Source: a bacterium
GTDB taxonomy: Bacteria > Patescibacteriota > Minisyncoccia > UBA6257 > JAGOQP01
Direction: 5' to 3'
Length of the DNA stretch: 64,000 bases
NCBI GenBank assembly: GCA_021814695.1
Contig: JAKAHY010000004.1
Coordinates: forward strand, 24,481 to 88,480
In this document: one piece after another, positions 1 through 64,000 of the stretch
Layout: the number at the start of each line of letters is the position of its first letter
Position numbering within the stretch: the stretch's first letter is position 1
Position numbers and translations under genes: made by a program
Notes under the pieces: generated by a model
Databases searched by the model: none
The model's input: the letters and a program-made list of their open reading frames with translations, nothing else
What the model was told of the DNA's origin: nothing

Positions 1-158
1 TCTTTTGCGAAGTTGTTGTTGACTCCTATAGTAACCACACCGGAGTCGTCATTTTTTTCAACAAGGCGGCTGTTTTGAAACCACGTAAGAAAATTTGGTT
101 TGGAAATTTGAAGTTCCACATCAGCAAGTGTTTTTTCCCACAATTTTTTGAGATCCAT
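1..158 (-). CDS. dnaA: Chromosomal replication initiator DnaA, N-terminal fragment; the gene continues beyond the left edge of the window
   Basis: Reverse complement of 1-158 translates from ATG (156-158) as MDLKKLWEKTLADVELQISKPNFLTWFQNSRLVEKNDDSGVVTIGVNNNFAKE. This matches the conserved DnaA domain I pattern (LW..L..I...SKP.F.TW). The ORF is not in the supplied track because it is truncated by the window edge. Confidence 0.8.
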   Translation of the reverse strand, partial: MDLKKLWEKTLADVELQISKPNFLTWFQNSRLVEKNDDSGVVTIGVNNNFAK

Positions 159-245
159 AAATTAAATTTGAGCTATTTTTTAAAGCGTGGTTTCTAAGGT
201 TTTCGAGTTGAGACTATTCTAAACAAAACAGAGCGTAAATGAAAG

Positions 246-283
246 TGTGGAAAAATAGGGTGGTGTGAATAAGGTGTTAATAA
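246..283. promoter_or_regulatory. Three direct DnaA-box-like 9-mers upstream of dnaA, making this a candidate dnaA promoter/oriC element
   Basis: TGTGGAAAA (246-254), TGTGAATAA (264-272) and TGTTAATAA (275-283) each differ by 1-2 nt from the complement TGTGGATAA of the consensus TTATCCACA. They lie within 40 bp in an AT-rich region between dnaA and rpmH. Confidence 0.35.
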
Positions 284-365
284 TTTTTTTGAGCGGCTGT
301 TGCACTTACTACAAATCAGGAGTAGGATTTTGTCCAGCCCCTTCTTATAACCAAAAGGAGAAAAT

Positions 366-923
366 GTGGGAAGAAGAAGTTCTCAACACCACAGGCTTCC
401 ACGAAGCCGTTGTGCGGAATTTGGTCTGGATCCGGACGACCCCCGAAATACAATTGTGCGGGATGATAAAAAACATCGTGCCTATCATGAACTACTTGGA
501 AACAAAACACCAGAAGAAGCCATAAAGTACCTGTTCCTGGAGTGGTTCTCTCCAATATCGTATTTTGAACCGAAGTTCTTGAAAAACGAGCACTTGAGGA
601 ATTTTTTTCAGCAAGTTTGGGATGAGAGAATTATTGAGGGGTCGGTTTTATCGCATTTTTTCTGTAAAAAATGCGGAGGAAGGATCATTGAGAGCCAGAA
701 GCTGGCACAAATTAAGGTTTTTAATTGTGAACAATGCGGTGATTTTGAGTGTTTTTCGTGCATGATTTGTCTAAAACCGGGACAGATTGTGGTTGATAAG
801 GACCCAAACCTGTATCTTTGTAATTCTTGTATGACGGGTTTTATCAAAAAGAAAACCCGACTTCCAAAAAGGTTTAAGAAATACGCCCACATAATCTGGA
901 AAATCTGGATTAATTCCCAATAG
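366..923 (+). CDS. Zinc-ribbon protein with several CxxC pairs, function unknown
   Basis: 185-aa ORF with CKKCGG, CEQCGD, CFSCMIC and CNSC motifs typical of Zn-ribbon folds. It sits between dnaA and rpmH. The 265-525 ORF overlaps it in another frame and is shorter. Confidence 0.5.
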   Translation: MGRRSSQHHRLPRSRCAEFGLDPDDPRNTIVRDDKKHRAYHELLGNKTPEEAIKYLFLEWFSPISYFEPKFLKNEHLRNFFQQVWDERIIEGSVLSHFFCKKCGGRIIESQKLAQIKVFNCEQCGDFECFSCMICLKPGQIVVDKDPNLYLCNSCMTGFIKKKTRLPKRFKKYAHIIWKIWINSQ

Positions 924-1028
924 AACAACAACGAAGTTAATCGATAAGCGGCCCTCAAAGGCCACTTTTTGTTGTTTTAAAACGACCAGAGATTGATTTT
1001 AGCCGATACTTCTGGTAGTCTCGGTGAT

Positions 1029-1163
1029 ATGTCCAGAACATATCAGCCAAAAAAAGTAAAACGGAACAGAACGCACGGGTTTTTGGAGCGGGCAAGAACC
1101 GCCACGGGCAGAAGAGTCCTTTCTCGAAGGCGTGCCAAGGGAAGAAAAAAACTCTCCGTTTAG
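1029..1163 (+). CDS. rpmH: 50S ribosomal protein L34
   Basis: A 44-aa ORF absent from the track. Its translation, [44 protein letters not shown], is the canonical L34 sequence, and it lies immediately upstream of rnpA as in most bacteria. Confidence 0.9.
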
Positions 1164-1200
1164 TATTAATAAACGAATCTTGGACAGTTGAGTCATAAAC

Positions 1201-1533
1201 ATGCTGGCAAAAAAATACCGACTTCCAAGCTCTTTTTTTGAAAGATCAGAAAAGGAAAAGGCGCATCTTATCAGAACATCGGACAAAACGCTTTTTTCGG
1301 TAAAGATTTTTTCTTCTCCGCATGCATATGCGAGATTTGCCGCAGTTGCATCCAATGCCCGGTTTAAGAAAGCGAATCTCCGCAACAAAGCAAGAAGAAA
1401 AGTGTATGAAGCTATTCGTACAACGGATATCTATAAAACAAAAAAAATCGACTGTGTTATTTATTTAAAATCAGCGATTCTGGAGGCGGATGAAAAAATA
1501 ATCCAATTAGAACTAAAAAATATTCTGAAATAA
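1201..1533 (+). CDS. rnpA: Ribonuclease P protein component
   Basis: 110-aa basic protein (KKYRL...FSVKIF...ARF) in the conserved rpmH-rnpA-yidC order. Confidence 0.8.
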   Translation: MLAKKYRLPSSFFERSEKEKAHLIRTSDKTLFSVKIFSSPHAYARFAAVASNARFKKANLRNKARRKVYEAIRTTDIYKTKKIDCVIYLKSAILEADEKIIQLELKNILK

Positions 1534-1537
1534 AAAA

Positions 1538-2257
1538 ATGGTATCTCTTTTCAACGAAATATTATACAGACCGTTACTAAACCTACTGTTTTTAATATAC
1601 AACTCTACAGTTGCGGATTTGGGAATCGCAATTATTATTTTAACGATCGTTATCCGATTGGTGCTGCTTCCTCTTTTCTACAAAAGCGCCAAAGACCAGA
1701 CAATAATCCAAAAAATAACCCCGCGCATAAAAGAGCTTCAGAAAATTCATAAAGAAAACAAAGAAAAACAGGTTGAAGAAATAATGAAAGTTTATAAAGA
1801 GCATAAAGTTAACCCGTTTTCAGGTTTTCTTTTGCTTATTATTCAACTTCCGATATTGATAGCTCTTTACCAGGTTTTTCTAAAAGGTTTTTCAAAAAAT
1901 GTTTTATCTCAACTTTACTCGTTTGTTCCGGCCCCAGCTTCAATTCACACTATGTTTTTGGGAGTTGTCGATCTGAATATGCGGAACGTTTGGATTGTTG
2001 TTTTGGCGGGAATTTTTCAATATTTGCAGACAAAACTCATGATGGTTGTGGCAAAAACGAAGGTTGGAGATCAGGATAAAACCGTAGATATGGCCGCAAA
2101 AATGCAAAAAAATCTTATGATAATGGGACCTTTTTTGACGGTTGTTATTCTATATTCTTTGCCGGCAGCTGTAGGAATATATTGGCTGACAACTTCTGTT
2201 TTTTCGGTTATTCAACAGATAGTAATAAATAAAAAAATTGCCAAAAATGAACAATGA
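1538..2257 (+). CDS. yidC: Membrane protein insertase YidC/Oxa1 (short form)
   Basis: 239 aa with multiple TM segments. The conserved YidC core and the position after rnpA support the call. It ends in a TGA stop. Confidence 0.85.
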   Translation: MVSLFNEILYRPLLNLLFLIYNSTVADLGIAIIILTIVIRLVLLPLFYKSAKDQTIIQKITPRIKELQKIHKENKEKQVEEIMKVYKEHKVNPFSGFLLLIIQLPILIALYQVFLKGFSKNVLSQLYSFVPAPASIHTMFLGVVDLNMRNVWIVVLAGIFQYLQTKLMMVVAKTKVGDQDKTVDMAAKMQKNLMIMGPFLTVVILYSLPAAVGIYWLTTSVFSVIQQIVINKKIAKNEQ

Positions 2258-2681
2258 CGCCAAAGAAACAATCGAGAGTTTGATAAAATTAATGGGCTTT
2301 AATGATTTTGCAGTTTCTTACATTGAAGACTCCAGACGTTTTTTGATATTCATAAACGACGCTCCTTTCCTGCAGCGTTTTTTGCCTCAATTTATTTCCG
2401 ATCTCGAATTTGTGGTGAAAATGATTTTTAATAAAAAAAATATCGACATAGCTTTTATTGATATCAACAATTACCGTAAAGACAGGGAGGATCTTATTAT
2501 AAAACTTGCCAAAGCCGCCGCAAAAAAAGCTTCGGTAACTAAAAAAGAAGTTTCACTCCCCGCAATGAACGCTTATGAAAGAAGAATCATACATTCTGAG
2601 TTGTCGCTTCATCCGGATTTGAAGACAGAAAGTTCGGGAGAAGGAAAACAGCGTCACGTTATAATCAAGCCCATAGAATAG
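2238..2681 (+). CDS. jag: Jag/KhpB-like RNA-binding protein (R3H domain)
   Basis: 147 aa; the C-terminal YERRIIHSELSLHPDLKTESSGEGKQRHVII is an R3H-type motif. It overlaps the yidC stop, as is typical of this operon. An alternative ATG at 2247 is possible. Confidence 0.7.
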   Translation: MPKMNNDAKETIESLIKLMGFNDFAVSYIEDSRRFLIFINDAPFLQRFLPQFISDLEFVVKMIFNKKNIDIAFIDINNYRKDREDLIIKLAKAAAKKASVTKKEVSLPAMNAYERRIIHSELSLHPDLKTESSGEGKQRHVIIKPIE

Positions 2682-2741
2682 AGAAGCGCACAAGACACAA
2701 AAATAGTGGAACAAAAAAATAAGAACCGGTATTGCCGGTTC

Positions 2742-3590
2742 TTATTTTATAACTTCGGCGACGACTATTGATGACACAATAATGCAGAAAGCTATGAATT
2801 TTTTTACCTCAAATTTCTCCTTCAAAAGAAAAACGGAAGCAAAATAAACCAACAGCGGTTGCAATGAGAGAACTAAAATTGTGAACACGACTCCGGACTG
2901 CTGGTAACTGAAAAAATAATATATCCACCCGACGGTAGAAACGGCATTAGTGGCGATAAGCAACAACATTGTTTTATAGTCAACCATTTTCAAATAACGG
3001 ATATAAAAGAAAAGCATCACCATCATAACCAATCCTCCGCGAACAAATTCAAGCGATATCGGGTTCCAGGTAAAAAGAAATTGTTTTGAGATTACCGCGC
3101 CGAAAGGCAAGACAATCAGAGACCAGGCGGCATAGACGGCTTCTTTTTTAGACACCGAAAGCCGTCCTTTTTTATAATGGGCGGCAACCAAAACTCCGAC
3201 CGAAACCAGCGCCAAAATCAATGTAAGAGGCGAGCGTTCGCTGATAAAAAACAATCCCACAACCAAGACCGACGGAATATTGCTCAACAATCCGATGGTG
3301 TATGTTTCGGAAAGGGATTCTTTTCCCAATAATTTGTAATAAAAAACATTGGCGCCGACGATTATTACAAGATCAATGGCCAAAAGCAGAATGGTTGCGT
3401 TCGTAAACAGGCCGACCCCCAAAGGCGGGCTAAATAGGATCAAAAGCAGGGCATTAACAACAAACACCATCGGAAAGCTGTAAGCCATATAAGTTTCGTA
3501 AGACAGCTTTCTTTTTGAAAGGATTATTTTATCCACCACAGCGCTAGCTGCCTGTAAAATTGTCGCCGCCAGAGGCAGTAAAAGATTCAT
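2742..3590 (-). CDS. EamA/DMT-family polytopic membrane transporter
   Basis: 282 aa with about 10 hydrophobic helices and a duplicated 5-TM architecture. It has no specific motif beyond the family. Confidence 0.5.
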   Translation of the reverse strand: MNLLLPLAATILQAASAVVDKIILSKRKLSYETYMAYSFPMVFVVNALLLILFSPPLGVGLFTNATILLLAIDLVIIVGANVFYYKLLGKESLSETYTIGLLSNIPSVLVVGLFFISERSPLTLILALVSVGVLVAAHYKKGRLSVSKKEAVYAAWSLIVLPFGAVISKQFLFTWNPISLEFVRGGLVMMVMLFFYIRYLKMVDYKTMLLLIATNAVSTVGWIYYFFSYQQSGVVFTILVLSLQPLLVYFASVFLLKEKFEVKKFIAFCIIVSSIVVAEVIK

Positions 3591-3608
3591 AAGGGGTTGT
3601 TTTGGAGT

Positions 3609-6044
3609 TTATTTCATACTGCCCCACCGTTTTCCCATTTTACAGTCAACTTTAATGGGTACCTCAAGTTCAAACGCCGAATCCATAATTTTTTTAATTT
3701 CTTTAACCGCTAAACTATCTTTCTCTTTTTCCAGAAGGGAATCGTCGACTTCAAAAATAAGTTCGTCGTGAATGGAGAGAATCATTTTTATTTCCGAAGA
3801 AAAGTTTTTCCGGATATATTTTTCGGTTTTTATCATTGCTAATTTTAAAATATCCGCCGCCAGACTTTGGCTGGGCATATTTTTTGCGGCACGTTCGGCT
3901 TCGGATGAAAATCTCTGGTCGGTTGAATTGATTTGATGGACGTCCCTGAAACGGCCATTAATATTTTTGGCGATGCCGTCTTTTCGCGCTTGAGCCAAAA
4001 CTTTTTTATCCCATTCTTTTACAGCCGAGAACTCTTCAAAATATCTTTTGATAAATTCCTTGGCTTGATCGGGAGGGATGCCGGCATTTTGCGAAAATGC
4101 CCTAAATCCCATTCCGTACATAATTCCGAAATTTAAGGTTTTTGCCAAACGTCTCATTTGGGGCGTGACGTTCTCTTTAGAAACTTTGAATATTTTTTCG
4201 GCGGTAGCGGCATGGATATCTTTCCCGTTGCGGAAAGCCTCCGTCATATTTTTATCTCCGGTAAGAGACGCAAGGACTCTGAGCTCAATTTGAGAATAAT
4301 CGAAAGAAACAAGTGTGTGATTTTTTGGAGCAGTAAAAATATCTCTGATTTTTGATGCCCAGTCGGATTCGGCCGGAATGTTCTGAAGATTGGGGTTTTG
4401 GCAGGAAAGCCGTCCGGTGGCGGCCCCGAGTTGGAGGAACGTGGGATGGATTCTTCCGTCCGAAGAAACCAGTTTTTTGAAAGAATCGGTGTAGGTTGTT
4501 TTAAGTTTAAAAAGCTCCCGATAGTCCAATAAAACGTCAAAAATAGGCAGTGGATTTTTTTCTTTCGCCTTGGTAATCGATTCAGCCGAGGTGGAGTTTA
4601 TTTTTAAATTAAGTTGGGTTTGAAAATATTCCAGGAGCTGCTTGGGGGAGTTGGGATTAATGTGCCGGCCGATAATTTTAGCCAGTTTATCTTCGGCTTT
4701 TTTGACGGCTTGGCCCAACTCGCCATCAACCGAATTAAGTGTTTTTTGGTCAATTAAGACTCCGTTTTGTTCCATTTGGGCGATAACCGGAAGCAAGGGC
4801 ATTTCTATTTCATACATTATTTTATGAAGTCCCTTTTCCTCTATTTTTTTTGAGACCCAAGGATAGGCGCGCTGGTCAAACTCCGACTGAGGGAGACTCT
4901 CTTTGAATATTTTTTGGGACGCCTCTTCAAAATCATCCACGGTTATTCCCAAAAGTTTTAAGGCAATATCAATATCGAACAATGGAGGCGCAATTGGCCT
5001 TATTTTATAAAGATCCTTAAGGTTGTACCCGATTTTGATTTTGCCGGAGGAGATGTCTGTTTCGGCCAAAGATTCTATTGAGGCGGAAGTTATGACAATA
5101 AAATCCGAAGGTACGGATGTTTTTGGAAAAATTTCAACCTGTCTGGAATCAGTTTCCGGATCGGGCGCTTCTTTTTTGGAGCTCTCGGAAACATATCCGA
5201 TTCGTTTCAAAATGCTGGAAAAATCGTTTTCCGTTAAATAATCGGATAATATTTTTTTGTCGGGAGAAAATTCGATTTCTTTGAGAGTGACTTTAATCGG
5301 AATATCTCTGATTATTGTTACCAACTCTCGTGACATGAGCGCCGACTGTTTGTTTGAGATTATTTTTTCGAACGATTTTTCTTTCTGTCCGGTGTTTAAA
5401 AAATTTTCCAGAGTTTTGTATTTCTTTAGGATGTCGGATGCGGTTTTTGGTCCCACGTTCGGAACTCCCGGAACGTTGTCGGAAGCGTCTCCTACCAGCG
5501 CCTTATAGTCAATAAGTTGGTTTGAGGTTATTCCATAACGGTCGATAACGGCTTGTTCGTCGTAAATAATCGTGTCCGATATTCCTTTCCGGAAAGTTTC
5601 CACATTAACTTTGTTATCTTCAACTAATTGGAGCGAGTCCAAATCGCCCGTGAGTATGAGTACTTTAATATTTTTTTCTTTTTTGAATTTTTCGGCCAAA
5701 GTTCCTATAAGGTCATCGGCCTCGTATCCTATCTGGTCGAAAGTTTTTATTGAAAAACTTTCAAAAAGTTTTCTGGCATTGATTATCTGGCTGACGAGCT
5801 CATCGGGCGCTTTCGGGCGCTGAGCTTTATATCCGGAATATTTTTCTTTACGGAACGTCGGCTCAGGACGGTCAAAGCAAGCAGCTGCATATTCCGGTTT
5901 TTGAGAGCGTAAAATTTTAAGGAGTATATTTGAAACGCCGAAAAGTGCTCCAACAGGTTCTCCTTTGGGATTTGTCAGAGGAGGCAGCGCGTGGTAACAG
6001 CGATGGATGAGCGAATTGGCATCTATGAGTAGCAGGGTTTTCAT
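3609..6044 (-). CDS. polA: DNA polymerase I; 5'-3' exonuclease plus polymerase domains, with a degenerate 3'-5' exonuclease region
   Basis: 811 aa. The N-terminal FEN-like region (LLLIDANSLIHRCYHAL...GVPGVGPKTA) and the polymerase motifs (RRLAKTLNFGIMYGMG; ILSIHDELIFEV) are present. The middle region has no DxE Exo I motif, giving a Taq-like length. Confidence 0.9.
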   Translation of the reverse strand: MKTLLLIDANSLIHRCYHALPPLTNPKGEPVGALFGVSNILLKILRSQKPEYAAACFDRPEPTFRKEKYSGYKAQRPKAPDELVSQIINARKLFESFSIKTFDQIGYEADDLIGTLAEKFKKEKNIKVLILTGDLDSLQLVEDNKVNVETFRKGISDTIIYDEQAVIDRYGITSNQLIDYKALVGDASDNVPGVPNVGPKTASDILKKYKTLENFLNTGQKEKSFEKIISNKQSALMSRELVTIIRDIPIKVTLKEIEFSPDKKILSDYLTENDFSSILKRIGYVSESSKKEAPDPETDSRQVEIFPKTSVPSDFIVITSASIESLAETDISSGKIKIGYNLKDLYKIRPIAPPLFDIDIALKLLGITVDDFEEASQKIFKESLPQSEFDQRAYPWVSKKIEEKGLHKIMYEIEMPLLPVIAQMEQNGVLIDQKTLNSVDGELGQAVKKAEDKLAKIIGRHINPNSPKQLLEYFQTQLNLKINSTSAESITKAKEKNPLPIFDVLLDYRELFKLKTTYTDSFKKLVSSDGRIHPTFLQLGAATGRLSCQNPNLQNIPAESDWASKIRDIFTAPKNHTLVSFDYSQIELRVLASLTGDKNMTEAFRNGKDIHAATAEKIFKVSKENVTPQMRRLAKTLNFGIMYGMGFRAFSQNAGIPPDQAKEFIKRYFEEFSAVKEWDKKVLAQARKDGIAKNINGRFRDVHQINSTDQRFSSEAERAAKNMPSQSLAADILKLAMIKTEKYIRKNFSSEIKMILSIHDELIFEVDDSLLEKEKDSLAVKEIKKIMDSAFELEVPIKVDCKMGKRWGSMK

Positions 6045-6143
6045 AAAACAATTGTATCATACCGAAGGCCGTCTTTTGCCTTTTTACTTATCCACACATC
6101 AATTTTTGTTTTAACGTGCTATACTTTTTAAAAAGGCCAATAT

Positions 6144-7340
6144 TTGTCTAAATTTTTTTATATGGACAACAATCCCAATCCGTATCAGTTTCAAGGTCAA
6201 AATTCACAAAACCAACAAGGAGTTCCGCCTCCGCCGCCTTCTCCCGAAGCTCAAATCGGTGTCAGAAGTATGCAGTCCGATTTGGAGTCTGTAAGGCAGA
6301 GTGGTGGGGAGTCTCCGCAGTCTCAAATAATGAGCGCTCCTGAATTGTCCCAACCGGGACAATACCAGAGTCCGACGCCGGCCCAGACACAACCTCAGCA
6401 AGCGCCTTCCGAAGCACCGGCTCCGGTAGTAGAGGGGGTTCCGCCGACACCGGGATCGTCGCCTTCAAAATTTAATTTAAAAACAGTCCTTATTATAGTG
6501 GGCGGTATTATCGTTGCGATTGGAATCGGATACGGCGTCTATTATTTAGTGTCTTCTCTAGGGCAGGCACCGCAAGTAGTGACTCCTCAACCGCAAGCAT
6601 CTTTACCCATAGCCGTTCCGACAACAACGCCCGAAGTGGCCACAACAACATCGCAAGAACCTATTGTTCCGGTGGTAGCCCCGTTGGTTCACTCGTCTCT
6701 TATCTCTAACCCAACCAAAAAAGAAACCCTGACATTATCGGACACAAGCCTGGTTTCGTTTGAGGGCGCCTTGGCTACTTCTTCGGCGGAAAAATTGATC
6801 GCCGGATCAGTTAAAGATTTGGCCTTTGTTGATGCCAGTGGAACTCCTATAGAGTCCTCGGCTGTTATAGGGGCTTACTTCGCGCCACAAGCTTTTTCTC
6901 TCAATTCTCTTTTTGAAAGAGACTTTACTTCTTGGCTTTATTACGACAAAACCGGAGGTGCTAAGCTGGGGATGATATTTGAACTTAAGTCCGCCGTTGC
7001 TTTACCTCAAGCCTCCTCAACTGTTCAAGCCGCTCTTGAGAGTATTGCCTCAAACATTTCATCGTTCTTTATTTCAAATCCACCGACGCCATCGGATGTC
7101 ACTTTCAAAGACGGCGCCGTGAGCGGGGTTCCGGTAAGATTTTTGGTGTATTCTTCAAAAAATGCCGAAGCGTTTGAGTATGGGTGGTTTAGTATCGGGA
7201 CGAATAATTATCTTGTTATAGGAACCTCATACAATCAGATGGTGGATATTATAAAGCGCCTTAAAGCAATTCCGGTGGTTTCTACTCCGCCCGCAACCGG
7301 AACCACAACAACGTCCACCCCTAACCCAATGACTCCTTAA
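6144..7340 (+). CDS. Hypothetical membrane-anchored protein with a proline-rich N-terminus
   Basis: 398 aa. The N-terminus is low-complexity (PPPPPSPEAQ..., Q/P-rich), followed by one TM helix (LIIVGGIIVAIGIGYGVYYLV) and then a T/P-rich linker and a globular C-terminus. Confidence 0.5.
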   Translation: MSKFFYMDNNPNPYQFQGQNSQNQQGVPPPPPSPEAQIGVRSMQSDLESVRQSGGESPQSQIMSAPELSQPGQYQSPTPAQTQPQQAPSEAPAPVVEGVPPTPGSSPSKFNLKTVLIIVGGIIVAIGIGYGVYYLVSSLGQAPQVVTPQPQASLPIAVPTTTPEVATTTSQEPIVPVVAPLVHSSLISNPTKKETLTLSDTSLVSFEGALATSSAEKLIAGSVKDLAFVDASGTPIESSAVIGAYFAPQAFSLNSLFERDFTSWLYYDKTGGAKLGMIFELKSAVALPQASSTVQAALESIASNISSFFISNPPTPSDVTFKDGAVSGVPVRFLVYSSKNAEAFEYGWFSIGTNNYLVIGTSYNQMVDIIKRLKAIPVVSTPPATGTTTTSTPNPMTP

Positions 7341-7345
7341 TCTAT

Positions 7346-7690
7346 ATGATAAATCAAGAAAAAAAAGAACAAATTAAAAAACGCCTGGAGGATACGAAAT
7401 TATCTCTTGAGGCCGAAATAAAAAAATTAGAGACGCCGGTTGATGTCGGAGATTTTCCGGGAGAGGATGACAATACCGATGAATCCACGGCAACATTCAA
7501 TCAACGTTCGGCAGCCGCGTCTTTGCGTGAAGTGCTGACTAATACGGAAGCGGCGATTTCAAAGTTGGATAAGGGGACATATGGAATTTGCGAAGATTGT
7601 GGCGAAGAAATTTCCCAAGGCTTACTCGAAGTTGCTCCAGAAACCAGACTTTGTCAGAGTTGCAACAAGAAAAACGTCGTTAAAACTTAA
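7346..7690 (+). CDS. DksA/TraR-family C4 zinc-finger protein
   Basis: 114 aa. A coiled-coil N-terminus is followed by CEDCGEEI...CQSCN, the C4 finger characteristic of the DksA/TraR/YteA family. Confidence 0.7.
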   Translation: MINQEKKEQIKKRLEDTKLSLEAEIKKLETPVDVGDFPGEDDNTDESTATFNQRSAAASLREVLTNTEAAISKLDKGTYGICEDCGEEISQGLLEVAPETRLCQSCNKKNVVKT

Positions 7691-7705
7691 TGTTAAAATA
7701 ATCAA

Positions 7706-7731
7706 CAGTCCCGGCCAGCGGGACTGTTTTT
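7706..7731 (+). terminator. Rho-independent terminator after the DksA-like gene
   Basis: Stem CAGTCCCG / CGGGACTG with a 5-nt loop, followed by TTTTT. Confidence 0.6.
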
Positions 7732-7736
7732 AAACG

Positions 7737-9272
7737 GTGATTTCAAAAATATCCAAAATATATTCCGCCGATGTAGAGGGAATAAAATCCAGAATTATTG
7801 AAGTCGAGGTTGATATAAATGTTGGTCTTTCGGCATTCACAATCGTCGGCCTTGGGGATAAGGCGGTTTCGGAAGCCAAAGAAAGAGTTTCCTCGGCTCT
7901 TAAAAATACCGGGATAAAACCGCCGACAAGAGAGAATCGCAAGATAACAGTCAATCTTGCTCCGGCCGATATCAAAAAAGTCGGGTCTCATTATGACGTG
8001 GCTATTGCGCTGGGTTATCTGTCCGCTTCGGGGCAGATAAAACCGTTTTCGTCGGAAAAGAAAATATTTGTGGGTGAACTGGCGTTAGACGGAAAAATTC
8101 GTCCGGTTGCCGGAGTTTTGAACGTATGTTGCATGGCTAAAGAAAAAGGATTTGATGAAGTATATATTCCCCAGGCAAATTCGGCGGAGGTGGCGCATCT
8201 TTCCGGAATCAAAATTTATCCGGTATTTTCATTCGGTCAAATCGTTTCACATCTGGAATCGGCGACAAGAATCAATCCTTTGACTTATACGGATTTCGAT
8301 CCAGGGCTTGGACAGGGAGGAGTAAATATATCGGAAATAAGAGGGCAACGCGCCGCGAAAAGAGCCTTGTCGATTTCTGCGGCGGGTGGACACAATATAT
8401 TTATGTCCGGACCTCCGGGGGCCGGAAAAACAATGCTTGCCCAGGCTCTCGTTTCGATACTGCCCAAACTGGAATTTCAGGAAGCTTTGGAGGCAACTCA
8501 GATTTATAGTGCGGCCGGATTGCTTCTGGATAAACCGTTTATTTCCCAGCGTCCATTTCGGTCGCCTCATCACTCGGCATCTTTAGTTTCAATTGTCGGA
8601 GGAGGACAGAATCCGAAACCCGGAGAAATCAGTTTGGCTCATAGAGGGGTACTTTTTTTGGACGAACTTCCCGAATTTCACAGAGATGTCTTGGAATCTT
8701 TGCGCCAGCCTCTTGAAAGTGGTCAGGTAGTGGTCAGCCGATCAAAAGGCAGTATAGTTTTTCCGTCAAAATTTATTCTTGCAGCGGCTTCCAACCCCTG
8801 TCCGTGCGGGTATTATCAGGACGAAGAAAAAGAGTGCACCTGCAGCGCTTACGAGGTCGTTAAATATCAAAAAAAACTTTCCGGTCCGCTTTTGGACAGA
8901 ATAGATATCCATATCTGGGTGAATCGGATAAAGTCCGATGATTTAAAGATTCCCGTAGACACGAATGAATCCGAAAGAGTTCGCGAACAAATTGAAGCGG
9001 CGCGGGCAATCCAAAGAGAAAGGTTTTTAAATCTCAAACTTCCCATTTTTTCCAATGCCGAAATGTCTTCTTCTCAGGCTGAAAAAATAATTCAGATTTC
9101 TCCCCGGGCGCGTCAGATAGCGGAAAAGGCTTTGGATAAAGCTCATGTTTCGGCGAGAGGTTATTACAAAATTTTGAAAGTGGCCCGGACAATAGCCGAC
9201 ATGGACAATGCCGGTATTGTCGACGAGAATGCCCTAAGCGAGGCGTTTTCCTACAGGACGCGCATAAGCTGA
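7737..9272 (+). CDS. yifB: YifB/ComM-family Mg-chelatase-like AAA+ ATPase
   Basis: 511 aa with a GTG start. The N-terminal Lon-like domain (VEVDINVGLSAFTIVGLGDKAVSEAKERV), the Walker A GPPGAGKT, the LFLDELPEF motif and the C-terminal Mg-chelatase region are all present. Confidence 0.85.
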   Translation: MISKISKIYSADVEGIKSRIIEVEVDINVGLSAFTIVGLGDKAVSEAKERVSSALKNTGIKPPTRENRKITVNLAPADIKKVGSHYDVAIALGYLSASGQIKPFSSEKKIFVGELALDGKIRPVAGVLNVCCMAKEKGFDEVYIPQANSAEVAHLSGIKIYPVFSFGQIVSHLESATRINPLTYTDFDPGLGQGGVNISEIRGQRAAKRALSISAAGGHNIFMSGPPGAGKTMLAQALVSILPKLEFQEALEATQIYSAAGLLLDKPFISQRPFRSPHHSASLVSIVGGGQNPKPGEISLAHRGVLFLDELPEFHRDVLESLRQPLESGQVVVSRSKGSIVFPSKFILAAASNPCPCGYYQDEEKECTCSAYEVVKYQKKLSGPLLDRIDIHIWVNRIKSDDLKIPVDTNESERVREQIEAARAIQRERFLNLKLPIFSNAEMSSSQAEKIIQISPRARQIAEKALDKAHVSARGYYKILKVARTIADMDNAGIVDENALSEAFSYRTRIS

Positions 9273-9296
9273 TGCAATTCTGGTATAATTTGTCTG

Positions 9297-9728
9297 ATGC
9301 AGGAGCGTTCAAATAAAATAGCGACCGTTGTTATGTGCATCGACTACAGATTCTGGCCGCACGTTTTGCCGATGCTTGAAAAACAATACGGAGACTTCGA
9401 TTTGATTGAAGTTGCCGGAGCGGCAAAGGGTTTGGCGTCGCCAAAAAATTCTTCCGAAAGAATAGTTTTACTCTCCAATATTAAGACATCAATATCTCTT
9501 CATCATACGGAAACAATCGTTCTTGCCAATCATCAGGACTGTGGGGCTTACGGCGGGAGTAAAAGTTTTGTTTCTCTGGGCGAAGAAATGAGATTCCATC
9601 AACGGGAACTTGGAAAGGCCAGGGATTATATAAGAAAACATTTCCCGGGGCATAAAGTTGAAACAATTTTCATATCACGGGATAATAAGGGGGTAATTTC
9701 TCTGATACCGATATCAAGTTATGAATAA
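9297..9728 (+). CDS. Short beta-carbonic-anhydrase-like protein
   Basis: 143 aa containing CIDYR and HQDCGAYG, which resemble the beta-CA zinc-ligand motifs CxDxR and HxxCG. It is shorter than canonical beta-CAs. A TGGTATAAT extended -10 lies 6 nt upstream, so the mRNA is likely leaderless. Confidence 0.45.
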   Translation: MQERSNKIATVVMCIDYRFWPHVLPMLEKQYGDFDLIEVAGAAKGLASPKNSSERIVLLSNIKTSISLHHTETIVLANHQDCGAYGGSKSFVSLGEEMRFHQRELGKARDYIRKHFPGHKVETIFISRDNKGVISLIPISSYE

Positions 9729-10761
9729 AATTTTTTTAATAATGTTGCTGTTTGTTCCGATAGCCATCATCGGAAATTATGCGGGGCTATCGCCGATACT
9801 AACTTTCTTTCTTTCTGCGCTGGCGGTTATTCCTCTGGCTAAATATATAGGAGAAGCGACTGACGAATTGGCCATCCGAACGGGGCCGGCTTTGGGCGGA
9901 CTTTTGAATGCGACTTTCGGAAATGCCACCGAATTGATTATCGGCCTGATTGCTATCCGATCGGGATTGCTTGAAGTTGTTAAGGCTTCAATTACTGGTT
10001 CAATTATCGGCAACCTACTTTTGGTTTTGGGAACGGCGATGATCGCCGGCGGTTCCCGAAACAAAATCCAAAGTTTCAACAAGACCGCCGCTCTTGCCAG
10101 CGCCTCAACGCTTTTGTTGGCGGTAATAGCTCTGGTTATTCCGGCAATTTTTGTTCAGACCGGAGCAACTAATGCCCATCTTATAGAAGAGTTGAGCGTT
10201 TTTGTTTCGATTTTTCTTGTTATCGCATATATGGCGGGATTGTTGTTTTCTCTCCGAACCCATAAACATCTGTACGTGGAAGAAGTGGGAGAGTATGAAG
10301 CCCGGTGGAGCAAAACCAGGAGCCTTACGGTTCTGATTGTCGCAACCGCGTTTGTCGGATGGGTCAGTGAGATATTGGTGGGATCTATTGAGCCTTTGGT
10401 AGAAGTTCTCGGATGGACTCAGTTATTTATCGGTGTAATTTTTGTCGCCATCATCGGCAATGCGGCCGAACATACCTCGGCGATTGTTATGGCTCTTAAA
10501 AACAAGATGGATTTGGCGCTTCAGATATCAATCGGCTCGGCAACTCAAATTGCAATGTTTGTCGCCCCTATTTTAGTATTTTCCAGTTTATTTTTGGGAA
10601 AACCTATGAGTTTGATATTTAATACTTTTGAGCTGGTGGCGATAGTGCTTTCTGTATTTATAACCAATCTTATAGTTGAGGACGGAGAAAGTAACTGGCT
10701 TGAAGGGCTCCAACTTCTTATGGCTTACGCGATAATGGCGGTAGCATTCTTTTTCCACTAA
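9721..10761 (+). CDS. Ca2+/H+ antiporter (CaCA family, ChaA/Cax-like)
   Basis: 346 aa with the two alpha-repeat signatures GNATELIIG and GNAAEHTSAIV, and about 11 TM segments. Confidence 0.8.
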   Translation: MNKIFLIMLLFVPIAIIGNYAGLSPILTFFLSALAVIPLAKYIGEATDELAIRTGPALGGLLNATFGNATELIIGLIAIRSGLLEVVKASITGSIIGNLLLVLGTAMIAGGSRNKIQSFNKTAALASASTLLLAVIALVIPAIFVQTGATNAHLIEELSVFVSIFLVIAYMAGLLFSLRTHKHLYVEEVGEYEARWSKTRSLTVLIVATAFVGWVSEILVGSIEPLVEVLGWTQLFIGVIFVAIIGNAAEHTSAIVMALKNKMDLALQISIGSATQIAMFVAPILVFSSLFLGKPMSLIFNTFELVAIVLSVFITNLIVEDGESNWLEGLQLLMAYAIMAVAFFFH

Positions 10762-10782
10762 TATCTTTGCAGAAATTACCTA

Positions 10783-12042
10783 ATGAATTTTTTTGAAAGG
10801 ATAAAAAAAATCGGCAAAAAAGCCGGGCCGGGAGTTATTACCGGCGCTTCAGATGACGATCCGTCGGGAATTTTAACCTATCTCCAGTCGGGTTTTGTTT
10901 ATGGATTCCGCACTCTGTGGCTGACTATTTTTTGCCTCCCTTTAATGTATGTAGTGCAGGAGATGGCGGCAAGAATCGGTTATGTTACCGATAAGGGGCT
11001 GATGAAAGTCATAAAAGAACATTATCCGCGTTGGATACTTTATATTATTGGATTGATTTCGGTTGCGGTAATAACCGTAAATATCGGAGCCGACCTTCTG
11101 GCTATCGGCGTTGTGTCCGAAAGATTGACTTCAATTTCTAGATTTTTTTGGTTGCCGACCGCCGGAGTCCTGATTCTTTTTTTCACGGTTTTTCTATCTT
11201 ATCCCAAATTTGCCAATGTTATGAAGTGGCTGATTATTTCTCTGTTTTTTTATATTATTGCCGCATTTTATATGGGAATAAATTGGAAGCATGCGCTCTC
11301 GGCAACATTAATACCCTCGTTCTCTTTCAGTAAGGACTTCCTGATACTTTTTGCGGCTTTTCTGGGGACGACAATTTCGCCGTATCTTTTTTTCTGGCAA
11401 GCGGACGAAGAAGTTGAAGATCGCGATGAGGAAAAAAAGGAAAGGCACCTTAAAAGATTTTTGGTAACCAAAAACGAGTTAAAAAGCCTCAGAAAAGACA
11501 CTTTTCTTGGTATGTTTTTTTCTCAGATAGTGACTTGGTTTATCGTAGCGTCCGCCGGCCAGGCAGCGATACTCTACGGCGCCAAAGAAATCGCCAATTT
11601 CGACCAGGCGGCGCTCGTTTTGCAGCCGCTTTTGGGAAGCCTTGCGTTTGTTGTTTTTAGTCTTGGAATTATCGGAACGGGATTGATAGCAATTCCGGTT
11701 CTTGCCGGAAGCATCGGGTATGCATTATCGGAAATATTTGACTGGAAAGAAGGAATAGACAAAACGTTCCGGGAAGCTAAGGGTTTTTATATGATCATTA
11801 TCACCTCTATTTTTATCGGGGCGGCGATGAATTTTTTGAATCTTGATCCCATAAGACTGCTTATTTATACGGCGGTTCTCTACACGGTTATTACTCCGCC
11901 AATTATATTTTTGTTGATTCGCATATCGAACAATAAAAAAATAATGGGGCAGCGAACAAATTCGTGGGTTTCTAATGTTTTCGGATGGCTGACCCTATTG
12001 GTGACTTTAGCGGCTGCAATATTTGCCGTGATGGTCATCTAA
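10783..12042 (+). CDS. Nramp-like divalent metal cation transporter
   Basis: 419 aa polytopic protein. The N-terminal GPGVITGASDDDPSGILTY resembles the Nramp signature GPGxL..a..DPGN, and the QEMAARIG motif is present. Confidence 0.6.
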   Translation: MNFFERIKKIGKKAGPGVITGASDDDPSGILTYLQSGFVYGFRTLWLTIFCLPLMYVVQEMAARIGYVTDKGLMKVIKEHYPRWILYIIGLISVAVITVNIGADLLAIGVVSERLTSISRFFWLPTAGVLILFFTVFLSYPKFANVMKWLIISLFFYIIAAFYMGINWKHALSATLIPSFSFSKDFLILFAAFLGTTISPYLFFWQADEEVEDRDEEKKERHLKRFLVTKNELKSLRKDTFLGMFFSQIVTWFIVASAGQAAILYGAKEIANFDQAALVLQPLLGSLAFVVFSLGIIGTGLIAIPVLAGSIGYALSEIFDWKEGIDKTFREAKGFYMIIITSIFIGAAMNFLNLDPIRLLIYTAVLYTVITPPIIFLLIRISNNKKIMGQRTNSWVSNVFGWLTLLVTLAAAIFAVMVI

Positions 12043-12099
12043 GCGACTCAACTCGTCTTTGCTTTTTGGCCGCTAAAAATATATAGTGGCAGGAGTTTT

Positions 12100-13884
12100 A
12101 TGCCAGACGATTTAAACCCAAAACAAAAAGAGGCCGTAGAATACGGACAAGGGCCGCTATTAATAGTTGCCGGAGCCGGTTCGGGAAAAACAAAAACGCT
12201 GACATCCCGTCTGGCGTATTTGATTGCCAAAAAAAATATTGACCCGAAAAAAATATTGGCCATAACTTTTACCAACAAGGCTGCCGATGAGATGAAAGAA
12301 CGGGTTAGAAAAACGCTCGAATCCCAGAAAATCAAAATATCCCACGATCCCTTTGTCGGAACGTTCCATTCTTTTGGAGCCGGTATTTTGAGGAAAGAAA
12401 GCAGAGCCTTCGGGCGTTCGGTTTCCTATTCTATTTTTGACAACGACGATTCGTTGAGTTTAATCAAAAAAATATTAAAAAATTTTAATATTGGTACCGG
12501 CACTCATGCGCCGGCAGCGCTGATGAAAGAATTTTCAAGAATCAAAGACGAACTGCTTAATGCCGAAAACTTTATGGACAGCAAGAAGTCGGAGTCTGTC
12601 TGGTATCTTTTCGGAGAATATGAAAAATCTCTTGAAAAAAATAATGCATTCGATTTTGACGATCTTATAGAAAAACCGGTCCGATTATTTCAAAAAAATC
12701 CGGACATTCTTTTGCGATATCAAAAACAATACGAATATATTTTGGTAGATGAATACCAGGATATAAATACCGCCCAATATTGGCTCATAAAATTACTGGC
12801 CGGATCGCATCGCAATCTGAACGTTGTCGGAGACGATCAACAGGCGATTTACGGATTTCGCCACGCCGACTTCCGTAATTTTTTGAATTTCGAAAAAGAC
12901 TGGCCCAAAACCAAAGTCGTATTTTTGGAACAGAATTACCGTTCTACTAAAAACATCATTGAATCGTCATCGGAGGTTATCTCCCATAATCTGATGCAAA
13001 AACCAAAAACTCTCTGGACCGGAAACGATGAAGGGGCATTGGTGCGAGTAACGGAACACAATGATGAATTTTCCGAAGCCGATTTTATAGTCCAGACGGC
13101 GCTTTTGCATATCCGCCAAGGGCAAAACGTCGGTATTTTATACCGGACCAACGCCCAGTCCCGGCCACTGGAGCAGTTGTTTTTGGAATATGGAATACCT
13201 TATAACTTGTTTGGCGCGCTGACTTTCTACGAGCGCAAAGAAATCAAAGATGTTGTGGCCGCATTGCGATATGCCAGCAATCCCAAAGATTCGGTAAGTT
13301 TGGAAAGGCTCGAAAAAAACTTCAATAAAAAGCCGTATCTGGCACTAAAAGAAAATCTACCCGCCAAAGCTCAGGGTCAGCCTTCAAAAATAATTGATTA
13401 TTTTATCAAAGAAACCGGATATGTTGAGTTGCTGAAAAAAAACTACCCCAACTATCTGGAGCGCATGGAAAACATCCAGGAGTTGTTGTCTTTCTCGGTG
13501 CAATTTAATGATTTGGCGTCTTTTTTGGAAAAGATTTCTCTGGCATCGCCTCTGGATTTAACAAAGCCAAAACGTGACAAAAAAAATATGTCGGGAGCAA
13601 ATTTAATGACGATTCATATAGCCAAAGGGCTTGAATTTGATGCCGTGTTTCTTGCCGGAGCCAACGACGGAATATTGCCTCACCAGAGGTCTTTTTCGTC
13701 CGGAGATGATATTGAGGAAGAGCGGCGGCTGATGTATGTAGCTATGACCCGGGCAAAAAAAGATTTATACCTTAATTTTTTCGGAGCACCGTCAAGATTT
13801 CTTAGTGAGATTCCGTCAGGGAAAATAGAATTTACCGGAGAACGTTCATTGGATGACGAGGATAGGTATATAGAATACAATTAG
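12100..13884 (+). CDS. UvrD/PcrA/Rep-family ATP-dependent DNA helicase (short form)
   Basis: 594 aa with the helicase motifs GAGSGKT (Walker A), ITFTNKAADEM, LVDEYQD, VVGDDQQAIYGFR, NYRST and a C-terminal MTIHIAKGLEFD...YVAMTRAK. Confidence 0.85.
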   Translation: MPDDLNPKQKEAVEYGQGPLLIVAGAGSGKTKTLTSRLAYLIAKKNIDPKKILAITFTNKAADEMKERVRKTLESQKIKISHDPFVGTFHSFGAGILRKESRAFGRSVSYSIFDNDDSLSLIKKILKNFNIGTGTHAPAALMKEFSRIKDELLNAENFMDSKKSESVWYLFGEYEKSLEKNNAFDFDDLIEKPVRLFQKNPDILLRYQKQYEYILVDEYQDINTAQYWLIKLLAGSHRNLNVVGDDQQAIYGFRHADFRNFLNFEKDWPKTKVVFLEQNYRSTKNIIESSSEVISHNLMQKPKTLWTGNDEGALVRVTEHNDEFSEADFIVQTALLHIRQGQNVGILYRTNAQSRPLEQLFLEYGIPYNLFGALTFYERKEIKDVVAALRYASNPKDSVSLERLEKNFNKKPYLALKENLPAKAQGQPSKIIDYFIKETGYVELLKKNYPNYLERMENIQELLSFSVQFNDLASFLEKISLASPLDLTKPKRDKKNMSGANLMTIHIAKGLEFDAVFLAGANDGILPHQRSFSSGDDIEEERRLMYVAMTRAKKDLYLNFFGAPSRFLSEIPSGKIEFTGERSLDDEDRYIEYN

Positions 13885-13887
13885 ATT

Positions 13888-14652
13888 ATGCCAAGACGAT
13901 TAGGCCAGCATTTTTTGAGGAATGAGAATGTTTTGGAGAGCATAGCTGAGGCTCTCAAAATAAAAAACGGCGATTCAGTTATCGAAATTGGTCCGGGTCA
14001 CGGAGAGTTGACCAGATTTTTAATAGGCAGAGGAGCGATGGTTTTTGCAATTGAGAAAGATAAAGATCTTGTAACAAAAATAAGATCATCGGATATAGGG
14101 CAAAAAATTAAATTGATAGATGGGGATGCTTTACGATCAATTCCCAAAATAACCGAGACTCCCCCTTTATCTGTTGTTGATTATAAAATTGTGGGAAATA
14201 TTCCTTACTATATAACGGGCCATTTGATGAGAATCATCGGAGAATTGAAACATAAACCATCTGAAACAGTCCTGCTTATTCAAAAAGAGGTTGCTCAAAG
14301 AATTTGTTCTCAAGCACCCAATTCAAGCCTCCTTTCCCTAAGCGTCGGTTTTTGGTCAAATCCAAAAATTATTTCGAACGTTCCAAGAGAGGATTTTTTG
14401 CCACCACCCAAAGTTGATTCAGCGGTGATAAAAATGGACACCAAAAAAGAAATTTTGGAAATATGCAGTGAAAAATACTATGAATTTATAAAAAAAGCCT
14501 TCAAACAACCCAGAAAGACGCTCCTTAATAATCTAATATCAAGCGGGTTAAGCAGAGAAGATTCTTTAAATATAATCAAATCACTCGGATTAGGGGTCAA
14601 TTCCCGTCCTCAGGAGTTGGAATGCTCAAAAATAACAGCTATTTTGTGTTGA
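13888..14652 (+). CDS. rsmA: 16S rRNA (adenine1518/1519-N6)-dimethyltransferase
   Basis: 254 aa. GQHFL at the N-terminus and the SAM-binding VIEIGPGHGELT identify the KsgA/RsmA family. Confidence 0.85.
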   Translation: MPRRLGQHFLRNENVLESIAEALKIKNGDSVIEIGPGHGELTRFLIGRGAMVFAIEKDKDLVTKIRSSDIGQKIKLIDGDALRSIPKITETPPLSVVDYKIVGNIPYYITGHLMRIIGELKHKPSETVLLIQKEVAQRICSQAPNSSLLSLSVGFWSNPKIISNVPREDFLPPPKVDSAVIKMDTKKEILEICSEKYYEFIKKAFKQPRKTLLNNLISSGLSREDSLNIIKSLGLGVNSRPQELECSKITAILC

Positions 14653-14656
14653 AGGG

Positions 14657-15505
14657 TTGCGTAAGGTGTTGTATAATTTATTAATGAAAAGGCAGACTCT
14701 TGTTCTGACAATTTTTGGTGCCATTATATTGATTTTCTTTGGATACTGGATGTTTGACTCGGTTGTTTCTCAGAAAAACAACAACTCGGAAACGAAATCA
14801 TCTGTAACCGCCGGCACAAAATCATCGGCTATCACTTTAAACGACCTTCTCGATAAATATAATTTTAAAATTAATAACTCCAACACAACAAGCTCAAATA
14901 ATCTGGGTATAAATTCACCTGCGCAAAATAATTATACGGACACAATTAATAAGGATTTAAGCGGCCAATTTATTTCAGCAATACAATCAGGAATGGATGC
15001 TTCCAGCAGTGCCAATGCTATAGATTTTAATCCAACAACTCTTACTCAAATATCCCAGCAATCAATTCTGGCACTTAATAATGTTCCAAAAAATAGCGAG
15101 CTTAACATAATAAACGACAATTCTCTGGAAGCCTCCAGAAAATATTTTATTACCGCTCTCCCGCTTCTAATTAGCAGCTTCAGTTCTCTGCCGACAGGAT
15201 TCAACGATAAAGCAATTTCAAATATTTTTGAAAAAGGGGATTCATCACTTGCTCAGTTGGTATTGAAAACGAACGATAAATTAATTTCCGATTTGGAAAA
15301 AACTCCGGTTCCGGAAAAATATGTAGATCTGCACAAAAAAATTATCACTCAACTCAGAGGGATCTCTTTCGCATATGATGCATTGATAAATTATCAAACC
15401 GACCCATTTAAGCTGTTGTCTCTGGAAACATATCTTGGCGATATGGATAGTCGAGTCAATAGTTTGATGCAGGTCGTAATAGCAGAAAGATCGAAGGTAT
15501 TTTAG
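14657..15505 (+). CDS. Hypothetical N-terminally anchored, N/S/T-rich secreted protein
   Basis: 282 aa with an N-terminal TM/signal anchor and a low-complexity polar region. It is translationally coupled, with 4-10 nt gaps on both sides. Confidence 0.45.
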   Translation: MRKVLYNLLMKRQTLVLTIFGAIILIFFGYWMFDSVVSQKNNNSETKSSVTAGTKSSAITLNDLLDKYNFKINNSNTTSSNNLGINSPAQNNYTDTINKDLSGQFISAIQSGMDASSSANAIDFNPTTLTQISQQSILALNNVPKNSELNIINDNSLEASRKYFITALPLLISSFSSLPTGFNDKAISNIFEKGDSSLAQLVLKTNDKLISDLEKTPVPEKYVDLHKKIITQLRGISFAYDALINYQTDPFKLLSLETYLGDMDSRVNSLMQVVIAERSKVF

Positions 15506-15515
15506 GAAATATAAT

Positions 15516-16778
15516 ATGTCTAACCGAAAACCATTATTTTTTTTCACGCTGATTTTGTTTTCGGCATTATTTTTAGAGACTTCAATGGGCCAAGTCTTGC
15601 CGCTTAGTGGGGCCGATCTGAATTCTCTGACAAGTGGTCCGGATCTTAGTATTGGCCAAAAAAGTGGCTTAGTGTCTACTCTTCAAACTTTTCTTTCTCG
15701 GCAGGGAAAGGTTATCTATCCTGAGCAAATCGTGTCCGGTTATTTTGGTATTCTCACAAGATCAGCACTGTCTCGTTTTCAAAAAGAAAACGGGATTGCT
15801 CCGGCTCTGGGGTATTTTGGTCCGATAACAAAAAAATATCTCGCTTCTCATATAAGCTTATATTTATTAAACACCACAAACCAATCATCTTCTTCAAGCT
15901 CTCTTAATCAGTCATCGACCTCAAGCATTACTCCTCAGCCAGTTTTACAAATTACATCTTCAACGACCGTTCCCTCAATAGATTCCGGAATTAATGTTTT
16001 GGTTTCGGATAATGGAATAAACTCCAATGTTGATTATGCCAATATGCTGATCGATATTTCTAAAAATATTAAACTAACGGACGAAGATTTAAATAACACA
16101 AAAAAAATTAATTCAATTCCCTTGGCGTTGCCGGGATTGATGGATTGGGCGATATCAAAAAAACAGATTACAGACCAGGATCTAAAAAACACAGCAATCT
16201 TTTGGGAAAAGATAACCAACCAAACCCAATTAGCATTGGAACAAAAGACCGTTTCTCCGGCAATGGAATCTTATCACAAGACGATGATAGGTTGGTTTAA
16301 ATATAACTATCAAGTCGCGACAAAGATGGAATCCCTAAAAATATCCGATCCGTCACTCCAGTCTTTATTGGATCAATACAAATTAACGTATCAAAAATAT
16401 GGGCCTGCTTTGAATAAAAAACTCCAACTTTCCGATATGGAAAAAATTCAGGTTGGGATAGGCTGGAGATCATTTTTATCTGATTTGGGCATATTTAAAG
16501 TTGCTCAAGCGGCGGGTGGTATACCATTTGGAGGAATAATAACCATATCGGACATATGTTTGACGGGAGAATTATTAGTCGTATCTGCTCCGGCTCCAGG
16601 AGCCTTCTTCCTTTATTGGCCAATATATTTTACGAATCCATTTCTATATAACGCGGTTATAACCGGAAATTGGATATTGGGCGAAGCTCTGCCCGGTCCG
16701 GGAATTTGCAGTAAAACATTAATCAATTATACGGAAGGGGAAGGGGTCATCCTCTACTTTGGCACTGGATTACAGTAG
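15516..16778 (+). CDS. Secreted protein with a putative peptidoglycan-binding domain
   Basis: 420 aa with a signal peptide. Residues ~50-110 (LVSTLQTFLSRQGKVIYPEQIVSGYFGILTRSALSRFQKENGIAPALGYFGPITKKYL) fit the PG_binding_1 pattern. A Ser-rich linker and a C-terminal domain of unknown function follow. Confidence 0.5.
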   Translation: MSNRKPLFFFTLILFSALFLETSMGQVLPLSGADLNSLTSGPDLSIGQKSGLVSTLQTFLSRQGKVIYPEQIVSGYFGILTRSALSRFQKENGIAPALGYFGPITKKYLASHISLYLLNTTNQSSSSSSLNQSSTSSITPQPVLQITSSTTVPSIDSGINVLVSDNGINSNVDYANMLIDISKNIKLTDEDLNNTKKINSIPLALPGLMDWAISKKQITDQDLKNTAIFWEKITNQTQLALEQKTVSPAMESYHKTMIGWFKYNYQVATKMESLKISDPSLQSLLDQYKLTYQKYGPALNKKLQLSDMEKIQVGIGWRSFLSDLGIFKVAQAAGGIPFGGIITISDICLTGELLVVSAPAPGAFFLYWPIYFTNPFLYNAVITGNWILGEALPGPGICSKTLINYTEGEGVILYFGTGLQ

Positions 16779-16801
16779 CTTTAAAGCGGTATAATTTAAA
16801 C

Positions 16802-18295
16802 ATGACAGGTTTAATAAGAAAACTGGCGACGAAGGCATTGATATTTTTCGTAATCTTAGGATTAGTCACCATATCTCTTCCGGGATTGGTTTATCCAAAA
16901 CAAATTAATGCTCAAGGCGTTCCGGTCAACGATCTTCCGGCAGAGGGTAATTTAGGCACTCAAACAAGTTTGGGTTTTTGGCAGAAGGTGCAAAAATATT
17001 GGGAATTATACGTTCGTCCTGCCCTGAGGGATATGGCAGCAAAAAGATTAACGGACTATATTACTCAACAAACATTGGATTGGATAAACAACGGAACACA
17101 GCCGACATTTGTCGGAAATTGGAGCCAGCTCACCAAAGATGCTGGTAACATAGCCTTTGATAGTGTCAATAATTATTTAAAAACTGATGGTGTTGATTTG
17201 TGTTCTCCATTCGTTCCTCAAATACAAATAATGTTGCAAGGAACATTTATGCAGTCTCAGCCCATTAGTTGTAGTATAGATAATTTTTTGACAAACATAT
17301 CCAATTCTACCGACATGCTCAAACGAGGCGACTGGCTGACTTATTCTCAGGCTATTATGCCGGAAAATAACCCGATGGGATTATATCTAATTTCCGAAAA
17401 TAGAATTTATAGCGAATATTTGAGCCAACAAACAGCGCGCGTGAATGAAGCTGTTGCATCCAGCGGATTTTTGGGGACGAAAACTTGCACTAGCTATGGT
17501 AGTTACGGGTCGGTTGATGAGATACAAACAATGTGTAAAGACTCTGGTCACAAAAACGATCCTATTTGTAGTAGTAACCCATCAGTTAATACAGCTTGTC
17601 AACAGTGGGAGGTTCAGACCCCCGGAGATGTTGCCGGAAAAGCGGTTGCTAATGCGATTACCTCCGATACATTGTGGAGCGCCAATATACAGAATTTTAC
17701 CTCAGCTGTTATAAATGCTTTGGTATCAAAAGTTTTCCAAAAGGGGCTTGCGTCTCTTCAGTCGTCAAGCATAAATACGGATAGTGACCTTGCTCAAGGA
17801 GCCGATCCAAATGTGATTGCTAATTTTAACAGTGTGTCACGGGATTGGCTGAATACTTACGACGACACCATTTATTATCTGAATTCGACGGACTATCCGA
17901 CACTTCAAACATGGCTAGATGTTCAGTCTTTGGCTCAGCAAGGAATTTCGTCTTGTTCTTCAACGACCGAATGGCAACAGGAATATAATAACGTAACCAC
18001 TATTGTCAATGTGCTGCAAAATATGACTAATGCAGCAAATGAGGGAATAACAAATATAAACCAAGTCGATCCGGCAGCTCTCTCATCCGCCGAATTATCT
18101 CAGCAGATTACTCTATTAAGTTCCGACTTTTCTAATTTTTCCAGCACTTACGGGATTCTTCTTGACGAGATAAGTAGTGCCAAATCAAGTGGAAGTATGA
18201 CGCGAACGCAAACTGTTGGTCTTCAGGAAAAGAATTCCTTAACTACCGATTTGAGTCCCGCACCGGCTTGTATTTCTCCACTAACTTCACAATAA
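16802..18295 (+). CDS. Hypothetical Cys-containing secreted protein
   Basis: 497 aa with an N-terminal signal/TM segment and multiple Cys in the mature part. No recognisable catalytic motif. Confidence 0.45.
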   Translation: MTGLIRKLATKALIFFVILGLVTISLPGLVYPKQINAQGVPVNDLPAEGNLGTQTSLGFWQKVQKYWELYVRPALRDMAAKRLTDYITQQTLDWINNGTQPTFVGNWSQLTKDAGNIAFDSVNNYLKTDGVDLCSPFVPQIQIMLQGTFMQSQPISCSIDNFLTNISNSTDMLKRGDWLTYSQAIMPENNPMGLYLISENRIYSEYLSQQTARVNEAVASSGFLGTKTCTSYGSYGSVDEIQTMCKDSGHKNDPICSSNPSVNTACQQWEVQTPGDVAGKAVANAITSDTLWSANIQNFTSAVINALVSKVFQKGLASLQSSSINTDSDLAQGADPNVIANFNSVSRDWLNTYDDTIYYLNSTDYPTLQTWLDVQSLAQQGISSCSSTTEWQQEYNNVTTIVNVLQNMTNAANEGITNINQVDPAALSSAELSQQITLLSSDFSNFSSTYGILLDEISSAKSSGSMTRTQTVGLQEKNSLTTDLSPAPACISPLTSQ

Positions 18296-18296
18296 G

Positions 18297-20894
18297 TTGA
18301 TTTCAATGAATATTTTTTCGATTAAATCTAAACTAACTGCCGCAATATTTTTGATGATATTTGCGGTCTTGTTGTTTGTGGCACCGGCTAAATTGAACTT
18401 TGTGGGCTCATCTACGATTTCCGTTAATCAAGTATATGCGCAACAGACACAGGCCACCCAGGCTCAGCCGAATGCATCTGCTAAAGATCTATTAAGTTTA
18501 ACGCCCGTGGGACAAGCGGGGCTTGTTGTTGAGGCAATTCTTTATTTTATTCAAGCGGTATTGTATTTATTAATATCCATTACTGGTTTGTTATTTGGTG
18601 TTGCAGTTCAATTTAACTTGGATCTTTTGCAACCAGCTAATAATGTGGCGGTTTCGGTGGGGTGGGACATATTCCGCGTTATCACAAATTTGGGTTTCGT
18701 TTTGGGGATTATAATCATTGCCATAGGTACTATAGTTCGCAGCCGTTCGTATAGGGCTCAGCAGATACTCTGGCGTTTGATAGTGGCAGCTCTTCTGGTC
18801 AATTTCAGCTTAGTGATAGCAGGCGGAATCTTGCAAGTTAGCGATTCTCTAACTGGATATTTTTTGTCATCTCTGACAGGAACACAACAATATGATTTTG
18901 CCGGAGTAAATGTTCCACTCAACAGTCCCAATAATATGATAGTTGGAACTCTTGTAGCTGAGGTAACCGGATTCTTTAGGTTGCCAAATGTAGTTGTTCC
19001 ACAAGATAGTTCGGGCTGGTTTAATTCGTCGTTTCTAAAAGTTGCTAATGTAATTAGTCATGTGACGTTAGGGCCAACAATCCTTGAATTATTTTCTTTA
19101 GTCCTTACCGTTGTTGTGTTTCTCATCGTCTTTCTTACGCTGCTAGTTTTGTCTTTGCAGGTTTTTGTGCGTTATTTCTTTATAACCGTGCTTTTGATTG
19201 TTTCTCCAATAGTATGGCTGATGTGGATATTTCCATTCGGACAACGATGGTGGAGAGAATGGTGGAACCATTTTATTAAGTGGGCTTTTATGTTGCCTTT
19301 AAACCTGTTCTTTTTGTGGCTAGCTATAGCCCAACTTCAAGGGGTTATTTATGGGACTATGACAAAAAAAGTCACAAACCTCATGTCTTCCATGCAATAT
19401 GTCATTGGAGGGAATGTTGATTTTGGTTCAATTATGGGTTCGCTAATGGCCGTTGGTTTCATAATTTTAGGAATGAAGTTGTCACATAAACTTGGTATAG
19501 CTGCTGCAGATGGAGGAATAAAGATTGCTCAAAATGCTGGAAATAAAATTAAGGAAAAAGCCGCCAGAGGTGCTGGTGCCGGATTTGCGAGGGTTGGCGG
19601 TGGAGTAGCTGCAGAAACCATCGGTGCAAAGATGTCCACTTGGGCTGGTGCAAGAAAGGGGGCGGTAACGGGTTGGGTTGCCAGAGAAACCGTTGGCCGT
19701 GCGGGAAAGGGATTGATAGGTGTTGGCGCAACGGCGGAGAAAAGAAAGGCGGAACCTGTTTTTGGTAGGCCCCCCGAAGATTTTCTAAAAGAATACTCTC
19801 AGTGGACTCCTGATAGGCTAATTAAAGCGTATGCTGGCGCACCTCGAGAGCAACAGCTCGCGATTTTAATGACGCTAGAATCAAAAAAGAAGCTCACTGC
19901 TGAAAATGTAGAAAAACTTGGAGGAACAGAGGCTCTTTTGAATCAAGCTGATTATCTTGAAGGGGGCGGCAGAAAGCCGATTGCAGATAATATTAAAATC
20001 GCAATAGGAGATGATAGGACAACATATAATGCAAGAAAGGCGATTGATGCTATATCAGACCAGGTTGAAGAACGAAACGTTACCAAAGACGAATTAGTCG
20101 CGCTTGAATCTCGCCGTGCCAATCTTGAAGAACAATCCAAAACTTCACAGAATGAAATTGATAACGCTAATAAAGAACTCGAAGATGCTAGGGCAAAGGG
20201 TGATTTGAAGAGAGGGGGCGAAATTCAGGATAAAATTAGTGCTAGCAAAAAAGTTCTTGAGAGTGCAAAATCTGAAATTTCAACTATTAATTCACAGATT
20301 CAGCCCCTAAAAACAAAACTTGAACCTCTCGAAGCTGTTGTTGGACCACGCGAAAAGGAGCTTAATAACGCTAGAGCAAGTTTCAATTCCAAATTCAAGA
20401 AGCCAGAAGAACAGAAAAGGATTAACGAAGCAATATTCTCCAAGGAAGAGGAATTTGAGCAGGGCGAAGATGGCAAAGAGGGGAAGAGCAATCTTACCGC
20501 AGGTCAAAAACTTGATAGGATTGCTCAAGCTGAATTTATTAACTCAGAGCCGACTGGCCGCAGGCTACACGATGTTATTCCTTCAATGAACACTGACTCA
20601 AAATTAGAGGGGCTTATGAGGTCATTGGTTTTATCGGCGACTAAACAAAATCGGTTAACTGGAGATTTAAAAACTGCTTTTGATGGGGCTTTTAGAGGTA
20701 GTGGCAGCGTTAAAGATCTTATATACACAATGAAAAAATATGGAGTTCGTGATCAACGTCTTTTCAAGAGACTTGAAAAGCAGATTGACAGAACTATCGC
20801 TGGCGATTTGGGATTTTCTGAGAGTGGCACCAATAAAGAAAAGGAAAATGAGTCGAGTAAGGACGATGGTGGAAAGTCGGAGGAGAAAAAATAA
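18297..20894 (+). CDS. VirB6/TrbL-like polytopic membrane protein with a long coiled-coil/Gly-Ala-rich C-terminal extension
   Basis: 865 aa. After a signal peptide there are about 6-8 hydrophobic helices across residues ~60-400. The C-terminus is hydrophilic, with a G/A-rich segment (GAGAGFARVGGGVAAETIGAK...) and a K/E-rich coiled coil. The assignment rests on topology and context only. Confidence 0.4.
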   Translation: MISMNIFSIKSKLTAAIFLMIFAVLLFVAPAKLNFVGSSTISVNQVYAQQTQATQAQPNASAKDLLSLTPVGQAGLVVEAILYFIQAVLYLLISITGLLFGVAVQFNLDLLQPANNVAVSVGWDIFRVITNLGFVLGIIIIAIGTIVRSRSYRAQQILWRLIVAALLVNFSLVIAGGILQVSDSLTGYFLSSLTGTQQYDFAGVNVPLNSPNNMIVGTLVAEVTGFFRLPNVVVPQDSSGWFNSSFLKVANVISHVTLGPTILELFSLVLTVVVFLIVFLTLLVLSLQVFVRYFFITVLLIVSPIVWLMWIFPFGQRWWREWWNHFIKWAFMLPLNLFFLWLAIAQLQGVIYGTMTKKVTNLMSSMQYVIGGNVDFGSIMGSLMAVGFIILGMKLSHKLGIAAADGGIKIAQNAGNKIKEKAARGAGAGFARVGGGVAAETIGAKMSTWAGARKGAVTGWVARETVGRAGKGLIGVGATAEKRKAEPVFGRPPEDFLKEYSQWTPDRLIKAYAGAPREQQLAILMTLESKKKLTAENVEKLGGTEALLNQADYLEGGGRKPIADNIKIAIGDDRTTYNARKAIDAISDQVEERNVTKDELVALESRRANLEEQSKTSQNEIDNANKELEDARAKGDLKRGGEIQDKISASKKVLESAKSEISTINSQIQPLKTKLEPLEAVVGPREKELNNARASFNSKFKKPEEQKRINEAIFSKEEEFEQGEDGKEGKSNLTAGQKLDRIAQAEFINSEPTGRRLHDVIPSMNTDSKLEGLMRSLVLSATKQNRLTGDLKTAFDGAFRGSGSVKDLIYTMKKYGVRDQRLFKRLEKQIDRTIAGDLGFSESGTNKEKENESSKDDGGKSEEKK

Positions 20895-20908
20895 AAAAAT
20901 AATAACCG

Positions 20909-21967
20909 ATGTATCAACCAACACGGCAACAAGTTATCACGCAATGGGAGCAGATGCCGGACATTCTTCGTGAAGCAATGCACTCTTCCCTTACTATAGA
21001 CGAAATTGATAACATTCAGACAAATTTTCATCTATCAGATGATAAAAGTAATACATTGGCCCGATTGATACGCGGCGTATTTTATGGGCTCATACACACA
21101 GAGGATTTATATAAAGAAATCAAGGACTCTCTTCAAATTGATCCGCGGTTAGCATTGGATATTTATCACGAAGTAGATAAAAAAATATTTGAGTCATTCA
21201 GGAAAGAGATAGAAGATAATTTTATAAGATCTAAAATTGGGGCCATAAAAGAATCGGAGGTGCCAAAGCCAAAATCCGTTCCTGCTCAAGTTGTCTTAAA
21301 AGAAGGTCCTGAAGTTATTAATCTTAAGCCCGAATCTGCAGTTTCCGAAACCCCAACAAAGTTGAAAGTTGAGGGTGTTCAAAAACCGTCAGAACCGGCT
21401 CCAATGCCCATCGGTCAAATTAATATAAAACCTGAGCCGATTACTGTTATTTCTTCGGCAAGTCCCAAGCCCCAATTTTCACCGATTGCTCAACAATCGA
21501 AACCTCCGGTTGCGCCAGTCACTCCTTGGCAAAAACCGGATGTTCCATCACAACCAAAAGCTGAGCCTGTTGGAGCCACCGAAGGTCCGATGATTATCCA
21601 TCAAAAAGAAGAGTCAATATCGGTATCTCAAACTCAAGCTGCCAGTCCTTTTAGGCAGAATTCTTTCGGAGGTTACATGGGATCGTTTAGGTCATTTTCC
21701 GGCCAGGCGCCACAAGCTCCGGTGTCTTCGGCAAAAATAGAAATGCCTTCCGGACAGAAGCCGGTTTCGGGCCAAACCGAACAAAAGATTCCGGTGGTGA
21801 TAAAAAAATATGAAGAAGAGCCGGCAAAAACAATTCATTATAGCGAACTAAAAACTCCGGTTACGCCCAAGAAAGAAAGTATGCCGCAGACTTCTGCGCC
21901 TGTCGTTGCCAAAAAACAGCCACCTGAGGGGATGGTTAATCTGTCCGATCTTACGTTCAGGAAATAG
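20909..21967 (+). CDS. Hypothetical proline-rich protein
   Basis: 352 aa. An N-terminal helical region is followed by a long P/S/Q-rich, likely disordered, segment. No TM helix. Confidence 0.4.
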   Translation: MYQPTRQQVITQWEQMPDILREAMHSSLTIDEIDNIQTNFHLSDDKSNTLARLIRGVFYGLIHTEDLYKEIKDSLQIDPRLALDIYHEVDKKIFESFRKEIEDNFIRSKIGAIKESEVPKPKSVPAQVVLKEGPEVINLKPESAVSETPTKLKVEGVQKPSEPAPMPIGQINIKPEPITVISSASPKPQFSPIAQQSKPPVAPVTPWQKPDVPSQPKAEPVGATEGPMIIHQKEESISVSQTQAASPFRQNSFGGYMGSFRSFSGQAPQAPVSSAKIEMPSGQKPVSGQTEQKIPVVIKKYEEEPAKTIHYSELKTPVTPKKESMPQTSAPVVAKKQPPEGMVNLSDLTFRK

Positions 21968-22010
21968 CTCCTTATGCGCTTTTTTCCAGTTTTTGATATA
22001 CTATAGTTAT

Positions 22011-22538
22011 ATGGCTCAATTCCAAGTGCCTCAATTTCTCGATATAGAAAGTAAAATTGTCGGCCCTTTGACGCTGAAGCAATTTGCATTCATAGCGGCT
22101 CCATCACTTATTTCTTTCTTTCTTTTCTTTACTCTCAATACTGTTGTCTGGGTTATTATTGCGGCTATTTTAATACTAACCGGAGTTGCATTTGCGTTCA
22201 TTAAACTCAACGGTAGGCCTCTATATATTATGGCCATTCATGCCGTTACGTTTTTTTGGCAGCCAAAGACTTTCTTTTGGAAAAGGCCGTTGGTCCAGGA
22301 AGTGGTTAATGTTCCAACAGCTACGGTAGAAGCCAAGCGTAGCGCTTTGCAAACAGCCTTACAGGGGATTTCGGGAATATCCAAATTATTTCAAGATCTT
22401 ACAACGACCAAAAATCCGATACCCAAACGCGAGAAAGTGGTCCCTAAAAAAACAATAACGGAGATAAGAGAGCAGTACCAGGTTTTCAGACGGGTTAGCG
22501 GTGAACAACAAGTAGCCCGACGCGTCGATTATAGATAG
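22011..22538 (+). CDS. PrgI/VirB3-like small membrane protein
   Basis: I restarted the track ORF 21906-22538 at ATG 22011 (MAQFQVPQFLDIESKIVGPLTLKQFAFIA...). It has two adjacent TM helices and lies immediately upstream of VirB4, which fits the PrgI/VirB3 topology. The track's upstream start adds a Cys-rich leader with no support. Confidence 0.4.
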   Translation: MAQFQVPQFLDIESKIVGPLTLKQFAFIAAPSLISFFLFFTLNTVVWVIIAAILILTGVAFAFIKLNGRPLYIMAIHAVTFFWQPKTFFWKRPLVQEVVNVPTATVEAKRSALQTALQGISGISKLFQDLTTTKNPIPKREKVVPKKTITEIREQYQVFRRVSGEQQVARRVDYR

Positions 22539-22548
22539 AGCTTAGTGA

Positions 22549-23244
22549 TTGAAGATAAGGTGGTGTATACTTATAAATAATATGGCCGAAACAACAATCG
22601 CTCCGAATTCAACCCAGCAATTTGTAGATATTGAGGAAATCAAGGACGGTATCGTCCACCTTAAAGGCGGCGGATTGCGGTCCGTTATTATGGTTGCGGG
22701 AGTAAATTTTGAACTGAAATCGGAAGAAGAGCAGGACATAATCACCGCCGGATATCAGGATTTTTTGAATTCACTGGACTTTCCCCTGCAGATAGTTATT
22801 CACTCACGGAAATTAAGCATAGATAAATATCTAAAGTCGGTTCAAGAAAGGCGCGATCAGGAGCCGAGCGAACTTTTGCGTAATCAAATTGACGAATACA
22901 CGGAATTTGTTAAAGGTTTTGTCAAAGAAAACGAGATAATGACCAAGACTTTTTTTGTGGCGGTTCCTTATGAAGGAGGGGGTGCGGCATCAATCAAAAA
23001 AGGAGTCTTAGGATTTTTTGGAGGGAATAAAAAGAAAAATGCCAAAAAAGAAAAGGAAGAAAGCTTTGAACAACAATTAACCCAGCTTCGCCAGCGAATC
23101 GACCAGGTTTTGGGAGGACTTGAAAGAATCGGTTTGCGCGCGGTGGTGTTAAATGACGACGAGCTGACCGAGCTTTATTACAATTTATACAATCCTGAAA
23201 CAGTCGAGAAAAAAATTCCCAAAGAAGCAGGTATAAAACAATAA
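22549..23244 (+). CDS. VirB4-family N-terminal domain, encoded as an ORF separate from the ATPase
   Basis: 231 aa. The segment DGIVHLKGGGLRSVIMVAGVNFELKSEEEQDIITAGYQDFLNSLDFPLQIVIHSRKL resembles the N-terminal region of Gram-positive-type VirB4/TraE proteins. Its TAA stop is 2 nt before the downstream ATPase ORF, which is in a different frame. Confidence 0.5.
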   Translation: MKIRWCILINNMAETTIAPNSTQQFVDIEEIKDGIVHLKGGGLRSVIMVAGVNFELKSEEEQDIITAGYQDFLNSLDFPLQIVIHSRKLSIDKYLKSVQERRDQEPSELLRNQIDEYTEFVKGFVKENEIMTKTFFVAVPYEGGGAASIKKGVLGFFGGNKKKNAKKEKEESFEQQLTQLRQRIDQVLGGLERIGLRAVVLNDDELTELYYNLYNPETVEKKIPKEAGIKQ

Positions 23245-23246
23245 AT

Positions 23247-25004
23247 ATGGCGGAACAGATTAAAATAGTAAAACCATATACCGGAGGCGAAGCATCCGAT
23301 GTGCGAAATCTTATTGCACCCTCGGCGGTAGAGGTAGACCAAAATTACGTCAAAATCGGCAATAAATATGCCAAGACTCTCTTTGTATTTTCTTATCCTA
23401 GATTTCTTTCCGGGGGATGGTTTTCGCCAATCATAAATCTGGCAAAACTTTTTGATATTTCTATTTTTGTCCATCCTGTAGATACTGCCTTGGCATTGCG
23501 AAGCTTAAGGAAAAAAGCCGCTCAAATTGAAGCCGAAATCGGCGAAAAGCAATCCAAAGGTTTTGTGCGTGACCCGATGCTTGAGACTGCCTTTGCTGAT
23601 ATTGAATCTCTGCGTGATAATCTTCAGCAGGCGCGCGAAAGGCTTTTTGATGCAGCGGTTTACGTTACTTTTTACGCCGACACCGTCGAAAAGCTGAATG
23701 AATTGGAAGAAATAATTACCAATATTTTCGAAAGTAAAATTATCTATGTGAAACCGGCTACCTTCCAACAAATGGAGGGTTATGTGTCCACGCTGCCTTT
23801 GGCCGAAGACAAACTCGATATACAAACACCGCTGAACTCCGGTCCAATTTCTTCTTTTTTCCCGTTTGTTTCTATGGACCTGACTTCCGATACGGGAATT
23901 TTATACGGAATAAATCAGCACAATAACACTCTCGTAATCTTTGATAGGTTTTCTTTGGAGAATGCCCACCAGGTGGTGTTTGCAAAATCCGGTTCCGGAA
24001 AATCATACGCCACAAAACTTGAAATTCTGCGCACGCTGATGATGGGCACAAAAGTTATGGTTATTGATCCGGAGCAGGAATACAAAAACCTGAGCGATAC
24101 GGTTGGTGGAACATACTTTAAGATTTCTCTGACTTCCGACCAGCACATAAACCCGTTTGATATTCCGGTAATACCTCAAGGCGAAGATCCGGCCGATGTT
24201 TTTAAATCTCATATCTTAACTCTGACGGGACTGCTTAAAATAATGCTCGGAGATATTAGCGTGGAAGAAGAGGGTCTTTTGGACAGGGCGCTTACCGAAA
24301 CTTATGCATCGCGGGATATCATTCCGACAAACCCAAAATTTTTGGAAATTGAACCGCCACTACTTTCGGATTTGGAAACCGTTTTGAGAAATATGGAAGG
24401 AGGCAGACCGATGGCCGAACGTTTGTATAAATTTACCCAGGGGACTTATTCCGGATTTGTGAACCAGAAAACCAATATAGATATGAGCAATCGGCTGATA
24501 GTGTTTTCCATCCGCGATTTGGAAGAGGAGCTCAGACCGGTGGCTATGTATGTTATTTTGAATTTTATCTGGAATACGGTCAAAGCTAAACTTGAAAGAC
24601 GCATTTTGGTTATTGATGAAGCATGGGTAATGATGAAATATCCGGAAGGGGCTTCGTTTTTGTTCGCTTTAGCCAAGAGAGGGCGCAAGTATTATCTTGG
24701 TATCACTACAATTACCCAAGAAGTGGACGATTTCTTGAATTCTCCTTATGGGAAGCCTATTGTTTCCAACTCTTCATTGCAGCTTTTGTTAAAACAATCG
24801 CCAACCAGCATAGATACGATTGCCAAAGCATTTAATTTAACCGATGCCGAAAAGAATCTTCTACTTGAAGCGGGAATCGGTCAGGGACTATTCTTCGCCG
24901 GACTTAAGCATGTTGCAATCCAAGTAGTGGCATCTTATTTTGAAGATAAGATAGTTACGACAAAGCCGCAGCAGCTTTTGGATGAAGGCGGATCTCTTTT
25001 GTAA
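23247..25004 (+). CDS. VirB4/TrbE/CagE-family type IV secretion ATPase, core and C-terminal part
   Basis: 585 aa. It has Walker A FAKSGSGKSYATK, Walker B RILVIDEAWVMM (the DEAW motif typical of VirB4) and an N-terminal YAKTLFVFSYPRFLSGGWFSPI. The combined length with the upstream ORF is about 816 aa. Confidence 0.8.
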   Translation: MAEQIKIVKPYTGGEASDVRNLIAPSAVEVDQNYVKIGNKYAKTLFVFSYPRFLSGGWFSPIINLAKLFDISIFVHPVDTALALRSLRKKAAQIEAEIGEKQSKGFVRDPMLETAFADIESLRDNLQQARERLFDAAVYVTFYADTVEKLNELEEIITNIFESKIIYVKPATFQQMEGYVSTLPLAEDKLDIQTPLNSGPISSFFPFVSMDLTSDTGILYGINQHNNTLVIFDRFSLENAHQVVFAKSGSGKSYATKLEILRTLMMGTKVMVIDPEQEYKNLSDTVGGTYFKISLTSDQHINPFDIPVIPQGEDPADVFKSHILTLTGLLKIMLGDISVEEEGLLDRALTETYASRDIIPTNPKFLEIEPPLLSDLETVLRNMEGGRPMAERLYKFTQGTYSGFVNQKTNIDMSNRLIVFSIRDLEEELRPVAMYVILNFIWNTVKAKLERRILVIDEAWVMMKYPEGASFLFALAKRGRKYYLGITTITQEVDDFLNSPYGKPIVSNSSLQLLLKQSPTSIDTIAKAFNLTDAEKNLLLEAGIGQGLFFAGLKHVAIQVVASYFEDKIVTTKPQQLLDEGGSLL

Positions 25005-25006
25005 TA

Positions 25007-25825
25007 TTGCTGCTGGCTTTAACAGTTATGAATAACGACCAGCTAAAACTTACCGATTTTTTTGACCCGATTGTACAACTTGCCATCGGGTTGGCGGTTG
25101 CGGGCGATATTCTTTTTATAGTGCTGCCTTTACGTTATATATTCGCCGTTATTATCGGCATAGTTCTTTGGCAGGGAATGAAAGGATTTTTAACAAAATT
25201 CGTTTTTATTATTTGTCTTGTTCTGCCTTTACCGCTGATGACGATAGGAACTATATTGGGGATTATTCTTTCGAACGGAGTGGTAAGAATGATAGCTACT
25301 CAGGTTGCAATACAAGCCTTATCGGTTGCTACCGTAGGGGGAGCCGAAGTTCTTGAAGTTGGTGCTGTGGCGGAGACGGCTGCCGCCGGAGCGGAAGCGG
25401 TTGCCGGTACGGCAGCTGCAGCAGCCGAAGCGGGAGCAGTTGGGGCCGAGGCCGCCGCTGCCGGAGCTGAGGTTGCCGGTACTGCGGCTGAGGCTGGTGT
25501 TGGTGCGGTAGAAGAAGCAGCCGGAGCCATACCTAAGCCAGTGGGGCCTTCGGCACAGCCCCCGGAAATGCCGGGACCTCAAGCCCAGCCGGAAGAAGCC
25601 AAAAAACCATCCCTTAAAGAAAGGGCTAAAGGCAAAGTTGTTGAAAAAATAAAAGAAAAGCTTGCTGAAGATATCGCTGAAGAAGGAGGGCCAAGCGACG
25701 AAAATGAGAACGAAGAAGAATCCAATATAATTCAAGGAGAATTCGGAAATCCGGACATCAGTGATTTAGAAAGCCAAGAACAAGAAGAGGATGAGAATAT
25801 TGTTGATTTGAGGAAAGCAGCTTAA
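25007..25825 (+). CDS. Hypothetical polytopic membrane protein with an Ala/Gly/Glu-rich repeat region and an acidic tail
   Basis: 272 aa with 3-4 N-terminal TM helices. The region A(E/G)A(V/A)AGTAAAAAEAGAVGAEAAAAGAEVAG is encoded by a local GC-rich imperfect repeat (~25320-25520). The C-terminus is E/D-rich. Confidence 0.4.
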   Translation: MLLALTVMNNDQLKLTDFFDPIVQLAIGLAVAGDILFIVLPLRYIFAVIIGIVLWQGMKGFLTKFVFIICLVLPLPLMTIGTILGIILSNGVVRMIATQVAIQALSVATVGGAEVLEVGAVAETAAAGAEAVAGTAAAAAEAGAVGAEAAAAGAEVAGTAAEAGVGAVEEAAGAIPKPVGPSAQPPEMPGPQAQPEEAKKPSLKERAKGKVVEKIKEKLAEDIAEEGGPSDENENEEESNIIQGEFGNPDISDLESQEQEEDENIVDLRKAA

Positions 25826-25861
25826 TTCTAAGAAAAATTCATTTGTGTTATACTATATCAA

Positions 25862-26578
25862 ATGAACCGTTTGCTAAAAATCTCGGTAATATTTGTCTTT
25901 TCTATTATAATCGTGGCATTTGGCGTTAACTACGCTCAAGCGGCAGACCCGCAATTTTTGGTTTCGTGGAAAGCCGATACAAGCGCTCCACAATCATATA
26001 TGGGAAAAATTATGCCGGTAAGCGGATCTACTATAACCATTTCCTTTGAACTTATAGGCACAACCGGTAATCAGGCTGGAAAAGTTTTAGATCTGACAAA
26101 TAGCAATGTCCGTTGGTATATTAACGGGAATCTCCTTTCTCAGGGGAAGAATGAAAAGACATTTTCATTTATTACGGCAGACAATAATGATACCGAAACG
26201 GATTTAAAGATTTCGGCCGAGTACGCCGATCCGGTTGCCGGTTACAGTTATTTTGTGGATAAATACGTTACAATCCCCTTATCACATCCTCAAGTGGTAA
26301 TAAATCAAAATAAAATAAGCAGCTCCATTGCTGTCGGTTCGGGAACTCAATTGTTTGCATTGCCGTATTTTTTCAATGCTCTTATAAAAAATTTAAGCAT
26401 ACAATGGGTGGCTAACGGCCAAAATATTCCTATTGATCCTAAAGATCCATGGAATCTCAGCGTCAATATAGGTTCAAATTATATTTCCGGATCACAGGTG
26501 ACTATTTCGGCGGTTGTTCAGAGCATTTTTGATTCTTCGATTCAGGCACAAAAAAATCTCATTATTACGGTTCAATAA
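25862..26578 (+). CDS. Hypothetical secreted beta-rich protein
   Basis: 238 aa with a signal peptide (…NYAQA/ADP). The composition is that of a beta-strand-rich protein. Confidence 0.4.
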   Translation: MNRLLKISVIFVFSIIIVAFGVNYAQAADPQFLVSWKADTSAPQSYMGKIMPVSGSTITISFELIGTTGNQAGKVLDLTNSNVRWYINGNLLSQGKNEKTFSFITADNNDTETDLKISAEYADPVAGYSYFVDKYVTIPLSHPQVVINQNKISSSIAVGSGTQLFALPYFFNALIKNLSIQWVANGQNIPIDPKDPWNLSVNIGSNYISGSQVTISAVVQSIFDSSIQAQKNLIITVQ

Positions 26579-26579
26579 T

Positions 26580-27452
26580 ATGAAAAAATTTATTCGAAAA
26601 ACAATTTTATTGGCGGCTCTCATTTTTGTGATTGGGGGGATTTATAACTTTGTTTTTGCCACTAATGTCACGTTGGAATACCCCGCATTTACTCGAGCTC
26701 CGAGTCCTGCCGACATGGTGGGCCAGATTTATACCTATGCTTTAAGTATCGCAGGTGCGCTTGCAATTATTCGTGTCGTATATGGCGGAATAGTCTATAT
26801 AATAAGTGCCGGCAATACATCAAAACAATCCGATGCCCGGGATATTATTACCAGCGCTATCTGGGGATTGGTGCTTTTGGCCGGATCTTATCTTCTTTTA
26901 AATACCATCAATCCGGAAATAGTTCAGCTTAAAAATCCGAATCTTACTCCATCTGCTTTAATAAAAGGCACAGGGGGTCAAATTGGAGTTGTCCCAAGCG
27001 GAGGGTTTGGTGGCATCAGCGAGCAGTCGGCCCGTACCGAACTGACCGCCGGTTTAGTGCAGGTAAAACCCCAATGTTCTCCGGGACAAACTGCCTGCGC
27101 CACTCTTGATAATATCCAACAATCAACCGTGGATGAATTACTTGCATTAAAACAGTATTGCGATGCTCAGGAAGGCAGCTCTTGTAAAGTTTTGGTAAAT
27201 GAAGGAACTGGAGGTTCTCACAGCGAGACCGGAACGCTTACTCACGCCAACGGGTATAAAGCCGATTTAAATTACACCCCCAGTGATCCCCTGACATCAT
27301 ATATAGAAAGCTGGAACAAAGTCGGTCCGGCAAGTGTTCCTGCGGAGATACAAAAAGGCTGCTCAACTTATAGTTGTTATCAAAGTCCGACCGGAGCAAT
27401 TTATATGCTTGAGGGAGATCATTGGGACGTTACCGTTCCACCTAAAAAATAA
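26580..27452 (+). CDS. VirB2/TrbC-like pilin fused to a Cys-rich C-terminal domain
   Basis: I restarted the track ORF at ATG 26580 (MKKFIRKTILLAALIFVIGGIYNFVFA, a signal peptide). Two hydrophobic helices (IYTYALSIAGALAIIRVVYGGIVYIISAG and AIWGLVLLAGSYLLL) are separated by a short charged loop, which is the T4SS pilin topology. A ~170-aa extension with 6 Cys follows. Confidence 0.45.
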   Translation: MKKFIRKTILLAALIFVIGGIYNFVFATNVTLEYPAFTRAPSPADMVGQIYTYALSIAGALAIIRVVYGGIVYIISAGNTSKQSDARDIITSAIWGLVLLAGSYLLLNTINPEIVQLKNPNLTPSALIKGTGGQIGVVPSGGFGGISEQSARTELTAGLVQVKPQCSPGQTACATLDNIQQSTVDELLALKQYCDAQEGSSCKVLVNEGTGGSHSETGTLTHANGYKADLNYTPSDPLTSYIESWNKVGPASVPAEIQKGCSTYSCYQSPTGAIYMLEGDHWDVTVPPKK

Positions 27453-27455
27453 AAA

Positions 27456-28661
27456 ATGAAGCGAACCGCAATAATTATTATAGTAGTCATTATCGCCGTG
27501 GCAGTTGCTGTCGGGGTTTATTTAGGATATCAGAAATCAAAAAGTGTTATTTCTCTAACCGGTTCGACGCAACAAGGAGCTTTGCCTATAGGCACTAGCA
27601 ATGGAGAGGCGGCCGGTAGCACAAATCAGGGGGGCGCGGCATCGGCAGAAAATATTTCATCCACAAGCACCGAAGAAGCCGGCTATTTTCAGGACCAAAA
27701 ACAGAGACTGTCGATTCTGACAACTCAGCCGGTCATGGGTTATTGGATGACAGTGCCTAAAATTGCCTCAACTACGCCACAGATATTTTATCTTGACCAG
27801 AAAGGAGAAGTTGTAGAGATTGACCAGACGGGCAAGGAAAATGTTGTTTCTAATTCAAATTTGGGAATTCCCGTGCGAAGCCTTCAGAATATAGACGGAT
27901 CAAAGGTGATAGTCCTATTTGATTCGGGAATACTGGCTATTTTTGACACTGCCTCAAAGGTTTGGCAATCATTGGATTCGTCAATATCTTCATTTGTCTT
28001 TTCGCCCGATGGGAAAAGCATCGCTTATGTAAAACCCAATGGCGCCAGAAATTCCATATATACTCAGAATATTTCTACAACCAAGAAGAATTTAACGCTC
28101 GTAGCGACACTTAACATACAGGATTTTTCTATCGCCTGGCCTTCTGTTAGCACGATAATTCTTGTTCCTAAGCCGGCAAACCAGTTTTATGGTCAAGCGT
28201 GGTATCTGAATTTAAAAAATAATACTCTTAATTCTTTGGGGTTTGGTAATGGGCTTGATTATGTTTTTTCTCAGAAAGCCAATTATGGAATTCAATTCAT
28301 TTCAACCGACAGAAGCAAAATTTCGGTTTCCATAATTAATGACTCCGGAAAAAAACTTGCCGACATGCCATTTTCTTCCATAGCAGCTAAATGCTCGTTT
28401 GCCCAAGACGCGATAGCGGCTTATTGTGCCATACCGGTATCATATACGGGCGGTGCTGTTACTCTTCCGGATGATTATTTAAAGAAAGCGACATTTAGTA
28501 ACGACTCTATTTATAAAATAGACTTATCTTCATCCCAACTCACAAAAATTGTGGATTCGGGTACGGCCTTAATTGATGCGACCGATATAAGAGCGGCAAG
28601 CTCGACTTTGCTCTTTGTAAATCGTCTTGATGGCATGTTATATAGATTTAATATGCAGTAA
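27456..28661 (+). CDS. Membrane-anchored protein with beta-propeller (TolB/PD40-like) repeats
   Basis: 401 aa with an N-terminal TM segment. It contains repeated motifs such as FSPDGKSIAYV. Confidence 0.45.
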   Translation: MKRTAIIIIVVIIAVAVAVGVYLGYQKSKSVISLTGSTQQGALPIGTSNGEAAGSTNQGGAASAENISSTSTEEAGYFQDQKQRLSILTTQPVMGYWMTVPKIASTTPQIFYLDQKGEVVEIDQTGKENVVSNSNLGIPVRSLQNIDGSKVIVLFDSGILAIFDTASKVWQSLDSSISSFVFSPDGKSIAYVKPNGARNSIYTQNISTTKKNLTLVATLNIQDFSIAWPSVSTIILVPKPANQFYGQAWYLNLKNNTLNSLGFGNGLDYVFSQKANYGIQFISTDRSKISVSIINDSGKKLADMPFSSIAAKCSFAQDAIAAYCAIPVSYTGGAVTLPDDYLKKATFSNDSIYKIDLSSSQLTKIVDSGTALIDATDIRAASSTLLFVNRLDGMLYRFNMQ

Positions 28662-28663
28662 TT

Positions 28664-29998
28664 ATGGCCGCAAACATTTCATCAAAACCAGGAGTCTCCA
28701 AGTATCTTTCACAGCCAGAATTTCGTCCGGTTTATTATCTATCGCCGCTTTTAATAATTGTGCTGATAGTGTCTTTCCTTTATGTGCCCGCAAGCCTTGT
28801 ATTGATTCCGGTTTTGGCGGTTGTCGCTGTTCTGGTGCTGATGGTGGCCTTAAGTTGGCGCCTTTCCAAAGCTAATATTAATGTCAAAACGGAAACACAG
28901 CAGGTACAAAGCATAATAGCTCATCTTAATATTGGAGTGGTTGCTTATGATAACGACTTTAAAGTTCTGATTTTCAATCCGGCCGCTGAAGAAATATTTG
29001 CACTTAATCGTGGAGATATAGTGGGACAAAAATTATCGGCCGCTATGGCCAGTGATCCGAAATTTAAAGTGCTTGCACAAGTCGTCTTTTCTTCTCTGGC
29101 ACCGACGGTTATCAAGCGTTCTGACCCGGGAGTTTATCCTCAAATTATTGACGTCTCATTTGATGAACCGATGCTTGAGTTGAGGGTTGTGACTGACAAG
29201 ATCTTTGACGAGAAAGGCGCCGTGAGCGGGTTTGTTAAGCTTATTACCAACAGAACGCGCGAGATAGAGTTGTTAAAATCAAAAACAGAATTTATTACCG
29301 TTGCCGCTCACCAGTTGCGCACTCCGCTGACCGCCATCAACTGGGCGTTGGAAAGTTTGGAAGGCAGCCAATTACAACCTCAACAGAAAGAATTGGCCGA
29401 CACCGGATTTTTAGCCGCCAAAAAAATGCTTAAAACAGTCAACGACTTATTGGACGTGGCAAAAATCGAAGAAGGGCGTTTTGGATATCAATTTGAAGAA
29501 GTTAATGTGGTCTCATATCTGGAAGATATACTTTCCCAGTCGAATGATATCGCCAAGCAATACAACATAAAACTTTATTTTCAAAGACCAAAGGAGTCTT
29601 CTATCTCGGTATATATCGATCAGCAAAAGATGAGTATGGTTCTTTTTAATCTCATAGACAACGCCATCAAATATAATGTCGAAAACGGTTCGGTGACCGT
29701 ATCTGTCGAGAAAGTAAATAACGAACCATACGTAAAGATAACAATCAAAGATACGGGAATCGGCATTCCGGCAAACCAGATGGACAAATTATTTACTAAA
29801 TTTTTCCGAGCCGACAACGTTGTTAAGTTTTCCCCGGACGGTACGGGGATGGGCTTATATATAGTCAAAAATATTGTTACGCGCCATGGTGGGAAAATTT
29901 GGGTTGAGTCGGAATTAAATCGTGGGACGACTTTCTACTTTACGGTACCGACCAGCAAAGACATGATACCCAAAAAAGAACTGGTTGAATTTGAATGA
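28664..29998 (+). CDS. Membrane-bound sensor histidine kinase (PAS-HisKA-HATPase)
   Basis: 444 aa with two N-terminal TM helices. The H-box AAHQLRTPLTAI, N-box NLIDNAIKYN, G1 DTGIGIP and G2 GTGMGLYIV are all present. No response regulator is adjacent. Confidence 0.85.
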   Translation: MAANISSKPGVSKYLSQPEFRPVYYLSPLLIIVLIVSFLYVPASLVLIPVLAVVAVLVLMVALSWRLSKANINVKTETQQVQSIIAHLNIGVVAYDNDFKVLIFNPAAEEIFALNRGDIVGQKLSAAMASDPKFKVLAQVVFSSLAPTVIKRSDPGVYPQIIDVSFDEPMLELRVVTDKIFDEKGAVSGFVKLITNRTREIELLKSKTEFITVAAHQLRTPLTAINWALESLEGSQLQPQQKELADTGFLAAKKMLKTVNDLLDVAKIEEGRFGYQFEEVNVVSYLEDILSQSNDIAKQYNIKLYFQRPKESSISVYIDQQKMSMVLFNLIDNAIKYNVENGSVTVSVEKVNNEPYVKITIKDTGIGIPANQMDKLFTKFFRADNVVKFSPDGTGMGLYIVKNIVTRHGGKIWVESELNRGTTFYFTVPTSKDMIPKKELVEFE

Positions 29999-30018
29999 GT
30001 AAAATAACCGGCAATAAA

Positions 30019-30044
30019 AAATCGCAATTAAGCGATTTTTTGGT
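30019..30044 (+). terminator. Rho-independent terminator ending the long plus-strand operon
   Basis: Stem AAATCGC / GCGATTT with loop AATTAA, followed by TTTTTT. A TGGTATAAT extended -10 for the next gene follows immediately. Confidence 0.6.
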
Positions 30045-30061
30045 ATAATAAATTCAGAACC

Positions 30062-30274
30062 GTGCATGGAGATAGCATGCTGACTATGACGTCGAAAGAA
30101 AGGAAAATTGTCAGGTCTTTATTGGCTTTAGCCGGTGGAAACTCAGATATTGTTTTTTCGGCGCTTACCGAAAGCTCCAAAAGAAATGGGGGAAATCCCA
30201 GAATGGAAGAGGTTCAAAAGCTTATAAAAGAATACTTGTCAGGAAGGCCACTTGATCACTTATTTCGTTGCTAA
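30062..30274 (+). CDS. Hypothetical small protein (70 aa)
   Basis: A stand-alone ORF with its own extended -10 (30042-30049) and a downstream terminator. No recognisable motifs. Confidence 0.4.
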   Translation: MHGDSMLTMTSKERKIVRSLLALAGGNSDIVFSALTESSKRNGGNPRMEEVQKLIKEYLSGRPLDHLFRC

Positions 30275-30293
30275 CCGCATTAGCGGTTTTTTT
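30273..30293 (+). terminator. Rho-independent terminator
   Basis: Stem AACCGC / GCGGTT with loop ATTA, followed by a T-run (TTTTTTTG). Confidence 0.55.
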
Positions 30294-30359
30294 GTTAAAA
30301 AACAACATATTGTATTTTGACTTTAGCTTTCAGCCTTGTCAAAATTAGGCATTCTTTAT

Positions 30360-31265
30360 ATGCCCGAATTACCGGAAGTACAAACTATCGTCAATGACCT
30401 TAAAAAACGCGTATGTGGCCGAACTATTGTTGATTATTGGACAGATACGCCCAAGCTGGTGAAAAAACCGGCATTTAAACGGTTTCTTAAAGAGATAAAA
30501 GATCAGACAATCATTGACGTTCAAAGGAGGGGGAAAAACGTCTTGTTTTTTCTTGAGGGTCATAATCGAAATAAGAAACTGAGTGAAATGTTGACTCATC
30601 AAAAAATGACCGGTCATTTTTTGATTGGAAAATGGAATATCGGAAAAAAAGGAGGTAAAAAATTTTCCACCCCGGAAACAAAAGGCCCAATATCTTCGGA
30701 TAAATACAATAATTACGTTCGGGCGATATTCTATCTGGATAATGGCCAGCAGCTGGGGTTATCGGATTTAAGAAAATTTGCCAAAATAATGCTGGGTACT
30801 CCCGAAGAAATAGAAAATTCCAACGACCTGAAACAACTCGGACCTGACGCCTTATCCAAAGAATTCAATGCCGATTATTTTTATAATGTCTTACAGAAAC
30901 GGAAAAAACCGATTAAGCCCGTATTACTTGAACAAAGCGTTGCTTCCGGAATAGGAAATATTTATGGAGATGAAGCGCTATTTATTTCAAAAATAAATCC
31001 GCTCAAAAAATCAAACGCCTTGTCCAAGAGACAGGTACGAACTCTTATTGATGCCATTAAGTCGGTCTTAAAAAAATCGCTTAAACTTCGGGGGACATCA
31101 TCTAGCGACTATCGCGATACATACGGAGAAAAAGGCGGCTATCATAGAATTAGGCTGGTTTATGACCGCGAGGGAGAACCCTGTCGTATCTGCGGAGAGC
31201 CGATAAAGCGCATAAAAATAGGCCAGAGGTCGTCTCACTATTGTCCTCACTGCCAGAAAATGTAG
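30360..31265 (+). CDS. mutM: Formamidopyrimidine-DNA glycosylase (Fpg/MutM)
   Basis: The track starts this ORF at a TTG (30336). Fpg uses Pro2 as its catalytic nucleophile after Met removal, so the ATG at 30360 giving MPELPEVQTIV is the functional start. The C-terminal zinc finger CRICGEPIKRIKIGQRSSHYCPHCQ is present. Confidence 0.85.
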   Translation: MPELPEVQTIVNDLKKRVCGRTIVDYWTDTPKLVKKPAFKRFLKEIKDQTIIDVQRRGKNVLFFLEGHNRNKKLSEMLTHQKMTGHFLIGKWNIGKKGGKKFSTPETKGPISSDKYNNYVRAIFYLDNGQQLGLSDLRKFAKIMLGTPEEIENSNDLKQLGPDALSKEFNADYFYNVLQKRKKPIKPVLLEQSVASGIGNIYGDEALFISKINPLKKSNALSKRQVRTLIDAIKSVLKKSLKLRGTSSSDYRDTYGEKGGYHRIRLVYDREGEPCRICGEPIKRIKIGQRSSHYCPHCQKM

Positions 31266-31277
31266 AATAAATTCAAA

Positions 31278-32084
31278 ATGATATATCTTTTCTTCGGTCC
31301 AAATAATTATGCGCGCAGGAAAAAAGCCTCAGCTCTTATTGAGGCGATATTAAAGAAACATCCGCAAACAGCGGTTGGAACTTTCTATCTGGATGAAGAT
31401 GGTCAGACAGACGCCCTCTATGATTTTTTGTCACCCAAAAGCCTTTTCGAATCATCCAAAAGGGCGGCGCGGGTTAAAAACAGTACCGGAGCCGACAGTA
31501 ATCCATTGCTCGAAAAAATTATTAATCTTATGAAGTCCGACAAGGAAAGCCTTCTTATTTTTGATGAATCATGGAGCGAAAAATCAATCCCCAAGTGGCT
31601 TTCGGGGATTATCAAAAGCGGAGAAGTAAAAACTTTTGGATTTCCGGAACTCAGTCGGGATGAAGCAATTCGTTTGATTTTGAATGAAGCAAAAAAGAGT
31701 GGAATTGCCATGGATATCGGAGCCGCTCAGTTTCTTTTTGATTCACTTAACGGAGATGTTGATTCATGTATGGGAGAAATAGCCAAGCTTATCCAGTTAA
31801 AGCGCCCGATAACCAGACAGTTTCTATCTTCTCTGGATGAATATCGGCTCGAACATGGAATCTACGATTTTTCGCGATCGGTTTCTCACGGCAATATTTC
31901 GGAGAAATTGAGGATGTGGGAAGAACTCTTGGCTCAAAAAACGGATCCTTATATAGTTTTTAATTATCTTGCCAAATCGGCCTCAACTTTGCCGCAGATA
32001 AAAAAAATCGCCGACGCGGATGTCAGCGTGAAAAGCGGCTTATTGGAGCCTTACCAGGCAATCCTGGCGCTTTTACTTTCCTGA
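31278..32084 (+). CDS. holA: DNA polymerase III delta-subunit-like protein
   Basis: 268 aa with a weak HolA-like N-terminus (IYLFFGPNNYARRKKA). It converges on and overlaps rpsT, which is the conserved holA-rpsT arrangement. Confidence 0.5.
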   Translation: MIYLFFGPNNYARRKKASALIEAILKKHPQTAVGTFYLDEDGQTDALYDFLSPKSLFESSKRAARVKNSTGADSNPLLEKIINLMKSDKESLLIFDESWSEKSIPKWLSGIIKSGEVKTFGFPELSRDEAIRLILNEAKKSGIAMDIGAAQFLFDSLNGDVDSCMGEIAKLIQLKRPITRQFLSSLDEYRLEHGIYDFSRSVSHGNISEKLRMWEELLAQKTDPYIVFNYLAKSASTLPQIKKIADADVSVKSGLLEPYQAILALLLS

Positions 32085-32342
32085 TACTTTAGCAAGAAGT
32101 TTTGCCATGCGGGATTTAAGCCGTCCAGCCGTATTTTTTTTGATAATACCGGATTTGGCAGCTTTATCCAGAGCTTTATATACTTTTTTGATTTCATCCT
32201 GAGCTTCCTTGCTTTTCTTGGCGGCCACCAGTTTCTTAAAACTCTTTAAGGCTTTTTTAAGAAGCTCCTTTTGTTTGGAGTTTTTGGCTCGATGGCGAAT
32301 ATTTTGTCGCAAAGCTTTTTTGGCTGATAATATCTTCGGCAT
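32073..32342 (-). CDS. rpsT: 30S ribosomal protein S20
   Basis: 89 aa; MPKILSAKKALRQNIRHRAKNSKQKELLKKALKSFKK… is canonical S20. Confidence 0.85.
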   Translation of the reverse strand: MPKILSAKKALRQNIRHRAKNSKQKELLKKALKSFKKLVAAKKSKEAQDEIKKVYKALDKAAKSGIIKKNTAGRLKSRMAKLLAKVSGK

Positions 32343-32423
32343 TTTTTCTTTTTATTATTGGCTTAAAGTTATCAAATCGGAGCTTTAAAGTCAATTCCAA
32401 TTGTTTTATAATGGCATTATTCA

Positions 32424-32993
32424 ATGTTTTACTCATTTTCGGGAAAGGTTACAGCTAAAGACCAGAATTCGGTCGTAATTGAAACTGTCGGAATCGGCTT
32501 TAGGCTTTTTGTTTTAAATGATCTATCCTCATCGCTTCAAATGGGAAAGCGGGTAAAGCTTTACTCTTTTTTTCATTCGGAAAACTTTGAGCTTTACGGA
32601 TTTTTAAAACAAAGCGAAAAAACCTTTTTTGAAATGCTCGTCGGTATTTCTGGAATTGGCCCCAAAAACGCCCTAAAAATCATGAATTTAATCGATATTC
32701 CGAGTTTGAAGGCGGCTATCGCCGGAGAAGATCTGCGGACGCTTAAGGATGCGGGTATCAGTGTGAAAACGGCGTCTAAAATCATTCTTGAGCTTAAGGG
32801 TAAGTTGGAAAAGGAGTCTCTGCTTCCATCAGGACGAAAAGCGCCGACACAGGAGGTTAAGGATGCGCTGAGGTCTTTGGGTTATTCGAAAAATGACATT
32901 GACTATGTAATATCTCAGATTCCGGACTCGGCTAAAAAAGTGGAAGATATGGTCAAGAGCGCTCTTAAAATTTTAGCCAGCCACAGGCGATAA
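32424..32993 (+). CDS. ruvA: Holliday junction DNA helicase subunit RuvA
   Basis: 189 aa. The OB-fold N-terminus, the helix-hairpin-helix LVGISGIGPKNALKIMN and a C-terminal domain III are present. No ruvB is adjacent. Confidence 0.8.
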   Translation: MFYSFSGKVTAKDQNSVVIETVGIGFRLFVLNDLSSSLQMGKRVKLYSFFHSENFELYGFLKQSEKTFFEMLVGISGIGPKNALKIMNLIDIPSLKAAIAGEDLRTLKDAGISVKTASKIILELKGKLEKESLLPSGRKAPTQEVKDALRSLGYSKNDIDYVISQIPDSAKKVEDMVKSALKILASHRR

Positions 32994-32995
32994 GT

Positions 32996-34204
32996 ATGAA
33001 AAAAATAATTAATCTTGCATATTCGGCGTATCACTGGCTTTTGAGTCTTGTATCGGCGCTTTGGTACAGGTTTCCTTCCAGAAAAATAATAGTGGTAGGA
33101 ATCACGGGAACAAAGGGTAAGACCACAACGGTGGCGTTGTTGTCGCACATTCTGGAAAAGTCCGGCAAAAAAACCGCTTTTGTTTCTTCAAACGCAATCA
33201 AGATAGGCGACAACCTAACTAAAAATCGTTTGGGCAACAGCATGCCCGGAAGATTTTTTCTCCAGGAATTTTTATATGGTGCCGTGCGGGCCGGATGCGA
33301 TGTTGCAATTATAGAGGTTACTTCACAGGGAGTAATTCAACATAGACATAAGTTTATTCTGTGGGACAGGGCCGTTTTTTTGAATATACATCCCGAGCAC
33401 ATAGAGGCTCACGGGTCATTTGAGAATTATTTAAAAGCCAAAATTTTATTTTTTGATTATGCGGCAAAACATCACGATCTTAAACAGCCTCAATTTATTG
33501 TTAACGGGAAAGACCCACAATCGGAGCGATTCTTAAAAATGACGCCGGGATTTATTGTCAGGCATTTTACCGATAACGAAGCTGTTATCAGCGGCGCAAA
33601 CATTCCCGAAACTCTTTCGGGAGAATTTAACAGATTTAATATATCGGCGGCTATTGTTATTGCGCGGACTTTGGGGGTTGCCGATTCTATTATTAATAAA
33701 GGGATAGAGACTTTTGGAGGAGTTGAGGGAAGGATGGAGGTTGTGGTCAAGAGCCCATTTATAGGAGTTGTCGATTACGCGCATACGCCCGAATCGCTTG
33801 AGGCTGTTTACAAATATTGGAAGTCGAAAAAAAATCGGCATAAGCTGATTTGTGTTTTAGGCTCAGCCGGGGGAGGGCGGGACAAGTGGAAGCGCCCGGA
33901 ATTCGGGAAAATTGCAGCCAAATACTGCAGTGACATTATTTTAACCGATGAGGATCCCTACGATGAAAATCCAATGGAAATTATTAATCAAATTGAGAGC
34001 GGAATTCTTGAAAATGAGCATCGCCCGCCTTTGGTAAAGATAATAGACAGGAAAGAAGCGATTGAAACCGCGGTTTTGATGGCAAAAAAGGGCGACATTA
34101 TTGTCTGTACGGGCAAGGGCTCCGAGGAGTTTATCCATGTTGCTCGTGGAAAGAAAATATTCTGGTCTGATAAAAAAACTATTCTTGATGCAATAAAAAA
34201 ATAA
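32996..34204 (+). CDS. Mur ligase family protein (MurE-like central and C-terminal domains; short N-terminus)
   Basis: 402 aa. The P-loop GITGTKGKTTT sits at residue ~35 and is preceded by a short hydrophobic segment rather than the usual N-terminal Mur domain. It has the C-terminal Mur ligase domain (GKGSEEF). Confidence 0.55.
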   Translation: MKKIINLAYSAYHWLLSLVSALWYRFPSRKIIVVGITGTKGKTTTVALLSHILEKSGKKTAFVSSNAIKIGDNLTKNRLGNSMPGRFFLQEFLYGAVRAGCDVAIIEVTSQGVIQHRHKFILWDRAVFLNIHPEHIEAHGSFENYLKAKILFFDYAAKHHDLKQPQFIVNGKDPQSERFLKMTPGFIVRHFTDNEAVISGANIPETLSGEFNRFNISAAIVIARTLGVADSIINKGIETFGGVEGRMEVVVKSPFIGVVDYAHTPESLEAVYKYWKSKKNRHKLICVLGSAGGGRDKWKRPEFGKIAAKYCSDIILTDEDPYDENPMEIINQIESGILENEHRPPLVKIIDRKEAIETAVLMAKKGDIIVCTGKGSEEFIHVARGKKIFWSDKKTILDAIKK

Positions 34205-34210
34205 GGAGAG

Positions 34211-34450
34211 TCAGCGCTCTCCTCCCGGAATATCGGTTTTTGGCGGATTGGCCGGTTTGACTTTCATCTCGACGTAGCTTTCCGGCCGGAACCCATGTTC
34301 CCGGTTGAACCGGATTCGGGCAAATTGCTTGGCTTGTTTCTCCGAATATGCCCAAGTATAGTAGATGACCTTTTTTCCACCGTGGTGTACTAAATTAAGG
34401 CAAGTCACTTCGAAGTGGACCTTTCCTCCATGGTCCAGCGTTTTTGGCAC
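34211..34450 (-). CDS. Hypothetical small protein (79 aa)
   Basis: Intergenic ORF with no overlap to other genes. No recognisable motifs. Confidence 0.3.
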   Translation of the reverse strand: MPKTLDHGGKVHFEVTCLNLVHHGGKKVIYYTWAYSEKQAKQFARIRFNREHGFRPESYVEMKVKPANPPKTDIPGGER

Positions 34451-34533
34451 TGAAGGCCTCCTTTACTAATATCTTTATATCACAAAAGATTGATTTAGTC
34501 AATATAGACCTAACGGTTGACGCTTATCTGGTG

Positions 34534-34539
34534 TATAAT
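34534..34539 (+). promoter_or_regulatory. Extended -10 (TGTATAAT) upstream of the 34579 gene
   Basis: TGTATAAT ends at 34539, about 40 nt upstream of the ATG at 34579. TTGACG lies 11 nt upstream, which is suboptimal spacing. Confidence 0.35.
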
Positions 34540-34578
34540 AAATTAAAGGTCGTTTGTGGCAGTAAATTATTTTAATTT

Positions 34579-34788
34579 ATGTTAAAAGATCACAATCACG
34601 ACTTAATTCATCAGCTCTCCGAGATTTCCGACAGTGTCTGGAGGATAGAAAGAATGTATCAAAATACCGCAGAAGAATGTCCTTCTTGCGGCGCTCTCTG
34701 GGCAAAGCTGGCGCACGATTATCACGATCACATCGATATGCTGGCGGATGAAATAAAAAAACATATAAAGGAAGAAAAATTCGATTAA
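34579..34788 (+). CDS. Hypothetical small His-rich protein (69 aa)
   Basis: Contains DHNHDLIH…CPSCG…HDYHDHID. It lies 4 nt upstream of the beta-CASP nuclease gene, so the two are probably co-transcribed. Confidence 0.35.
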   Translation: MLKDHNHDLIHQLSEISDSVWRIERMYQNTAEECPSCGALWAKLAHDYHDHIDMLADEIKKHIKEEKFD

Positions 34789-34791
34789 TTT

Positions 34792-36144
34792 ATGAAGTTA
34801 ACTTTTGCAGGAGGGGCCGGAAGAGTTACCGGATCTTGTTACTTACTTGAGGACGGAGACGCCAAGATTTTGGTGGATTGCGGAATGAATCAAGGAGACC
34901 GGTCTTTGGAGGAGGATAATTTTGAAGCGTTTCCATTCAATCCGTCGGAGGTTGATGCTCTTTTTGTGACTCATTCGCACATTGATCATGTGGGTAGAAT
35001 TCCGAAACTGGTTAAAGACGGTTTTAAGGGAGTTATCTATTCTACTGCCCCTACAAAAGACGAAGCCTACGAGCTTCTTTTGGATACAAGGCATTTGATG
35101 GAACACGAAGCTCAGCCGGGACAGCTGTTGTTGTATGAGGTCTCGGATATAGACAATGCGATGAATTTATGGAGAACGGTCCATTATCACGGCGATTTAT
35201 CCGTAAAGAATTTTAAAATAGAATTTTATAATTCCGGCCATGTATTGGGGTCGGCTTCGGTAGTGATTTCGTCCGGCGGTAAAACCGTTGCTTTCTCCGG
35301 AGATTTGGGTAATATTCCGGCTCCATTGGTTAAAGACACGGAATACATAAGTTCGGCGGATTATGCTCTTGTTGAATCAGCTTACGGAAACAGAGTTCAT
35401 GAGTCGGTCAGGGAAAGGAAATCTATTCTTGAGGATGTAATTGAAGACACGTTTAAATCCAAGGGAACTTTGATGATTCCCGCATTTGCCATGGAGCGTA
35501 CCCAAGAGCTGCTTTTTGAACTGAATGATCTGGTTGAAAACAGGCGGATACCCAAAGTCCCGATTTTTATAGATAGCCCGCTGGCGATAAAATTAACTTC
35601 TATCTACAGGAAGTATGAAGGTAACGCGGAATATTTTGACTCGGAAGCCCTGATGATGATGAAAGGCGAGGCTAATATTTTTAATTTTCCGGGTTTGAGA
35701 ATGACTCTTTCCAAAGAAGAATCAAAATCAATCAACGACGTTCCTCCGCCCAAAGTTGTCATTGCGGGTTCGGGAATGTCCAATGGGGGGAGAATTTTAT
35801 ATCACGAAATAAGATATTTGCCGGACGAAAAAAGCGCTTTATTGTTTGTCGGTTTTCAAGCCGAAGGAACCATCGGTAGGCAAATAATCAATGGGTCAAA
35901 AGAGGTTTATATTATGGGCCAAAAAATCCCGGTTCGTTGCCGAGTGGCGGCTATCGGCGGTTACAGCGCTCATGCCGACCAACCCTTGTTGTTAAAATGG
36001 GTCGGCTCAATGCGTTCAACGCTTAAAAGAGTATTTGTTGTACAAGGAGAGCCGGACCAAAGCGGGCCTCTTGCGGGAAAGATAAAAGACGAATTTGCCA
36101 TAGACGCGATCGTTCCTGAAAAAGGACAAGTATTCGAATTGTAG
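34792..36144 (+). CDS. Metallo-beta-lactamase / beta-CASP-family RNA-processing nuclease
   Basis: 450 aa. The MBL motifs VDCGMNQG and THSHIDHVGRIPKL are present, and the length and later His/Asp positions fit the beta-CASP family (RNase J / CPSF-like). Confidence 0.7.
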   Translation: MKLTFAGGAGRVTGSCYLLEDGDAKILVDCGMNQGDRSLEEDNFEAFPFNPSEVDALFVTHSHIDHVGRIPKLVKDGFKGVIYSTAPTKDEAYELLLDTRHLMEHEAQPGQLLLYEVSDIDNAMNLWRTVHYHGDLSVKNFKIEFYNSGHVLGSASVVISSGGKTVAFSGDLGNIPAPLVKDTEYISSADYALVESAYGNRVHESVRERKSILEDVIEDTFKSKGTLMIPAFAMERTQELLFELNDLVENRRIPKVPIFIDSPLAIKLTSIYRKYEGNAEYFDSEALMMMKGEANIFNFPGLRMTLSKEESKSINDVPPPKVVIAGSGMSNGGRILYHEIRYLPDEKSALLFVGFQAEGTIGRQIINGSKEVYIMGQKIPVRCRVAAIGGYSAHADQPLLLKWVGSMRSTLKRVFVVQGEPDQSGPLAGKIKDEFAIDAIVPEKGQVFEL

Positions 36145-36222
36145 TGATCAGATTGGTATTGCTCTCAATCAATTACTCGGGTAAAATACGTATCTGATCG
36201 ATTTAAAATAAAAAAATAAAAT

Positions 36223-36855
36223 ATGGACAGCAAAAATTTAAGCAATAACAATACACCCAAATATAGAATTTGTATTTCGGGAGCGGCCGAAACAAGTCAT
36301 TGCGGCGAATCGGCTTTTTCGAAAGCAATAGAGCTCGGGAAAGAAATAATAAAACATAATGGAGTTTTGGTAACCGGAGCAACTACCGGATTTCCGTTCT
36401 GGACTGCAAGAGGAGCCAAGGAACAAGGGGGAATAGTTATCGGATTGTCTCCGGCAAGCAGCGAAAAAGAACATTTGCGCGTTTACAAACTTCCGACCGA
36501 ATATCATGACTTGATCACTTATACCGGTTTCGGATATTCCGGAAGAAATCTTCTTTTAACCAGATCTTCGGATGCGGTTATCGTAGGCTGCGGACGTCTG
36601 GGTACGCTCAACGAATTCACCATTGCCTTTGAGGATAAAAAACCCATCGGCGTTTTGGAGGGAGAATGGGAGGTTGACGATATTATAAAAGAGATTATTG
36701 CCAAAGGGCACAGAGGTAGGGGTAAAATAGCGTATTCCTCGGATCCAAAAGAGCTCGTCGAGAAAGTTATTGCTCTTATAGATGAAGAGAAAAAACTTGA
36801 ACAAAAAGAAACAACCGAAGAGGTATCCAAAGAGTCTCACGAAGGGGGCGAATAA
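36223..36855 (+). CDS. Rossmann-fold nucleotide-binding protein, TIGR00725/LOG-like
   Basis: 210 aa. The sequence ICISGAAETSHCGESAFSKAIELGKEII…VLVTGATTGFPFWTARGA…VIVGCGRLGTLNEF resembles the LOG/DprA-related family. Confidence 0.45.
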   Translation: MDSKNLSNNNTPKYRICISGAAETSHCGESAFSKAIELGKEIIKHNGVLVTGATTGFPFWTARGAKEQGGIVIGLSPASSEKEHLRVYKLPTEYHDLITYTGFGYSGRNLLLTRSSDAVIVGCGRLGTLNEFTIAFEDKKPIGVLEGEWEVDDIIKEIIAKGHRGRGKIAYSSDPKELVEKVIALIDEEKKLEQKETTEEVSKESHEGGE

Positions 36856-36858
36856 AAA

Positions 36859-36885
36859 AAGACGGCGGCCAAAGGCCGCCTTTTT
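36859..36885 (+). terminator. Rho-independent terminator
   Basis: GGCGGCC-AAA-GGCCGCC hairpin followed by TTTTT, directly after the 36855 stop. Confidence 0.7.
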
Positions 36886-36987
36886 GATATCAACAGCAAA
36901 GCTATTTTTTTTGCTATACTTATGGAAACCAAACCGAAATTTTAAAATAGTTTGGCAAAGGTCGGTAAAATCGCATTTTTATCGAAT

Positions 36988-37245
36988 ATGTCTAAGAAAA
37001 TTTCTCCCGTCGGAAAAATTACCCATATCTATTCAAAAATAGGTGTGGCAATAGTTAAATTTTCTAAACCGGTTGCAGTTGGCCAGTTGGTCCGTTTTAA
37101 GGGAAATTCGACAGACTTTGTCCAATCGATTGAATCGATCCAATACGACCATAAGCAGATTAAGAAGGCCACTAAGGGTCAGGAGGTTGGCATAAAAGTC
37201 AACGAAAAGATTCACGAAGGTGATAAAATATTTTTGGAAGCATAG
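36988..37245 (+). CDS. Hypothetical small beta-barrel protein (85 aa)
   Basis: The track starts at a TTG (36952). The ATG at 36988 (MSKKISPVGKITHIY…) is the more plausible start. The sequence resembles EF-Tu domain-2-like small barrels. Confidence 0.35.
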   Translation: MSKKISPVGKITHIYSKIGVAIVKFSKPVAVGQLVRFKGNSTDFVQSIESIQYDHKQIKKATKGQEVGIKVNEKIHEGDKIFLEA

Positions 37246-37257
37246 ATATTTTTTATA

Positions 37258-38421
37258 ATGAAAGCGTTTAGAGAGTTCATTCTACCGACTTCTATTCTGG
37301 CCGGCACTATTATTGGTGCGGGTATTTTTTCTTTACCCTACGTTTTTAGCCAGTCGGGATTGGGGCTGGGATATCTATTTTTGGTTTTATTCGGATTGGT
37401 TTATGTTGCGGTGCATACGATGTATGCCGACATCTTGATAAAAAACGGGGACCAGCATCGTTTCGCCGGATTGGCCAAAATATATTTCGGCCGGTTCGGC
37501 CACGGCCTTTCCGTGCTGATGACTATTATTGAAATGTTTTTTGTTTTGACAATATATCTTGTTCTTTCGGTAAGTTTTGTTTCTCTTATTTTTCCAAAAC
37601 TTCCAGCTATTTATCAGCTCGTTATTTTTTGGTGGCTGGGCACGTTGATTATATTCTCGGGAACAAAAAAAATGGCTTTTTTCGAGACGTTGGCGGTAAC
37701 CGGAATATTGGCCGCGATAGCGATAATCGCGTCATTGGGAGTGGCCGATTTTTTAAATAAGCCGTTTATATTTGTTTCTCCGCTATGGAAGTCCTGGTTA
37801 TTGCCGTTTGGGGCGCTACTTTTTTCGATTAATGGCAGACCGGCAATTCCCACAGTCACTCATTATTTCAGAAGGAACGGGTTTCCGGTGGAAAAATCAA
37901 AATGGCCAATAATTTGGGGCACTCTAATTCCTGTTGCCGCTTATGGAATTTTTGTTGCCGGGGCATTGGGTATGTCTTCTGTGGTTACCTCCGATACGAT
38001 AACTGGAATAGTGAGCTCAATTCCGTCTCATGTTCTGGTATTAGCCTTGGCGGTTCTCGGAGCATTATCGCTTATCAGTTCTTATTTTGCGATCGGTTTG
38101 GATGTTTTTAAATCTCTTGAATTGGATTTAAAATTTTCTAAAAGATTCGCTATGTTTTTGGTCATAGCGCTGCCGCTTATCATTTATTTTTTTGATATGG
38201 GGAATTTTATAACATTAATTGAAATTGCCGGAGGAATTTTCATCGGCGTTGAGGGACTTTTGATTGTTGCGATGTGGAGTAAAATGAAAAAAGGCCTGAT
38301 TGGGGCCGGAATTTCAGATAGGGGAATGATGCCTTTTAAATCCGATTATATTAAATACGGACTTTACGGAGTTTTTGGGATCAGCATCGCTTACGCAATT
38401 ATCTCAAGATTTTTCCACTAA
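37258..38421 (+). CDS. Amino-acid permease-like polytopic membrane transporter
   Basis: 387 aa with about 11 TM segments. The N-terminal ILAGTIIGAGIFSLPYVF is typical of aromatic/hydroxy amino-acid permeases. Confidence 0.5.
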   Translation: MKAFREFILPTSILAGTIIGAGIFSLPYVFSQSGLGLGYLFLVLFGLVYVAVHTMYADILIKNGDQHRFAGLAKIYFGRFGHGLSVLMTIIEMFFVLTIYLVLSVSFVSLIFPKLPAIYQLVIFWWLGTLIIFSGTKKMAFFETLAVTGILAAIAIIASLGVADFLNKPFIFVSPLWKSWLLPFGALLFSINGRPAIPTVTHYFRRNGFPVEKSKWPIIWGTLIPVAAYGIFVAGALGMSSVVTSDTITGIVSSIPSHVLVLALAVLGALSLISSYFAIGLDVFKSLELDLKFSKRFAMFLVIALPLIIYFFDMGNFITLIEIAGGIFIGVEGLLIVAMWSKMKKGLIGAGISDRGMMPFKSDYIKYGLYGVFGISIAYAIISRFFH

Positions 38422-38446
38422 GACCGGACTTATAAAGCGAGTGGCA

Positions 38447-39424
38447 TTATTTTAGGCCGACTTTCCTGTAAACTTCGTTGATTTTTTCTTGAGCGATTTT
38501 ATTTATCTTTTTGGACCCAGATTTAAGGATTGACAGGACTTTGTCGTCCGAAAGCGAGTAAAACTTCTTTTGAAAATCGGAAAGGAAAGAGATAACCGCT
38601 TGAGCAGTGTCGATTTTTAGTTTTCCGTAGTTTTCTCCAAAATAGGATTCCTCAACGGCTTTAAGGTCTCTGTTTGTAACCAGAGAAAGAATCGTTAAAA
38701 GATTGGATACCCCGGGCTTTCTTGCGGGGTCATATTTTATAACAGTCTCCGAATCGGTAACCGACTTTTTTATTTTGTCGGTAATAACTTCGGGGGAATC
38801 GGTCAGGGCAATATAATTGTAAGGTGACGGCGCGCTTTTAGACATTTTTTGGAGCGGGTTGTCCAAGGCCATTATTTTTGACCCGAATTTAGTAATTAAT
38901 GGTTCGGGGGTTTTGAATGTTTTCCCGTACAAATCGTTGAATCGACGGGCAAGTTCGCGAGTGATCTCCAGATGTTGCCTTTGGTCTTCCCCAACCGGGA
39001 CAATGTCGGTGTCATAAAGTAAGACGTCGGCTGCCATTAGAACCGGATAATTCAAAAGCCCGGCCATTGTAGACCTATTTTTTGAAGCCTTGTCTTTATA
39101 TTGAGTCATCAATTCCAATTCTGGAACTTTGGTGATCGTGTTTAATATCCAGTAAAGCTGGGTATGGGCCGGAACATCCGATTGGACAAAGAGGGTGGAT
39201 TTTTTAGGGTCAATTCCGAGGGCTAGAATAATTTTTGCAGTATCTATAATTTTTCGCCTTAGGGCCTTGGGGTCCTGATAAACCGTTATAGAGTGGAGAT
39301 CAACAACCGAAAAGATGCATTCATAATCATCTTGCATTTGAGTCCAATTTCTTAAGGCTCCCAAATAATTACCCAGATGAATCGTCCCTGATGGTTGAAT
39401 TCCTGAAAAAACTATTTTTTTCAT
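38447..39424 (-). CDS. trpS: Tryptophanyl-tRNA synthetase
   Basis: 325 aa. The HIGH-type motif GIQPSGTIHLGNY and the KMSKS motif are both present. Confidence 0.9.
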   Translation of the reverse strand: MKKIVFSGIQPSGTIHLGNYLGALRNWTQMQDDYECIFSVVDLHSITVYQDPKALRRKIIDTAKIILALGIDPKKSTLFVQSDVPAHTQLYWILNTITKVPELELMTQYKDKASKNRSTMAGLLNYPVLMAADVLLYDTDIVPVGEDQRQHLEITRELARRFNDLYGKTFKTPEPLITKFGSKIMALDNPLQKMSKSAPSPYNYIALTDSPEVITDKIKKSVTDSETVIKYDPARKPGVSNLLTILSLVTNRDLKAVEESYFGENYGKLKIDTAQAVISFLSDFQKKFYSLSDDKVLSILKSGSKKINKIAQEKINEVYRKVGLK

Positions 39425-39469
39425 AATGACTAATTATAACGCTAATTTAAAAGGCGCGTAAGACGCACG

Positions 39470-39901
39470 CTAAAGGCCGATCTCATTTTGAATCGACTGG
39501 AAAAACTGTTTGTCTTTGGGGTGGGTTAAAATTTCGGTAACCTCGTTTTTATCTACCCACTTAGCTTCTGGATTTTCCGGGTCAACCGGTTTCAATTCGA
39601 TATCGGAAGTAATAAACAAAAACATTTTTATGATTTTAAAAGTATTCTTGTCTTCGCCGCCGTCTTTACCGATTCGAAAACGCCCATAGGTCCCAAGAGA
39701 CTTTATTAAGACAAGGTTTTTTACTCCCGATTCTTCGTATATTTCTCGTTTGGCGGCATCGATTTCGTTTTCGTCCGGATCAATGCCCCCTTTAGGGAGA
39801 GACCAGCTGTTTCCGTGCTGGCTGACAATAAGGATTTTTCCGCTGTTGTTTATTACGACTCCTCCGGCACTTACGCGCATTGTCAGGTTTTGATTTTCCA
39901 T
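39470..39901 (-). CDS. NUDIX hydrolase
   Basis: 143 aa with the Nudix box GGIDPDENEIDAAKREIYEESGV. Confidence 0.8.
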   Translation of the reverse strand: MENQNLTMRVSAGGVVINNSGKILIVSQHGNSWSLPKGGIDPDENEIDAAKREIYEESGVKNLVLIKSLGTYGRFRIGKDGGEDKNTFKIIKMFLFITSDIELKPVDPENPEAKWVDKNEVTEILTHPKDKQFFQSIQNEIGL

Positions 39902-39904
39902 GTT

Positions 39905-41659
39905 TTATACCTCAATTACTACCGGCAGGATCATAGGTCGGCGCTTGGTTTTATTGTAGACAAACTGGCCGATCTGATCGCGGAGCAATCCTTTGAGATA
40001 ATCGGACTCCAGTGATTGAAAGCGGGGAATTCGGCCGATGAGGCCTTTTATTTTTTTCCGCACCTCCTCAACCATCTCTTTATTTTCTTTGAGATAAATA
40101 AATCCTCGGGAGATAATGTCGGGATTTTTGAGGAATCTTCCGGTACGCCTATCAAGAGTTACAATAACCACCATCATTCCTTCCTGAGCCAATAACATCC
40201 TGTCTCTGACAACGACTTCTTCAACGTCACCGACGCCAAGACCATCAACCATTACGTAATATGCAGGAACGGAATCTTGGGAAATTTTAATTCTATCGGA
40301 ATAAATATTGACAACTTGGCCATTGTCCACCAAAAAGCAATTTTCCGCGACAACTCCCTTTTCTTTGGCGTTTTCAACATTAGCTGCGCGCATGAAATAC
40401 ATGCCGTGTATCGGAATGAAGTATTTTGGTTTTATGGTTCCGATTATCAATTTTAGATCTTCGGAGGGTCCGTGTCCGCTTGCGTGGACGTCAATGTGCT
40501 GGGTTTGAATGACCCTGGCTCCTTGGCGGGTAAGATTATCTTTAAGGGTTTGAACCGGCTTTTCATTTCCGGGAATTACAGATGCGGAGAAGATTATAGT
40601 ATCCCCCTTTTTGATGGTTATGTGTTTGTTTTCGCCGTTGGCGATTTTCATCATACTCGCCTTAGGCTCTCCTTGAGCGCCCGTGCTCAATACAAGAATT
40701 TTATCATCCTTATATTTGTGAATTTCTTCAAGCGGCACAATCAAACCCTTGGTCATTTTTATATAACCGAGGCTTTGGGCGATATTAACGTTGGTTTTTA
40801 ACGATAACCCGCTCAGAAAAACTTTACGGCCGTGTTTTTCGGCTATTTGTAAAATAGGAGCGATTCTTGTAAGAAGCGAAGCAAAGAGTCCGATAATAAT
40901 TCTACCCTCCGCCTTTCCTATCAACTCGTCCAGATTTTTTTCAACCGTTTTTTCGGAAAGCGATTTTCCGGGAGCTTCAGCCCGGGTGCTTTCCAGGAAT
41001 AGAGTGTGGATTTTTTGTTCGCGCATCTTTTCGAAAACTTCAAGACGATGCGGATTACCTTCGGAATCGTAGTCAACCTTAATGTCCGAAAGATACGCAA
41101 AATTTCCTACGGGAGTTTTTAAAATCGTAGAGATTGAATCGGGGATGGTGTGCTCGGTCTCAAAAAATTCTGCCTCAATATGTTCCGAAAGGCGCACCTT
41201 CTCCCCCCCTTTCACCACTTGAATGAATAATTTTGACGTGTGAGGAAAGTCATCCTGGCGTTTTTTTATGATTTCCCTGGTTAATGCCGCCGTATAGATA
41301 GGGATTGAGGGCCCCAATTTTTCCATGAGATAAGGAATGGCTCCAAGGTGGTCATAGTGTCCGTGCGTTATGACGACTGCTTTTATGTTTTTCTTTTTTG
41401 GGATCAGGCTTTGGACATTGGGGATGATGTAGTCTATTCCCGGAGTATCTTCTTCGGGAAATTGCAGACCCATATCGAAAATAATTATTTCGTTTCCGTA
41501 CTCGAACATTGACATATTCCGTCCTATCTCTTCCAATCCTCCCAAGGGAACGAATCTGACTACTTCTTCGGCCGGGTGTGCATGATCAACCTCGCGCGAA
41601 ACTTCGCGGTGAGTTTTTTGCGGACGCTGGGCCCGCTTTTTTGTATTTGTGTATACCAT
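39905..41659 (-). CDS. rnj: Ribonuclease J
   Basis: Metallo-beta-lactamase/beta-CASP motifs (IFDMGLQFP; ITHGHYDHLGAIPYL) and an RNase J C-terminal domain are present. The track start at 41758 runs across the upstream tRNA, so I used the ATG giving MVYTNTKKRA… (plus-strand CAT at 41657-41659). Confidence 0.85.
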   Translation of the reverse strand: MVYTNTKKRAQRPQKTHREVSREVDHAHPAEEVVRFVPLGGLEEIGRNMSMFEYGNEIIIFDMGLQFPEEDTPGIDYIIPNVQSLIPKKKNIKAVVITHGHYDHLGAIPYLMEKLGPSIPIYTAALTREIIKKRQDDFPHTSKLFIQVVKGGEKVRLSEHIEAEFFETEHTIPDSISTILKTPVGNFAYLSDIKVDYDSEGNPHRLEVFEKMREQKIHTLFLESTRAEAPGKSLSEKTVEKNLDELIGKAEGRIIIGLFASLLTRIAPILQIAEKHGRKVFLSGLSLKTNVNIAQSLGYIKMTKGLIVPLEEIHKYKDDKILVLSTGAQGEPKASMMKIANGENKHITIKKGDTIIFSASVIPGNEKPVQTLKDNLTRQGARVIQTQHIDVHASGHGPSEDLKLIIGTIKPKYFIPIHGMYFMRAANVENAKEKGVVAENCFLVDNGQVVNIYSDRIKISQDSVPAYYVMVDGLGVGDVEEVVVRDRMLLAQEGMMVVIVTLDRRTGRFLKNPDIISRGFIYLKENKEMVEEVRKKIKGLIGRIPRFQSLESDYLKGLLRDQIGQFVYNKTKRRPMILPVVIEV

Positions 41660-41680
41660 AAGATTTTTATTTGTAATATG

Positions 41681-41764
41681 TGCCCGGGAGAGGATTTGAA
41701 CCTCCATGACCTTGCGGTCACAGCGACCTGAACGCTGCGTGTCTGCCAGTTTCACCACCCGGGC
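41681..41764 (-). tRNA. tRNA-Leu (anticodon CAG)
   Basis: Reverse complement GCCCGGGTGGTGAAACTGGCAGACACGCAGCGTTCAGGTCGCTGTGACCGCAAGGTCATGGAGGTTCAAATCCTCTCCCGGGCA. It has a 7-bp acceptor stem, D arm, anticodon loop TT-CAG-GT, a long variable arm (class II), a T arm GGAGG/CCTCT with TTCAAAT loop, and discriminator A. CCA is not encoded. Confidence 0.8.
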
Positions 41765-41770
41765 AATTAT

Positions 41771-42547
41771 TTAAAATGTATGAACTAATTTGGACGTAAA
41801 GCGTTTGGGCTCGGTTAAGAACAAAAATTTTTCGGGATTTTTTATGAACTCTTCGTACAGGGGAGCCGTTTTACTTATATCTAGAGGAAGTTTTCCGTAA
41901 GTTTTGATTTTTTTCAATGAATAATATTTTTTTTGGCGTGGATTTCTTTCGAATATCAGCTTGCCTTTATTCCAAATCGGATACCATGCGGGTCCGGACG
42001 TCTTTTTGAAGAAAGAATAATCGGAGGCGTTGTTTCTATCGACAAAGATATTGGCGATTACAAGCGGTGTTTTTAAAGATGCATTTGCCGTAATGTGCCC
42101 GCAATCCGGGGGAATGATTATTTTTTGGCCGGAACTTCTGTAAATTGCATAAAGTTCGTGATTGGTATTGTTTTGAATCAGAAAAATTGCACTGCCGTAA
42201 ATTACCTGATAAATTTCCGGCGGCCTACCTGTTCTCGAGAGATTTTTGTGGATATGTCCGATAGTTCTGTGAGTTTCACGCCCTACCAGACCGGGGGTTA
42301 TGACGGTTAAGTCATAACGGACCCCACTCCGAGAAAATAGGGGTTTATCTTTTTTAAGGCAACTATTTCTGTAAATATAGTATAAATCCTGATTTTTGTC
42401 CAGTTTTTTGTTGTTAAAGAAGGCTTCATTTCCGGAATACATTCTTGTTGTAGCTTTGGCACGATTCAAAGAAGAGCCGAAAAACAACCCTTTCTTCCCA
42501 AGCTTTATAGGAAGACCGGATCGTTTTGATAAGTTTGGCTTAAACAT
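41771..42547 (-). CDS. Cupin-fold protein resembling archaeal-type (cupin) glucose-6-phosphate isomerase
   Basis: 258 aa. The segment PGLVGRETHRTIGHIHKNLSRTGRPPEIYQVIYGSAIFLIQ matches the cPGI core pattern (GK.E...T.GHFH.K..R.EVY..L.G.G..LLQ) as I recall it from Pyrococcus/Thermococcus cPGI. Confidence 0.45.
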   Translation of the reverse strand: MFKPNLSKRSGLPIKLGKKGLFFGSSLNRAKATTRMYSGNEAFFNNKKLDKNQDLYYIYRNSCLKKDKPLFSRSGVRYDLTVITPGLVGRETHRTIGHIHKNLSRTGRPPEIYQVIYGSAIFLIQNNTNHELYAIYRSSGQKIIIPPDCGHITANASLKTPLVIANIFVDRNNASDYSFFKKTSGPAWYPIWNKGKLIFERNPRQKKYYSLKKIKTYGKLPLDISKTAPLYEEFIKNPEKFLFLTEPKRFTSKLVHTF

Positions 42548-42550
42548 AGT

Positions 42551-44227
42551 TTACTTAAAAATCCTTTTCGTTTTTACGTACCAATCGGTTACGTCGGTAA
42601 AGCGAGTATCGGGTAAGGACATATTTCCGATATTGATTCCCGACAAGCTTCTCTTGTGTGTGTAAAGATAATAAGGGGATACAAGGAATGCCGCCGGCGT
42701 ATCCTGAACGATTGTTTTTTGGAGCTGGTCCAGTTTTGATTGATGTTGGCTACCATAGGGGTCAAGTTGTCGGGCCGATTCTATAAGCTGATCGGCGGCG
42801 GAACTGTCATAAAGTGCCAGATTGTATCCGGGATAGAATTTTTGGGACGAATGCCACAAAGAATATAAATCCGGAACCTGGGAAATTATATTTCCGTACA
42901 ACAAGGCTTCGTAGTCTCGGGTGTGAATTACCTGATCGTCGATTTGCTGGGGGTCTACTATCGCTACCGATGAATTTACTCCTATCGAATTCCAATAATT
43001 TTGAATCATTTTGGCGACAATGTTTTGAGGATAAAGGTCCGGAGTTTTTATCGTTATTGAAAGTTGGGTTGTATTGTTCTTATCCTTCTTTTCCCAGAAT
43101 TTTGTATCCTGATTGAATTGCCACCCGTCTTTGCTTATGAGATCGCGGGCTGATTGCGGATCGTAAGAGTCTAATGGCTCAATTGCCGGATTGTAGGATG
43201 AAAGAGATGAGGGAATTGGTCCGTGCTCTATTGATGCGTTACCGCCAAATACAGTTTTTACGATTTCATCCTTATTAATAGCTTCGTTGAGCGCCTGGCG
43301 GATATTTTCCGAAGCCAATGCCGGATTAGCGTTCTGATTGAAAAATATCGCGTAATATTTTGAAGTTGGCACCGATAATGTTGTCGAATTAAGTTTTATG
43401 TTATCCAAAATCCTTCTGTCATATGTTCCGAATCCGTCCACCAATCCGAGGTTATAAGCTTGCATAAGCGAGTCGCTGTTTTCAAAGAATTTAACGACGA
43501 ACGATTTTATATGAGGCACGTTTCCTATGGCCGAATAATTATCATTGGCCTTGAGAGAGTATGAGGAAATAAATCCGTCACGCCGTTTTTCCAAAAAATC
43601 ATACATAAAAGGTCCGCTCCCGATCGGTTCGAGCATATAAGGAGAAAGGCGCAAATTAAGAGGTGCTTGAGAAAGGTCGGCAAAGAGTTTCTTTGGAACC
43701 GGCCTAAGATCCTTAAGGACATTTTCAAACAAAGAATAAGGAGTGGCCAACTCAAACTGAATTTCGCGCTCACTGATTCGATGAGGAACCACGTTTTGCC
43801 AATCGGAAAACGAGGGAGACAAAGTGCTTGGGTTTTGGATAGTCTGAATCGTAAAAATGACATCGTCGCTGGTTATTGGAGTTCCATCGTGCCAAACCGC
43901 TCCGTCTTTTAGGCGCATATCCCAAACTTTAAAATTTGAGTCGTGTTTAATGCTTTCGGAAAGATCGTATGCCGAGGCAAAGATAAGGGAAACCAGATCA
44001 CTGTCGGGAGTATTGTTTTTTGCCAAAAGGGGATTAACAAACGAAGGTTGTCCGATTACGCCTTCCGTATAAGAACCGCCGTCTGCCGGCATAATTATTG
44101 TTATTTGGCCAACCAATATAAGACCCAGAAGAACGCCCGAAACGATAAAAATAACAATTGAGCCGGCGAAAAAAAGGCGTTCCCGCTTTGAAAAAGCTTT
44201 CAGTATTTGTACCAACAAAGAGATCAT
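42551..44227 (-). CDS. ABC transporter substrate-binding protein, family 5 (Opp/Dpp-like), N-terminally TM-anchored
   Basis: 558 aa with an N-terminal TM anchor. The segment KVWDMRLKDGAVWHDGTPITSDDVIFT is typical of family-5 SBPs. No permease or ATPase genes are adjacent. Confidence 0.65.
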   Translation of the reverse strand: MISLLVQILKAFSKRERLFFAGSIVIFIVSGVLLGLILVGQITIIMPADGGSYTEGVIGQPSFVNPLLAKNNTPDSDLVSLIFASAYDLSESIKHDSNFKVWDMRLKDGAVWHDGTPITSDDVIFTIQTIQNPSTLSPSFSDWQNVVPHRISEREIQFELATPYSLFENVLKDLRPVPKKLFADLSQAPLNLRLSPYMLEPIGSGPFMYDFLEKRRDGFISSYSLKANDNYSAIGNVPHIKSFVVKFFENSDSLMQAYNLGLVDGFGTYDRRILDNIKLNSTTLSVPTSKYYAIFFNQNANPALASENIRQALNEAINKDEIVKTVFGGNASIEHGPIPSSLSSYNPAIEPLDSYDPQSARDLISKDGWQFNQDTKFWEKKDKNNTTQLSITIKTPDLYPQNIVAKMIQNYWNSIGVNSSVAIVDPQQIDDQVIHTRDYEALLYGNIISQVPDLYSLWHSSQKFYPGYNLALYDSSAADQLIESARQLDPYGSQHQSKLDQLQKTIVQDTPAAFLVSPYYLYTHKRSLSGINIGNMSLPDTRFTDVTDWYVKTKRIFK

Positions 44228-44451
44228 TATCTAATGAAAAGATTGGCAAGCGATGCGCCTGCGAATAATACAAGCCCGACAATAGTTGCTATAAAAATAA
44301 CCTTTTCCAAGCCTCGGCGTTGCTGGTAAAAACCGGCCTCGCCTCCGCCTCCGAAAGATTCTGAAACTCCACTCCCTCTTTCCTGAAGAAGCACTAGTAT
44401 TATTAACGCGACGGCAAGTACCAGTTGCGCTATTTTAACGAAAGTAGCCAT
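44227..44451 (-). CDS. secG: Preprotein translocase subunit SecG
   Basis: 74 aa with two TM helices and the G-rich loop LLQERGSGVSESFGGGGEAG. Confidence 0.65.
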   Translation of the reverse strand: MATFVKIAQLVLAVALIILVLLQERGSGVSESFGGGGEAGFYQQRRGLEKVIFIATIVGLVLFAGASLANLFIR

Positions 44452-44453
44452 GT

Positions 44454-44831
44454 TTATGAATATGCCTTTTTGGCAGCGAAACCAATAATAAAGTGAACTG
44501 CACTTATGATGAGAGTAGCATAGACCAGCGGATAAAGTCCAGCGGACATATCGATTGATACGCCAATGGGATAGATTCTGTATAAAAGATACAAGACAAT
44601 AGCATTAACGACTAAAACTCCCAATCCGAAGGTTATCAGTACCAGCGGACTCAAAAGTAATCTCAGAATCGGCCTGACAAATAGATTGAGGATTGTAAAA
44701 ATAGCGGCGACCTTCAGGTAAGTGACGGGATCGGAGGAAAGAGAAAAGCCTTTTACAAAATAAGCCGCTAAAATCAATCCGATCAGATTTATAATGAAAA
44801 TGATCACTATTCGGGCGATTAATTTAATCAT
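44454..44831 (-). CDS. Small 4-TM membrane protein (YvlD/DUF360, holin-superfamily-IV-like)
   Basis: 125 aa, four hydrophobic helices, no soluble domain. Confidence 0.45.
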   Translation of the reverse strand: MIKLIARIVIIFIINLIGLILAAYFVKGFSLSSDPVTYLKVAAIFTILNLFVRPILRLLLSPLVLITFGLGVLVVNAIVLYLLYRIYPIGVSIDMSAGLYPLVYATLIISAVHFIIGFAAKKAYS

Positions 44832-44981
44832 ATTTTTATCCGTTCTATTATGTGTTTATTTTACCTCTTTTTCGGTTATCCACACAATCCTTTGTTTTTG
44901 GCTCCGCCTGCCGTATAATTAATAAAAGATATATGTTAAAGGTCGATTTATCGATTAATTGCAGCGGAAAATCTTAATTAT

Positions 44982-45662
44982 ATGGTCTTATCTTGGTCAG
45001 ATGTTATCGTAGCCTCGTTTCAGCAGGCATGGCAAACAGTGATTCATTTTCTGCCGTCGTTTATCGCGGCCTTGATTGTTCTTATAGTCGGCCTGTTGAT
45101 TGCGTCGGTATTGAGGGCTTTGCTGGAAAAAGTCATTTCAGCCATGAAGTTGGATGTTGTGCTTAAGAAGCTTGGGCTTGATGAAGTAATGAACCGCGCC
45201 GGATATCAACTTAACAGCGGCAAATTTGTAGGCGCTTTAGTCTACTGGTTTGTTGTTGTCGTTATTGTTCTGGCGGTTTCTGACGTATTGCAATTGTGGG
45301 GCCTTTCAACCTTCCTTAATGAAGTGTTATTGTATTTCCCCAATATCATTGTTGCAGTGCTTATCTTGCTTGCAGCATTGGTTGTTGCCAACTTCTTGCG
45401 CGGACTTGTTCGCGCATCGGTTGCGAGCGCCAGACTTCATGCTCCCAAATTCCTTGGCGCATTGACGTGGTGGGCGGTAGTCATCTTCGGATTATTGGCG
45501 GCATTCTTGCAACTTGGAGTTGCGGGAGCGCTGATTCAGACAATTGTTATGGGATTCATCGCTATGCTTGCGCTGGCTGGAGGTATTGCCTTTGGTCTTG
45601 GCGGCAAGGATTATGCGGCGCATCTTGTTAACAAATTGCGCGAACATACCGAAGGAAAATAA
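44982..45662 (+). CDS. Membrane protein with conserved TM-helix repeats (small mechanosensitive-channel-like)
   Basis: 226 aa. It shows an internally repeated helix architecture (…LIVLIVGLLIASVLRALLEKV… / …VLILLAALVVANFLRGLVRAS…). A candidate promoter (TTGTTT, 16-nt spacer, TATAAT at 44912-44917) lies upstream. Confidence 0.45.
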   Translation: MVLSWSDVIVASFQQAWQTVIHFLPSFIAALIVLIVGLLIASVLRALLEKVISAMKLDVVLKKLGLDEVMNRAGYQLNSGKFVGALVYWFVVVVIVLAVSDVLQLWGLSTFLNEVLLYFPNIIVAVLILLAALVVANFLRGLVRASVASARLHAPKFLGALTWWAVVIFGLLAAFLQLGVAGALIQTIVMGFIAMLALAGGIAFGLGGKDYAAHLVNKLREHTEGK

Positions 45663-45675
45663 CTATTACAACAAA

Positions 45676-45703
45676 CACTCCGGCATTTGCCGGGGTGTTT
45701 TTG
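45676..45703 (+). terminator. Rho-independent terminator
   Basis: 10-bp stem CACTCCGGCA / TGCCGGGGTG (one G-U pair) with loop TT, followed by TTTTTG. Confidence 0.65.
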
Positions 45704-45721
45704 TTTGACCGCTTTTATTTA

Positions 45722-45750
45722 TTGACTTGTTAAGGGTATGTTGGTATTCT
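45722..45750 (+). promoter_or_regulatory. Candidate sigma70-type promoter for nusA
   Basis: TTGACT (45722-45727), a 17-nt spacer and TATTCT (45745-45750). It is followed by a leader hairpin plus a U-rich tract before the nusA ATG. Confidence 0.4.
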
Positions 45751-45805
45751 AATAACGATCAGATCCGCCGCGAGAGCGGATTATTTATTAGATAAAATAA
45801 AAATT

Positions 45806-46993
45806 ATGTTTGATATAAAAGCATTAAATCGGGCGATAGAGCAGTTGGCTAGCGAAAAAGACCTCGAGGCTTCGCAGGTTTTAGAGGCGGTAGAGGCGGC
45901 TCTGGCGTCTGCTTATAAAAAAGAATATGAGAAGAGAGGCGAAGTCGTTCGTTGTGTTTTGGATGTTAAAAAAGGAGATATAAAATTTTTTCAGGTAAAA
46001 ACAGTTGTCGATGAGACCACCGTCAGATTTCAGGAAGAAGGGCAGGAGGTTCCAGAACCGGTTTCAAAAGAGGAAGAAGAACAATTATTGCCACTCTACA
46101 ATCCGGAAAGACACATGCTTTTGGATGAAGCAAAAGAAATCAAAAAAGACGCCGTTGTGGGCGATGAGCTCCATTTTGATTTACCTTCGCCCTCATCCGA
46201 TTTCGGAAGAATCGCCGCTCAAACCGCCAAGCAGGTTATTTTGCAGAAACTTCGCGAGATTGAAAAATCGGCAGTTAAATCCGAATTTGAAAATAAGTCA
46301 GGGCAGTTGGTAACCGGGACTGTTCAGCGCATTGAGCGAGGGAATGTTTTTGTGGATTTAGGGAAGGCTTCGGGAGTGATGTTTTTTTCCGAATCAATAC
46401 CGGGCGAACATTATCGAATCGGTGAACGTCTTAAGTTCTATCTGCTCTCGGTTCAAGAGGGAGGACGTGGTCCTCAGCTGATATTGTCGCGTTCTCATCC
46501 AAGATTTATTGCCAAGCTTTTTGAATTGGAAGTTCCCGAAATTTCCGATGGAATAGTTCAGGTTAAAGGCATTGTCCGGGAACCGGGAAGTCGTACCAAA
46601 ATAGCGGTAGTTTCTACCGCCGAAGGAGTGGATCCGGTCGGAGCTTGTGTCGGACAGCGGGGGGCTCGGGTTATGGCGGTTAACGGCGAAGTCGGAAACG
46701 AAAAAATCGATATTATAGAATGGTCGGAAGATCCTTCTCAATACGTATCCAATTCTCTTTCTCCCGCGACGGTAACATCTGCCGAACTTAAGGATAGGCA
46801 CGAAGCTTTGGTGTTGGTGCCTGAAGATCAATTAAGCTTGGCTATTGGAAAAGGAGGGCAGAACGTGCGTTTAGCGGCAAAGCTTACCGGGTATAAGATA
46901 GACGTCAGGTCCCAATCTAATCCCGGCGCTCAACAAGAAGGCGGAGTTGCCGCGGTTGAGGAAGAAAAGAATAATGAGTCGGTTGAAGAATAA
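45806..46993 (+). CDS. nusA: Transcription termination/antitermination factor NusA
   Basis: 395 aa. The N-terminal domain is followed by S1 (GQLVTGTVQRIERGNVFVDLG) and two KH domains (GACVGQRGARV; LAIGKGGQNVRLAAKLTGYKIDV). The C-terminus is acidic. Confidence 0.9.
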   Translation: MFDIKALNRAIEQLASEKDLEASQVLEAVEAALASAYKKEYEKRGEVVRCVLDVKKGDIKFFQVKTVVDETTVRFQEEGQEVPEPVSKEEEEQLLPLYNPERHMLLDEAKEIKKDAVVGDELHFDLPSPSSDFGRIAAQTAKQVILQKLREIEKSAVKSEFENKSGQLVTGTVQRIERGNVFVDLGKASGVMFFSESIPGEHYRIGERLKFYLLSVQEGGRGPQLILSRSHPRFIAKLFELEVPEISDGIVQVKGIVREPGSRTKIAVVSTAEGVDPVGACVGQRGARVMAVNGEVGNEKIDIIEWSEDPSQYVSNSLSPATVTSAELKDRHEALVLVPEDQLSLAIGKGGQNVRLAAKLTGYKIDVRSQSNPGAQQEGGVAAVEEEKNNESVEE

Positions 46994-47030
46994 GTATTAA
47001 AATTAAAGATTAATTAATAATTATTATTTT

Positions 47031-49007
47031 ATGACTACGTGGTTTTCATCCTTAGTTATTTTTATTCCGGTCGTTTTGGCTTTGGCCTACAGCCTGTTTT
47101 TAGCTTTGTGGCTGATGAAACAATCTTCGGGTGACAAAGAGATGGTTGAGCTGTCAAAAGCGATACATGAGGGCTCTATGGCGTATCTCAATCGACAATA
47201 TAAAACAGTTGCTTTGGTTGCGGTAGTGTTATTTGTTGCAATTGCCCTACTTTTGGGATGGAAAACGGGGGTCGGATTTGTTTTGGGAAGCATCGCCTCG
47301 GCCCTTACCGGATATATCGGGATGAATGTTGCGGTCAGGGCCAATTCAAAGACGGCCGAAGCGGCAAAAAACGGAATGGGCAAAGCACTCTCGCTGGCGT
47401 TTCGGGCCGGTTCGGTCACGGGACTGTTGGTTACGGCTTTAGGATTACTTGCCGTAGCCGGATGTTATTTTGCATTTGGAAAAGATATAGGGGTGCTTAT
47501 CGGGCTTAGTTTTGGAGCCAGCTTGATTTCGATTTTTGCCCGTCTTGGGGGAGGAATTTATACCAAAGCAGCCGATGTCGGAACTGATTTAGTCGGAAAG
47601 GTGGAAGCTGGTATTCCGGAAGATGATCCGAGAAATCCCGGAGTTATTGCCGACAATGTCGGCGATAATGTCGGCGACTGTGCAGGAATGGCTGCCGATC
47701 TTTTTGAAACTTATGCCGTGACTTTGACTGCCGGAATCTTATTGGGATCAATCACCGCCGGGACTACCGGTTCTATAGAGTTTCCCCTGCTTATCGGTGG
47801 TGTTTCCATCATTGCCTCGATTCTCGGATCGTTTTTCGTCCGTCTCGGAAAAAATGGCTCAATAATGGGAGCTCTTTATAAAGGCCTTATCGCTTCGCTT
47901 ATTTTTTCAGCGGTGGGATTTTATTTTATTTCCGAATATACGTTTGGGGCCGGATATGTAAAAATATTTTTGGCTTCTCTCATCGGACTTGCCGTTACCG
48001 GGCTAATGGTCGTCGCTACCGATTATTATACGGCAAAAAAATTCAGGCCCGTAGAATCGATAGCTGAAGCGGCAAAATCGGGACATGGTACGAATATAAT
48101 CATAGGAATTTCTGTCGGAATGGAATCTACTTTGATCCCGGCGATAATAATTACCTTGGCGATTCTCGGAAGCTTTATGTTGGGCGGAATATACGGAGTT
48201 GCTATCGCATCGGTGGCAATGCTTTCGGTGGCGGGGATTATCGTTTCAATTGATTCGTTCGGGCCAATCACCGATAACGCCGGAGGAATTGCGGAGATGA
48301 CTAATCAGCCGGAGGATGTCAGAAAAATTACCGATGCATTGGATGCCGTCGGCAATACAACCAAGGCCGTTACCAAAGGTTATGCCATTGCTTCCGCAGG
48401 TTTGGCGGCATTGGTTTTGTTCTCAAGCTATGCCAGCGAGTCCAAAAACTCGATTTTTGATTTAAGCAATCACAAAGTTTTAATCGGTCTGATTCTGGGA
48501 GCGGCCATGGTTTATATTTTCGGAGCTTTGACACTGCGTTCTGTGGGAAGAGCTGCCGGTGCCGTAGTTGAAGAAATTAGAAGGCAATTTAGAGAAATAA
48601 AAGGAATTATGGAAGGAACGGCAAAGCCGGAATACGGTAAGGCGGTGGACATCGTTACCAAAGCGGCAATTAAAGAGATGATTATTCCGGCACTGATTCC
48701 TATCGTTGGAGTGCTTCTGGTTGGATTTATTTTTGGATCTCAAGCCTTGGGAGGATTGCTTATGGGAGTTATCGTGTGCGGTTTATTTATGGCATTGTCT
48801 ATGACTGCAGGAGGAGCGGCTTGGGATAATGCAAAAAAATATATTGAGGATGGAAACTTCGGAGGCAAGGGCTCGGAAGCCCACAAGGCGGCAGTAACCG
48901 GTGATACTGTCGGTGATCCTTATAAAGACACAACCGGACCGGCAATCAATCCTTTGATTAAGGTGGTAAATATTATCGCTTTGCTGATTGTTAAATTCTT
49001 GAGATAA
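47031..49007 (+). CDS. hppA: Membrane-bound H+/Na+-translocating pyrophosphatase
   Basis: 658 aa with about 15 TM segments and the signature motifs [21 protein letters not shown] and [12 protein letters not shown]. Confidence 0.9.
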
Positions 49008-49033
49008 ATTATTATTATTCGTTATACAAACGA

Positions 49034-49055
49034 GGTGGCATTTTGCCACCTTTTT
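49034..49055 (+). terminator. Rho-independent terminator after hppA
   Basis: GGTGGCA-TTT-TGCCACC hairpin followed by TTTTT. Further palindromes follow it. Confidence 0.65.
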
Positions 49056-49110
49056 GGTCAGAAAAAGGTGGCGCCTAAAACCCTGCCTGCCGGCAGGCAG
49101 GTCCCAGGCG
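49056..49110. repeat. Nested palindromic region downstream of hppA
   Basis: CCACCTTTTT-GGTCAG-AAAAAGGTGG (10-bp arms) overlaps the terminator. A perfect 20-nt palindrome CCTGCCTGCCGGCAGGCAGG (49082-49101) is enclosed by CGCCT…AGGCG. Confidence 0.5.
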
Positions 49111-49260
49111 TTACATATTTTCATAGCAAGTCGGATTCACATTTCGCCTTTGTTTTAACTCGCCCTTGCTTTGCTTGGGCTCAAACAATAAGACAAACCA
49201 AACAGCTCATATTTATCCAAACTTGTTTGATTCGAATATATAGCCTGTTTTTTAAGAATC

Positions 49261-49288
49261 TTGCAAAGGCACTTGTTTTGGCTATAAT
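49261..49288 (+). promoter_or_regulatory. Candidate sigma70-type promoter for clpP
   Basis: TTGCAA (49261-49266), a 16-nt spacer and TATAAT (49283-49288), about 40 nt upstream of the clpP ATG. Confidence 0.5.
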
Positions 49289-49328
49289 TTCTAATGTACT
49301 AATTATTATTTACTGATTACCAATTTAT

Positions 49329-49913
49329 ATGAGTTTAATTCCAATGGTCATAGATAAGTCTCCTTACGGAGAAAGGGCGTATGATATTTATTCAAGGCTT
49401 TTGAAAGAGCGCATCATCTTTATCGGGGGACCGATCACTGATGACGAGGCTAATGCGGTTATTGCTCAGCTTTTGTTTTTGGACCACGAGGATTCAAAAA
49501 AGGATATCCAAATATACATCAACAGCCCGGGCGGCTCGGTAACTGCAGGTCTGGCGATTTATGACACGATGCAGCACGTTAAGCCGGATGTTTCCACAAT
49601 TTGTGTAGGGATGGCCGCTTCAATGGGAGCTGTTTTGCTGGCAGCCGGCAAAAAAGGAAAGCGATTCGCTTTGCCTAATTCTCAGATTCTTATCCATCAG
49701 GTTATGGGAGGCGCCGAAGGACAGGCGACCGAAATCGAAATAACGGCTCGGCAAATTCTAAAAATAAAAGACAAGCTCAATCAGATTCTTTCCAAACACG
49801 CGGATCAATCCTTAACAAAAATAGAAAAAGATACCGACCGTGACTACTACATGAGCTCACAGGAGGCTAAGGAGTATGGCCTTATAGATGAAATTATTAA
49901 AGCTAAACGATAA
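49329..49913 (+). CDS. clpP: ATP-dependent Clp protease proteolytic subunit
   Basis: 194 aa with the catalytic Ser in [10 protein letters not shown] and the conserved [18 protein letters not shown]…ILIHQ. No clpX is adjacent. Confidence 0.9.
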
Positions 49914-49944
49914 AAGTTTTCCTACAAAATTCAAAACACCCGCT

Positions 49945-49969
49945 TTCGCGGGTGTTTTTGATGCCGTTT
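49945..49969 (+). terminator. Rho-independent terminator after clpP
   Basis: ACACCCGC-TTTC-GCGGGTGT hairpin followed by TTTTT. Confidence 0.65.
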
Positions 49970-50012
49970 TATCGTATATGTGTTACAATTAGCTTAATTA
50001 AGCAAAAATATA

Positions 50013-51029
50013 GTGAGTAAAATAGCATTGTTTCAAGCAAAAGGATGGGAGGCCGATTATTTAAAAAGCTCTTTAATCAAAGCCGGATTTGAGTGTGATG
50101 TTTATGAAAACGGAGTTGATCAGTTGCCCGAAAAAAACGATTATGATGCCATTTCTGTTTTTATCGGACCGCATATAGATAAAAATGTTATTGACCACTT
50201 TCCGAATCTTAAATTGATTACTACCCGATCAACCGGGTTTGATCATATTGATCTGGCGTACGCCCGTTCAAAAAACATAGCCCTAGGATATGTCCCTTAC
50301 TATGGAGAAAATACCGTTGCTGAATTTGCGATGGGGCTGATTTTAATGCTGTCCAGAAAATTATATTGGTGCGTCGATAGAGTTAAGCGTCAGGAAGAAT
50401 TTAATTTTGAAGGGCTAATGGGTACGGATTTGAAAGGAAAAACTTTGGGGGTGATTGGCGCAGGCCACATAGGTCAGCATGTTATAAAAATGGCCAAAGG
50501 ATTTGAAATGAACGTTATCGCTTTTGATAGATTTCCAAAACCCGATCTAGCCAAAGAAATGGGATTTGAATATAAATCGATTGATGAAGTTTTGGGGCAG
50601 TCCGACTTTATAACTATCCATTTGTTTTATTCTCCCGAGACACATCATTTCATAAATACCGAGAACATAAAAAAAATAAAAAAAGGAGCCTTTCTTATCA
50701 ATACCGCTCGCGGTCCTTTGGTAGAAGCCAAGGCTCTTGTTATGGCGCTTAAGGAAGGGATTCTTGCCGGCGCCGGGCTGGATGTCATTGAGGAAGAAGA
50801 CATTATGAAAGACGAGAGAGGATTTTGGCTTAACCAGAAAACCGATCAAGGCGCGTCCAATCTTCAGACGGTTTTGATGAATGATATTCTTATGGATATG
50901 CCCAATGTCGTAATTACGCCTCATAATGCCTTCAACACCAAAGAAGCAATAACCAGGATTTTGGACAGTGATATAGAAAATATAAACGGATTTTTCCAGT
51001 CAAAGACGGTTAAATATCCGATAAAATAA
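50013..51029 (+). CDS. D-isomer-specific 2-hydroxyacid dehydrogenase (NAD-binding)
   Basis: 338 aa with a GTG start. The Rossmann motif GKTLGVIGAGHIGQ and the catalytic region (…NTARG…PHNAF) are present. Confidence 0.8.
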   Translation: MSKIALFQAKGWEADYLKSSLIKAGFECDVYENGVDQLPEKNDYDAISVFIGPHIDKNVIDHFPNLKLITTRSTGFDHIDLAYARSKNIALGYVPYYGENTVAEFAMGLILMLSRKLYWCVDRVKRQEEFNFEGLMGTDLKGKTLGVIGAGHIGQHVIKMAKGFEMNVIAFDRFPKPDLAKEMGFEYKSIDEVLGQSDFITIHLFYSPETHHFINTENIKKIKKGAFLINTARGPLVEAKALVMALKEGILAGAGLDVIEEEDIMKDERGFWLNQKTDQGASNLQTVLMNDILMDMPNVVITPHNAFNTKEAITRILDSDIENINGFFQSKTVKYPIK

Positions 51030-51034
51030 AATTT

Positions 51035-51733
51035 ATGGCAGAAAGGATGCCTTCCGCCGGCAATCAGCTGGAAGAGAAAGAAGAGAGGGAAAATTATCGC
51101 AAAGAGATTGAGGGCGAAATTTTAAGAGGGATTAAAGAGGGAAAGAGCCGGGAGGAATTAATTAGCAGATTAAAATCACGCATAGTTGATTTCTCTAAAC
51201 ACCGATCACTTGATTTAGAGAGAATACTCCTTGATTTAGATGCTCTCATTGAAGGAGCTGAAAACGATTCAGTTTTTGCAAAAAAGGTGGTAGAAGTTTT
51301 AAATCCGTTGATTGAATTAAAATTTTCCAATCCGAAAGTTTTTGCATCTGCGCTGGAAGCGATTTCTAGAGAAAATTTTATAAAACGGGGCGGGTTTGAA
51401 CCGCTTAACCAGCTACTCTCTTTTGATGTTGGGCCTGATGGAAAATATTTTAACATTCATATTGCTCCCAATAAGGAAACAGAAAACAAATTGGAACTTT
51501 TGAAGGATGGTTTGCACAGATTAGCCGAAAAAGTTGAGGCTGATGGAAAGATAGAAAGAGTTGAGGCGACCTCCTGGATTGTCGCCGAGCATCCGAACCT
51601 TCTTATGAGGATGGGATTTGAAATTCGCGGCAATGTTGATGAGGAAACCAGGAGAAAAATGTTTCCTCACGAAAACAGAGCCGTTGCTTCCGCGTTTATT
51701 ATCAGAGAAGAGTTTTTAAAAAGATATTTATGA
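51035..51733 (+). CDS. Hypothetical protein (232 aa)
   Basis: Soluble, charged N-terminus. It is translationally close to the upstream dehydrogenase. No recognisable motif. Confidence 0.4.
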   Translation: MAERMPSAGNQLEEKEERENYRKEIEGEILRGIKEGKSREELISRLKSRIVDFSKHRSLDLERILLDLDALIEGAENDSVFAKKVVEVLNPLIELKFSNPKVFASALEAISRENFIKRGGFEPLNQLLSFDVGPDGKYFNIHIAPNKETENKLELLKDGLHRLAEKVEADGKIERVEATSWIVAEHPNLLMRMGFEIRGNVDEETRRKMFPHENRAVASAFIIREEFLKRYL

Positions 51734-51744
51734 TAAAATAAAAA

Positions 51745-51768
51745 ATAAATGGCCCGATGGGCCATTTT
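51745..51768. terminator. Bidirectional terminator between convergent genes
   Basis: ATGGCCC-GAT-GGGCCAT hairpin flanked by an A-run on the plus side and a T-run on the minus side. It lies between the 51733 (+) and 51768 (-) stops. Confidence 0.6.
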
Positions 51769-52208
51769 CATTTACCGTTGCCGTTCATTTTGGCGATTCC
51801 TATTTTAACTAAAGCTTTGTCCCAGTTATCTATCAGGACTCTTTTACCCTCTTGAATTACCGGGGAATTTTCCACGAAACGATTGATTGATTTGTGGAAA
51901 ATCAGCACAAACATGGAATATCCTATCAAGCTCCAGAAACCCCATGAATGGATAAGCGGATACAAAAGCCGAGGGTGTTCGATTGTGTCTTTAACCAGTG
52001 GAAGAATTGGGGCGCAGAATATGGCCGTGAAGATATAAAACATCCAAATCCTGGTCCAATAAGAGAACTTTATTTTGGAGTGTTTTAGCCTGTAGGCGAA
52101 TATCGGATATACTAGAAAAATCCAGATAGTAGGAATAATCGGCAATATGATCAGCAGAATCAAAGGCCCTAAGATAAATTCAACGGGCGTTGCCACCCAG
52201 TTGGGCAA
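51768..52208 (-). CDS. Hypothetical small membrane protein (146 aa, about 4 TM)
   Basis: Hydrophobic helices and W/Y-rich loops. No known motif. Confidence 0.4.
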   Translation of the reverse strand: MPNWVATPVEFILGPLILLIILPIIPTIWIFLVYPIFAYRLKHSKIKFSYWTRIWMFYIFTAIFCAPILPLVKDTIEHPRLLYPLIHSWGFWSLIGYSMFVLIFHKSINRFVENSPVIQEGKRVLIDNWDKALVKIGIAKMNGNGK

Positions 52209-52233
52209 TTAGCCTCCGGTGTTATGAACTGGA

Positions 52234-52737
52234 TTAAAGATACTTTTTTTTACGGCTCTTGTCTAATAATTCATACGCAGCAATTCCGAACGCCACCGAA
52301 ACATTCAGAGACTCTTTTTTTCCAATCATTGGGATTTCGATTATCCGATCACAATGTTTGAGTATTGATTTTGAGATTCCCCTGACTTCGTCTCCGACAA
52401 TTAACGCCATTTTGGAACTTTTATTTTTTAATTTTGAATATGGGACGGAGCGCTTGTCTTGTTCAAGCGCAATAATTTTATACCCGTCGTTTTTCAGTTT
52501 TTTTATAAGAGAGATAGTTTTAAGCGGGGACACAGAACTTCCTACCTTCTCCCAGTCTATGTAATCCTCCGCTCCGAGCGCTACTTTAGCCAATTCCTTG
52601 CGCTTGGTTGAAAATCTATCCAAAGGAGTCGGGGTGATTCCACAAAGATAAATCTTTTCAAATCCGGCGGCATCGGCGGTTCTGAAAATTGACCCGACGT
52701 TGTAGAGGCTCCTTATATTTTGCAAAATAGCAATCAT
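52234..52737 (-). CDS. SpoU/TrmH-family RNA 2'-O-methyltransferase (TrmL-like size)
   Basis: 167 aa. The SPOUT motifs NVGSIFRTADAAG, ALIVGDEVRGI and IEIPMIGKKESLNVSVAFGIAAYEL are present. Confidence 0.75.
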   Translation of the reverse strand: MIAILQNIRSLYNVGSIFRTADAAGFEKIYLCGITPTPLDRFSTKRKELAKVALGAEDYIDWEKVGSSVSPLKTISLIKKLKNDGYKIIALEQDKRSVPYSKLKNKSSKMALIVGDEVRGISKSILKHCDRIIEIPMIGKKESLNVSVAFGIAAYELLDKSRKKKYL

Positions 52738-52788
52738 GAGGGTAGTATAATCAGCAGTTCACAACATCACAAGGGAGCGTGCACGGAA

Positions 52789-53085
52789 ATGGAAGACGGA
52801 ATACTTTCCCGGACGCATGATCCAAAATTGGACAAAGCAAGGGTCAGATTCATCAAAGATGTGGATGCGATTTCCGCCGACGAAAACAATTCTATGCCAA
52901 GGATAAAAATTCCCAAAGGAACAATCGGAATTTTAACCGGCGGTGAAACGAAAAGAATCTTCGGCGGAACGATGTATTTCTATTTTACGGTCAAGGTTGG
53001 CCTTTGCCGAGAGGGCTCTAAGTCGATCCATCTGATATCGGTTCTTTCCGATAGCCTTCATTTCAGCTTGGTAGATATTAATTAA
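52789..53085 (+). CDS. Hypothetical small protein
   Basis: I trimmed this ORF to the internal ATG at 52789 so it no longer overlaps the divergent trmH-like gene. A hairpin plus T-run follows at 53091-53117. The coding status is uncertain. Confidence 0.3.
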   Translation: MEDGILSRTHDPKLDKARVRFIKDVDAISADENNSMPRIKIPKGTIGILTGGETKRIFGGTMYFYFTVKVGLCREGSKSIHLISVLSDSLHFSLVDIN

Positions 53086-53090
53086 CACAA

Positions 53091-53117
53091 AGAGGGACTC
53101 GGGCCCTCTATTTTTTT
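53091..53117 (+). terminator. Hairpin plus T-run between the 52789 ORF and glyA
   Basis: AGAGGG…CCCTCT stem followed by ATTTTTTT. A TATAAT at 53121-53126 follows directly. Confidence 0.45.
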
Positions 53118-53167
53118 ATATATAATTAATGCTTGAGAGACGGGATTTTTTGGGGTACCATACAGAA

Positions 53168-54445
53168 ATGTTTAAGGCTTTAAATAAAAAAGACAAATTG
53201 CTTTCGGGATTAATTAAAGACGAGGAATCCAGGCAATCTTGGCAATTGGATTTAATTGCTTCGGAAAATGAAGCTCCTGATCCGGTGCTGGAAATTTTAG
53301 GCTCAAAATTAACCAATAAATATTCCGAAGGATATCCCGGGAAGAGATATTATCCGGGAAATATCTATTATGACAAAATAGAAAAAATGACGCAGCAAAG
53401 AGCGCTAAAACTCTTTTCTCTTTCGGATAAAAATTGGCATGCGAATGTCCAGGCTTATTCGGGAGCGATTGCTAATCTTGCCATCTACTTGGCGGTGCTC
53501 AATGTTGGCGATACGATCTTAAGCATGAATCTGACATCGGGCGGGCATCTATCACACGGATCGAGAGTCAGTTTTACCGGAAAACTTTTCAATGTCGTAA
53601 ATTATGGGGTAGATGAAAATTATAATATCAGTTATTCGGAGATAGAATTTCTAACCAAAAAAATAAAACCGAAGCTTATTATTTCGGGGGCCTCGGCTTA
53701 TCCCAAACAGATAGATTTTGAAAGGATCGGCAAAATTGCCCATAAATTTGGAGCTTATCATTTGGCCGATATTTCCCATTATGCGGGACTTATTTCGGCA
53801 GGACTGTACCCTTCTCCGTTTGAGAATGCTGATTTTGTAACGACAACAATCCATAAATCACTATTCGGTCCGAGGGCGGCCATAATTTTTGCGAATAAAA
53901 AATCAACAATAGCTAAAAAGAATAGAATTGATTTGGCTTTGGCTATAGATAAGTCGGTGTTCCCCGGACTTCAAGGCGGACCTCATAACAATGTTATAGC
54001 GGCGATGGCTTACGGATTGAAGGCGGCATCTGGGCCTAAGGCTAAAAACTATTACAAGCAAGTAATGAAAAATTCGGCGGCTCTTATGGAGGCCATGGCG
54101 GATGAAGGATTTGAGATTGTCGGCGGAGGAACCGGCAGTCATATGTTTCTGGTAAAAACTTTGCCGCTCGGATTAAACGGCGCGGAAGCGGAAAAGATGC
54201 TTGAAAAATCCGGAATTCTGGCCAACAGAAATACAATTGCCGGGGATTCTTCACCTCTTAAACCGTCGGCAATCAGGATAGGAACGTATTCGGTAACGAT
54301 GCGAGGGATGAAAGAAAGAGAGATGAAGACGATAGCCGGCCTTATTTTTGAATCTCTTTTCAAAAAAACAACACCTTCTTCGGTTTCTGATCGGGTTAAG
54401 AGAATGTGCATTAAATTTCCATATAGAGCGGATCTTTTTACATGA
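53168..54445 (+). CDS. glyA: Serine hydroxymethyltransferase
   Basis: The SHMT motifs LDLIASEN…, TNKYSEGYPGKRYY and TTTIHKSLFGPRAAIIF are present. The track start (53129) lies only 2 nt after a TATAAT. The ATG at 53168 (MFKALNKK…) gives the usual N-terminal length. Confidence 0.85.
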   Translation: MFKALNKKDKLLSGLIKDEESRQSWQLDLIASENEAPDPVLEILGSKLTNKYSEGYPGKRYYPGNIYYDKIEKMTQQRALKLFSLSDKNWHANVQAYSGAIANLAIYLAVLNVGDTILSMNLTSGGHLSHGSRVSFTGKLFNVVNYGVDENYNISYSEIEFLTKKIKPKLIISGASAYPKQIDFERIGKIAHKFGAYHLADISHYAGLISAGLYPSPFENADFVTTTIHKSLFGPRAAIIFANKKSTIAKKNRIDLALAIDKSVFPGLQGGPHNNVIAAMAYGLKAASGPKAKNYYKQVMKNSAALMEAMADEGFEIVGGGTGSHMFLVKTLPLGLNGAEAEKMLEKSGILANRNTIAGDSSPLKPSAIRIGTYSVTMRGMKEREMKTIAGLIFESLFKKTTPSSVSDRVKRMCIKFPYRADLFT

Positions 54446-55269
54446 TTAAAATTGATGGAAGAAAAATTGCCCAAGATATAATATCCGAACTGAAATCCCG
54501 TTCCGTTCCGGAGAAGTTTTTTGCGGTTTTTGTTGTAGGTAATAATCCAGCTATTTTGAGTTTTGTCAGACAAAAAGAAAGCGTTGCCAAAGAGCTGGGG
54601 ATAGATTTTAGGATTTATAAATTTGAAGAAAACCTAAGCAACGATCAGTTTAAAGAAAAAATCAGCCAGGTGGTTTTATCAAAGCAATGCGGTGCGGCGG
54701 TTTTGCAGTTGCCTTTGCCTGCGCATATTAATTTCCAGTATGTAATGAACGTAATACCGCCTGAAAAGGATGTTGACGTTCTTTCGGAAAGAAGTTTGGG
54801 CGGTTTCTACTCCGGTCGTTTGAATATTTTTCCGCCAGCAGTATCGGTTATTGCTGAAATTTTGAGGTATAAGAACATAACCATAGATTCGAGCTTAAAA
54901 TTTGCCGTTGTTGGACAGGGGGTGCTTGTCGGAAAGCCGATCGCGACTTGGCTCTCGGGAAAGACCTCGCAGACTATCATTTTAGACAAGGGGAGCGACC
55001 TGGCTGCACTAAAAGAGGCGGATATAGCGATTCTTGGAACCGGACAGTCGGGAATTATTAAAGCCCCGATGCTTAAAAAAAATTCCGGAGTCATCGATTT
55101 CGGATATGGTTTAAATCCCCGGGGGAAAGTTTCGGGAGATTTTGACGAAAGCTCGCTATCCCAGACGGGTGAAAATTATCTGTCGTTCTACACTCCAACT
55201 CCGGGCGGAACAGGACCCATACTTGTCGCCTGCCTGTTTAGGAATTTTTATGACTTGAACCAGAAGTAG
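54442..55269 (+). CDS. folD: Bifunctional methylenetetrahydrofolate dehydrogenase/cyclohydrolase
   Basis: 275 aa, an FolD-like N-terminus and the C-terminal TPTPGGTGPILVACL (the PGGVGP motif). It overlaps the glyA stop by 4 nt. Confidence 0.85.
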   Translation: MIKIDGRKIAQDIISELKSRSVPEKFFAVFVVGNNPAILSFVRQKESVAKELGIDFRIYKFEENLSNDQFKEKISQVVLSKQCGAAVLQLPLPAHINFQYVMNVIPPEKDVDVLSERSLGGFYSGRLNIFPPAVSVIAEILRYKNITIDSSLKFAVVGQGVLVGKPIATWLSGKTSQTIILDKGSDLAALKEADIAILGTGQSGIIKAPMLKKNSGVIDFGYGLNPRGKVSGDFDESSLSQTGENYLSFYTPTPGGTGPILVACLFRNFYDLNQK

Positions 55270-55270
55270 C

Positions 55271-56227
55271 ATGAAGAAGATTGCTTATTCAATATTATCA
55301 ATCGGGGCGCTTCTTCTGTTGGGGGCCGTTTTTTTATTTTTGACGCCATATCTTCCTTCAAAAAATATGTCATGGCAAAATCCGACGAAATCGGAATCGG
55401 TTACGGATTTTATAAAAAATATATTTTCTTCAAACAAGATATCTATTCTTGTTTTGGGAAAGCCGGGAAATGTTAAATATCAAACCTTGGGAGGGGGGAG
55501 CCTGACGGATACTATAATGGTTGTTCAATTCAATCCTGATACGAATAAAATTTATACAATTTCAGTTCCCAGAGATATCTGGGTTCTTTCCGGAGAAGAT
55601 CAGATGAAAATAAACGAAGTTTTTGAAAAATATAAAGCCGAAGCGATTGCTTCGAAAATAGAAGACGTCACGGGAATTTATCTCGACGGCTATGCAATTA
55701 TTGATTTGGCGATGGTAAAGGATGCCATAGATTATTTTGGGGGAGTCGATGTCGTGCTATCACGGCCGGCGGTAGATTGGGTCAGCGGATATACCATCGA
55801 TTCCGGGGCTCATCATCTGAATGGAGATGATGCCGTTTGGCTCATACGCAATAGATTTGATAAAGAGGGCGATTTTTTTAGAGAAAAAAATCAGCAGCAG
55901 ATAATAGGTAATATATTTTCTAAATTTTCAAAATTAAGCACCGCCGAAAAAATAGCCTTTATAGACAGATTTGTTTTAAAATCCGGATTATTGGAAAAAT
56001 CCGATTTAGATGCTTCAAAACTGGCCGGATATGCGATAAATACCGACTTGTCCAAAGTTAGCGTATCCGGAATTGTTATGGATTTTTCAACAAGATTATT
56101 TGAATCAAAGATGATTCTGGTAACTTTTGGAACTTCAACACAAAACGTTTCAGTTCTTCTTCCGGTTGAAGGATTTGAAAAATACGACCAGATTCGTTCT
56201 TATATAAAATCCCAAATGGCTAAATAA
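55271..56227 (+). CDS. LytR/CpsA/Psr (LCP) family cell-envelope protein
   Basis: 318 aa with an N-terminal TM segment. The LCP core ILVLGKPG…TDTIMVVQFNPDTNKIYTISVPRDIWV is present. Confidence 0.75.
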   Translation: MKKIAYSILSIGALLLLGAVFLFLTPYLPSKNMSWQNPTKSESVTDFIKNIFSSNKISILVLGKPGNVKYQTLGGGSLTDTIMVVQFNPDTNKIYTISVPRDIWVLSGEDQMKINEVFEKYKAEAIASKIEDVTGIYLDGYAIIDLAMVKDAIDYFGGVDVVLSRPAVDWVSGYTIDSGAHHLNGDDAVWLIRNRFDKEGDFFREKNQQQIIGNIFSKFSKLSTAEKIAFIDRFVLKSGLLEKSDLDASKLAGYAINTDLSKVSVSGIVMDFSTRLFESKMILVTFGTSTQNVSVLLPVEGFEKYDQIRSYIKSQMAK

Positions 56228-56270
56228 AAACCGCTCCGATAGAAAATCGGAGCAGTCATTTTATTTAATC
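56225..56270. terminator. Bidirectional terminator between the LCP gene and recA
   Basis: GCTCCGAT-AGAAA-ATCGGAGC hairpin with an A-run upstream and a T-rich tract downstream. Confidence 0.5.
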
Positions 56271-56284
56271 AATTGAAGTGGTTG

Positions 56285-57301
56285 CTATTCCGATTCGCCG
56301 GGAGCCCCAATTGTTTCCAGTTTCTTTTCTATTTCTTTTTCCAGTTTTTTATCGGCCTCAATTGCCAGGCGGGCGGCATCCAGGCCCACCCCGAGCTTTT
56401 CTCCGTTGAACGAAAAGGTGTTACCTGTCTTGGTGATAACTCCATGCTTGATGGCAACATTCATCATATCCGAGGCGTAAGATATCCCTTGTCCAAAAAA
56501 TATGTCAAATTCAGCGATTCTAAAAGGAGCGGCAACTTTATTTTTGACGACCTTGGCTTTCACATGATTACCAATCACTTCCTCTCCCTTTTTGAGCTGA
56601 GCGATGCGGCGGATATCTATTCTGACCGATGCGTAGAATTTAAGAGCCCTCCCACCGGGCGTGGTTTCGGGATTTCCCCACATAACTCCGATTTGAGAGC
56701 GCAATTGGTTTATAAAAATAATAGTAGTATTTGATTTGGAGGCGATTGAAGTGAGTTTGCGGAGAGCTTGGGACATAAGTCTCGCCTGTAGTCCTATCGT
56801 CTGGTCTCCTATTTCACCTTCAATTTCCGCGCGTGGAGTAAGGGCGGCGACAGAATCCACGACAACCAGTTCTATAATTCCCGATCGGGCAAGATTTTCA
56901 AGAATCTGGAGTGCTTCCTCTCCACTATCCGGTTGGGATATCAGAAGTTCGGATGTTTTGACACCGATTCTTTTGGCATAAGCCGGGTCCATTGCGTGTT
57001 CGGCGTCGATAAAGGCGCACTTACCCCCATGTTTTTGGGCTTGGGCAATGACGGAAAGGGCGAGCGTTGTCTTTCCAGACATTTCCGGGCCATAAACCTC
57101 GACAATTCTTCCTCGCGGCAAACCCCCGACTCCAAGCGCTATATCCAATGAATATGAGCCCGTGTGAGTTGCTTCAACTTTCACGGCTTTTCTGTCGTCC
57201 AGGCGCATAATGGCGCCTTCCCCGAATTTACTTTGAAGGGAATCAATTAAATTTTGAAGGTCGGACGAACTATTTTTTTCCTCTTTTTTTTCTTTTTTCA
57301 T
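56285..57301 (-). CDS. recA: Recombinase RecA
   Basis: 338 aa; [19 protein letters not shown] (Walker A) and the complete RecA core are present. Confidence 0.95.
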
Positions 57302-57323
57302 TTATTTTTTATTACTTCTATTT

Positions 57324-58013
57324 TTATTGAATAATTCCGGGAGTGGAGGTCGTTTCCTGCTGCTGAGTCGGAGATGTGATAAGGCAAATTGTTCTTTTAA
57401 CCGAAGTGCTGAATCCCAAAAATCTTTTGGCGGTAAATTCGAATACATTGTTGTTGCATCCGGAATTTAGAGATACTTGTTTTTCGAATGAACCATCCGG
57501 ATTAACCACTACCTCGCTGTCATTTACTAAAAGCTTGTCTTGGGGGTTACTTATCTTTCCGGATAAAATAAATGTATCTTGTTGGGCCTGATACATATCT
57601 GAGGGAGGAGAAATTATTTCTATTGACGGGCGACCCAAAAAGTCCGCAATTTTAGGAATTAAAAAGGCGATTACAACCAAGACGGCGAGCGTGATAACCA
57701 AGGCCATTTTATTAAAAGGTTTTGGGGCGTAACGGTTGGACGGTAATTTGTCCGATTCTCCGGAGCGTTTTATTTCCGATTCTTTTCTATACTCGTGCCA
57801 TAACGGCTCGGAGTCTATTTCTAAGATTCTTGCAATTGTATCCAAATAGCCACGGACATAAGGAGCTGCCGGCAGATTGGAGAAATCGTTTTCCAAAAGC
57901 GCTTTAATGTAATGAGGGGCAATATCAGTCAGCTCCGAAAGTTTCTGAGCATTGAGCCCTTTGGCTCTCATCTCCTCTTTGAGGATGTCTTTTAAGGGTT
58001 TAAATTCTGTCAT
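57324..58013 (-). CDS. RodZ-like HTH (XRE-type) membrane protein
   Basis: 229 aa. An N-terminal HTH (LNAQKLSELTDIAPHYIKALLENDFSNLP…YVRGYL) is followed by a TM segment and a C-terminal DUF4115-like beta domain. Confidence 0.6.
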   Translation of the reverse strand: MTEFKPLKDILKEEMRAKGLNAQKLSELTDIAPHYIKALLENDFSNLPAAPYVRGYLDTIARILEIDSEPLWHEYRKESEIKRSGESDKLPSNRYAPKPFNKMALVITLAVLVVIAFLIPKIADFLGRPSIEIISPPSDMYQAQQDTFILSGKISNPQDKLLVNDSEVVVNPDGSFEKQVSLNSGCNNNVFEFTAKRFLGFSTSVKRTICLITSPTQQQETTSTPGIIQ

Positions 58014-58014
58014 G

Positions 58015-58153
58015 ATCGAAACTTAAAACTTAACACTAAAAGCTAAAAACTCTTTTTAGCATATATTCAATTAGAACGATTTAGTCCAGTACATTCTCCA
58101 CCTTTTCTTATTTGCCGTCAAACTCTTGCTCGTGTGGCGTTAAGTTTTAAGTA
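58015..58153. repeat. Long-range inverted repeat flanking about 100 bp, upstream of the rodZ-like gene
   Basis: ACTTAAAACTTAAC (58021-58034) is perfectly complementary to GTTAAGTTTTAAGT (58139-58152). The flanks extend the match imperfectly to about 19 bp. Confidence 0.5.
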
Positions 58154-58227
58154 TTCAGTTGTTTTGGTCTTCTCTGGATACGAATACTTCTCTTGGTTTG
58201 GCTCTTTCTATATGGCTGAAGATGGCT

Positions 58228-59166
58228 TTATTTTAATTCTGTTCCACCCCATTCTACAACGGTAAATCCATTTCTTGTGAAGGGCGTTAATGTTTGAGGC
58301 TTAACGATGACTTCTCTATCTATTGGTTTGATTACCATAAATACGCGAAGCAGTGAATCTGGTTTTGGAGTTATGTTTAGTTTAGCAAAATTTCCATACT
58401 CCGAATCGTTTGCAAAGTGAATAAGATTGAATTTGTTTCTCTCCATTTTTGGATACCAGTATACGATAAAATCATTGTATTCACTTGGCAGTAAACCTAT
58501 TTTAGGCAGAACGCCTTCTAAAAATTTTTTTGAATCTTCTCCAGCAACAACAAATCCACTGGAAAGGTCATAAGGCCTTTTTTCTGCTGATCCCTCCCAA
58601 TATATATAGGAATATTGCTTGTTATCTTTTGTGTCGATAATCTGTCCAGTTGGAGAAGCGACGACTTTCCAACCATTGATTGTTGTGTCGTAATCGGGAT
58701 AGTCTGCTGTTATTGTGCCATTGTAATCCAATTTGACTGTTACAGTAGTTTTTTTGGTCGGGTATAAATATAATGCGGGTTTAGCTGTCGGTCCGTAAAT
58801 TTGTATGGGAATGGGAGGTGATATGATTTTTTTAAATGATTCGAAACAAGCATCAGCTCTCTGTTCTTGGGTTGATGTGGATTTTGCAAGTTGGCAGTGT
58901 TCCATGCTGAAATAAATTCCATCCTCGGAACCCTTGTAATATATTTGGCTAGTTGTATCTGGGTTGGTTACATCCTTAAGATTATTTTTACAATTATCAA
59001 GATTATTATTTGATATAAATAAAGCAACCAATAGATAAATTATAATTGTCGGAATTAAAACTAGAATTGTGGCAACTAGAATCTTTACCCACCATTTCAT
59101 TTGTTTATTTGTTCCTCTGTCAAGATTAGGTTGTTGTTTTGAATTTTCTTCTGGGGTCGTATTCAT
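58228..59166 (-). CDS. Hypothetical N-terminally anchored extracytoplasmic protein
   Basis: 312 aa with a single N-terminal TM helix and then a Y/T/N-rich globular region. No motif recognised. Confidence 0.4.
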   Translation of the reverse strand: MNTTPEENSKQQPNLDRGTNKQMKWWVKILVATILVLIPTIIIYLLVALFISNNNLDNCKNNLKDVTNPDTTSQIYYKGSEDGIYFSMEHCQLAKSTSTQEQRADACFESFKKIISPPIPIQIYGPTAKPALYLYPTKKTTVTVKLDYNGTITADYPDYDTTINGWKVVASPTGQIIDTKDNKQYSYIYWEGSAEKRPYDLSSGFVVAGEDSKKFLEGVLPKIGLLPSEYNDFIVYWYPKMERNKFNLIHFANDSEYGNFAKLNITPKPDSLLRVFMVIKPIDREVIVKPQTLTPFTRNGFTVVEWGGTELK

Positions 59167-59220
59167 TTTTTTGATTTAATATTGTGACTTACTATTATGA
59201 CAATTATTTTGTTTGCAGAT

Positions 59221-61326
59221 CTATGGTAAATCTTTATTAACAAAAACCTCTCTTGGTTTAGCGCCTTCTCCCGGACCAACAATCCCTTTTTCTTCCATAA
59301 TATCGAGCAAACGTGCAGCCCGGGCATACCCGATTTTAAGTTTTCTTTGCAAAAGTGACGCGGAGGCCTTTTGGGTCTGTTTTACGGTCTCGACGGCTTC
59401 CCGGAGAAGCTCGTCATCTTCGTCATTTTCAGCGTATTCTTCAAACATATCACGTTGTCCGTTCTCCGATTCACCGTTCTCTTCAAAGACCGGTCCTTCC
59501 TGGCTGGAATCGATATAATCCTCGTTGTTGTCCCTGATAAAGTCGGTAACTTTCTTTATTTCCTCTTCCGCTATGTAAGCGCCCTGAATCCTTTTTGGTT
59601 TTGAAAGTTCGGCAGAAACAAAAAGCAAATCTCCGCCTCCGAGAAGTTTTTCGGCGCCGGCGGTGTCCAATATTGTGCGCGAATCAACCTGACTGGCGAC
59701 TTGGAGTGCGATGCGGGACGTAATGTTGGCTTTTATAAGTCCGGTAATAACCTCAACGGATGGTCTCTGGGTTGAAAGTATCAGATGAATTCCGGTAGCC
59801 CGGGCCATCTGCGCCAAACGGACTATTGCGTTTTCGACATCTCTTCCGTATGCGGCCATCAGATCGGCCATTTCATCAACGACTATGACAATAAAAGCCA
59901 TCGGAGTTTCGGGATTTTTTTTATTGTAGCTTTGGATATCCCTGGCTCCTGCCTTAAGCAGAGTCTCATATCTTTTTTCCATTTCGGCGATTGCCCATCT
60001 GAAAACTCCCAAAGCCTTCTTACCCTGAATGATGACGGGAGCGATTAGATGCGGCAAACCATTATAAGCCGAGAGCTCAACTCTTTTTGGATCAATGAGT
60101 ATAAATTTAAGCGTTTGAGGCGAGTTTTTATACAGGAGAGAAATAAGGATCGAGTGAAGCATTATTGATTTTCCCGAACCAGTAGCTCCGGCCACCAGAA
60201 GGTGCGGCATTTTTTCTATGTTGGCGGTAATAAGATCTCCAGTTACGTCGCGGCCGACACAAAATCCCAATGCGCCGCTTTCGGCAAATTCGGGATAAGC
60301 CATAAGATTTCCCAAGCGGACAATGGCAGCGCTTTTATTGGGAACTTCAATACCGACATAAGGCTTCCCCGGAATCGGAGCTTCAATTCGGATAGGGTGA
60401 GCCGATAGAGCCAGCGAGAGGTCCTGATTGAGGGCTGTTATCCTTGTCAGCTTAATTCCTTCTGCGGGACGCAATGTGTATCGGGTAACTTTGGGTCCGA
60501 TATTTATTTCCCCCATCTCCACGGCAATTCCGAAGCTTTCCAGAGTCCTTTTGATAATATTGGCATTTGCCCTAAGGTCTCCTGCATTCGGTTTTTCAAC
60601 GGATGATTTAAGTAGCTCAAGCGGGGGAGCTTTGTAGTCGGCAAATTTTTGGAATGTCCCGTTTGTTTTTGGCTTCTGGTTTTTTGAAGAAAAGATAGCC
60701 AAGGGTTTTTCCTTTTCTTTCGGTTCGTCAGCTGCTTCGGCAATAGCCGGTTCTTTTTGGGTTTCGGGGGTAGTGATGGATGGAGCCACTTTAATTTCCG
60801 GCTCCATAGCATCTTTTTTGCCGAATTTTATTCTTATAGGCTGGTCAAAAACCACAATAATTCCTATAATTACCGCGATAAAAAGAAGGGACGCCCAAGC
60901 AATTGGCCCAAACCACATTTTAGGATAACCGGCTACCGATCCGATGTCTCCGCCCCGTTTATCGAAAAGGACATCAATAAATCCAAGGGCTGATATGAAA
61001 AAAAGAATTGCACCCCAAAGCGTAGGCACATAAACGGCGCGCTCTTCTTTATGCATAAGAAGTGTCGCGCTAACCGAAAGAAGAGTTAGGGGCAAAAGCG
61101 AGTAACCCCACCCGAGCAATTCATAGAGAGAATTAAAAATAATCCCCCCGACATTTCCGGCAAGGGAAACTCCCGCTAATCCTAAAAGTATGGCAACGGC
61201 CAAAAAAATAAGAGCCCAGATACTATGAGTTGTCTCTTGAGCGAGTTTTTTGGACGGAACAAATTCCTTCCTGTTTTTATTGTTTTCGTTTTTAAAATCA
61301 GCTCTGTTCTTGTGATGCTTGGACAT
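59221..61326 (-). CDS. ftsK: DNA translocase FtsK/SpoIIIE
   Basis: 701 aa. N-terminal TM helices are followed by the motor domain with Walker A GATGSGKS and Walker B (…IVIVVDE…). A C-terminal gamma winged-helix (ASASLLQRKLKIGYARAARLLDIMEEKG) is present. Confidence 0.9.
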   Translation of the reverse strand: MSKHHKNRADFKNENNKNRKEFVPSKKLAQETTHSIWALIFLAVAILLGLAGVSLAGNVGGIIFNSLYELLGWGYSLLPLTLLSVSATLLMHKEERAVYVPTLWGAILFFISALGFIDVLFDKRGGDIGSVAGYPKMWFGPIAWASLLFIAVIIGIIVVFDQPIRIKFGKKDAMEPEIKVAPSITTPETQKEPAIAEAADEPKEKEKPLAIFSSKNQKPKTNGTFQKFADYKAPPLELLKSSVEKPNAGDLRANANIIKRTLESFGIAVEMGEINIGPKVTRYTLRPAEGIKLTRITALNQDLSLALSAHPIRIEAPIPGKPYVGIEVPNKSAAIVRLGNLMAYPEFAESGALGFCVGRDVTGDLITANIEKMPHLLVAGATGSGKSIMLHSILISLLYKNSPQTLKFILIDPKRVELSAYNGLPHLIAPVIIQGKKALGVFRWAIAEMEKRYETLLKAGARDIQSYNKKNPETPMAFIVIVVDEMADLMAAYGRDVENAIVRLAQMARATGIHLILSTQRPSVEVITGLIKANITSRIALQVASQVDSRTILDTAGAEKLLGGGDLLFVSAELSKPKRIQGAYIAEEEIKKVTDFIRDNNEDYIDSSQEGPVFEENGESENGQRDMFEEYAENDEDDELLREAVETVKQTQKASASLLQRKLKIGYARAARLLDIMEEKGIVGPGEGAKPREVFVNKDLP

Positions 61327-61376
61327 AAGATTGTTCCTTTAATTTAACTCTAATTTTGGTTAAAATTCAATTACAC

Positions 61377-62708
61377 ATGAATTCGGAAATTTTTAGAGCA
61401 TATGATATTCGCGGAAAATATCCCGGACAGATAAATGAACGCGAGGTTTTCGATGTTGCCCTGAGGATGGCGGCAATATTTCCCAAAGGGAAGAAAATCG
61501 TTATCGGTCGCGATTCGCGCAATAGTTCTCCGGCGCTTTATCTGGCGTTGCACAATGGTCTGGCAGTGGCAGGATTTAAAGTTATTGGGGCGGGATTGAT
61601 GATAACGCCTGCGATAGATTTTTTTGTACGCCGTTTTAATGCAGCGGGAGGGATAGTTGTTACCGCTTCCCACAATCCTAAAAATTTTAACGGTCTTTAT
61701 ATTGTAGACAAAAAAGGAGCGTCTGTCGGAGGAAATTTTATCTACTCCAAGATTTTAAAATTGAAACCAAAATTCAAGATATCCGGTAAGATTTATCCTA
61801 AAGAAAGGGATGATTTAAACCAAAAAGAATACGCAGAATTTTTGAGCGGGATATTTTCAGTAGACAAAACTATGCGCGTTGTTATTGATTGTTCCAACGG
61901 TAGCGCCGGGCCGACCGTAAAAAAACTTAAATTTCCAAAAAATGTCCGCCCGATATTTATAAATATCCGCCCCGATGGTAATTTTCCGGCTCATGGTCCC
62001 AACCCGATGATTGCCGGCGCATTAAAAAATGCCGCTGATGCGATCTTAAAGAATAAAGCCGATTTAGGAGTAGTTTTTGACGGTGATGGAGACAGGGCGT
62101 TTATATTGGATAATCTTGGGCGGGAAGTTTTTCCGGAACATATATGGAAACTTTTTCATTCAATGTATCCGGAAGAAAAAATTGTTTATTCGGTATTGTC
62201 GGGTTTTACCATGAGCGTGTTTAAATCGAAACTTCCCGAATTGAGACGGGCCAAGTTCATCGAATCAAGGGTTGGGCATTTGTTTATGAAGCAAGCGTGT
62301 TTTAAAGAAAAAAATGCCATCGGGGTGGAGACGTCGATGCATTATTACTTGCCTTGGGATGATTTTGCCGGTTCCGGAATTTTAGCGATGATTATTGCAA
62401 CAAACGCTTTGTCAAAACTGCCTTATTCTTTGTCGGAATTTGTTTCTCTAATGCCTGAGACATTCAAGATTCCGGAATATAATATTAAATTTAACAAGAA
62501 CAAGCTTCCGCAACTTTATAAAAAAATAAAAAAAGTTTTTTTGAAAAATTCCGTCAAAACAGAAAATATAGACGGCCTGAGTATCTTTGGAAAAAATTGG
62601 TGGCTGAATGTCAGGCCGTCAAATACGGAAGATTTGGTAAGAATTAACATTGAATCGACGGAAAAAGAGATGCTCGGAAAAATAAAAAAATTATTCTCTC
62701 CGGAATAA
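61377..62708 (+). CDS. Phosphoglucomutase/phosphomannomutase (alpha-D-phosphohexomutase family)
   Basis: The active-site TASHNPKNFNG and the Mg-binding FDGDGDR are present. I chose the ATG at 61377 (MNSEIFRAYDIRG…) over the track start at 61356. Confidence 0.8.
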   Translation: MNSEIFRAYDIRGKYPGQINEREVFDVALRMAAIFPKGKKIVIGRDSRNSSPALYLALHNGLAVAGFKVIGAGLMITPAIDFFVRRFNAAGGIVVTASHNPKNFNGLYIVDKKGASVGGNFIYSKILKLKPKFKISGKIYPKERDDLNQKEYAEFLSGIFSVDKTMRVVIDCSNGSAGPTVKKLKFPKNVRPIFINIRPDGNFPAHGPNPMIAGALKNAADAILKNKADLGVVFDGDGDRAFILDNLGREVFPEHIWKLFHSMYPEEKIVYSVLSGFTMSVFKSKLPELRRAKFIESRVGHLFMKQACFKEKNAIGVETSMHYYLPWDDFAGSGILAMIIATNALSKLPYSLSEFVSLMPETFKIPEYNIKFNKNKLPQLYKKIKKVFLKNSVKTENIDGLSIFGKNWWLNVRPSNTEDLVRINIESTEKEMLGKIKKLFSPE

Positions 62709-62733
62709 AAAAATGAACCCCAAAATCGGAGTT

Positions 62734-63162
62734 CTAAAATTGCGGAGCATCTCCCAGATCAATTTCCGTATAGTGGCTGGCGGGATCGGCCGGTCCGGCG
62801 GGATATAGCGGCGGGATTGAAATGTATACTTTTTCTTTGCCATAGTCATTTCCACCCCAATCGTTTTTCTTCACGAGAGTAATGGAAAGAACGATATTCC
62901 GGATGCTTTCGGGAATATATCCATTGGAGTTGCATAAGCAAGCTTTTGATAGAACCTTGATTGACGCTTCGCTCATCTTACGGCTTGAGTCGACGCACTG
63001 AATCCAGAATGCCTTAACGACCGGTACGTTCGGCCAGTCAACGTTGATATCATCGGTCCGCATCTCGTGGCTTTCCAGAAGGTAAAGAAGCGAATTACGT
63101 ACAGCGACATACAGAAGCTCTTCCACTTCATGACCGTTGGACAGGACTCTGGTGGCTGGCAT
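62734..63162 (-). CDS. Hypothetical protein (142 aa)
   Basis: I restarted this ORF at the ATG preceded by AGGAG 6 nt upstream (plus-strand CAT at 63160-63162). The longer track start would overlap the divergent promoter. Function unknown. Confidence 0.4.
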   Translation of the reverse strand: MPATRVLSNGHEVEELLYVAVRNSLLYLLESHEMRTDDINVDWPNVPVVKAFWIQCVDSSRKMSEASIKVLSKACLCNSNGYIPESIRNIVLSITLVKKNDWGGNDYGKEKVYISIPPLYPAGPADPASHYTEIDLGDAPQF

Positions 63163-63230
63163 TCTTTTCTCCTGGGGTACTGGGAGCTGAGTAAAACTTA
63201 GCAATAAAGGGTGGTTTATGTCAATATGTT

Positions 63231-63259
63231 TTGACATCGGAATCTTTCAGCGCTATAGT
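63231..63259 (+). promoter_or_regulatory. Candidate sigma70-type promoter driving a leaderless ykuK-like mRNA
   Basis: TTGACA (63231-63236), a 17-nt spacer and TATAGT (63254-63259). The ATG is at 63269, 9-10 nt after the -10, which implies a leaderless transcript. Confidence 0.4.
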
Positions 63260-63268
63260 TGCTCGCGT

Positions 63269-63745
63269 ATGACGGATTTATTCTTCGATAACGACGGCAA
63301 GCGGCTTTCTCAAAAGGAAATTGTATCTCAAATTCATGATTACATGCTCCAAAAGCCTCAATACGCCTATAAAATCATAGTCGGAAGCGATTCCCAGCCC
63401 CTGGGTGAGACGGCTGATTTTGTTACTGCAATCGTGGTTCACAGAGTGGGTAACGGAGGCAGATATTTTTGGAAAAGACTTGCGGGAGAGAGAGTGTTTA
63501 ATTTACGGGACAGGATTATCAAGGAGGTTATGATGTCTTTGGAAACTGCGGTTGAAATTCTCAAAGTTTTGAAGGAAAATATTGATATAAAATTTGATTT
63601 TGAAGTTCACGTCGATGTCGGGTCCAATGGTAAAACCAGCGAACTCATATCGGAGGTTACGGGAATGATTCGGGCGTATAATCTTCCGTTTAAAACCAAA
63701 CCCGAGAGTTATGCCGCCAGTTCCGTTGCCGATAAGCATGCATAA
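63269..63745 (+). CDS. YkuK/DUF458-family (RNase H-like fold) protein
   Basis: IIVGSDSQ…FVTAIVVHRVGNGGRYFWKR matches my recollection of the YkuK family signature (IIIGTDSQ…FVTAIVIHR.GKGARY). I restarted it from the track start (63218) at the ATG at 63269. Confidence 0.5.
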   Translation: MTDLFFDNDGKRLSQKEIVSQIHDYMLQKPQYAYKIIVGSDSQPLGETADFVTAIVVHRVGNGGRYFWKRLAGERVFNLRDRIIKEVMMSLETAVEILKVLKENIDIKFDFEVHVDVGSNGKTSELISEVTGMIRAYNLPFKTKPESYAASSVADKHA

Positions 63746-63817
63746 ACCAGTAATCGGTAAATAGCGGGAAGTTATTGATGCGCTAATTACCAATTGCTAG
63801 TAACTAATTAATAAAAA

Positions 63818-64000
63818 ATGAAAGACATAGTTGTAATAGATATCGAAACTAAAAATACTTTTTTGGAAGTCGGACGCGACAATTTTTCCGGATTGGACAT
63901 CTCGCTTGTCGGACTCTATTCCTACAACCAGAATAAATATTTTGCATTTGAGGAGCACCAGTTGGCTGAAGCCGGAGAAATTTTAAAAAATAGCGATCTC
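63818..64000 (+). CDS. Partial ORF (N-terminus) of a putative DEDD-type 3'-5' exonuclease-domain protein; continues beyond the window
   Basis: MKDIVVIDIETKNTF… contains a DxE Exo-I-like motif. It is truncated by the window edge, so it is absent from the track. Confidence 0.35.
   Translation, partial: MKDIVVIDIETKNTFLEVGRDNFSGLDISLVGLYSYNQNKYFAFEEHQLAEAGEILKNSDL

Follow-up and report, generated by a model that had tools for sequence, protein, structure and literature searches.

What is a set of type IV secretion system (T4SS) genes doing beside the replication origin, with neither a relaxase nor a coupling protein (T4CP) encoded nearby? The window, by which we mean the whole 64,000-nucleotide stretch of DNA analyzed, carries such genes at 14657-28661 on the + strand. 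We consider it highly probable that they form a resident chromosomal T4SS of a Patescibacteria organism (Paceibacteria/Wolfebacteria-like), belonging to a Patescibacteria-specific lineage derived from Gram-positive MPF_FATA conjugation machinery. The locus is representative of the T4SS that the ultrasmall Patescibacteria (CPR) carry on the chromosome without a relaxase, a system already published (Wang 2023, PMC10633639; Quinonero-Coronel 2025, PMC12102498; a 2025 review, PMC12857230), and these accounts deal with the absence of a relaxase, with TrsD and the pilins, and with the position near dnaA and ksgA. An earlier note on this DNA had called such loci poorly characterized; as a description of the class this is outdated, given a survey of 3,035 Patescibacteria genomes (PMC12102498) and the demonstration of essentiality for the Saccharibacterial system (PMC10633639).

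The locus and its core components

The locus comprises 12 closely spaced ORFs on one strand, all intact and separated by 1-43 nt; the earlier note was right about a contiguous same-strand string, and its count of 13 genes becomes 12. We compared it with the best 80 loci from a scan of species-representative genomes, in which at least 591 of 600 stretches examined were confirmed. The features discussed below are:

12100-14652, + strand: UvrD helicase and KsgA (RsmA) methyltransferase, the conserved upstream flank (Pfam)
14657-15505, + strand: g1, protein of 282 aa anchored by a single N-terminal TM segment (aa 8-26)
15516-16778, + strand: g2, secreted 420-aa peptidoglycan-binding protein (PG_binding_1 at aa 52-105, 27.4 bits, cutoff 23)
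16802-18295, + strand: g3, protein of 497 aa, secreted or anchored in the membrane, encoded immediately before the VirB6-like gene
18297-20894, + strand: g4, extended VirB6-like polytopic membrane protein (TM scan; PF04610 matches of orthologues)
20909-21967, + strand: g5, 352-aa protein without a TM segment (TM scan)
22011-22538, + strand: g6, PrgI/VirB3-like 2-TM protein (Pfam PrgI PF12666, 28.3 bits, cutoff 27)
22549-23244, + strand: g7, TrsD-like protein, the VirB4 N-terminal domain as its own gene (NCBIfam, PF26593, alignment to a fused VirB4)
23247-25004, + strand: g8, VirB4 ATPase, C-terminal two thirds (NF045971, P-loop_TraG, AAA_10, DUF87)
25007-25825, + strand: g9, small membrane protein with 2 TM helices (aa 35-53 and 66-84)
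25862-26578, + strand: g10, secreted 238-aa protein, beta-rich by sequence (signal-like TM at aa 4-22)
26580-27452, + strand: g11, VirB2-like T4SS pilin with a C-terminal domain (T4SS_pilin PF18895, 28.3 bits, cutoff 26.6)
27456-28661, + strand: g12, membrane-anchored TolB-like beta-propeller protein (TM at aa 5-23; TolB profile match)
28664-29998, + strand: PAS-HisKA-HATPase sensor histidine kinase (Pfam)

The core consists of a split VirB4 (g7 and g8), the PrgI/VirB3 protein g6, the VirB6-like g4 and the VirB2-type pilin g11. The T4SS core proposed in the earlier note is thus recognizable, with PrgI, VirB4 and T4SS_pilin matching profiles directly and above curated cutoffs, and VirB6 reached only through orthologues.

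The ATPase had been described as a single VirB4 gene at 22549-25004. It is indeed a VirB4-family ATPase bearing DEAW, but it is encoded by two ORFs in different frames, the first ending at a TAA stop (23242-23244) and the second running from 23247. The upstream ORF, g7, for which the ATG at 22582 is the likely true start, matches the N-terminal parts of several NCBIfam models (VirB4_plasma, 7.4e-10; VirB4_CagE, 1.2e-6; TrsD, 1.6e-6; CD1110, 1.9e-6), all far under the curated whole-protein cutoffs of those models. It also carries a precomputed PF26593 TraC-like match, and it is 50% identical to aa 9-222 of a fused 791-aa VirB4, P0111 (E 4e-64). The TrsD-like gene and VirB4 are separate in 68 of 70 related loci (counted by species) and fused in two; an ENA/Logan look-up returned 11 contigs with the protein, and the split is kept at three places, each from a different sample (two are ENA assemblies, one a Logan run). 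The downstream ORF, g8, scores 373.7 bits against NF045971, the NCBIfam model of the CD1110-family VirB4 (cutoff 325; profile positions 185-733 of 752), and matches Pfam P-loop_TraG (8.5e-29), AAA_10 and DUF87. Its Walker A (GSGKS) and Walker B (DEAW) motifs are invariant in an alignment of 14 VirB4 sequences. It has at least 8000 homologues, nearly all of about 585 aa, and among the matches listed the nearest with a source name are from Wolfebacteria, Paceibacterota or Patescibacteria. The nearest family to g8 is CD1110, whose VirB4 proteins belong to conjugative elements of Clostridioides difficile (MPF_FATA affinity).

Immediately upstream, g6 has the two TM segments (aa 22-40 and 46-64) expected from its proposed PrgI/VirB3 identity, which its Pfam match bears out. 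Its orthologues lie directly upstream of TrsD and VirB4 in 73 of the best 80 loci, and it is predicted to be the membrane anchor for VirB4.

The polytopic nature claimed for g4 is clear, with some 8-9 TM helices in aa 1-392; the 470 aa or so that follow form a hydrophilic tail of coiled-coil character. No direct Pfam match was found for g4 itself, and a PDB profile search gave coiled-coil noise only. Orthologues are present in 56 of the best 80 loci, and because three of 23 match Pfam TrbL/VirB6 (PF04610, best E 1.1e-6), g4 is assigned as VirB6-like by transitivity.

The profile match of g11 agrees with its earlier description as a VirB2-type pilin. The C-terminal domain that follows the signal peptide and two TM helices is extracytoplasmic and some 140 aa long; no Pfam family covers it, and no statistically significant profile or fold match was obtained for it. 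As a side observation, this domain contains motifs resembling those of LAS peptidases (H222-x6-D229 and E278-x-x-H281). The H-x6-D and E-x-x-H motifs are conserved, and the sole PDB profile matches, to Hedgehog N-domains, align on the motif. Orthologous pilins have M23, M15, VanY or YkuD domains at that place, including true VanY and M15_3 domains. We found no mention of such a domain in the published accounts of the Patescibacteria T4SS that we consulted.

Around this core are envelope accessory proteins: the peptidoglycan-binding g2, the TolB-like g12, and the secreted or membrane proteins g1, g3, g9 and g10. In g2, an N-terminal hydrophobic segment and the PG_binding_1 domain confirm the secreted peptidoglycan-binding protein seen earlier, and there is weak similarity to the SleB N-domain; like g1, it is found in only two of the best 80 loci (g1 by tblastn). 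Starting 4 nt after KsgA, g1 has no Pfam or NCBIfam match above cutoff. For g3, which holds the same position in 35 of the 80 loci and shows invariant Cys, Gly and Pro columns, there was no Pfam, NCBIfam or PDB profile match; its AF2 model (pLDDT 60) is confident only in a C-terminal helical bundle (aa ~340-490), and Foldseek against PDB returned nothing. The g5 protein (six of 80 loci) has an N-terminal domain of about 110 aa and then a Pro/Gln-rich low-complexity region, with no Pfam or NCBIfam family match. The tail of g9 after its TM helices is Ala-rich and acidic; g9 has no sequence matches in the 80 loci, although in many of them VirB4 is directly followed by a small ORF with 2-4 TM helices. 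A weak NCBIfam TrbL match to g9 (2.1e-5, 23.8 bits, cutoff 442) lies within the Ala-rich stretch and is probably compositional. For g10, which has orthologues in 16 of 80 loci, there were sub-threshold Pfam Ig-domain hints only and no PDB profile match. The beta-propeller noted previously is g12, since a profile of 25 orthologues matches TolB structures (E 1.3e-11); it recurs in 43 of 80 loci. The suggested check for VirB8- or VirB1-like components found none recognizable in the locus by Pfam or NCBIfam.

At its downstream end the operon probably includes the histidine kinase as well, which follows g12 after 2 nt and is probably co-transcribed with the locus; the sole good + strand terminator-like site (30273-30288) lies beyond it. 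In the closest relative (L001) a kinase with 53% identity sits at the corresponding place, and just one more of the best 80 loci has it (L025, about 9 kb downstream). Its tie to the T4SS is uncertain.

Chromosomal setting and inheritance

The window begins inside dnaA, with dnaA and dnaN immediately upstream, rnpA-yidC-jag at 1201-2681, and UvrD-KsgA directly before the locus, confirming the placement between uvrD/ksgA and core genes near the origin. Cumulative GC skew climbs over the entire 64 kb.

We considered the possibility that this is an ordinary integrative conjugative element, or the decaying remnant of one, with its relaxase, coupling protein and integrase outside the stretch or recently lost. 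The VirB4 is nearest a conjugative family, PrgI and TrsD both occur in the machinery of Gram-positive conjugative plasmids, and our gene search spans part of the genome, namely the window and about 8 kb upstream. A T4CP or relaxase may lie farther off; most Patescibacteria genomes have VirD4-like matches far from virB4 (PMC12102498). Against this, every Pfam-assignable gene among the ORFs scanned in the window is housekeeping, as are those in the upstream 8 kb. No relaxase, VirD4, VirB11, integrase or transposase was found in the window, as the earlier note had reported, and no relaxase, VirD4, integrase or transposase in the upstream 8 kb, so that on the upstream side, the one covered, nothing just outside the window points to such an element; no T4CP is encoded in either. 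The FtsK at 59221-61326 carries alpha and gamma domains and is therefore the chromosomal FtsK. Repeats flanking the locus do not exceed chance matches, no tRNA adjoins it, and its GC content is that of its flanks.

The same gene order on one strand (UvrD-KsgA-...-VirB6-PrgI-TrsD-VirB4-...-pilin-propeller) recurs in the best 80 loci, across many Paceibacteria species, with KsgA upstream in 41 and UvrD in 29; presence at the same site in sister genomes is thus largely shown. The conserved order and shared flank argue for residence and vertical inheritance rather than a mobile island, and the intact ORFs, with VirB4 57-79% identical across those species, argue for selection rather than decay. Relaxases, moreover, occur in only 103 of 3,035 Patescibacteria genomes, just 15 of them near virB4 (PMC12102498). 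A conjugative element is therefore very improbable. This is a resident locus beside the replication origin, passed on vertically, and the earlier preference for a resident apparatus of a reduced-genome organism is upheld by order, flank, GC and gene content.

Possible function

The function of these systems is stated as unknown in PMC12857230 and PMC11665869. By analogy with known T4SSs, PrgI would hold hexamers of VirB4 at the membrane, and these would drive extraction and polymerization of the pilin, which would pass through or around a VirB6 channel to give a pilus or conduit spanning the monoderm wall. The modules that bind the cell wall, and those that putatively cut it, might clear space for this structure, which could touch the host cell that carries the epibiont. 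We favour a T4CP-independent role because no T4CP is encoded in the window or the upstream 8 kb and because, in Southlakia, a T4CP homologue is dispensable and the T4SS essential.

Characterized T4SSs without a T4CP include the uptake systems ComB and Ced. Host contact and uptake of host macromolecules in the manner of these systems is one tentative reading, and in its narrower, equally tentative form the locus would be a dedicated importer bringing host DNA or RNA into a cell unable to make nucleotides. The absence of a nearby T4CP and relaxase fits an importer, the possibility has been raised in PMC11665869, and a Minisyncoccota parasite described in a 2026 preprint is linked there both to host RNA as food and to possible T4SS pili, with tubular, possibly T4SS-pilus structures where parasite meets host. 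The weak similarity of g8 to CedB (46.9 bits) points the same way, but it is far under the cutoff of 700, and conjugative VirB4 models score much higher; no nucleic-acid-binding protein is recognizable in the locus, and the proposed link between T4SS and uptake is itself hypothetical. That competence (ComEC) is dispensable in Southlakia and the T4SS essential is neutral, speaking neither for nor against import.

Export of effectors or enzymes, for instance wall-degrading enzymes delivered to the host cell, is only slightly less favoured and likewise tentative. It was suggested in Wang 2023 (PMC10633639) as an alternative to DNA transfer, and the locus encodes a putative peptidase domain on its pilin as well as several secreted proteins. 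We recognized no effector-like genes in it, however, and its secreted proteins have Sec-type N-termini and can therefore exit the cytoplasm without the T4SS. Protein export by a T4SS normally depends on either a T4CP or loading via Sec; a T4CP was not found in the vicinity. A pilus serving for adhesion only seems less likely than either uptake or export.

Comparison with known systems

ComB of H. pylori and Ced of the Sulfolobales are uptake systems that combine a VirB4-type ATPase with a polytopic channel protein and have no coupling protein or relaxase; a VirB2-like protein is also at work in ComB. ComB differs in its diderm core (ComB7-10), and CedB is only distantly similar to g8. The likeness to LAS zinc peptidases (VanX/VanY, peptidase M15, the Hedgehog N-domain fold) concerns only the pilin's C-terminal domain, which differs in being fused to a VirB2-like pilin.

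Among the Gram-positive MPF_FATA conjugative T4SSs (pCF10 Prg/Pcf, pGO1 Trs, the C. difficile CTn CD1110 family), the resemblance lies in a VirB4 above the CD1110 cutoff, a PrgI-family VirB3, a TrsD-like protein as in pGO1, and no recognized outer-membrane core proteins. Those systems are mobile, with relaxase, T4CP, VirB8-like scaffolds and a VirB1-like hydrolase and without VirB2 pilins, whereas the present locus has a fixed chromosomal site and a pilin but no DNA-processing genes.

The closest match is the T4SS of the Patescibacteria clade itself. In Southlakia epibionticum (SEML1_0006-0019), a Saccharibacterial system with no recognizable coupling protein or relaxase, neither the T4SS nor its pilin array is dispensable (PMC10633639). 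That locus has an array of about six divergent pilin genes, with peptidase and lysozyme genes after virB4; the locus described here has one recognized pilin gene, fused to the putative LAS-type domain, and adds the TolB-like propeller and the PG_binding_1 protein. The survey in PMC12102498 describes the same VirB4 clade with TrsD, PrgI, VirB6 and VirB2 neighbours, no relaxase, and dnaA/ksgA near. Shared across the clade are an MPF_FATA-affinity VirB4 with an adjacent, separate TrsD; PrgI/VirB3, VirB6 and a VirB2-like pilin close to virB4; the lack of a nearby relaxase or coupling protein; a chromosomal site near dnaA and ksgA; and a monoderm, reduced-genome organism as its bearer.

Components of the locus and the split VirB4

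The T4SS locus (14657-28661) is made up of 12 plus-strand ORFs, g1 to g12, bounded by KsgA (13888-14652) on the upstream side and by a histidine kinase (28664-29998) on the downstream side, with intergenic gaps of 1-43 nt; an earlier note, made from the sequence alone, had counted 13 genes in this string. Five of the twelve have a family or profile match, as follows.

Components of the T4SS locus identified by profile searches
15516-16778, + strand: peptidoglycan-binding protein (g2); PG_binding_1, 27.4 bits against a cutoff of 23
22011-22538, + strand: PrgI/VirB3 protein (g6); PF12666, 28.3 bits against a cutoff of 27
23247-25004, + strand: VirB4 ATPase (g8); P-loop_TraG (8.5e-29), AAA_10 and DUF87 (Pfam)
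26580-27452, + strand: pilin (g11); T4SS_pilin PF18895, 28.3 bits against a cutoff of 26.6
27456-28661, + strand: TolB beta-propeller protein (g12); profile of g12 and its orthologues, E 1e-11

The PrgI/VirB3 protein, the VirB2-type pilin and the peptidoglycan-binding protein, all proposed in that note, score above their family cutoffs, and the beta-propeller it described is recovered when the g12 orthologue profile is matched to TolB. The ATPase scores 373.7 bits with NCBIfam NF045971 ("VirB4-like conjugal transfer ATPase, CD1110 family"; cutoff 325), as against 108.5 bits with VirB4_CagE. Because of these family matches, and because the Walker A (GSGKS) and Walker B (DEAW) motifs are invariant across the VirB4 family, the component list first read from the sequence is real. 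Sequence searches of all locus ORFs found neither a VirB8 (NTF2) nor a VirB1 (lysozyme/CHAP). An Rfam scan of the window returned zero RNA families, and a promoter scan gave no more sites than shuffled sequence.

VirB4 had been described as one gene with a DEAW motif at 22549-25004. The ATPase is there, but the single gene is not, as the interval holds two ORFs in different frames: the first (g7, 22549-23244) closes with TAA, and the ATPase ORF begins 2 nt further on in another frame. Judged by its matches, g7 is a TrsD-like protein, that is, the VirB4 N-terminal domain as a stand-alone gene. It matches the TrsD model, the N-terminal parts of the NCBIfam VirB4 models and PF26593 (TraC-like), and it aligns with residues 9-222 of a relative's 791-aa fused VirB4 at 50% identity (E 4e-64). 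The ATPase covers positions 185-733 of the 752-position CD1110 model and thus lacks exactly the N-terminal part. A frameshift or sequencing artefact is ruled out as the source of the split, since 68 of 70 related species have TrsD and VirB4 as two genes (the other two species as a fusion) and the split is kept in all three places returned, which come from three different samples. The split VirB4 is the normal state, not an error. An alternative genetic code is likewise unnecessary: translation table 11 reads every gene without interruption, and g7 and g8 are divided by a TAA stop with a change of frame.

Fused TrsD-VirB4 proteins of 769-790 aa occur in two related species (L019:9341-11713 and L043:9404-11713, in T4SS loci from other genomes). 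These loci are more compact, with KsgA about 5 kb upstream, the pilin directly 3' of VirB4 and no match to g3, and the fusion seems either to preserve an ancestral unsplit gene or to have arisen by a secondary rejoining of the two.

The 865-aa VirB6-like polytopic protein of the earlier note (g4) stands as far as its topology is concerned: roughly 8-9 TM helices are predicted, and the remaining 470 aa or so form a hydrophilic tail. Its family is reached only through relatives: profile searches with the window copy gave no direct match, whereas 3 of 23 positional orthologues match TrbL/VirB6 (Pfam; best E 1.1e-6). A PDB profile search, tried as a route to VirB6, yielded only coiled-coil noise from the tail. 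By transitivity through the orthologues and by position, rather than by a direct match, we accept g4 as a putative "extended VirB6".

For g3 (16802-18295), nothing came from a PDB profile search, an AF2 model (pLDDT 60) or Foldseek against the PDB; the idea that it is VirB5-like, taken from its place before VirB6 and its helical bundle, was dropped, as nothing supports it. A PDB profile search with g10 (25862-26578) gave no match, and family profile searches gave no assignment for g1, g5 or g9. The match of g9 to TrbL (2.1e-5, 23.8 bits against a cutoff of 442) is confined to an Ala-rich tail and was therefore judged compositional. In the 80 loci compared below, sequence searches detect no homologue of this small 2-TM protein (25007-25825), 3' of VirB4, yet a small ORF with 2-4 TM helices fills its place in many of them, which makes it a positionally conserved, fast-evolving component.

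The pilin and its C-terminal domain

The 290-aa pilin opens with a signal peptide; the two TM helices of the PF18895 module come next, and a C-terminal domain of roughly 140 aa, expected to point away from the cell, completes it. Of 50 orthologues compared at this position (for example L043:12143-12952, L039:13695-14582 and L046:12761-13708), 41 keep the pilin module, and the C-terminal part varies between species. Recognised peptidoglycan-active domains are found at the C-terminus in six of the 50.

Peptidoglycan-active C-terminal domains of pilin orthologues
Peptidase_M23: pilin orthologue, 2e-33
Peptidase_M15_3: pilin orthologue, 8.5e-16
VanY: two pilin orthologues, 4e-12
YkuD: two pilin orthologues, 1.7e-15

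The corresponding domain of g11 looked orphan-like in a word-index search, but a full phmmer search returned at least 348 cluster representatives. The pilin module is also present in 38 of 45 sampled homologues of the domain, and none of the 45 has a Pfam family for this type of C-terminal domain. We took an H-x(3-6)-D motif together with an E-x-x-H or H-x-H metal/catalytic motif as the mark of LAS enzymes, the zinc peptidase group that includes VanX/VanY and M15; the g11 domain carries H-x6-D and E-x-x-H. D229, E278 and D283 are invariant among 45 g11 homologues, with H222, H281 and W282 at least 90% conserved, and H72, D79 and H131 (domain numbering) are invariant among 32 sequences of the domain. 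Profile and fold comparisons of the domain gave no statistically significant match to a LAS structure. We regard a LAS-type wall peptidase fused to the pilin as probable but unproven.

No description of a pilin-wall enzyme fusion was found in the literature searched. We tentatively suggest that the Paceibacteria VirB2-like pilin might be a modular carrier, in which a wall-acting extracytoplasmic domain, exchangeable and quick to evolve, is attached to a conserved pilin module; that domain would be LAS/VanY-like here and M23, M15, VanY or YkuD in orthologues. If such a fusion were polymerised or displayed, the pilus itself would bear peptidoglycan-cutting or remodelling activity, which could stand in for the missing VirB1 or open the host wall where the two cells touch. 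The variable C-terminal domains suggest a possible seat for the "missing VirB1" function, and they offer a way to test how the apparatus gets through one or two cell walls.

Gene order and genomic setting

Homologues of the ATPase number in the thousands, nearly all of about 585 aa, and among the matches listed the close named ones are all from Wolfebacteria, Paceibacterota or Patescibacteria. Scanning one genome per species confirmed at least 591 loci among 600 stretches examined, and we compared the best 80 of these, drawn from Wolfe-, Harrison-, Jorgensen-, Kaiser-, Nomura-, Giovannoni-, Azambacteria and others. The gene order, which the earlier note had proposed checking in related genomes, recurs on one strand: UvrD, KsgA, (g1, g2), g3, g4, (g5), PrgI, TrsD, VirB4, small TM protein, (g10), pilin, propeller.

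Loci with a match to each gene, among the 80 compared
TrsD (g7): 78
PrgI (g6): 73
Pilin (g11): 57
VirB6-like (g4): 56
Propeller (g12): 43
KsgA: 41
g3: 35
UvrD: 29

A chromosomal neighbourhood common to so many lineages shows that the system is resident and vertically inherited. In the rest of the 64 kb, all of the Pfam-assignable ORFs are housekeeping genes, the neighbours including rnpA, yidC, jag, polA, Nramp, UvrD, KsgA, Fpg, RuvA, a Mur ligase, RNase J, TrpRS or TyrRS, NusA, H+-PPase, ClpP, SHMT, FolD, RecA and FtsK. The locus was correctly placed between uvrD/ksgA and core genes close to the origin: dnaN and dnaA are directly upstream in the source contig, the window begins inside dnaA, and some 14.5 kb separate dnaA from the start of the T4SS genes.

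An integrative conjugative element (ICE) or conjugative plasmid would differ from this locus in several respects. Neither the 64 kb window nor the roughly 8 kb preceding it has a relaxase, a VirD4-type coupling protein (T4CP) or an integrase, and the window also has no VirB11 or transposase, as had been claimed. Its sole FtsK-family protein has alpha and gamma domains and is therefore a chromosomal translocase. Repeats flanking the locus occur at chance level only, with none att-like; the window's only tRNA, at 41680, is not adjacent; and there is no GC island, the locus having the GC content of its flanks (0.37-0.44) and the cumulative GC skew climbing across the whole window. The shared neighbourhood and housekeeping flanks support the earlier preference for a resident apparatus over an ICE.

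Several other features of the window deserve mention. The dnaA end occupies 1-143 (minus strand), and a 185-aa ORF without assignment (366-923) lies between dnaA and rnpA, the expected place of oriC. A PAS-HisKA-HATPase sensor kinase (28664-29998) begins 2 nt 3' of the last T4SS-associated gene with no terminator between them; it has the same place in L001, the closest relative, and the one other locus of the 80 to have it is L025, where it lies some 9 kb downstream. The scan of the ORFs turned up no response regulator. The ORFs at 6144-7340, 31278-32084, 51035-51733 and 58228-59166 (232-398 aa) have no Pfam match at E<=1e-5; L001 has a conserved counterpart of the one at 31278-32084 downstream of its T4SS locus. 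The tRNA-Leu(CAG) (41680-41764, minus strand) overlaps the first 79 nt of a mechanically called, GTG-starting RNase J ORF (39905-41758, minus strand), whose true start probably lies downstream of the one called. The ORF at 47031-49007 encodes a full-length membrane H+-translocating pyrophosphatase (Pfam H_PPase, E 2.6e-260). The phylum of the source organism is reported to lack a respiratory chain, and the pyrophosphatase is a possible route to membrane potential.

Possible role and comparison with known systems

Going beyond the parts list, predicted topology and conservation established here, we infer a mechanism from homologous T4SSs. PrgI would hold the split VirB4 at the membrane, VirB4 would supply the energy for extracting pilin and assembling it at the VirB6 channel, the peptidoglycan-binding, propeller and putative peptidase modules would deal with the wall, and the pilus or conduit so built would extend to the host.

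As to what passes through it, ComB and Ced are T4SS uptake systems that have no T4CP. Two further T4CP-less examples are the Sec-fed exporter Ptl and the VirB effector system of Brucella (PMC12102498, PMC12857230), and the T4CP homologue of Southlakia is non-essential (PMC12102498). On the basis of these T4CP-less systems and the Southlakia result we lean slightly toward host contact and uptake, a role that may well prove wrong; export of effectors is only a little less likely, and adhesion alone is improbable. Membership of the Ced or ComB systems themselves is made less probable by the ATPase's score with CedB, only 46.9 bits against a cutoff of 700, a score that does not lower the probability of an analogous uptake function. 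Pfam and NCBIfam scans of the locus ORFs gave no match to Ced or ComB partner families.

The role of the Patescibacteria T4SS has been called "completely unknown" (PMC11665869), and these T4SSs are a named newcomer to the superfamily (PMC12857230). In Southlakia, Tn-seq showed the T4SS and its pilins to be essential, with no recognisable coupling protein or relaxase; a need for the T4SS in host-dependent growth has been shown only in Southlakia epibionticum (PMC10633639). The system matters as one that is essential in the one species tested and nearly universal in a huge uncultivated radiation. A survey of 3,035 Patescibacteria genomes found VirB4 in 2,417, nearly all of them falling in a single clade within MPF_FATA, with TrsD (the most abundant component), PrgI/VirB3, VirB6 and VirB2-like pilins near virB4; VirB8 and VirB1 were rarely detectable, relaxases were almost absent, and the Paceibacteria locus was often close to dnaA, dnaN, rnpA, ksgA and rpmH (PMC12102498).

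The present locus resembles that clade in its VirB4, which is closest to MPF_FATA-type models and has named relatives in the Patescibacteria, in the separate TrsD-like gene beside virB4, in the PrgI/VirB3 and VirB2-like pilin near virB4, and in a chromosomal site near dnaA/ksgA with no adjacent relaxase or T4CP; a VirB6 likeness would come indirectly, through the g4 orthologues and topology. As the other features compared all agree, the locus is a typical member of an already known system. What is added here is a corrected VirB4 gene model, with a TrsD-like gene and an ATPase gene, and a component table for the Paceibacteria layout; the window itself is one more typical Paceibacteria copy of the published Patescibacteria T4SS.

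What the first reader, a model, noticed from the sequence alone, without database searches (positions are those of the whole stretch)
22549..25004. VirB4 ATPase encoded as two adjacent ORFs in different frames
The first ORF (22549-23244, 231 aa) looks like the VirB4 N-terminal domain. The second (23247-25004, 585 aa) carries the Walker A/B ATPase core. A TAA stop and only 2 nt separate them, and the second ORF has its own ATG in another frame. Together they give about 816 aa, a typical VirB4 length. This is either a genuine split gene with the two domains as separate polypeptides, a programmed frameshift, or a recent or sequencing-derived frameshift that makes it a pseudogene. Each alternative has different functional implications for the whole module.
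Basis: seen in the sequence. Interest (0 to 1): 0.6.

Follow-up and report, generated by a model that had tools for sequence, protein, structure and literature searches.

The report
Naturally split VirB4 secretion ATPase
The two adjacent genes are a genuine, conserved two-piece version of the VirB4 motor protein of a type IV secretion system in an ultra-small (Patescibacteria/CPR) bacterium; this arrangement was already described as "TrsD + VirB4", so it is real but ordinary.

Summary
ORF1 most likely starts at ATG 22582 (220 aa), not TTG 22549, and ends at TAA 23242-23244. Two bases later ORF2 (23247-25004, 585 aa) starts in another frame. ORF1 matches only the first ~180 positions of VirB4 family models. 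ORF2 matches the rest, positions 185-733 of the 752-position CD1110 model. Together they tile naturally fused 786-aa orthologues end to end.

This is a true split gene, not a frameshift, slippage site or error:
- 77 of 80 related Patescibacteria loci are split.
- Gaps range from a 106-nt overlap to 451 nt, and all three relative frames occur.
- Five loci have a small gene inserted between the halves.
- dN/dS is 0.02-0.04.
- Three independent assemblies show the identical junction.
- A near-identical strain breaks the A7 run near the junction.

The split point matches TrsD/TrsE of staphylococcal plasmid pSK41. It falls in a variable, low-confidence linker of the fused form.

A 2025 survey (PMC12102498) already lists TrsD homologues next to virB4 in about 1,660 Patescibacteria assemblies. 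The increment here is small: complementary tiling, interleaved fused and split forms, and insertions at the junction.

The parts
22011..22538 (+). PrgI-family (VirB3-like) small membrane protein, directly upstream of the split VirB4. The likely start is ATG 22011 (175 aa), not TTG 21906.
   Evidence: Pfam PF12666 PrgI, E=3.5e-6, 27.9 bits against a cut-off of 27. Identical contigs call a 175-aa gene here. The same position is occupied in relatives.
22582..23244 (+). ORF1: TrsD-like protein of 220 aa, equivalent to the first ~180-200 residues of VirB4 (N-terminal module). The stop is TAA at 23242-23244.
   Evidence: NCBIfam N-terminal matches: VirB4_plasma 102-232/894 (E=7e-10), TIGR00929 14-178/792, CD1110 2-111/752, TrsD/TraD 21-142/201. 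There are 1721 homologues, and the best 120 are all 182-238 aa standalone proteins carrying PF26593 'TraC-like'. The top 14 Foldseek PDB hits of the AF2 model are all TrwK/VirB4 chains. ORF1 aligns to residues 8-220 of a fused orthologue. dN/dS is 0.02-0.04.
23209..23215 (+). A7 run (codons AAA AAA A, Lys-Lys) 27 nt before the ORF1 stop. It was considered as a slippery site and rejected.
   Evidence: It is read as AAA|AAA|A, not the X_XXY_YYZ register. A near-identical strain has A23213G, which breaks the run. The run is retained in L087, where a 116-nt spacer separates the two genes. The window holds 69 A7+ runs.
23245..23246 (+). 2-nt spacer 'AT' between the ORF1 stop and the ORF2 start. This tight junction is compatible with translational coupling.
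   Evidence: In the survey, 43 of 77 split relatives have an overlap or a gap of 10 nt or less.
23247..25004 (+). ORF2: VirB4 lacking its first ~185 residues (585 aa). It carries the second half of the N-terminal region plus the P-loop ATPase domain.
   Evidence: NF045971 CD1110-family VirB4: 373.7 bits against a cut-off of 325, protein residues 17-557 matching model positions 185-733/752. Pfam P-loop_TraG E=8.5e-29 and AAA_10. PDB 4AG5 VirB4 C-terminal domain E=1e-43. ORF2 aligns to residues 212-784 of a fused orthologue at 66% identity.
23982..24005 (+). Walker A motif AKSGSGKS (ORF2 residues 246-253).
   Evidence: Read from the translation. It aligns with AKPGAGKS of VirB4 4AG5.
24603..24620 (+). 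Walker B motif ILVIDE (ORF2 residues 453-458).
   Evidence: Read from the translation. It aligns with VLVVDE of 4AG5.
18297..20894 (+). Large polytopic membrane protein in the VirB6/TrbL position of the same gene cluster (context).
   Evidence: The orthologous gene in relatives carries PF19590 TrbL_3. Gene order is conserved.
26514..27452 (+). T4SS pilin-domain protein of the same cluster (context).
   Evidence: Pfam PF18895 T4SS_pilin, E=1.1e-6, 29.1 bits against a cut-off of 26.6.

Best explanation
The locus encodes the VirB4 motor ATPase of a chromosomal, Gram-positive-type type IV secretion system of a Patescibacteria (Paceibacterota) bacterium, as two separately translated polypeptides.

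ORF1 (220 aa, 'TrsD-like') is the first N-terminal module of VirB4. ORF2 (585 aa) is the remainder of the N-terminal region plus the P-loop ATPase.

Shown here: the two proteins tile full-length VirB4 without loss or duplication. The split is conserved across hundreds of species with variable junction geometry. Both parts are under strong purifying selection. The split point coincides with a variable, low-confidence linker in fused orthologues and with the TrsD/TrsE boundary of plasmid pSK41.

Inferred: after translation the two chains associate non-covalently to rebuild a VirB4 protomer. Translation is probably coupled, given the 2-nt spacer. The protomer then oligomerises at the membrane with the PrgI/VirB3-like and VirB6-like proteins encoded upstream, and it powers assembly of, or secretion through, the T4SS/pilus. 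The N-module probably provides the membrane-proximal docking surface. This last step rests on what is known of the R388 VirB3-VirB4 complex and was not tested here.
For: Tiling:
- Model coordinates are complementary.
- BLASTP to the fused orthologue L025 gives ORF1 10-218 to residues 8-220 and ORF2 5-580 to residues 212-784.
- The AF2 model of a fused orthologue superposes on full-length TrwK/VirB4 (TM 0.67, E=4.6e-25, ~810 columns).
- That model's pLDDT dips to 50-62 at residues ~201-220, i.e. at the split point.

Conservation of the split:
- The best 120 ORF1 homologues are all 182-238 aa.
- Only 2 of the best 150 cluster representatives are long.
- 77 of 80 informative loci are split, with gaps from -106 to +451 nt (median 9) and relative frames 38/23/16.
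- Close relatives have gaps of 116, 12 and 1 nt.
- Five loci have a 117-129-aa gene inserted between the halves.

Selection and sequence accuracy:
- dN/dS is 0.02-0.04 for both ORFs.
- The exact ORF2 protein occurs on 12 contigs. Three were examined from different assemblies: two are identical to the window over 4758 nt, and the third differs at 2 positions. All three have the same TAA-AT-ATG junction.

Precedent:
- pSK41 has trsD (227 aa) followed by the VirB4-like TraE/TrsE (672 aa).
- The boundaries are homologous: ORF1 23-205 aligns to TrsD 46-217, and ORF2 17-560 to TrsE 32-617.
- PMC12102498 reports 2,272 TrsD homologues in Patescibacteria, 1,664 of them next to virB4, and states that the one in Southlakia epibionticum is listed as essential.
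Against: - No protein-level evidence exists for two chains or for their association.
- The match of ORF1 to the curated TrsD/TraD model is far below its cut-off (28 bits against 200; hhalign probability only 34%). The tie to staphylococcal TrsD is therefore remote homology plus shared position.
- Fused forms are common in a neighbouring clade: 116 of the 119 retrievable sequences among the best 120 hits to a fused query exceed 760 aa. The split is therefore not universal in Patescibacteria.
- The 80-locus survey is biased towards relatives of this window.
Confidence: 0.9

Rival explanations
1. Programmed -1 ribosomal frameshift or transcriptional slippage at the A7 run (23209-23215) yields a single fused VirB4. 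The two-ORF appearance would then be a recoding signal.
For: ORF2 is in the -1 frame. The ORF2 frame is open from 23199, so a slip in the A7 run would read through into ORF2. The run is also present in two close relatives.
Against: - The run is in register AAA|AAA|A rather than X_XXY_YYZ.
- A near-identical strain carries A23213G, which breaks the run.
- In L087 (94% aa identity) the same run is followed by a 116-nt spacer before ORF2.
- Orthologues show all three relative frames. 16 are in frame with a stop between the halves, 5 have an inserted gene, and 12 have overlapping stop and start codons.
- A7+ runs occur 69 times on this strand of the window.
Confidence: 0.02
2. A recent frameshift mutation or a sequencing/assembly indel has broken a once-continuous VirB4 gene, making a pseudogene or an artefact.
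For: Fused 775-809-aa orthologues exist in related Patescibacteria. The spacer is only 2 nt.
Against: - The junction is identical in three independent assemblies, and the exact ORF2 protein occurs on 12 contigs.
- The split is conserved from 94% down to 43% ORF1 identity.
- dN/dS is 0.02-0.04 on both halves.
- ORF1 has a variable C-terminal tail and ORF2 has a conserved own N-terminus (MAEQIK/MPEEIK...), which is typical of real termini.
Confidence: 0.01
3. ORF1 is an independent accessory protein that merely resembles the VirB4 N-terminus (a paralogue, for example a regulator or adaptor). ORF2 would be a self-sufficient, naturally short VirB4, and the two would not reconstitute one protomer.
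For: The literature assigns TrsD 'no function' and only 'remote homology' to the VirB4 N-terminus. In the published survey some TrsD homologues are not next to virB4 (2,272 against 1,664).
Against: - ORF2 lacks model positions 1-184, and ORF1 supplies exactly those, with no overlap or duplication.
- Natural fusions join the two in the same order through a short variable linker.
- The fused model matches full-length TrwK.
- Fused and split forms interleave in the tree, as expected for interchangeable states of one protein.
Confidence: 0.06

Closest known systems
TrsD homologue + VirB4 of the Patescibacteria T4SS (Quinonero-Coronel et al. 2025, Microb Genom, PMC12102498; Southlakia epibionticum T4SS, Wang et al. 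2023, PMC10633639)
   Same: - Same phylum-level lineage and same gene neighbourhood: VirB6-like, PrgI/VirB3-like, TrsD-like, VirB4, VirB2-like pilin.
- The TrsD-like gene sits directly upstream of virB4.
- The location is chromosomal, among housekeeping genes.
- Orthologues carry the same Pfam families, PF26593 and PF19044.
   Different: Nothing substantive: this locus is one more member. The paper treats TrsD as a component of unknown function with remote homology to the VirB4 N-terminus. Text searches of it found no 'split' or 'fission', and 'fusion'/'fused' only for VirB3-VirB4. The complementary tiling, the fused relatives and the junction insertions shown here are therefore an added interpretation.
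TrsD/TraD + TrsE/TraE of staphylococcal conjugative plasmids pGO1/pSK41 (NCBIfam NF041427; MPF_FATA pGO1 subclass)
   Same: - A ~220-aa protein homologous to the VirB4 N-terminus is encoded immediately upstream of a VirB4-like ATPase that lacks that segment.
- The boundary is homologous.
- A small VirB3-position gene precedes it.
   Different: - Sequence similarity is very remote: 28 bits against a 200-bit cut-off, and hhalign probability 34%.
- pSK41 is a conjugative plasmid with a relaxase and a coupling protein. Here the system is chromosomal, and the ORFs that were scanned in the window gave no relaxase or VirD4 match.
- Whether the two splits share ancestry or arose independently at a permissive linker is unresolved.
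Single-chain VirB4 (CD1110 family NF045971; TrwK of R388, PDB 7O41/8RTD; Thermoanaerobacter VirB4, PDB 4AG5)
   Same: - Same fold and domain order once the two products are concatenated.
- Walker A and B motifs are conserved.
- ORF2 passes the CD1110 curated cut-off.
- The fused Patescibacteria orthologue superposes on TrwK at TM 0.67.
   Different: Here the first ~200 residues are a separate polypeptide.

Membership tests
VirB4-type T4SS ATPase (NCBIfam NF045971 CD1110 family / TIGR00929) | Score above the curated family cut-off | tested here: met
   ORF2 scores 373.7 bits against a cut-off of 325 for NF045971. It is below the cut-offs of TIGR00929, TraC-F-type and the other subfamilies.
VirB4-type T4SS ATPase (NCBIfam NF045971 CD1110 family / TIGR00929) | C-terminal P-loop NTPase domain with Walker A and Walker B | tested here: met
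   AKSGSGKS at residues 246-253 and ILVIDE at 453-458. ORF2 matches 4AG5 at E=1e-43. Pfam P-loop_TraG E=8.5e-29.
VirB4-type T4SS ATPase (NCBIfam NF045971 CD1110 family / TIGR00929) | Complete N-terminal domain on the same polypeptide | tested here: not met
   ORF2 starts at model position 185 of 752. Positions 2-111 and beyond are on ORF1. The full domain is present only across the two products.
VirB4-type T4SS ATPase (NCBIfam NF045971 CD1110 family / TIGR00929) | Encoded with other mating-pair-formation components (VirB3/PrgI, VirB6/TrbL, pilin) | tested here: met
   PrgI at 22011-22538 and T4SS_pilin at 26514-27452. The upstream orthologues carry TrbL_3.
VirB4-type T4SS ATPase (NCBIfam NF045971 CD1110 family / TIGR00929) | ATP hydrolysis, oligomerisation and requirement for secretion | not testable with these tools
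   Needs biochemistry or genetics. The only experimental data are Tn-seq essentiality of the T4SS cluster in Southlakia (PMC10633639). PMC12102498 states that the TrsD homologue there is listed as essential.
TrsD/TraD family (NCBIfam NF041427) / Pfam PF26593 TraC-like | Standalone ~200-230-aa protein homologous to the VirB4 N-terminus | tested here: met
   ORF1 is 220 aa with N-terminal VirB4 model matches. The top Foldseek hits are TrwK/VirB4. The identical 220-aa gene on other contigs carries precomputed PF26593.
TrsD/TraD family (NCBIfam NF041427) / Pfam PF26593 TraC-like | Encoded immediately upstream of the VirB4-like ATPase | tested here: met
   The spacer is 2 nt. pSK41 has the same order: trsD at 25886-26569, then the ATPase at 26584-28602.
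TrsD/TraD family (NCBIfam NF041427) / Pfam PF26593 TraC-like | Score above the NF041427 curated cut-off (200 bits) | tested here: not met
   ORF1 scores 28.1 bits, E=1.6e-6. hhalign of A1 against pSK41 TrsD gives probability 34%, E=4e-4. ORF1 is a remote homologue, not a member of the staphylococcal subfamily.
Programmed -1 frameshift / transcriptional slippage gene | Slippery motif in the correct register, conserved among orthologues | tested here: not met
   The register is AAA|AAA|A. The run is broken by A23213G in a near-identical strain. It is absent in L003 and is only A6 in L089 and L001.
Programmed -1 frameshift / transcriptional slippage gene | Conserved frame relation and overlap between the two ORFs | tested here: not met
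   Relative frames are 38/23/16 and gaps run from -106 to +451 nt. Some loci have genes inserted in the gap.
Programmed -1 frameshift / transcriptional slippage gene | Downstream stimulatory RNA structure | not tested
   Not examined, because the two features above already failed.

The most novel reading that the evidence does not exclude
The linker between the first N-terminal module and the rest of VirB4 may be an evolutionary hot spot in Patescibacteria. There the gene repeatedly toggles between one-chain and two-chain forms and even accepts insertions of small genes. That would imply the TrsD-like module is a separable adaptor, for example between PrgI/VirB3 and the ATPase ring. Its stoichiometry or timing could then be set independently of the motor. 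This would give a function to a protein (TrsD) that the literature lists as having none.
Probability: 0.25. Interest if true: 0.4.

Novelty: already known. Interest (0 to 1): 0.2.

Why it matters
For annotating this window, the T4SS module should be read as intact and functional, not as carrying a VirB4 pseudogene. The two ORFs should be named 'VirB4 N-terminal module (TrsD-like)' and 'VirB4 ATPase'.

More generally, the complementary tiling and the natural fusions argue that TrsD is simply the detached first module of VirB4. The literature describes TrsD as a widespread T4SS component of unknown function, and its homologue in Southlakia is listed as essential. This is a modest clarification of a published catalogue, not a discovery.

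Tried and rejected
- A sequence-profile search of the ORF1 family against PDB found nothing meaningful. The link to TrwK came only from the fold search, and that used a mediocre model (pLDDT 67, TMq 0.40).
- P0314, a 596-aa protein 87% identical to a fused VirB4, looked like a very recent split. tblastn showed the ORF is continuous, so the public annotation simply chose a late start.
- L005, the closest GTDB representative, looked fused, but it has 100 Ns exactly at the junction and is uninformative.
- I tested whether ORF1 and the first 215 residues of ORF2 are an internal repeat, because the order of secondary-structure elements looks similar in the fused model. hhalign probability was 0.5%, so there is no support.
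- I looked for a Shine-Dalgarno site for ORF2. Only 3 of 40 genes in the window have one, so its absence says nothing.
- The NJ trees are not bootstrapped. I use them only to say that fused and split forms interleave, not to count events precisely.
Full report
**1. What is in the sequence**

ORF listing and direct reading confirm the observation.
- An ORF ends with TAA at 23242-23244.
- A two-base spacer (AT) follows.
- A 585-aa ORF starts at ATG 23247 and ends at 25004, in the -1 frame relative to the first ORF.

The mechanical start of the first ORF is TTG 22549 (231 aa). Every homologue, however, begins about 10 residues before the conserved STQQFV motif (alignment A1). Gene calls on identical contigs give 220 aa. 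The real start is therefore ATG 22582.

**2. Are the two ORFs two pieces of one VirB4?**

Yes. Against NCBIfam:
- ORF1 matches only the N-terminal ends of VirB4-type models: Mbov_0397-type VirB4 positions 102-232 of 894 (E=7e-10), TIGR00929 14-178 of 792, CD1110 2-111 of 752, and the TrsD/TraD model.
- ORF2 residues 17-557 match CD1110 positions 185-733 of 752. The score is 373.7 bits, above the curated cut-off of 325.

Other evidence for ORF2:
- Pfam finds P-loop_TraG, AAA_10 and the distal part of TraC_F_IV.
- Residues 216-570 match the crystal structure of the VirB4 C-terminal domain, 4AG5, at E=1e-43.

The cleanest test is a naturally fused orthologue found in related genomes (L025, 786 aa, no Ns).
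- ORF1 10-218 aligns to its residues 8-220 at 51% identity.
- ORF2 5-580 aligns to its residues 212-784 at 66% identity.
- So the two products tile one protein, with only the short termini meeting in a linker.

Structure predictions agree:
- An AlphaFold2 model of a fused orthologue (pLDDT 73) superposes on full-length TrwK/VirB4 of the R388 system over about 810 columns (TM 0.67, E=4.6e-25).
- Its confidence drops to 50-62 at residues ~201-220, which is the split point.
- This stretch is also variable in the alignment of 38 fused proteins.
- A model of ORF1 alone (pLDDT 67) has TrwK/VirB4 chains as its top 14 PDB matches. The scores are modest (TMq 0.40).

ORF2 still carries about 215 N-terminal-region residues before the P-loop domain.

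**3. Split gene, recoding, or damage?**

*Distribution of the standalone form*
- ORF1 has 1721 homologues. The best 120 (54-94% identity) are all standalone proteins of 182-238 aa annotated with Pfam PF26593 'TraC-like'.
- In an exhaustive search of cluster representatives, only 2 of the best 150 are long.

*Survey of related loci*

I fetched 80 loci from GTDB species representatives (576 candidates were confirmed) and measured each junction. Counting the window and other fetched loci, 80 were informative.
- 77 are split and 3 are fused.
- Gaps range from a 106-nt overlap to 451 nt, with a median of 9.
- 12 overlap (ATGTGA-type and longer), and 31 have gaps of 0-10 nt.
- The second gene is in relative frame +1, +2 or 0 in 38, 23 and 16 loci.
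- Five loci with gaps of 419-451 nt carry a small same-strand gene (117-129 aa) between the two halves. From my own reading, four of these look like the '23S rRNA intervening sequence' four-helix-bundle type. The Pfam hit to that family (PF05635) was seen only at a different place, in L093.

*Close relatives*

Even the nearest relatives differ at the junction: 116 nt at 94% identity, 12 nt at 89%, and 1 nt at 75%.

*Selection*

dN/dS against the two closest relatives is 0.02-0.04 for ORF1 and 0.02 for ORF2.

*Independent assemblies*

The exact ORF2 protein occurs on 12 contigs from different samples. I examined three.
- Two are identical to the window over 4758 nt.
- The third differs at two positions.
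- All three have the same TAA-AT-ATG junction.

*The A7 run*

One of the two differences in the third contig is A23213G. It interrupts the only plausible slippery sequence, the A7 run at 23209-23215. That run is also in the wrong register (AAA|AAA|A). It is retained in a relative whose two genes are separated by a 116-nt spacer. It is one of 69 such runs on this strand of the window.

*Conclusion*

Programmed frameshifting, a recent pseudogenising frameshift and a sequencing artefact are all rejected.

**4. How it most likely works**

*Shown:* the two polypeptides together contain every part of a VirB4. They are always encoded in the order N-module then remainder. They sit directly downstream of a PrgI/VirB3-like gene (22011-22538) and a VirB6/TrbL-like membrane protein (18297-20894). 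A T4SS pilin-domain gene follows at 26514-27452. Most junctions are tight or overlapping (43 of 77).

*Inferred:* the two chains are made in roughly equal amounts by coupled translation. They associate non-covalently across the interface that is intramolecular in fused VirB4. They then assemble with the VirB3-like and VirB6-like proteins at the membrane and energise the secretion or pilus machine.

From established knowledge of the R388 structure, the VirB4 N-terminal domain contacts VirB3 and the membrane components. That makes the detached module the likely docking piece. This was not tested here.

The system is chromosomal and lies among housekeeping genes: PolA, UvrD, KsgA, Fpg, RNase J, H+-PPase, FtsK and SHMT. 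This fits the published picture of Patescibacteria T4SSs:
- They are conserved core machinery rather than conjugative elements.
- In Southlakia epibionticum the T4SS cluster is essential for epibiotic growth.
- PMC12102498 states that the TrsD homologue there is listed as essential.

**5. Comparison with what is known**

The arrangement is already described. Quinonero-Coronel et al. 2025 (PMC12102498) report the following:
- It is the most abundant T4SS component in Patescibacteria: 2,272 homologues in 2,221 assemblies, 1,664 of them next to virB4.
- It has no assigned function.

The prototype is TrsD of staphylococcal plasmid pGO1. In the sister plasmid pSK41 I verified the gene order: trsD (227 aa), then the VirB4-like ATPase (672 aa).

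I also verified that the boundaries are homologous.
- ORF1 23-205 aligns to TrsD 46-217.
- ORF2 17-560 aligns to the ATPase 32-617.

Membership in the staphylococcal TrsD subfamily itself fails: 28 bits against a cut-off of 200. The relation is remote homology plus an identical position.

What the paper does not say is that this is a complementary gene fission. My text searches found no 'split' or 'fission', and found 'fusion'/'fused' only for VirB3-VirB4.

A search with a fused query showed that single-chain versions (775-809 aa) are common in a neighbouring clade, which includes Harrisonbacteria and Colwellbacteria.
- 116 of the 119 retrievable sequences among the best 120 hits exceed 760 aa.
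- In a neighbour-joining tree rooted with Firmicutes VirB4s, the deep branches sampled are all split.
- Fused forms cluster in one derived region, where they interleave with split ones, for example L092, L033, L052 and L063.
- This suggests several transitions.
- The tree has no bootstrap, and the locus sample is biased towards relatives of this window. I claim interleaving only, not a number or a direction of events.

**6. Verdict**

The 'genuine split gene' interpretation is supported at about 0.9 confidence.

The feature is an ordinary member of a published and database-catalogued arrangement: Pfam PF26593, NCBIfam TrsD/TraD, and PMC12102498.

The small increment here is the case that TrsD is simply VirB4's detached first module. 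It rests on three points:
- the two products tile VirB4 exactly;
- natural fusions exist;
- the junction tolerates spacers, overlaps and inserted genes.

Interest is low (0.2). Novelty: already known.

Noticed in passing
window-wide; e.g. 22565-22570 (before ORF1), 23233-23238 (before ORF2), 21997-22002 (before the PrgI-like gene): 18 of 40 ATG-start ORFs of at least 150 aa have a TATAAT-like hexamer (at most 1 mismatch) ending 4-16 nt before the ATG, against 11% at random positions. Only 3 of 40 have a Shine-Dalgarno-like motif. This suggests leaderless or short-leader transcripts, or a non-SD initiation signal, in this genome.
   Followed up: partly
L006 4633-5079, L022 4642-5062, L027 4678-5099, L061 4654-5082, L062 4663-5115: In five relatives a small same-strand gene (117-129 aa) is inserted exactly between the TrsD-like gene and virB4. 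From my own reading, four look like the '23S rRNA intervening sequence' four-helix-bundle type and one is different. In L093 a gene with a Pfam PF05635 hit sits between PrgI and a fused VirB4.
   Followed up: partly
L025 746-3106, L037 788-3160, L049 3980-6352; proteins P0270-P0388: Single-chain (fused) versions of the same VirB4, 775-809 aa, are common in a neighbouring Patescibacteria clade (Harrisonbacteria, Colwellbacteria and others). They interleave with split forms in an NJ tree.
   Followed up: partly
L091 1919-4291 (GCA_001818005.1, MHJN01000006.1): The public annotation calls a 596-aa 'TraC' here, but the ORF is continuous from an upstream ATG. It encodes a fused ~790-aa VirB4, so the called start is too late.
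   Followed up: yes
L005 (DAOOCG010000001.1), between the TrsD-like gene and virB4: A run of 100 Ns (scaffold gap or mask) lies exactly at the junction in the closest GTDB representative. This explains the 'partial' 223-aa protein P0013 and makes the locus uninformative.
   Followed up: yes
fused-orthologue model m6fa1409a25e9, residues 15-201 versus 232-386: The TrsD-like module and the following ~190 residues show a similar order of strands and helices, which hints at an internal structural repeat in the VirB4 N-terminal region. A profile comparison of the two halves found no sequence similarity (hhalign probability 0.5%).
   Followed up: partly
window 25007-25825 (+), with a mirror ORF at 25300-25530 (-): The gene just downstream of virB4 encodes a membrane protein with a long Ala/Gly/Glu-rich low-complexity tail. 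It matches TrbL weakly (E=2e-5, far below the cut-off). The antisense ORFs over it are composition artefacts.
   Followed up: no
window 26514-27452 (+): The T4SS pilin domain covers only residues 70-125 of a 312-aa protein. The C-terminal ~180 residues are an extra cysteine-containing domain with no family match.
   Followed up: no
window 21906-22010: The mechanical TTG start of the PrgI-like ORF overlaps the preceding gene (20909-21967). Gene calls on identical contigs start at ATG 22011 (175 aa).
   Followed up: yes

Follow-up and report, generated by a model that had tools for sequence, protein, structure and literature searches.

The window analysed here, the whole stretch of 64,000 nucleotides numbered from its first letter, comes from an ultrasmall bacterium (Patescibacteria) and encodes a protein that is best explained as a VirB2-type pilin carrying a tethered zinc peptidase domain of the LAS type, which most likely cuts peptide bonds of peptidoglycan for the cell's own type IV secretion system (T4SS); we put the probability of this reading at roughly 0.55. 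Few machines have been shown to be indispensable to epibiotic life in Patescibacteria, and the T4SS is among them; its role in these bacteria has been called completely unknown by reviewers (PMC11665869). A pilin family with a built-in peptidase-like domain may help to explain how the T4SS passes through the cell wall, and the fusion offers a testable answer on wall crossing and possibly also on the effect upon the host. The protein is laid out as follows:

26580-27452, + strand: pilin-fusion ORF, 290 aa (ATG at 26580, stop at 27450-27452)
26580-26660, + strand: leader or signal peptide, residues 1-27 (MKKFIRK, a hydrophobic helix and V-F-A followed by T), from hydropathy and the AlphaFold2 helix 2-26
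26706-26909, + strand: VirB2-type pilin hairpin (helix 43-75, loop SAGNTSKQSDAR, helix 80-110), from PF18895 and AlphaFold2
26928-27005, + strand: Gly/Pro/Ser-rich flexible linker, residues 117-142 (~26 residues), pLDDT <50
27006-27449, + strand: predicted C-terminal LAS-like (Hedgehog-N/peptidase M15A-like) domain, residues 143-290, from AlphaFold2 and Foldseek
27075-27187, + strand: probable disulfide pairs C166-C173 and C194-C202, from co-occurrence in 150 homologues
27219-27266, + strand: motif 1, H214 ... H222-A-N-G225-Y-K227-A-D229 (H-x6-D)
27360-27377, + strand: third probable disulfide pair C261-C266, within a subfamily insertion
27411-27428, + strand: motif 2, E278-G-D-H281-W282-D283

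The ORF is genuine and not a chance one, because its PF18895 score lies above the cut-off, 27 homologues of the protein were found in a word-indexed search, and the C-terminal domain by itself has matches at E<=1e-3 in at least 398 cluster representatives (50% identity clusters). Its ATG lies one base past the TAA of the upstream gene, and a longer reading from a TTG at 26514 is the alternative. The 290-aa protein occurs unchanged in public collections (P0176), as does a version of 274 aa (P0001). No RNA was found in the window with Rfam, and a promoter scan of the window stayed at background level.

Kyte-Doolittle hydropathy in 19-residue windows marks three hydrophobic stretches, which begin near residues 3-14, 46-60 and 88-92, and AlphaFold2 places helices at 2-26, 43-75 and 80-110, the last two separated by the short loop SAGNTSKQSDAR. 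The signal peptide, two hydrophobic helices and short charged loop proposed in an earlier sequence-only reading are thus borne out by both methods. The leader is presumably cleaved, and the small residue at -1 is mostly kept in the homologue alignment. Residues 48-103 match Pfam PF18895 (T4SS_pilin) at 28.3 bits, above the curated cut-off of 26.6. Among 150 proteins sharing the C-terminal domain, PF18895 was found in 109 and PF04956 (TrbC/VirB2) in 19 (128 in total). Moreover, a profile of 24 pilin modules searched against the PDB returned Agrobacterium tumefaciens VirB2 (8cue, 8exh) at the top, with E 0.0019 and both helices covered, while the next matches were unrelated membrane proteins at E 0.08. 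No pilin appeared among the Foldseek matches of the full-length model, and when the whole protein was searched against the PDB with phmmer, nothing above background came back (ribosomal S6 and some membrane proteins, E>0.1). Judging from the threshold-passing PF18895 match, from VirB2 as the best PDB profile match and from the T4SS context described below, we identify the N-terminal part as a T4SS pilin of the VirB2/TrbC type, as the same reading had claimed; neither a single TM helix nor an assignment to an unrelated family, the two outcomes it had named as refuting, came out of these analyses.

The fusion gene lies in a T4SS gene cluster, whose recognisable members and immediate neighbours are the following:

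21906-22538, + strand: PrgI family (VirB3-like) T4SS membrane protein, PF12666 at 27.9 bits (cut-off 27), kept in syntenic loci
22549-23244, + strand: TrsD-like protein akin to the N-terminal part of VirB4, NCBIfam TrsD NF041427 at E 1.7e-6 together with VirB4 N-terminal matches
23247-25004, + strand: VirB4-family T4SS ATPase, NCBIfam conju_CD1110 at 373.7 bits (cut-off 325) and Pfam P-loop_TraG at E 8.5e-29
25007-25825, + strand: polytopic membrane protein with an Ala/Glu-rich tail, possibly VirB6/TrbL-like, position kept in the relatives L001 and L002
25862-26578, + strand: conserved secreted 238-aa protein directly upstream, with faint Ig-like matches; syntenic 240-aa and 224-aa genes in L001 and L002
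27456-28661, + strand: conserved membrane-anchored 401-aa protein directly downstream, with faint beta-propeller/TolB-like matches; syntenic 404-aa and 416-aa genes in L001 and L002

The PrgI, TrsD and VirB4 genes lie 1.6-4.7 kb upstream of the fusion on the same strand (VirB4 at 1.6 kb), and the same gene order is found in L001 and L002, whose pilins are 38-46% identical to that of the window. Counterparts of the TrsD-like gene in these two relatives are called TraC-like/VirB4_TrbE_N. The NCBIfam TrbL match of the polytopic protein is weak (E 2.1e-5) and far under the cut-off. Under a strict phmmer test, VirB4, TrsD and PrgI occur within 8 kb in 15 GTDB fusion loci, and about half of the GTDB fusion loci have no VirB4 within that distance. 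The PrgI-TrsD-VirB4-VirB6-like cluster is chromosomal, set among the core genes KsgA, Fpg, RuvA, Mur ligase and ribosomal protein S20, and is typical of Patescibacteria. A 'split VirB4' reading was dropped, the two genes being a TrsD-like gene and VirB4 in an arrangement described for Patescibacteria. In a Pfam scan of the cluster ORFs examined, no SLT, CHAP or NlpC domain was found; no function could be assigned to cluster proteins of 497, 865, 352, 238 and 401 aa, among which a wall hydrolase could be concealed. A PG_binding_1 protein is encoded at 15516-16778.

About 180 residues follow pilin helix 2, disordered at 117-142 and compact at 143-290 in the AlphaFold2 model. The 148-residue domain reaches a pLDDT of 95.3 and a pTM of 0.90, in agreement with the C-terminal domain that had been proposed. 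Across the family the linker has a median length of 27 aa, with a 5-95% range of 11-73 and a maximum of 209. With the full-length model, the helical N-terminus diluted the Foldseek search (histidine-kinase helices were ranked), which was repeated on the domain alone. All PDB matches of the domain at a probability of at least 0.6 were then Hedgehog N-domains (ShhN/IhhN/DhhN, up to 0.97), and the bacterial LAS peptidases MepA and VldE were also listed at low probability (0.10-0.38); these PDB matches are marginal, with TM values of 0.45-0.50 and E-values of 0.02-0.1. The best viral match was a 'Sonic hedgehog-like' protein (E 3.6e-5, probability 1.0), followed by phage 'Peptidase M15A' proteins. 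In sequence searches, no match to the domain was found in Pfam, NCBIfam, PHROGs or the PDB. A profile of 48 domain sequences returned nothing from the PDB at E<=10 in hmmsearch, and the 48 sequences, scanned against Pfam to E<=10 with hmmscan, yielded isolated matches with neither M15 nor HH_signal among them. The model thus suggests that the fold class is most likely LAS/Hedgehog-N/peptidase M15A, a class that the new domain family would extend, and the domain is predicted to lie outside the cell.

A metal-site-like pattern agrees with this assignment. The first LAS metal motif, defined as H-x6-D or H-x3-D (PMC6027127), is present as H222-x6-D229, with G225 at +3 as in Shh. Among 150 homologues that share only about 25-60% identity, H222, G225, K227 and D229 are each kept in 150 and H214 in 148; in the second motif E278 is kept in 147, H281 in 150, W282 in 146 and D283 in 150. 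Alignment with hhalign sets H222 and D229 on the Zn-binding His and Asp of human Shh (LHYEGRAVD). When the domain profile was aligned with single sequences (human ShhN and the tail of P0013, the pilin at the syntenic place in L002), the expected motifs were aligned at a probability of only 2-4%, and hhalign was therefore used for residue correspondence and not as evidence of homology. The classical second LAS metal motif H-x-H is absent from the domain family (150 homologues), which carries E278-x2-H281-W-D283 instead. E-x2-H resembles the arrangement of base and ligand in VanX-type M15 enzymes; to our knowledge, no counterpart of the invariant K227 can be named. P0013 bears a canonical SLHYQGRAADF ... 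HIH motif and weak Pfam matches to Peptidase_M15_3 (PF08291) and HH_signal (PF01085), at E 0.088 each; a homologous-protein search with its tail returned nothing, P0013 itself included.

The protein has exactly six cysteines, at residues 166, 173, 194, 202, 261 and 266, and these, like the peptide strings quoted in the sequence-only reading, are all present in the sequence. Cysteines 166 and 173 are both present in 86 of the 150 homologues, both missing in 61 and mixed in 3; for 194 and 202 the corresponding numbers are 129, 18 and 3, and 261 and 266 occur together in only 2. Co-occurrence of this kind argues for three probable local pairs that are dispensable. The disulfides of the proposed Cys-rich domain are thus probable, but the cysteines do not define the domain, and the pairs are often missing. 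Six cysteines as a hallmark of the domain are ruled out by the same counts.

The pilin module is also present in 140 of the 169 proteins retrieved with the C-terminal domain, and the fusion is common within Patescibacteria, where hundreds of clusters carry it; within this group the architecture is not unusual, contrary to what had been supposed. Family members are labelled 'pilin' or 'hypothetical protein' in the databases, and our search of the literature found descriptions of pilin arrays and none of this fusion of a pilin with an enzyme-like domain. The domain also occurs with other modules. One relative combines a pilin, an SLT lytic transglycosylase (E 1e-20) and the domain (P0123), two others join PASTA to the domain (P0162 and P0163), and a further pilin is fused to NlpC/P60 (P0027). 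In L025 the domain is placed C-terminal to WXG100, and in L020 a giant surface protein has it next to a PT-HINT (pretoxin-HINT) module; both layouts resemble secreted or polymorphic toxins. In Actinomycetota it occurs as a stand-alone secreted protein, and 'Peptidoglycan-binding protein' is the name given to the Streptomyces homologues in some entries of UniRef. With tblastn of the domain, no phage homologue was found, and the single Streptomyces plasmid match is annotated 'hypothetical protein'. These searches define a domain family that is so far unannotated, for which neither Pfam nor NCBIfam has a model, and that is common to Patescibacteria, Actinomycetota and toxin-like proteins.

The pilin homology, the T4SS setting, the class of fold, the invariant motif and the domain partners come from the analyses above; metal binding, catalysis and the substrate are inferred for the fusion protein, which may or may not form a pilus. 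We propose the following course. The leader would direct Sec insertion, after which the two-helix hairpin would sit in the membrane with the basic loop facing the cytoplasm and the two termini outside. Up to three disulfides would stabilise the enzyme domain, which would be held in the wall zone beside the VirB4/PrgI/TrsD machine. There it would bind a metal through H222, D229 and H281 (or D283), and with E278 as the general base it would hydrolyse bonds of stem peptides or cross-links. The cell's own wall would be opened for the T4SS in this way, the domain supplying a VirB1-type function; if the pilin polymerises, the enzyme would also be carried on the filament surface towards a partner cell. 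Peptidoglycan is taken as the putative substrate because of the domain associations (SLT, PASTA, NlpC/P60, WXG100, PT-HINT and stand-alone secreted forms). A role as a VirB1 analogue is proposed because no recognisable VirB1-type gene was seen among the cluster ORFs scanned and because, in a survey of 3,035 genomes, most Patescibacteria genomes with VirB2-like pilins were without the wall hydrolase VirB1 (PMC12102498).

The peptidase might instead be directed outward, a T4SS pilus coated with it attacking the peptidoglycan of a host or partner for attachment, effector delivery or nutrient uptake. This use overlaps with the reading above and differs only in the target, own-wall remodelling then being secondary; we regard it as possible but rather doubtful. 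It would suit the WXG100 and pretoxin-HINT layouts typical of polymorphic toxins, the free domain secreted by Actinomycetota (a phylum that includes known Saccharibacteria hosts), linkers ranging from 11 to more than 200 residues, and the finding of no pilin gene besides the fusion in the 64-kb window. It would also suit the need for the T4SS and its pilins in the epibiotic growth of Southlakia epibionticum, given the T4SS role termed completely unknown. Solved VirB2/TraA pili expose the C-terminus on their outside, and the domain would therefore face outward. On the other hand, a filament whose subunits each bear a 16-kDa domain would have a crowded surface, by a rough estimate from F-pilus geometry. 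Several genomes have 2-5 pilin genes, of which the fusion is one, and it may therefore be a minor or non-polymerising form. Furthermore, no immunity gene turned up, few hosts of Paceibacteria are known, and a pilus has yet to be demonstrated for a T4SS of any Patescibacteria (PMC12857230). A wider version, in which patescibacterial T4SS pili are enzymatically armed filaments, in all or a subset of their subunits, that digest through the host wall, seems to us unlikely; pilins of relatives also bear SLT or NlpC/P60 domains. If true, it would account both for the need for the T4SS and its pilins in epibiotic growth despite missing relaxase and coupling proteins and for the usual absence of VirB1.

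A non-catalytic pseudo-peptidase that grips stem peptides or another surface ligand for cell-cell contact, closest to the adhesin of the sequence-only reading, appears very unlikely. Hedgehog N-domains, the best structural matches, have a zinc site that is widely ligand-binding and whose catalysis is disputed, H-x-H has changed to H-W-D, some Streptomyces homologues bear the 'Peptidoglycan-binding protein' name, and the domain is predicted to be extracellular, disulfide-stabilised and tethered. However, the putative ligand and base residues H214, H222, D229, E278, H281 and D283 are kept in 147-150 of 150 diverse sequences, as expected of a working active site, and the domain is joined to wall-cutting or wall-binding modules (SLT, PASTA) and occurs in toxin-like proteins. 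With no lectin or adhesin fold among the Foldseek matches, only LAS/M15A/Hedgehog-N ones, and with the invariant metal-site-like motif, the extension is unlike an adhesin or lectin. A peptidoglycan carboxy- or endopeptidase of growth and division, for which the pilin-like hairpin is a mere membrane anchor outside the T4SS and pilus, would fit the core-gene surroundings, the GTDB loci with no nearby VirB4 and the Actinomycetota homologues that have no T4SS link, but it is very unlikely: the anchor is specifically a VirB2-type pilin and no generic TM helix in 140 of 169 proteins, the gene stays inside the PrgI-TrsD-VirB4 cluster in the window and in distant relatives, and the independent fusion of NlpC/P60 and SLT to this pilin module points to a functional connection with the T4SS. 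Should the domain prove inert, or the pilin not polymerise at all, what would remain is a known pilin with a new accessory domain.

The tethered wall peptidase that we favour can be set beside several known systems. Like other PF18895 pilins of Patescibacteria (surveyed in PMC12102498; an array of pilins is essential in S. epibionticum, PMC10633639), the window protein has a leader, two hydrophobic helices, a short basic loop and the Pfam match, in a chromosomal cluster near ksgA that adjoins VirB4, TrsD and PrgI. Canonical pilins stop a few residues past helix 2, whereas this protein runs on for 180 residues.

The LAS relatives include the Streptomyces albus DD-carboxypeptidase, VanX/VanY and phage M15A tail or lysis proteins (M15), MepA (M74) and the Hedgehog N-domain. 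The window domain is like them in its predicted Hedgehog/DD-peptidase fold, in H-x6-D with Gly at +3 as in Shh HYEGRAVD, in its predicted extracytoplasmic place and in its association with peptidoglycan modules, and like VanX-type enzymes it has an acidic residue three positions ahead of a conserved His (E-x2-H). Unlike them, it shows no profile similarity to Pfam M15 or HH_signal, has H-W-D for H-x-H, and bears the invariant K227 and D283, extra helix and strand insertions and probable local disulfides. With effectors of the polymorphic-toxin and T7SS (WXG100/LXG) types it shares the domain, found after WXG100 or beside PT-HINT, but its carrier is a T4SS pilin, with no immunity gene identified.

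VirB1-type hydrolases of Gram-positive T4SS (PrgK of pCF10 and TraG of pIP501, with SLT and CHAP) open peptidoglycan locally for the secretion system, a task that we propose for the window protein too, which is encoded in the T4SS cluster. The window protein is not homologous to VirB1 and would be a functional analogue at most; it has no lytic transglycosylase, CHAP or NlpC catalytic domain recognised by Pfam, a predicted LAS fold in place of SLT/CHAP, and a pilin anchor in place of a single TM helix. The relative P0123 nevertheless pairs SLT with the peptidase-like domain, which mirrors the combination of glycosidase and peptidase in PrgK and TraG.

The ORF at 26580-27452 recognized by the sequence-only reading is genuine, with all the quoted peptide strings found in its translation, and its ATG is separated from the TAA of the upstream gene by 1 base. 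The same 290-aa protein also occurs in public assemblies, as does a variant of 274 aa. A hydrophobic N-terminal helix (residues 2-26) is indicated both by hydropathy and by AlphaFold2, and so are two long helices (43-75 and 80-110) that pair as a hairpin around the loop SAGNTSKQSDAR; residues 117-142 are disordered, and residues 143-290 form a compact domain (pLDDT 95.3 and pTM 0.90, model from 48 homologues). Residues 48-103 match the Pfam family T4SS_pilin (PF18895) at 28.3 bits (cut-off 26.6 bits), and among 150 representatives having the C-terminal domain, PF18895 is found in 109 and PF04956 (TrbC/VirB2) in 19. For a profile of 24 pilin modules, the best PDB sequence was Agrobacterium VirB2 (T-pilus 8cue and 8exh, E = 0.0019), with both helices covered, followed by unrelated membrane proteins at E = 0.08. 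A 285-aa relative with 50% identity to the window protein is annotated as "pilin [Candidatus Paceibacterota bacterium]". Together with the T4SS cluster around the gene, the PF18895 and VirB2 matches uphold the earlier proposal of a VirB2/TrbC-type pilin; neither a single TM helix nor a profile assignment to an unrelated family was found. Homology thus identifies this N-terminal module as a pilin of a T4SS.

The gene lies within a tightly packed cluster on one strand, listed here with its neighbours (L001 and L002 are loci syntenic with the window).

Genes of the T4SS cluster and its vicinity
13888-14652, +, KsgA
15516-16778, head of the cluster, secreted 420-aa protein with PG_binding_1 at residues 52-105
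16802-18295, 497-aa protein without significant family match, position kept in L001 and L002
18297-20894, 865-aa protein without significant family match, position kept in L001 and L002
20909-21967, 352-aa protein without significant family match, position kept in L001 and L002
21906-22538, +, PrgI/VirB3-like
22549-23244, +, TrsD-like, 231 aa, akin to the N-terminal part of VirB4
23247-25004, +, VirB4 ATPase, 585 aa, NCBIfam CD1110 family at 373.7 bits
25007-25825, +, membrane protein, weakly TrbL/VirB6-like
25862-26578, +, secreted 238-aa protein flanking the pilin, faint Ig-like matches, without significant family match
26580-27452, +, pilin gene of the window, ATG start, 290 residues
27456-28661, +, membrane-anchored 401-aa protein flanking the pilin, faint beta-propeller-like matches, without significant family match
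28664-29998, +, histidine kinase

The gene order is the same in L001 and L002, whose pilins share only 38-46% identity, and the positions of the 238-aa and 401-aa genes beside the pilin are also kept there. Over its C-terminal half, the membrane protein at 25007-25825 consists of one long low-complexity tract rich in Ala, Glu and Gly (AAAGAEAVAGTAAAAAEAG...), and its TrbL-like match is weak. A split VirB4 at 22549-23244 and 23247-25004 was rejected, as the two genes fit the TrsD and VirB4 pair described for Patescibacteria. No SLT, CHAP or NlpC domain was detected by Pfam among the scanned ORFs of the cluster, and no catalytic domain was recognized in the 420-aa PG_binding_1 protein, which may likewise act on the wall. 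Just past the histidine kinase gene is the region's best terminator-like hairpin (30273-30288, AACCGC-ATTA-GCGGTT and then a T-run), so that the whole T4SS cluster may be transcribed as a single unit through the kinase.

The C-terminal domain was recognized by none of the searches against Pfam, NCBIfam, PHROGs and PDB (phmmer and profile), nor in a Pfam scan of 48 domain members at E ≤ 10, which gave only scattered single matches. In the PDB structure comparison, every match of high probability is to a Hedgehog N-terminal domain (Shh, Ihh and Dhh; probability up to 0.97, TM 0.43-0.49, E from 0.02); two bacterial LAS peptidases, MepA and VldE, match at low probability (0.10-0.38), and the remainder is low-probability noise. 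Among viral models, the top match is a Microviridae protein labelled Sonic-hedgehog-like (E = 3.6e-5, probability 1.0, TM 0.50), followed by phage proteins labelled "Peptidase M15A, C-terminal". The Hedgehog-N, MepA/VldE and viral or phage matches fall into a single fold class, LAS / Hedgehog-DD-peptidase, for which the zinc motifs H-x6-D and H-x-H are the definition (PMC6027127).

Across 150 sequences only ~25-60% identical to the window protein, H222, G225, K227 and D229 are each invariant (150/150), as are H281 and D283, and H214, E278 and W282 are conserved in 148, 147 and 146, respectively, a pattern compatible with this class. E278-x2-H281 resembles the base-plus-ligand arrangement in VanX-type M15 enzymes. 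The classical H-x-H is absent from these 150 sequences because the family carries H-W-D. A different tail with canonical LAS motifs (SLHYQGRAADF ... HIH) is borne by P0013 (L002:10001-10900), the pilin at the syntenic position of a related genome, which weakly matches the Pfam families Peptidase_M15_3 and HH_signal (both at E = 0.088) and provides a bridge sequence; the tail alone as a database query returned zero matches, missing even P0013 itself. Because of its predicted fold and its motif, the C-terminal domain is filed as LAS-like, outside every curated M15 family.

The window protein has six Cys, at residues 166, 173, 194, 202, 261 and 266. C166/C173 are both present in 86 of the 150 homologues, both absent in 61 and mixed in 3, the corresponding numbers for C194/C202 are 129, 18 and 3, and each of these two sets behaves as a pair; C261/C266 lie within an insertion, with Cys at both sites in only 2/150. 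The pattern fits a domain outside the cytoplasm with three disulfides, each formed locally, and it also shows that the cysteines are accessory to the domain.

The domain is widely distributed: queried alone, it matches 398 representatives of 50%-identity clusters (E ≤ 1e-3). The pilin module is also present in 140 of the 169 retrieved proteins with the domain, which goes against the view that such a fusion is unusual, at least within Patescibacteria. The domain closes the protein, with a median tail of just 1.5 residues behind it, and the median linker length is 27 residues (5-95% range 11-73, maximum 209). In GTDB species genomes, 242 loci were confirmed by a scan. Among the best 80 of these, ~31 encode pilin fusions, and almost all of the ~31 carry the label Patescibacteria or are unclassified; in 15 of them a strict phmmer test using the window proteins places VirB4, TrsD and PrgI no more than 8 kb away. 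Another ~43 of the best 80 are from Actinomycetota (Streptomyces, Nocardioides, Actinomadura), where the domain follows a signal peptide in a stand-alone secreted protein of ~160-190 aa, frequently with a CGGC/CGC end, annotated as "hypothetical protein" or occasionally "Peptidoglycan-binding protein" (UniRef). Patescibacteria thus share the domain with Actinomycetota, which include the hosts of Saccharibacteria, and gene transfer might account for this. Loci of the stand-alone Actinomycetota type, from Streptomyces, Nocardioides, Actinomadura and relatives and all annotated as "hypothetical protein", are L018, L022, L023, L027, L029, L033, L037-L039, L041-L045, L048-L051, L053, L054, L056-L061, L063, L065-L075 and L077-L082.

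Some pilin fusions in GTDB loci sit in arrays with 1-4 more pilins; in the 64-kb window, HMMs built from the family found no further pilin or domain copy. Other Patescibacteria pilins (P0018-P0026) have C-terminal extensions of 150-300 residues without a Pfam domain, extremely Cys-rich in P0022-P0024, so that pilins of this phylum seem often to bear sizeable C-terminal domains of unknown type.

Domain associations point to peptidoglycan as the probable substrate. The protein P0123 combines T4SS_pilin, an SLT lytic transglycosylase (E = 1e-20) and the LAS-like domain, P0162 and P0163 combine PASTA with the LAS-like domain, and in P0027, another T4SS_pilin protein, NlpC/P60 has been attached independently; by sequence, at least three folds are represented among the wall-hydrolase modules joined to this pilin module. 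In an Anaerolineaceae MAG (L025:3694-4563, CAYHSI010000124.1), an N-terminal WXG100 (E = 4e-12) precedes a C-terminal LAS-like domain, a T7SS-effector-like architecture. A 2,628-aa ORF in a MAG labelled Candidatus Pacearchaeota (L020:1779-9662, JAPLXX010000059.1) has a LAS/Hedgehog-N-like domain at residues 2026-2164, directly followed by pretoxin-HINT (Pfam E = 1e-11) and a ~300-aa C-terminal region, and looks like a polymorphic-toxin layout. These architectures show the domain deployed as a putative secreted or delivered wall-active module.

In VirB2 and TraA, the loop is in the cytoplasm and the N- and C-termini are outside. In the window protein, the leader would be cleaved near the boundary between VFA and T, the hairpin loop would be cytoplasmic with both termini outside, and H222, D229 and H281 (or D283) would serve as metal ligands and E278 as the base in cleaving a peptide bond of peptidoglycan. 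We favor, at a probability of roughly 0.55, a pilin-tethered wall peptidase that supplies the T4SS with the VirB1-type function, which is missing from most VirB2-bearing Patescibacteria in a survey of 3,035 genomes (PMC12102498). A less probable reading, partly overlapping with this one, places the enzyme on a polymerized pilus, aimed at the host wall: the toxin-like contexts of the domain (WXG100, pretoxin-HINT) and the essentiality of the T4SS and pilins in S. epibionticum (PMC10633639) favor a host-wall target, whereas no pilus has been observed to date (PMC12857230). A catalytically inert adhesin, close to the one first suggested for the extension, is unlikely: no lectin or adhesin fold was matched, the putative ligand and base residues are kept in 147-150 of the 150 sequences, as expected of a working active site, and the domain is combined with SLT and PASTA and used in toxin-like proteins. 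A housekeeping enzyme with the pilin-like part as a borrowed anchor is similarly improbable, given that the anchor is specifically a VirB2-type pilin in 140 of the 169 proteins, that the gene keeps its place in the PrgI-TrsD-VirB4 cluster in distant relatives, and that NlpC/P60 and SLT are fused to the same pilin module.

The pilin and LAS-like parts are both of known kinds; what is new is the combination, the abundance and the unannotated domain family. Neither the pilin-peptidase fusion nor the C-terminal domain is mentioned in the literature searched, which comprised the survey of the T4SS in Patescibacteria, a T4SS review from 2025, the genetic study of S. epibionticum, a perspective, and a preprint on the structure universe that noted the abundance of PF18895; this does not prove absence elsewhere. 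The window cluster matches the MPF_FATA-like T4SS published for Patescibacteria chromosomes, down to its TrsD gene and the vicinity of ksgA (PMC12102498). The window domain has H-x6-D in common with the LAS / Hedgehog-DD-peptidase class, which its predicted fold resembles, but has H-W-D instead of H-x-H. H222-x2-G-x3-D229 has the same form as H-Y-E-G-R-A-V-D in Shh, where hhalign aligns the two, and the order of a Hedgehog-N-like domain and then Hint in the 2,628-aa ORF matches that of animal Hedgehog proteins.
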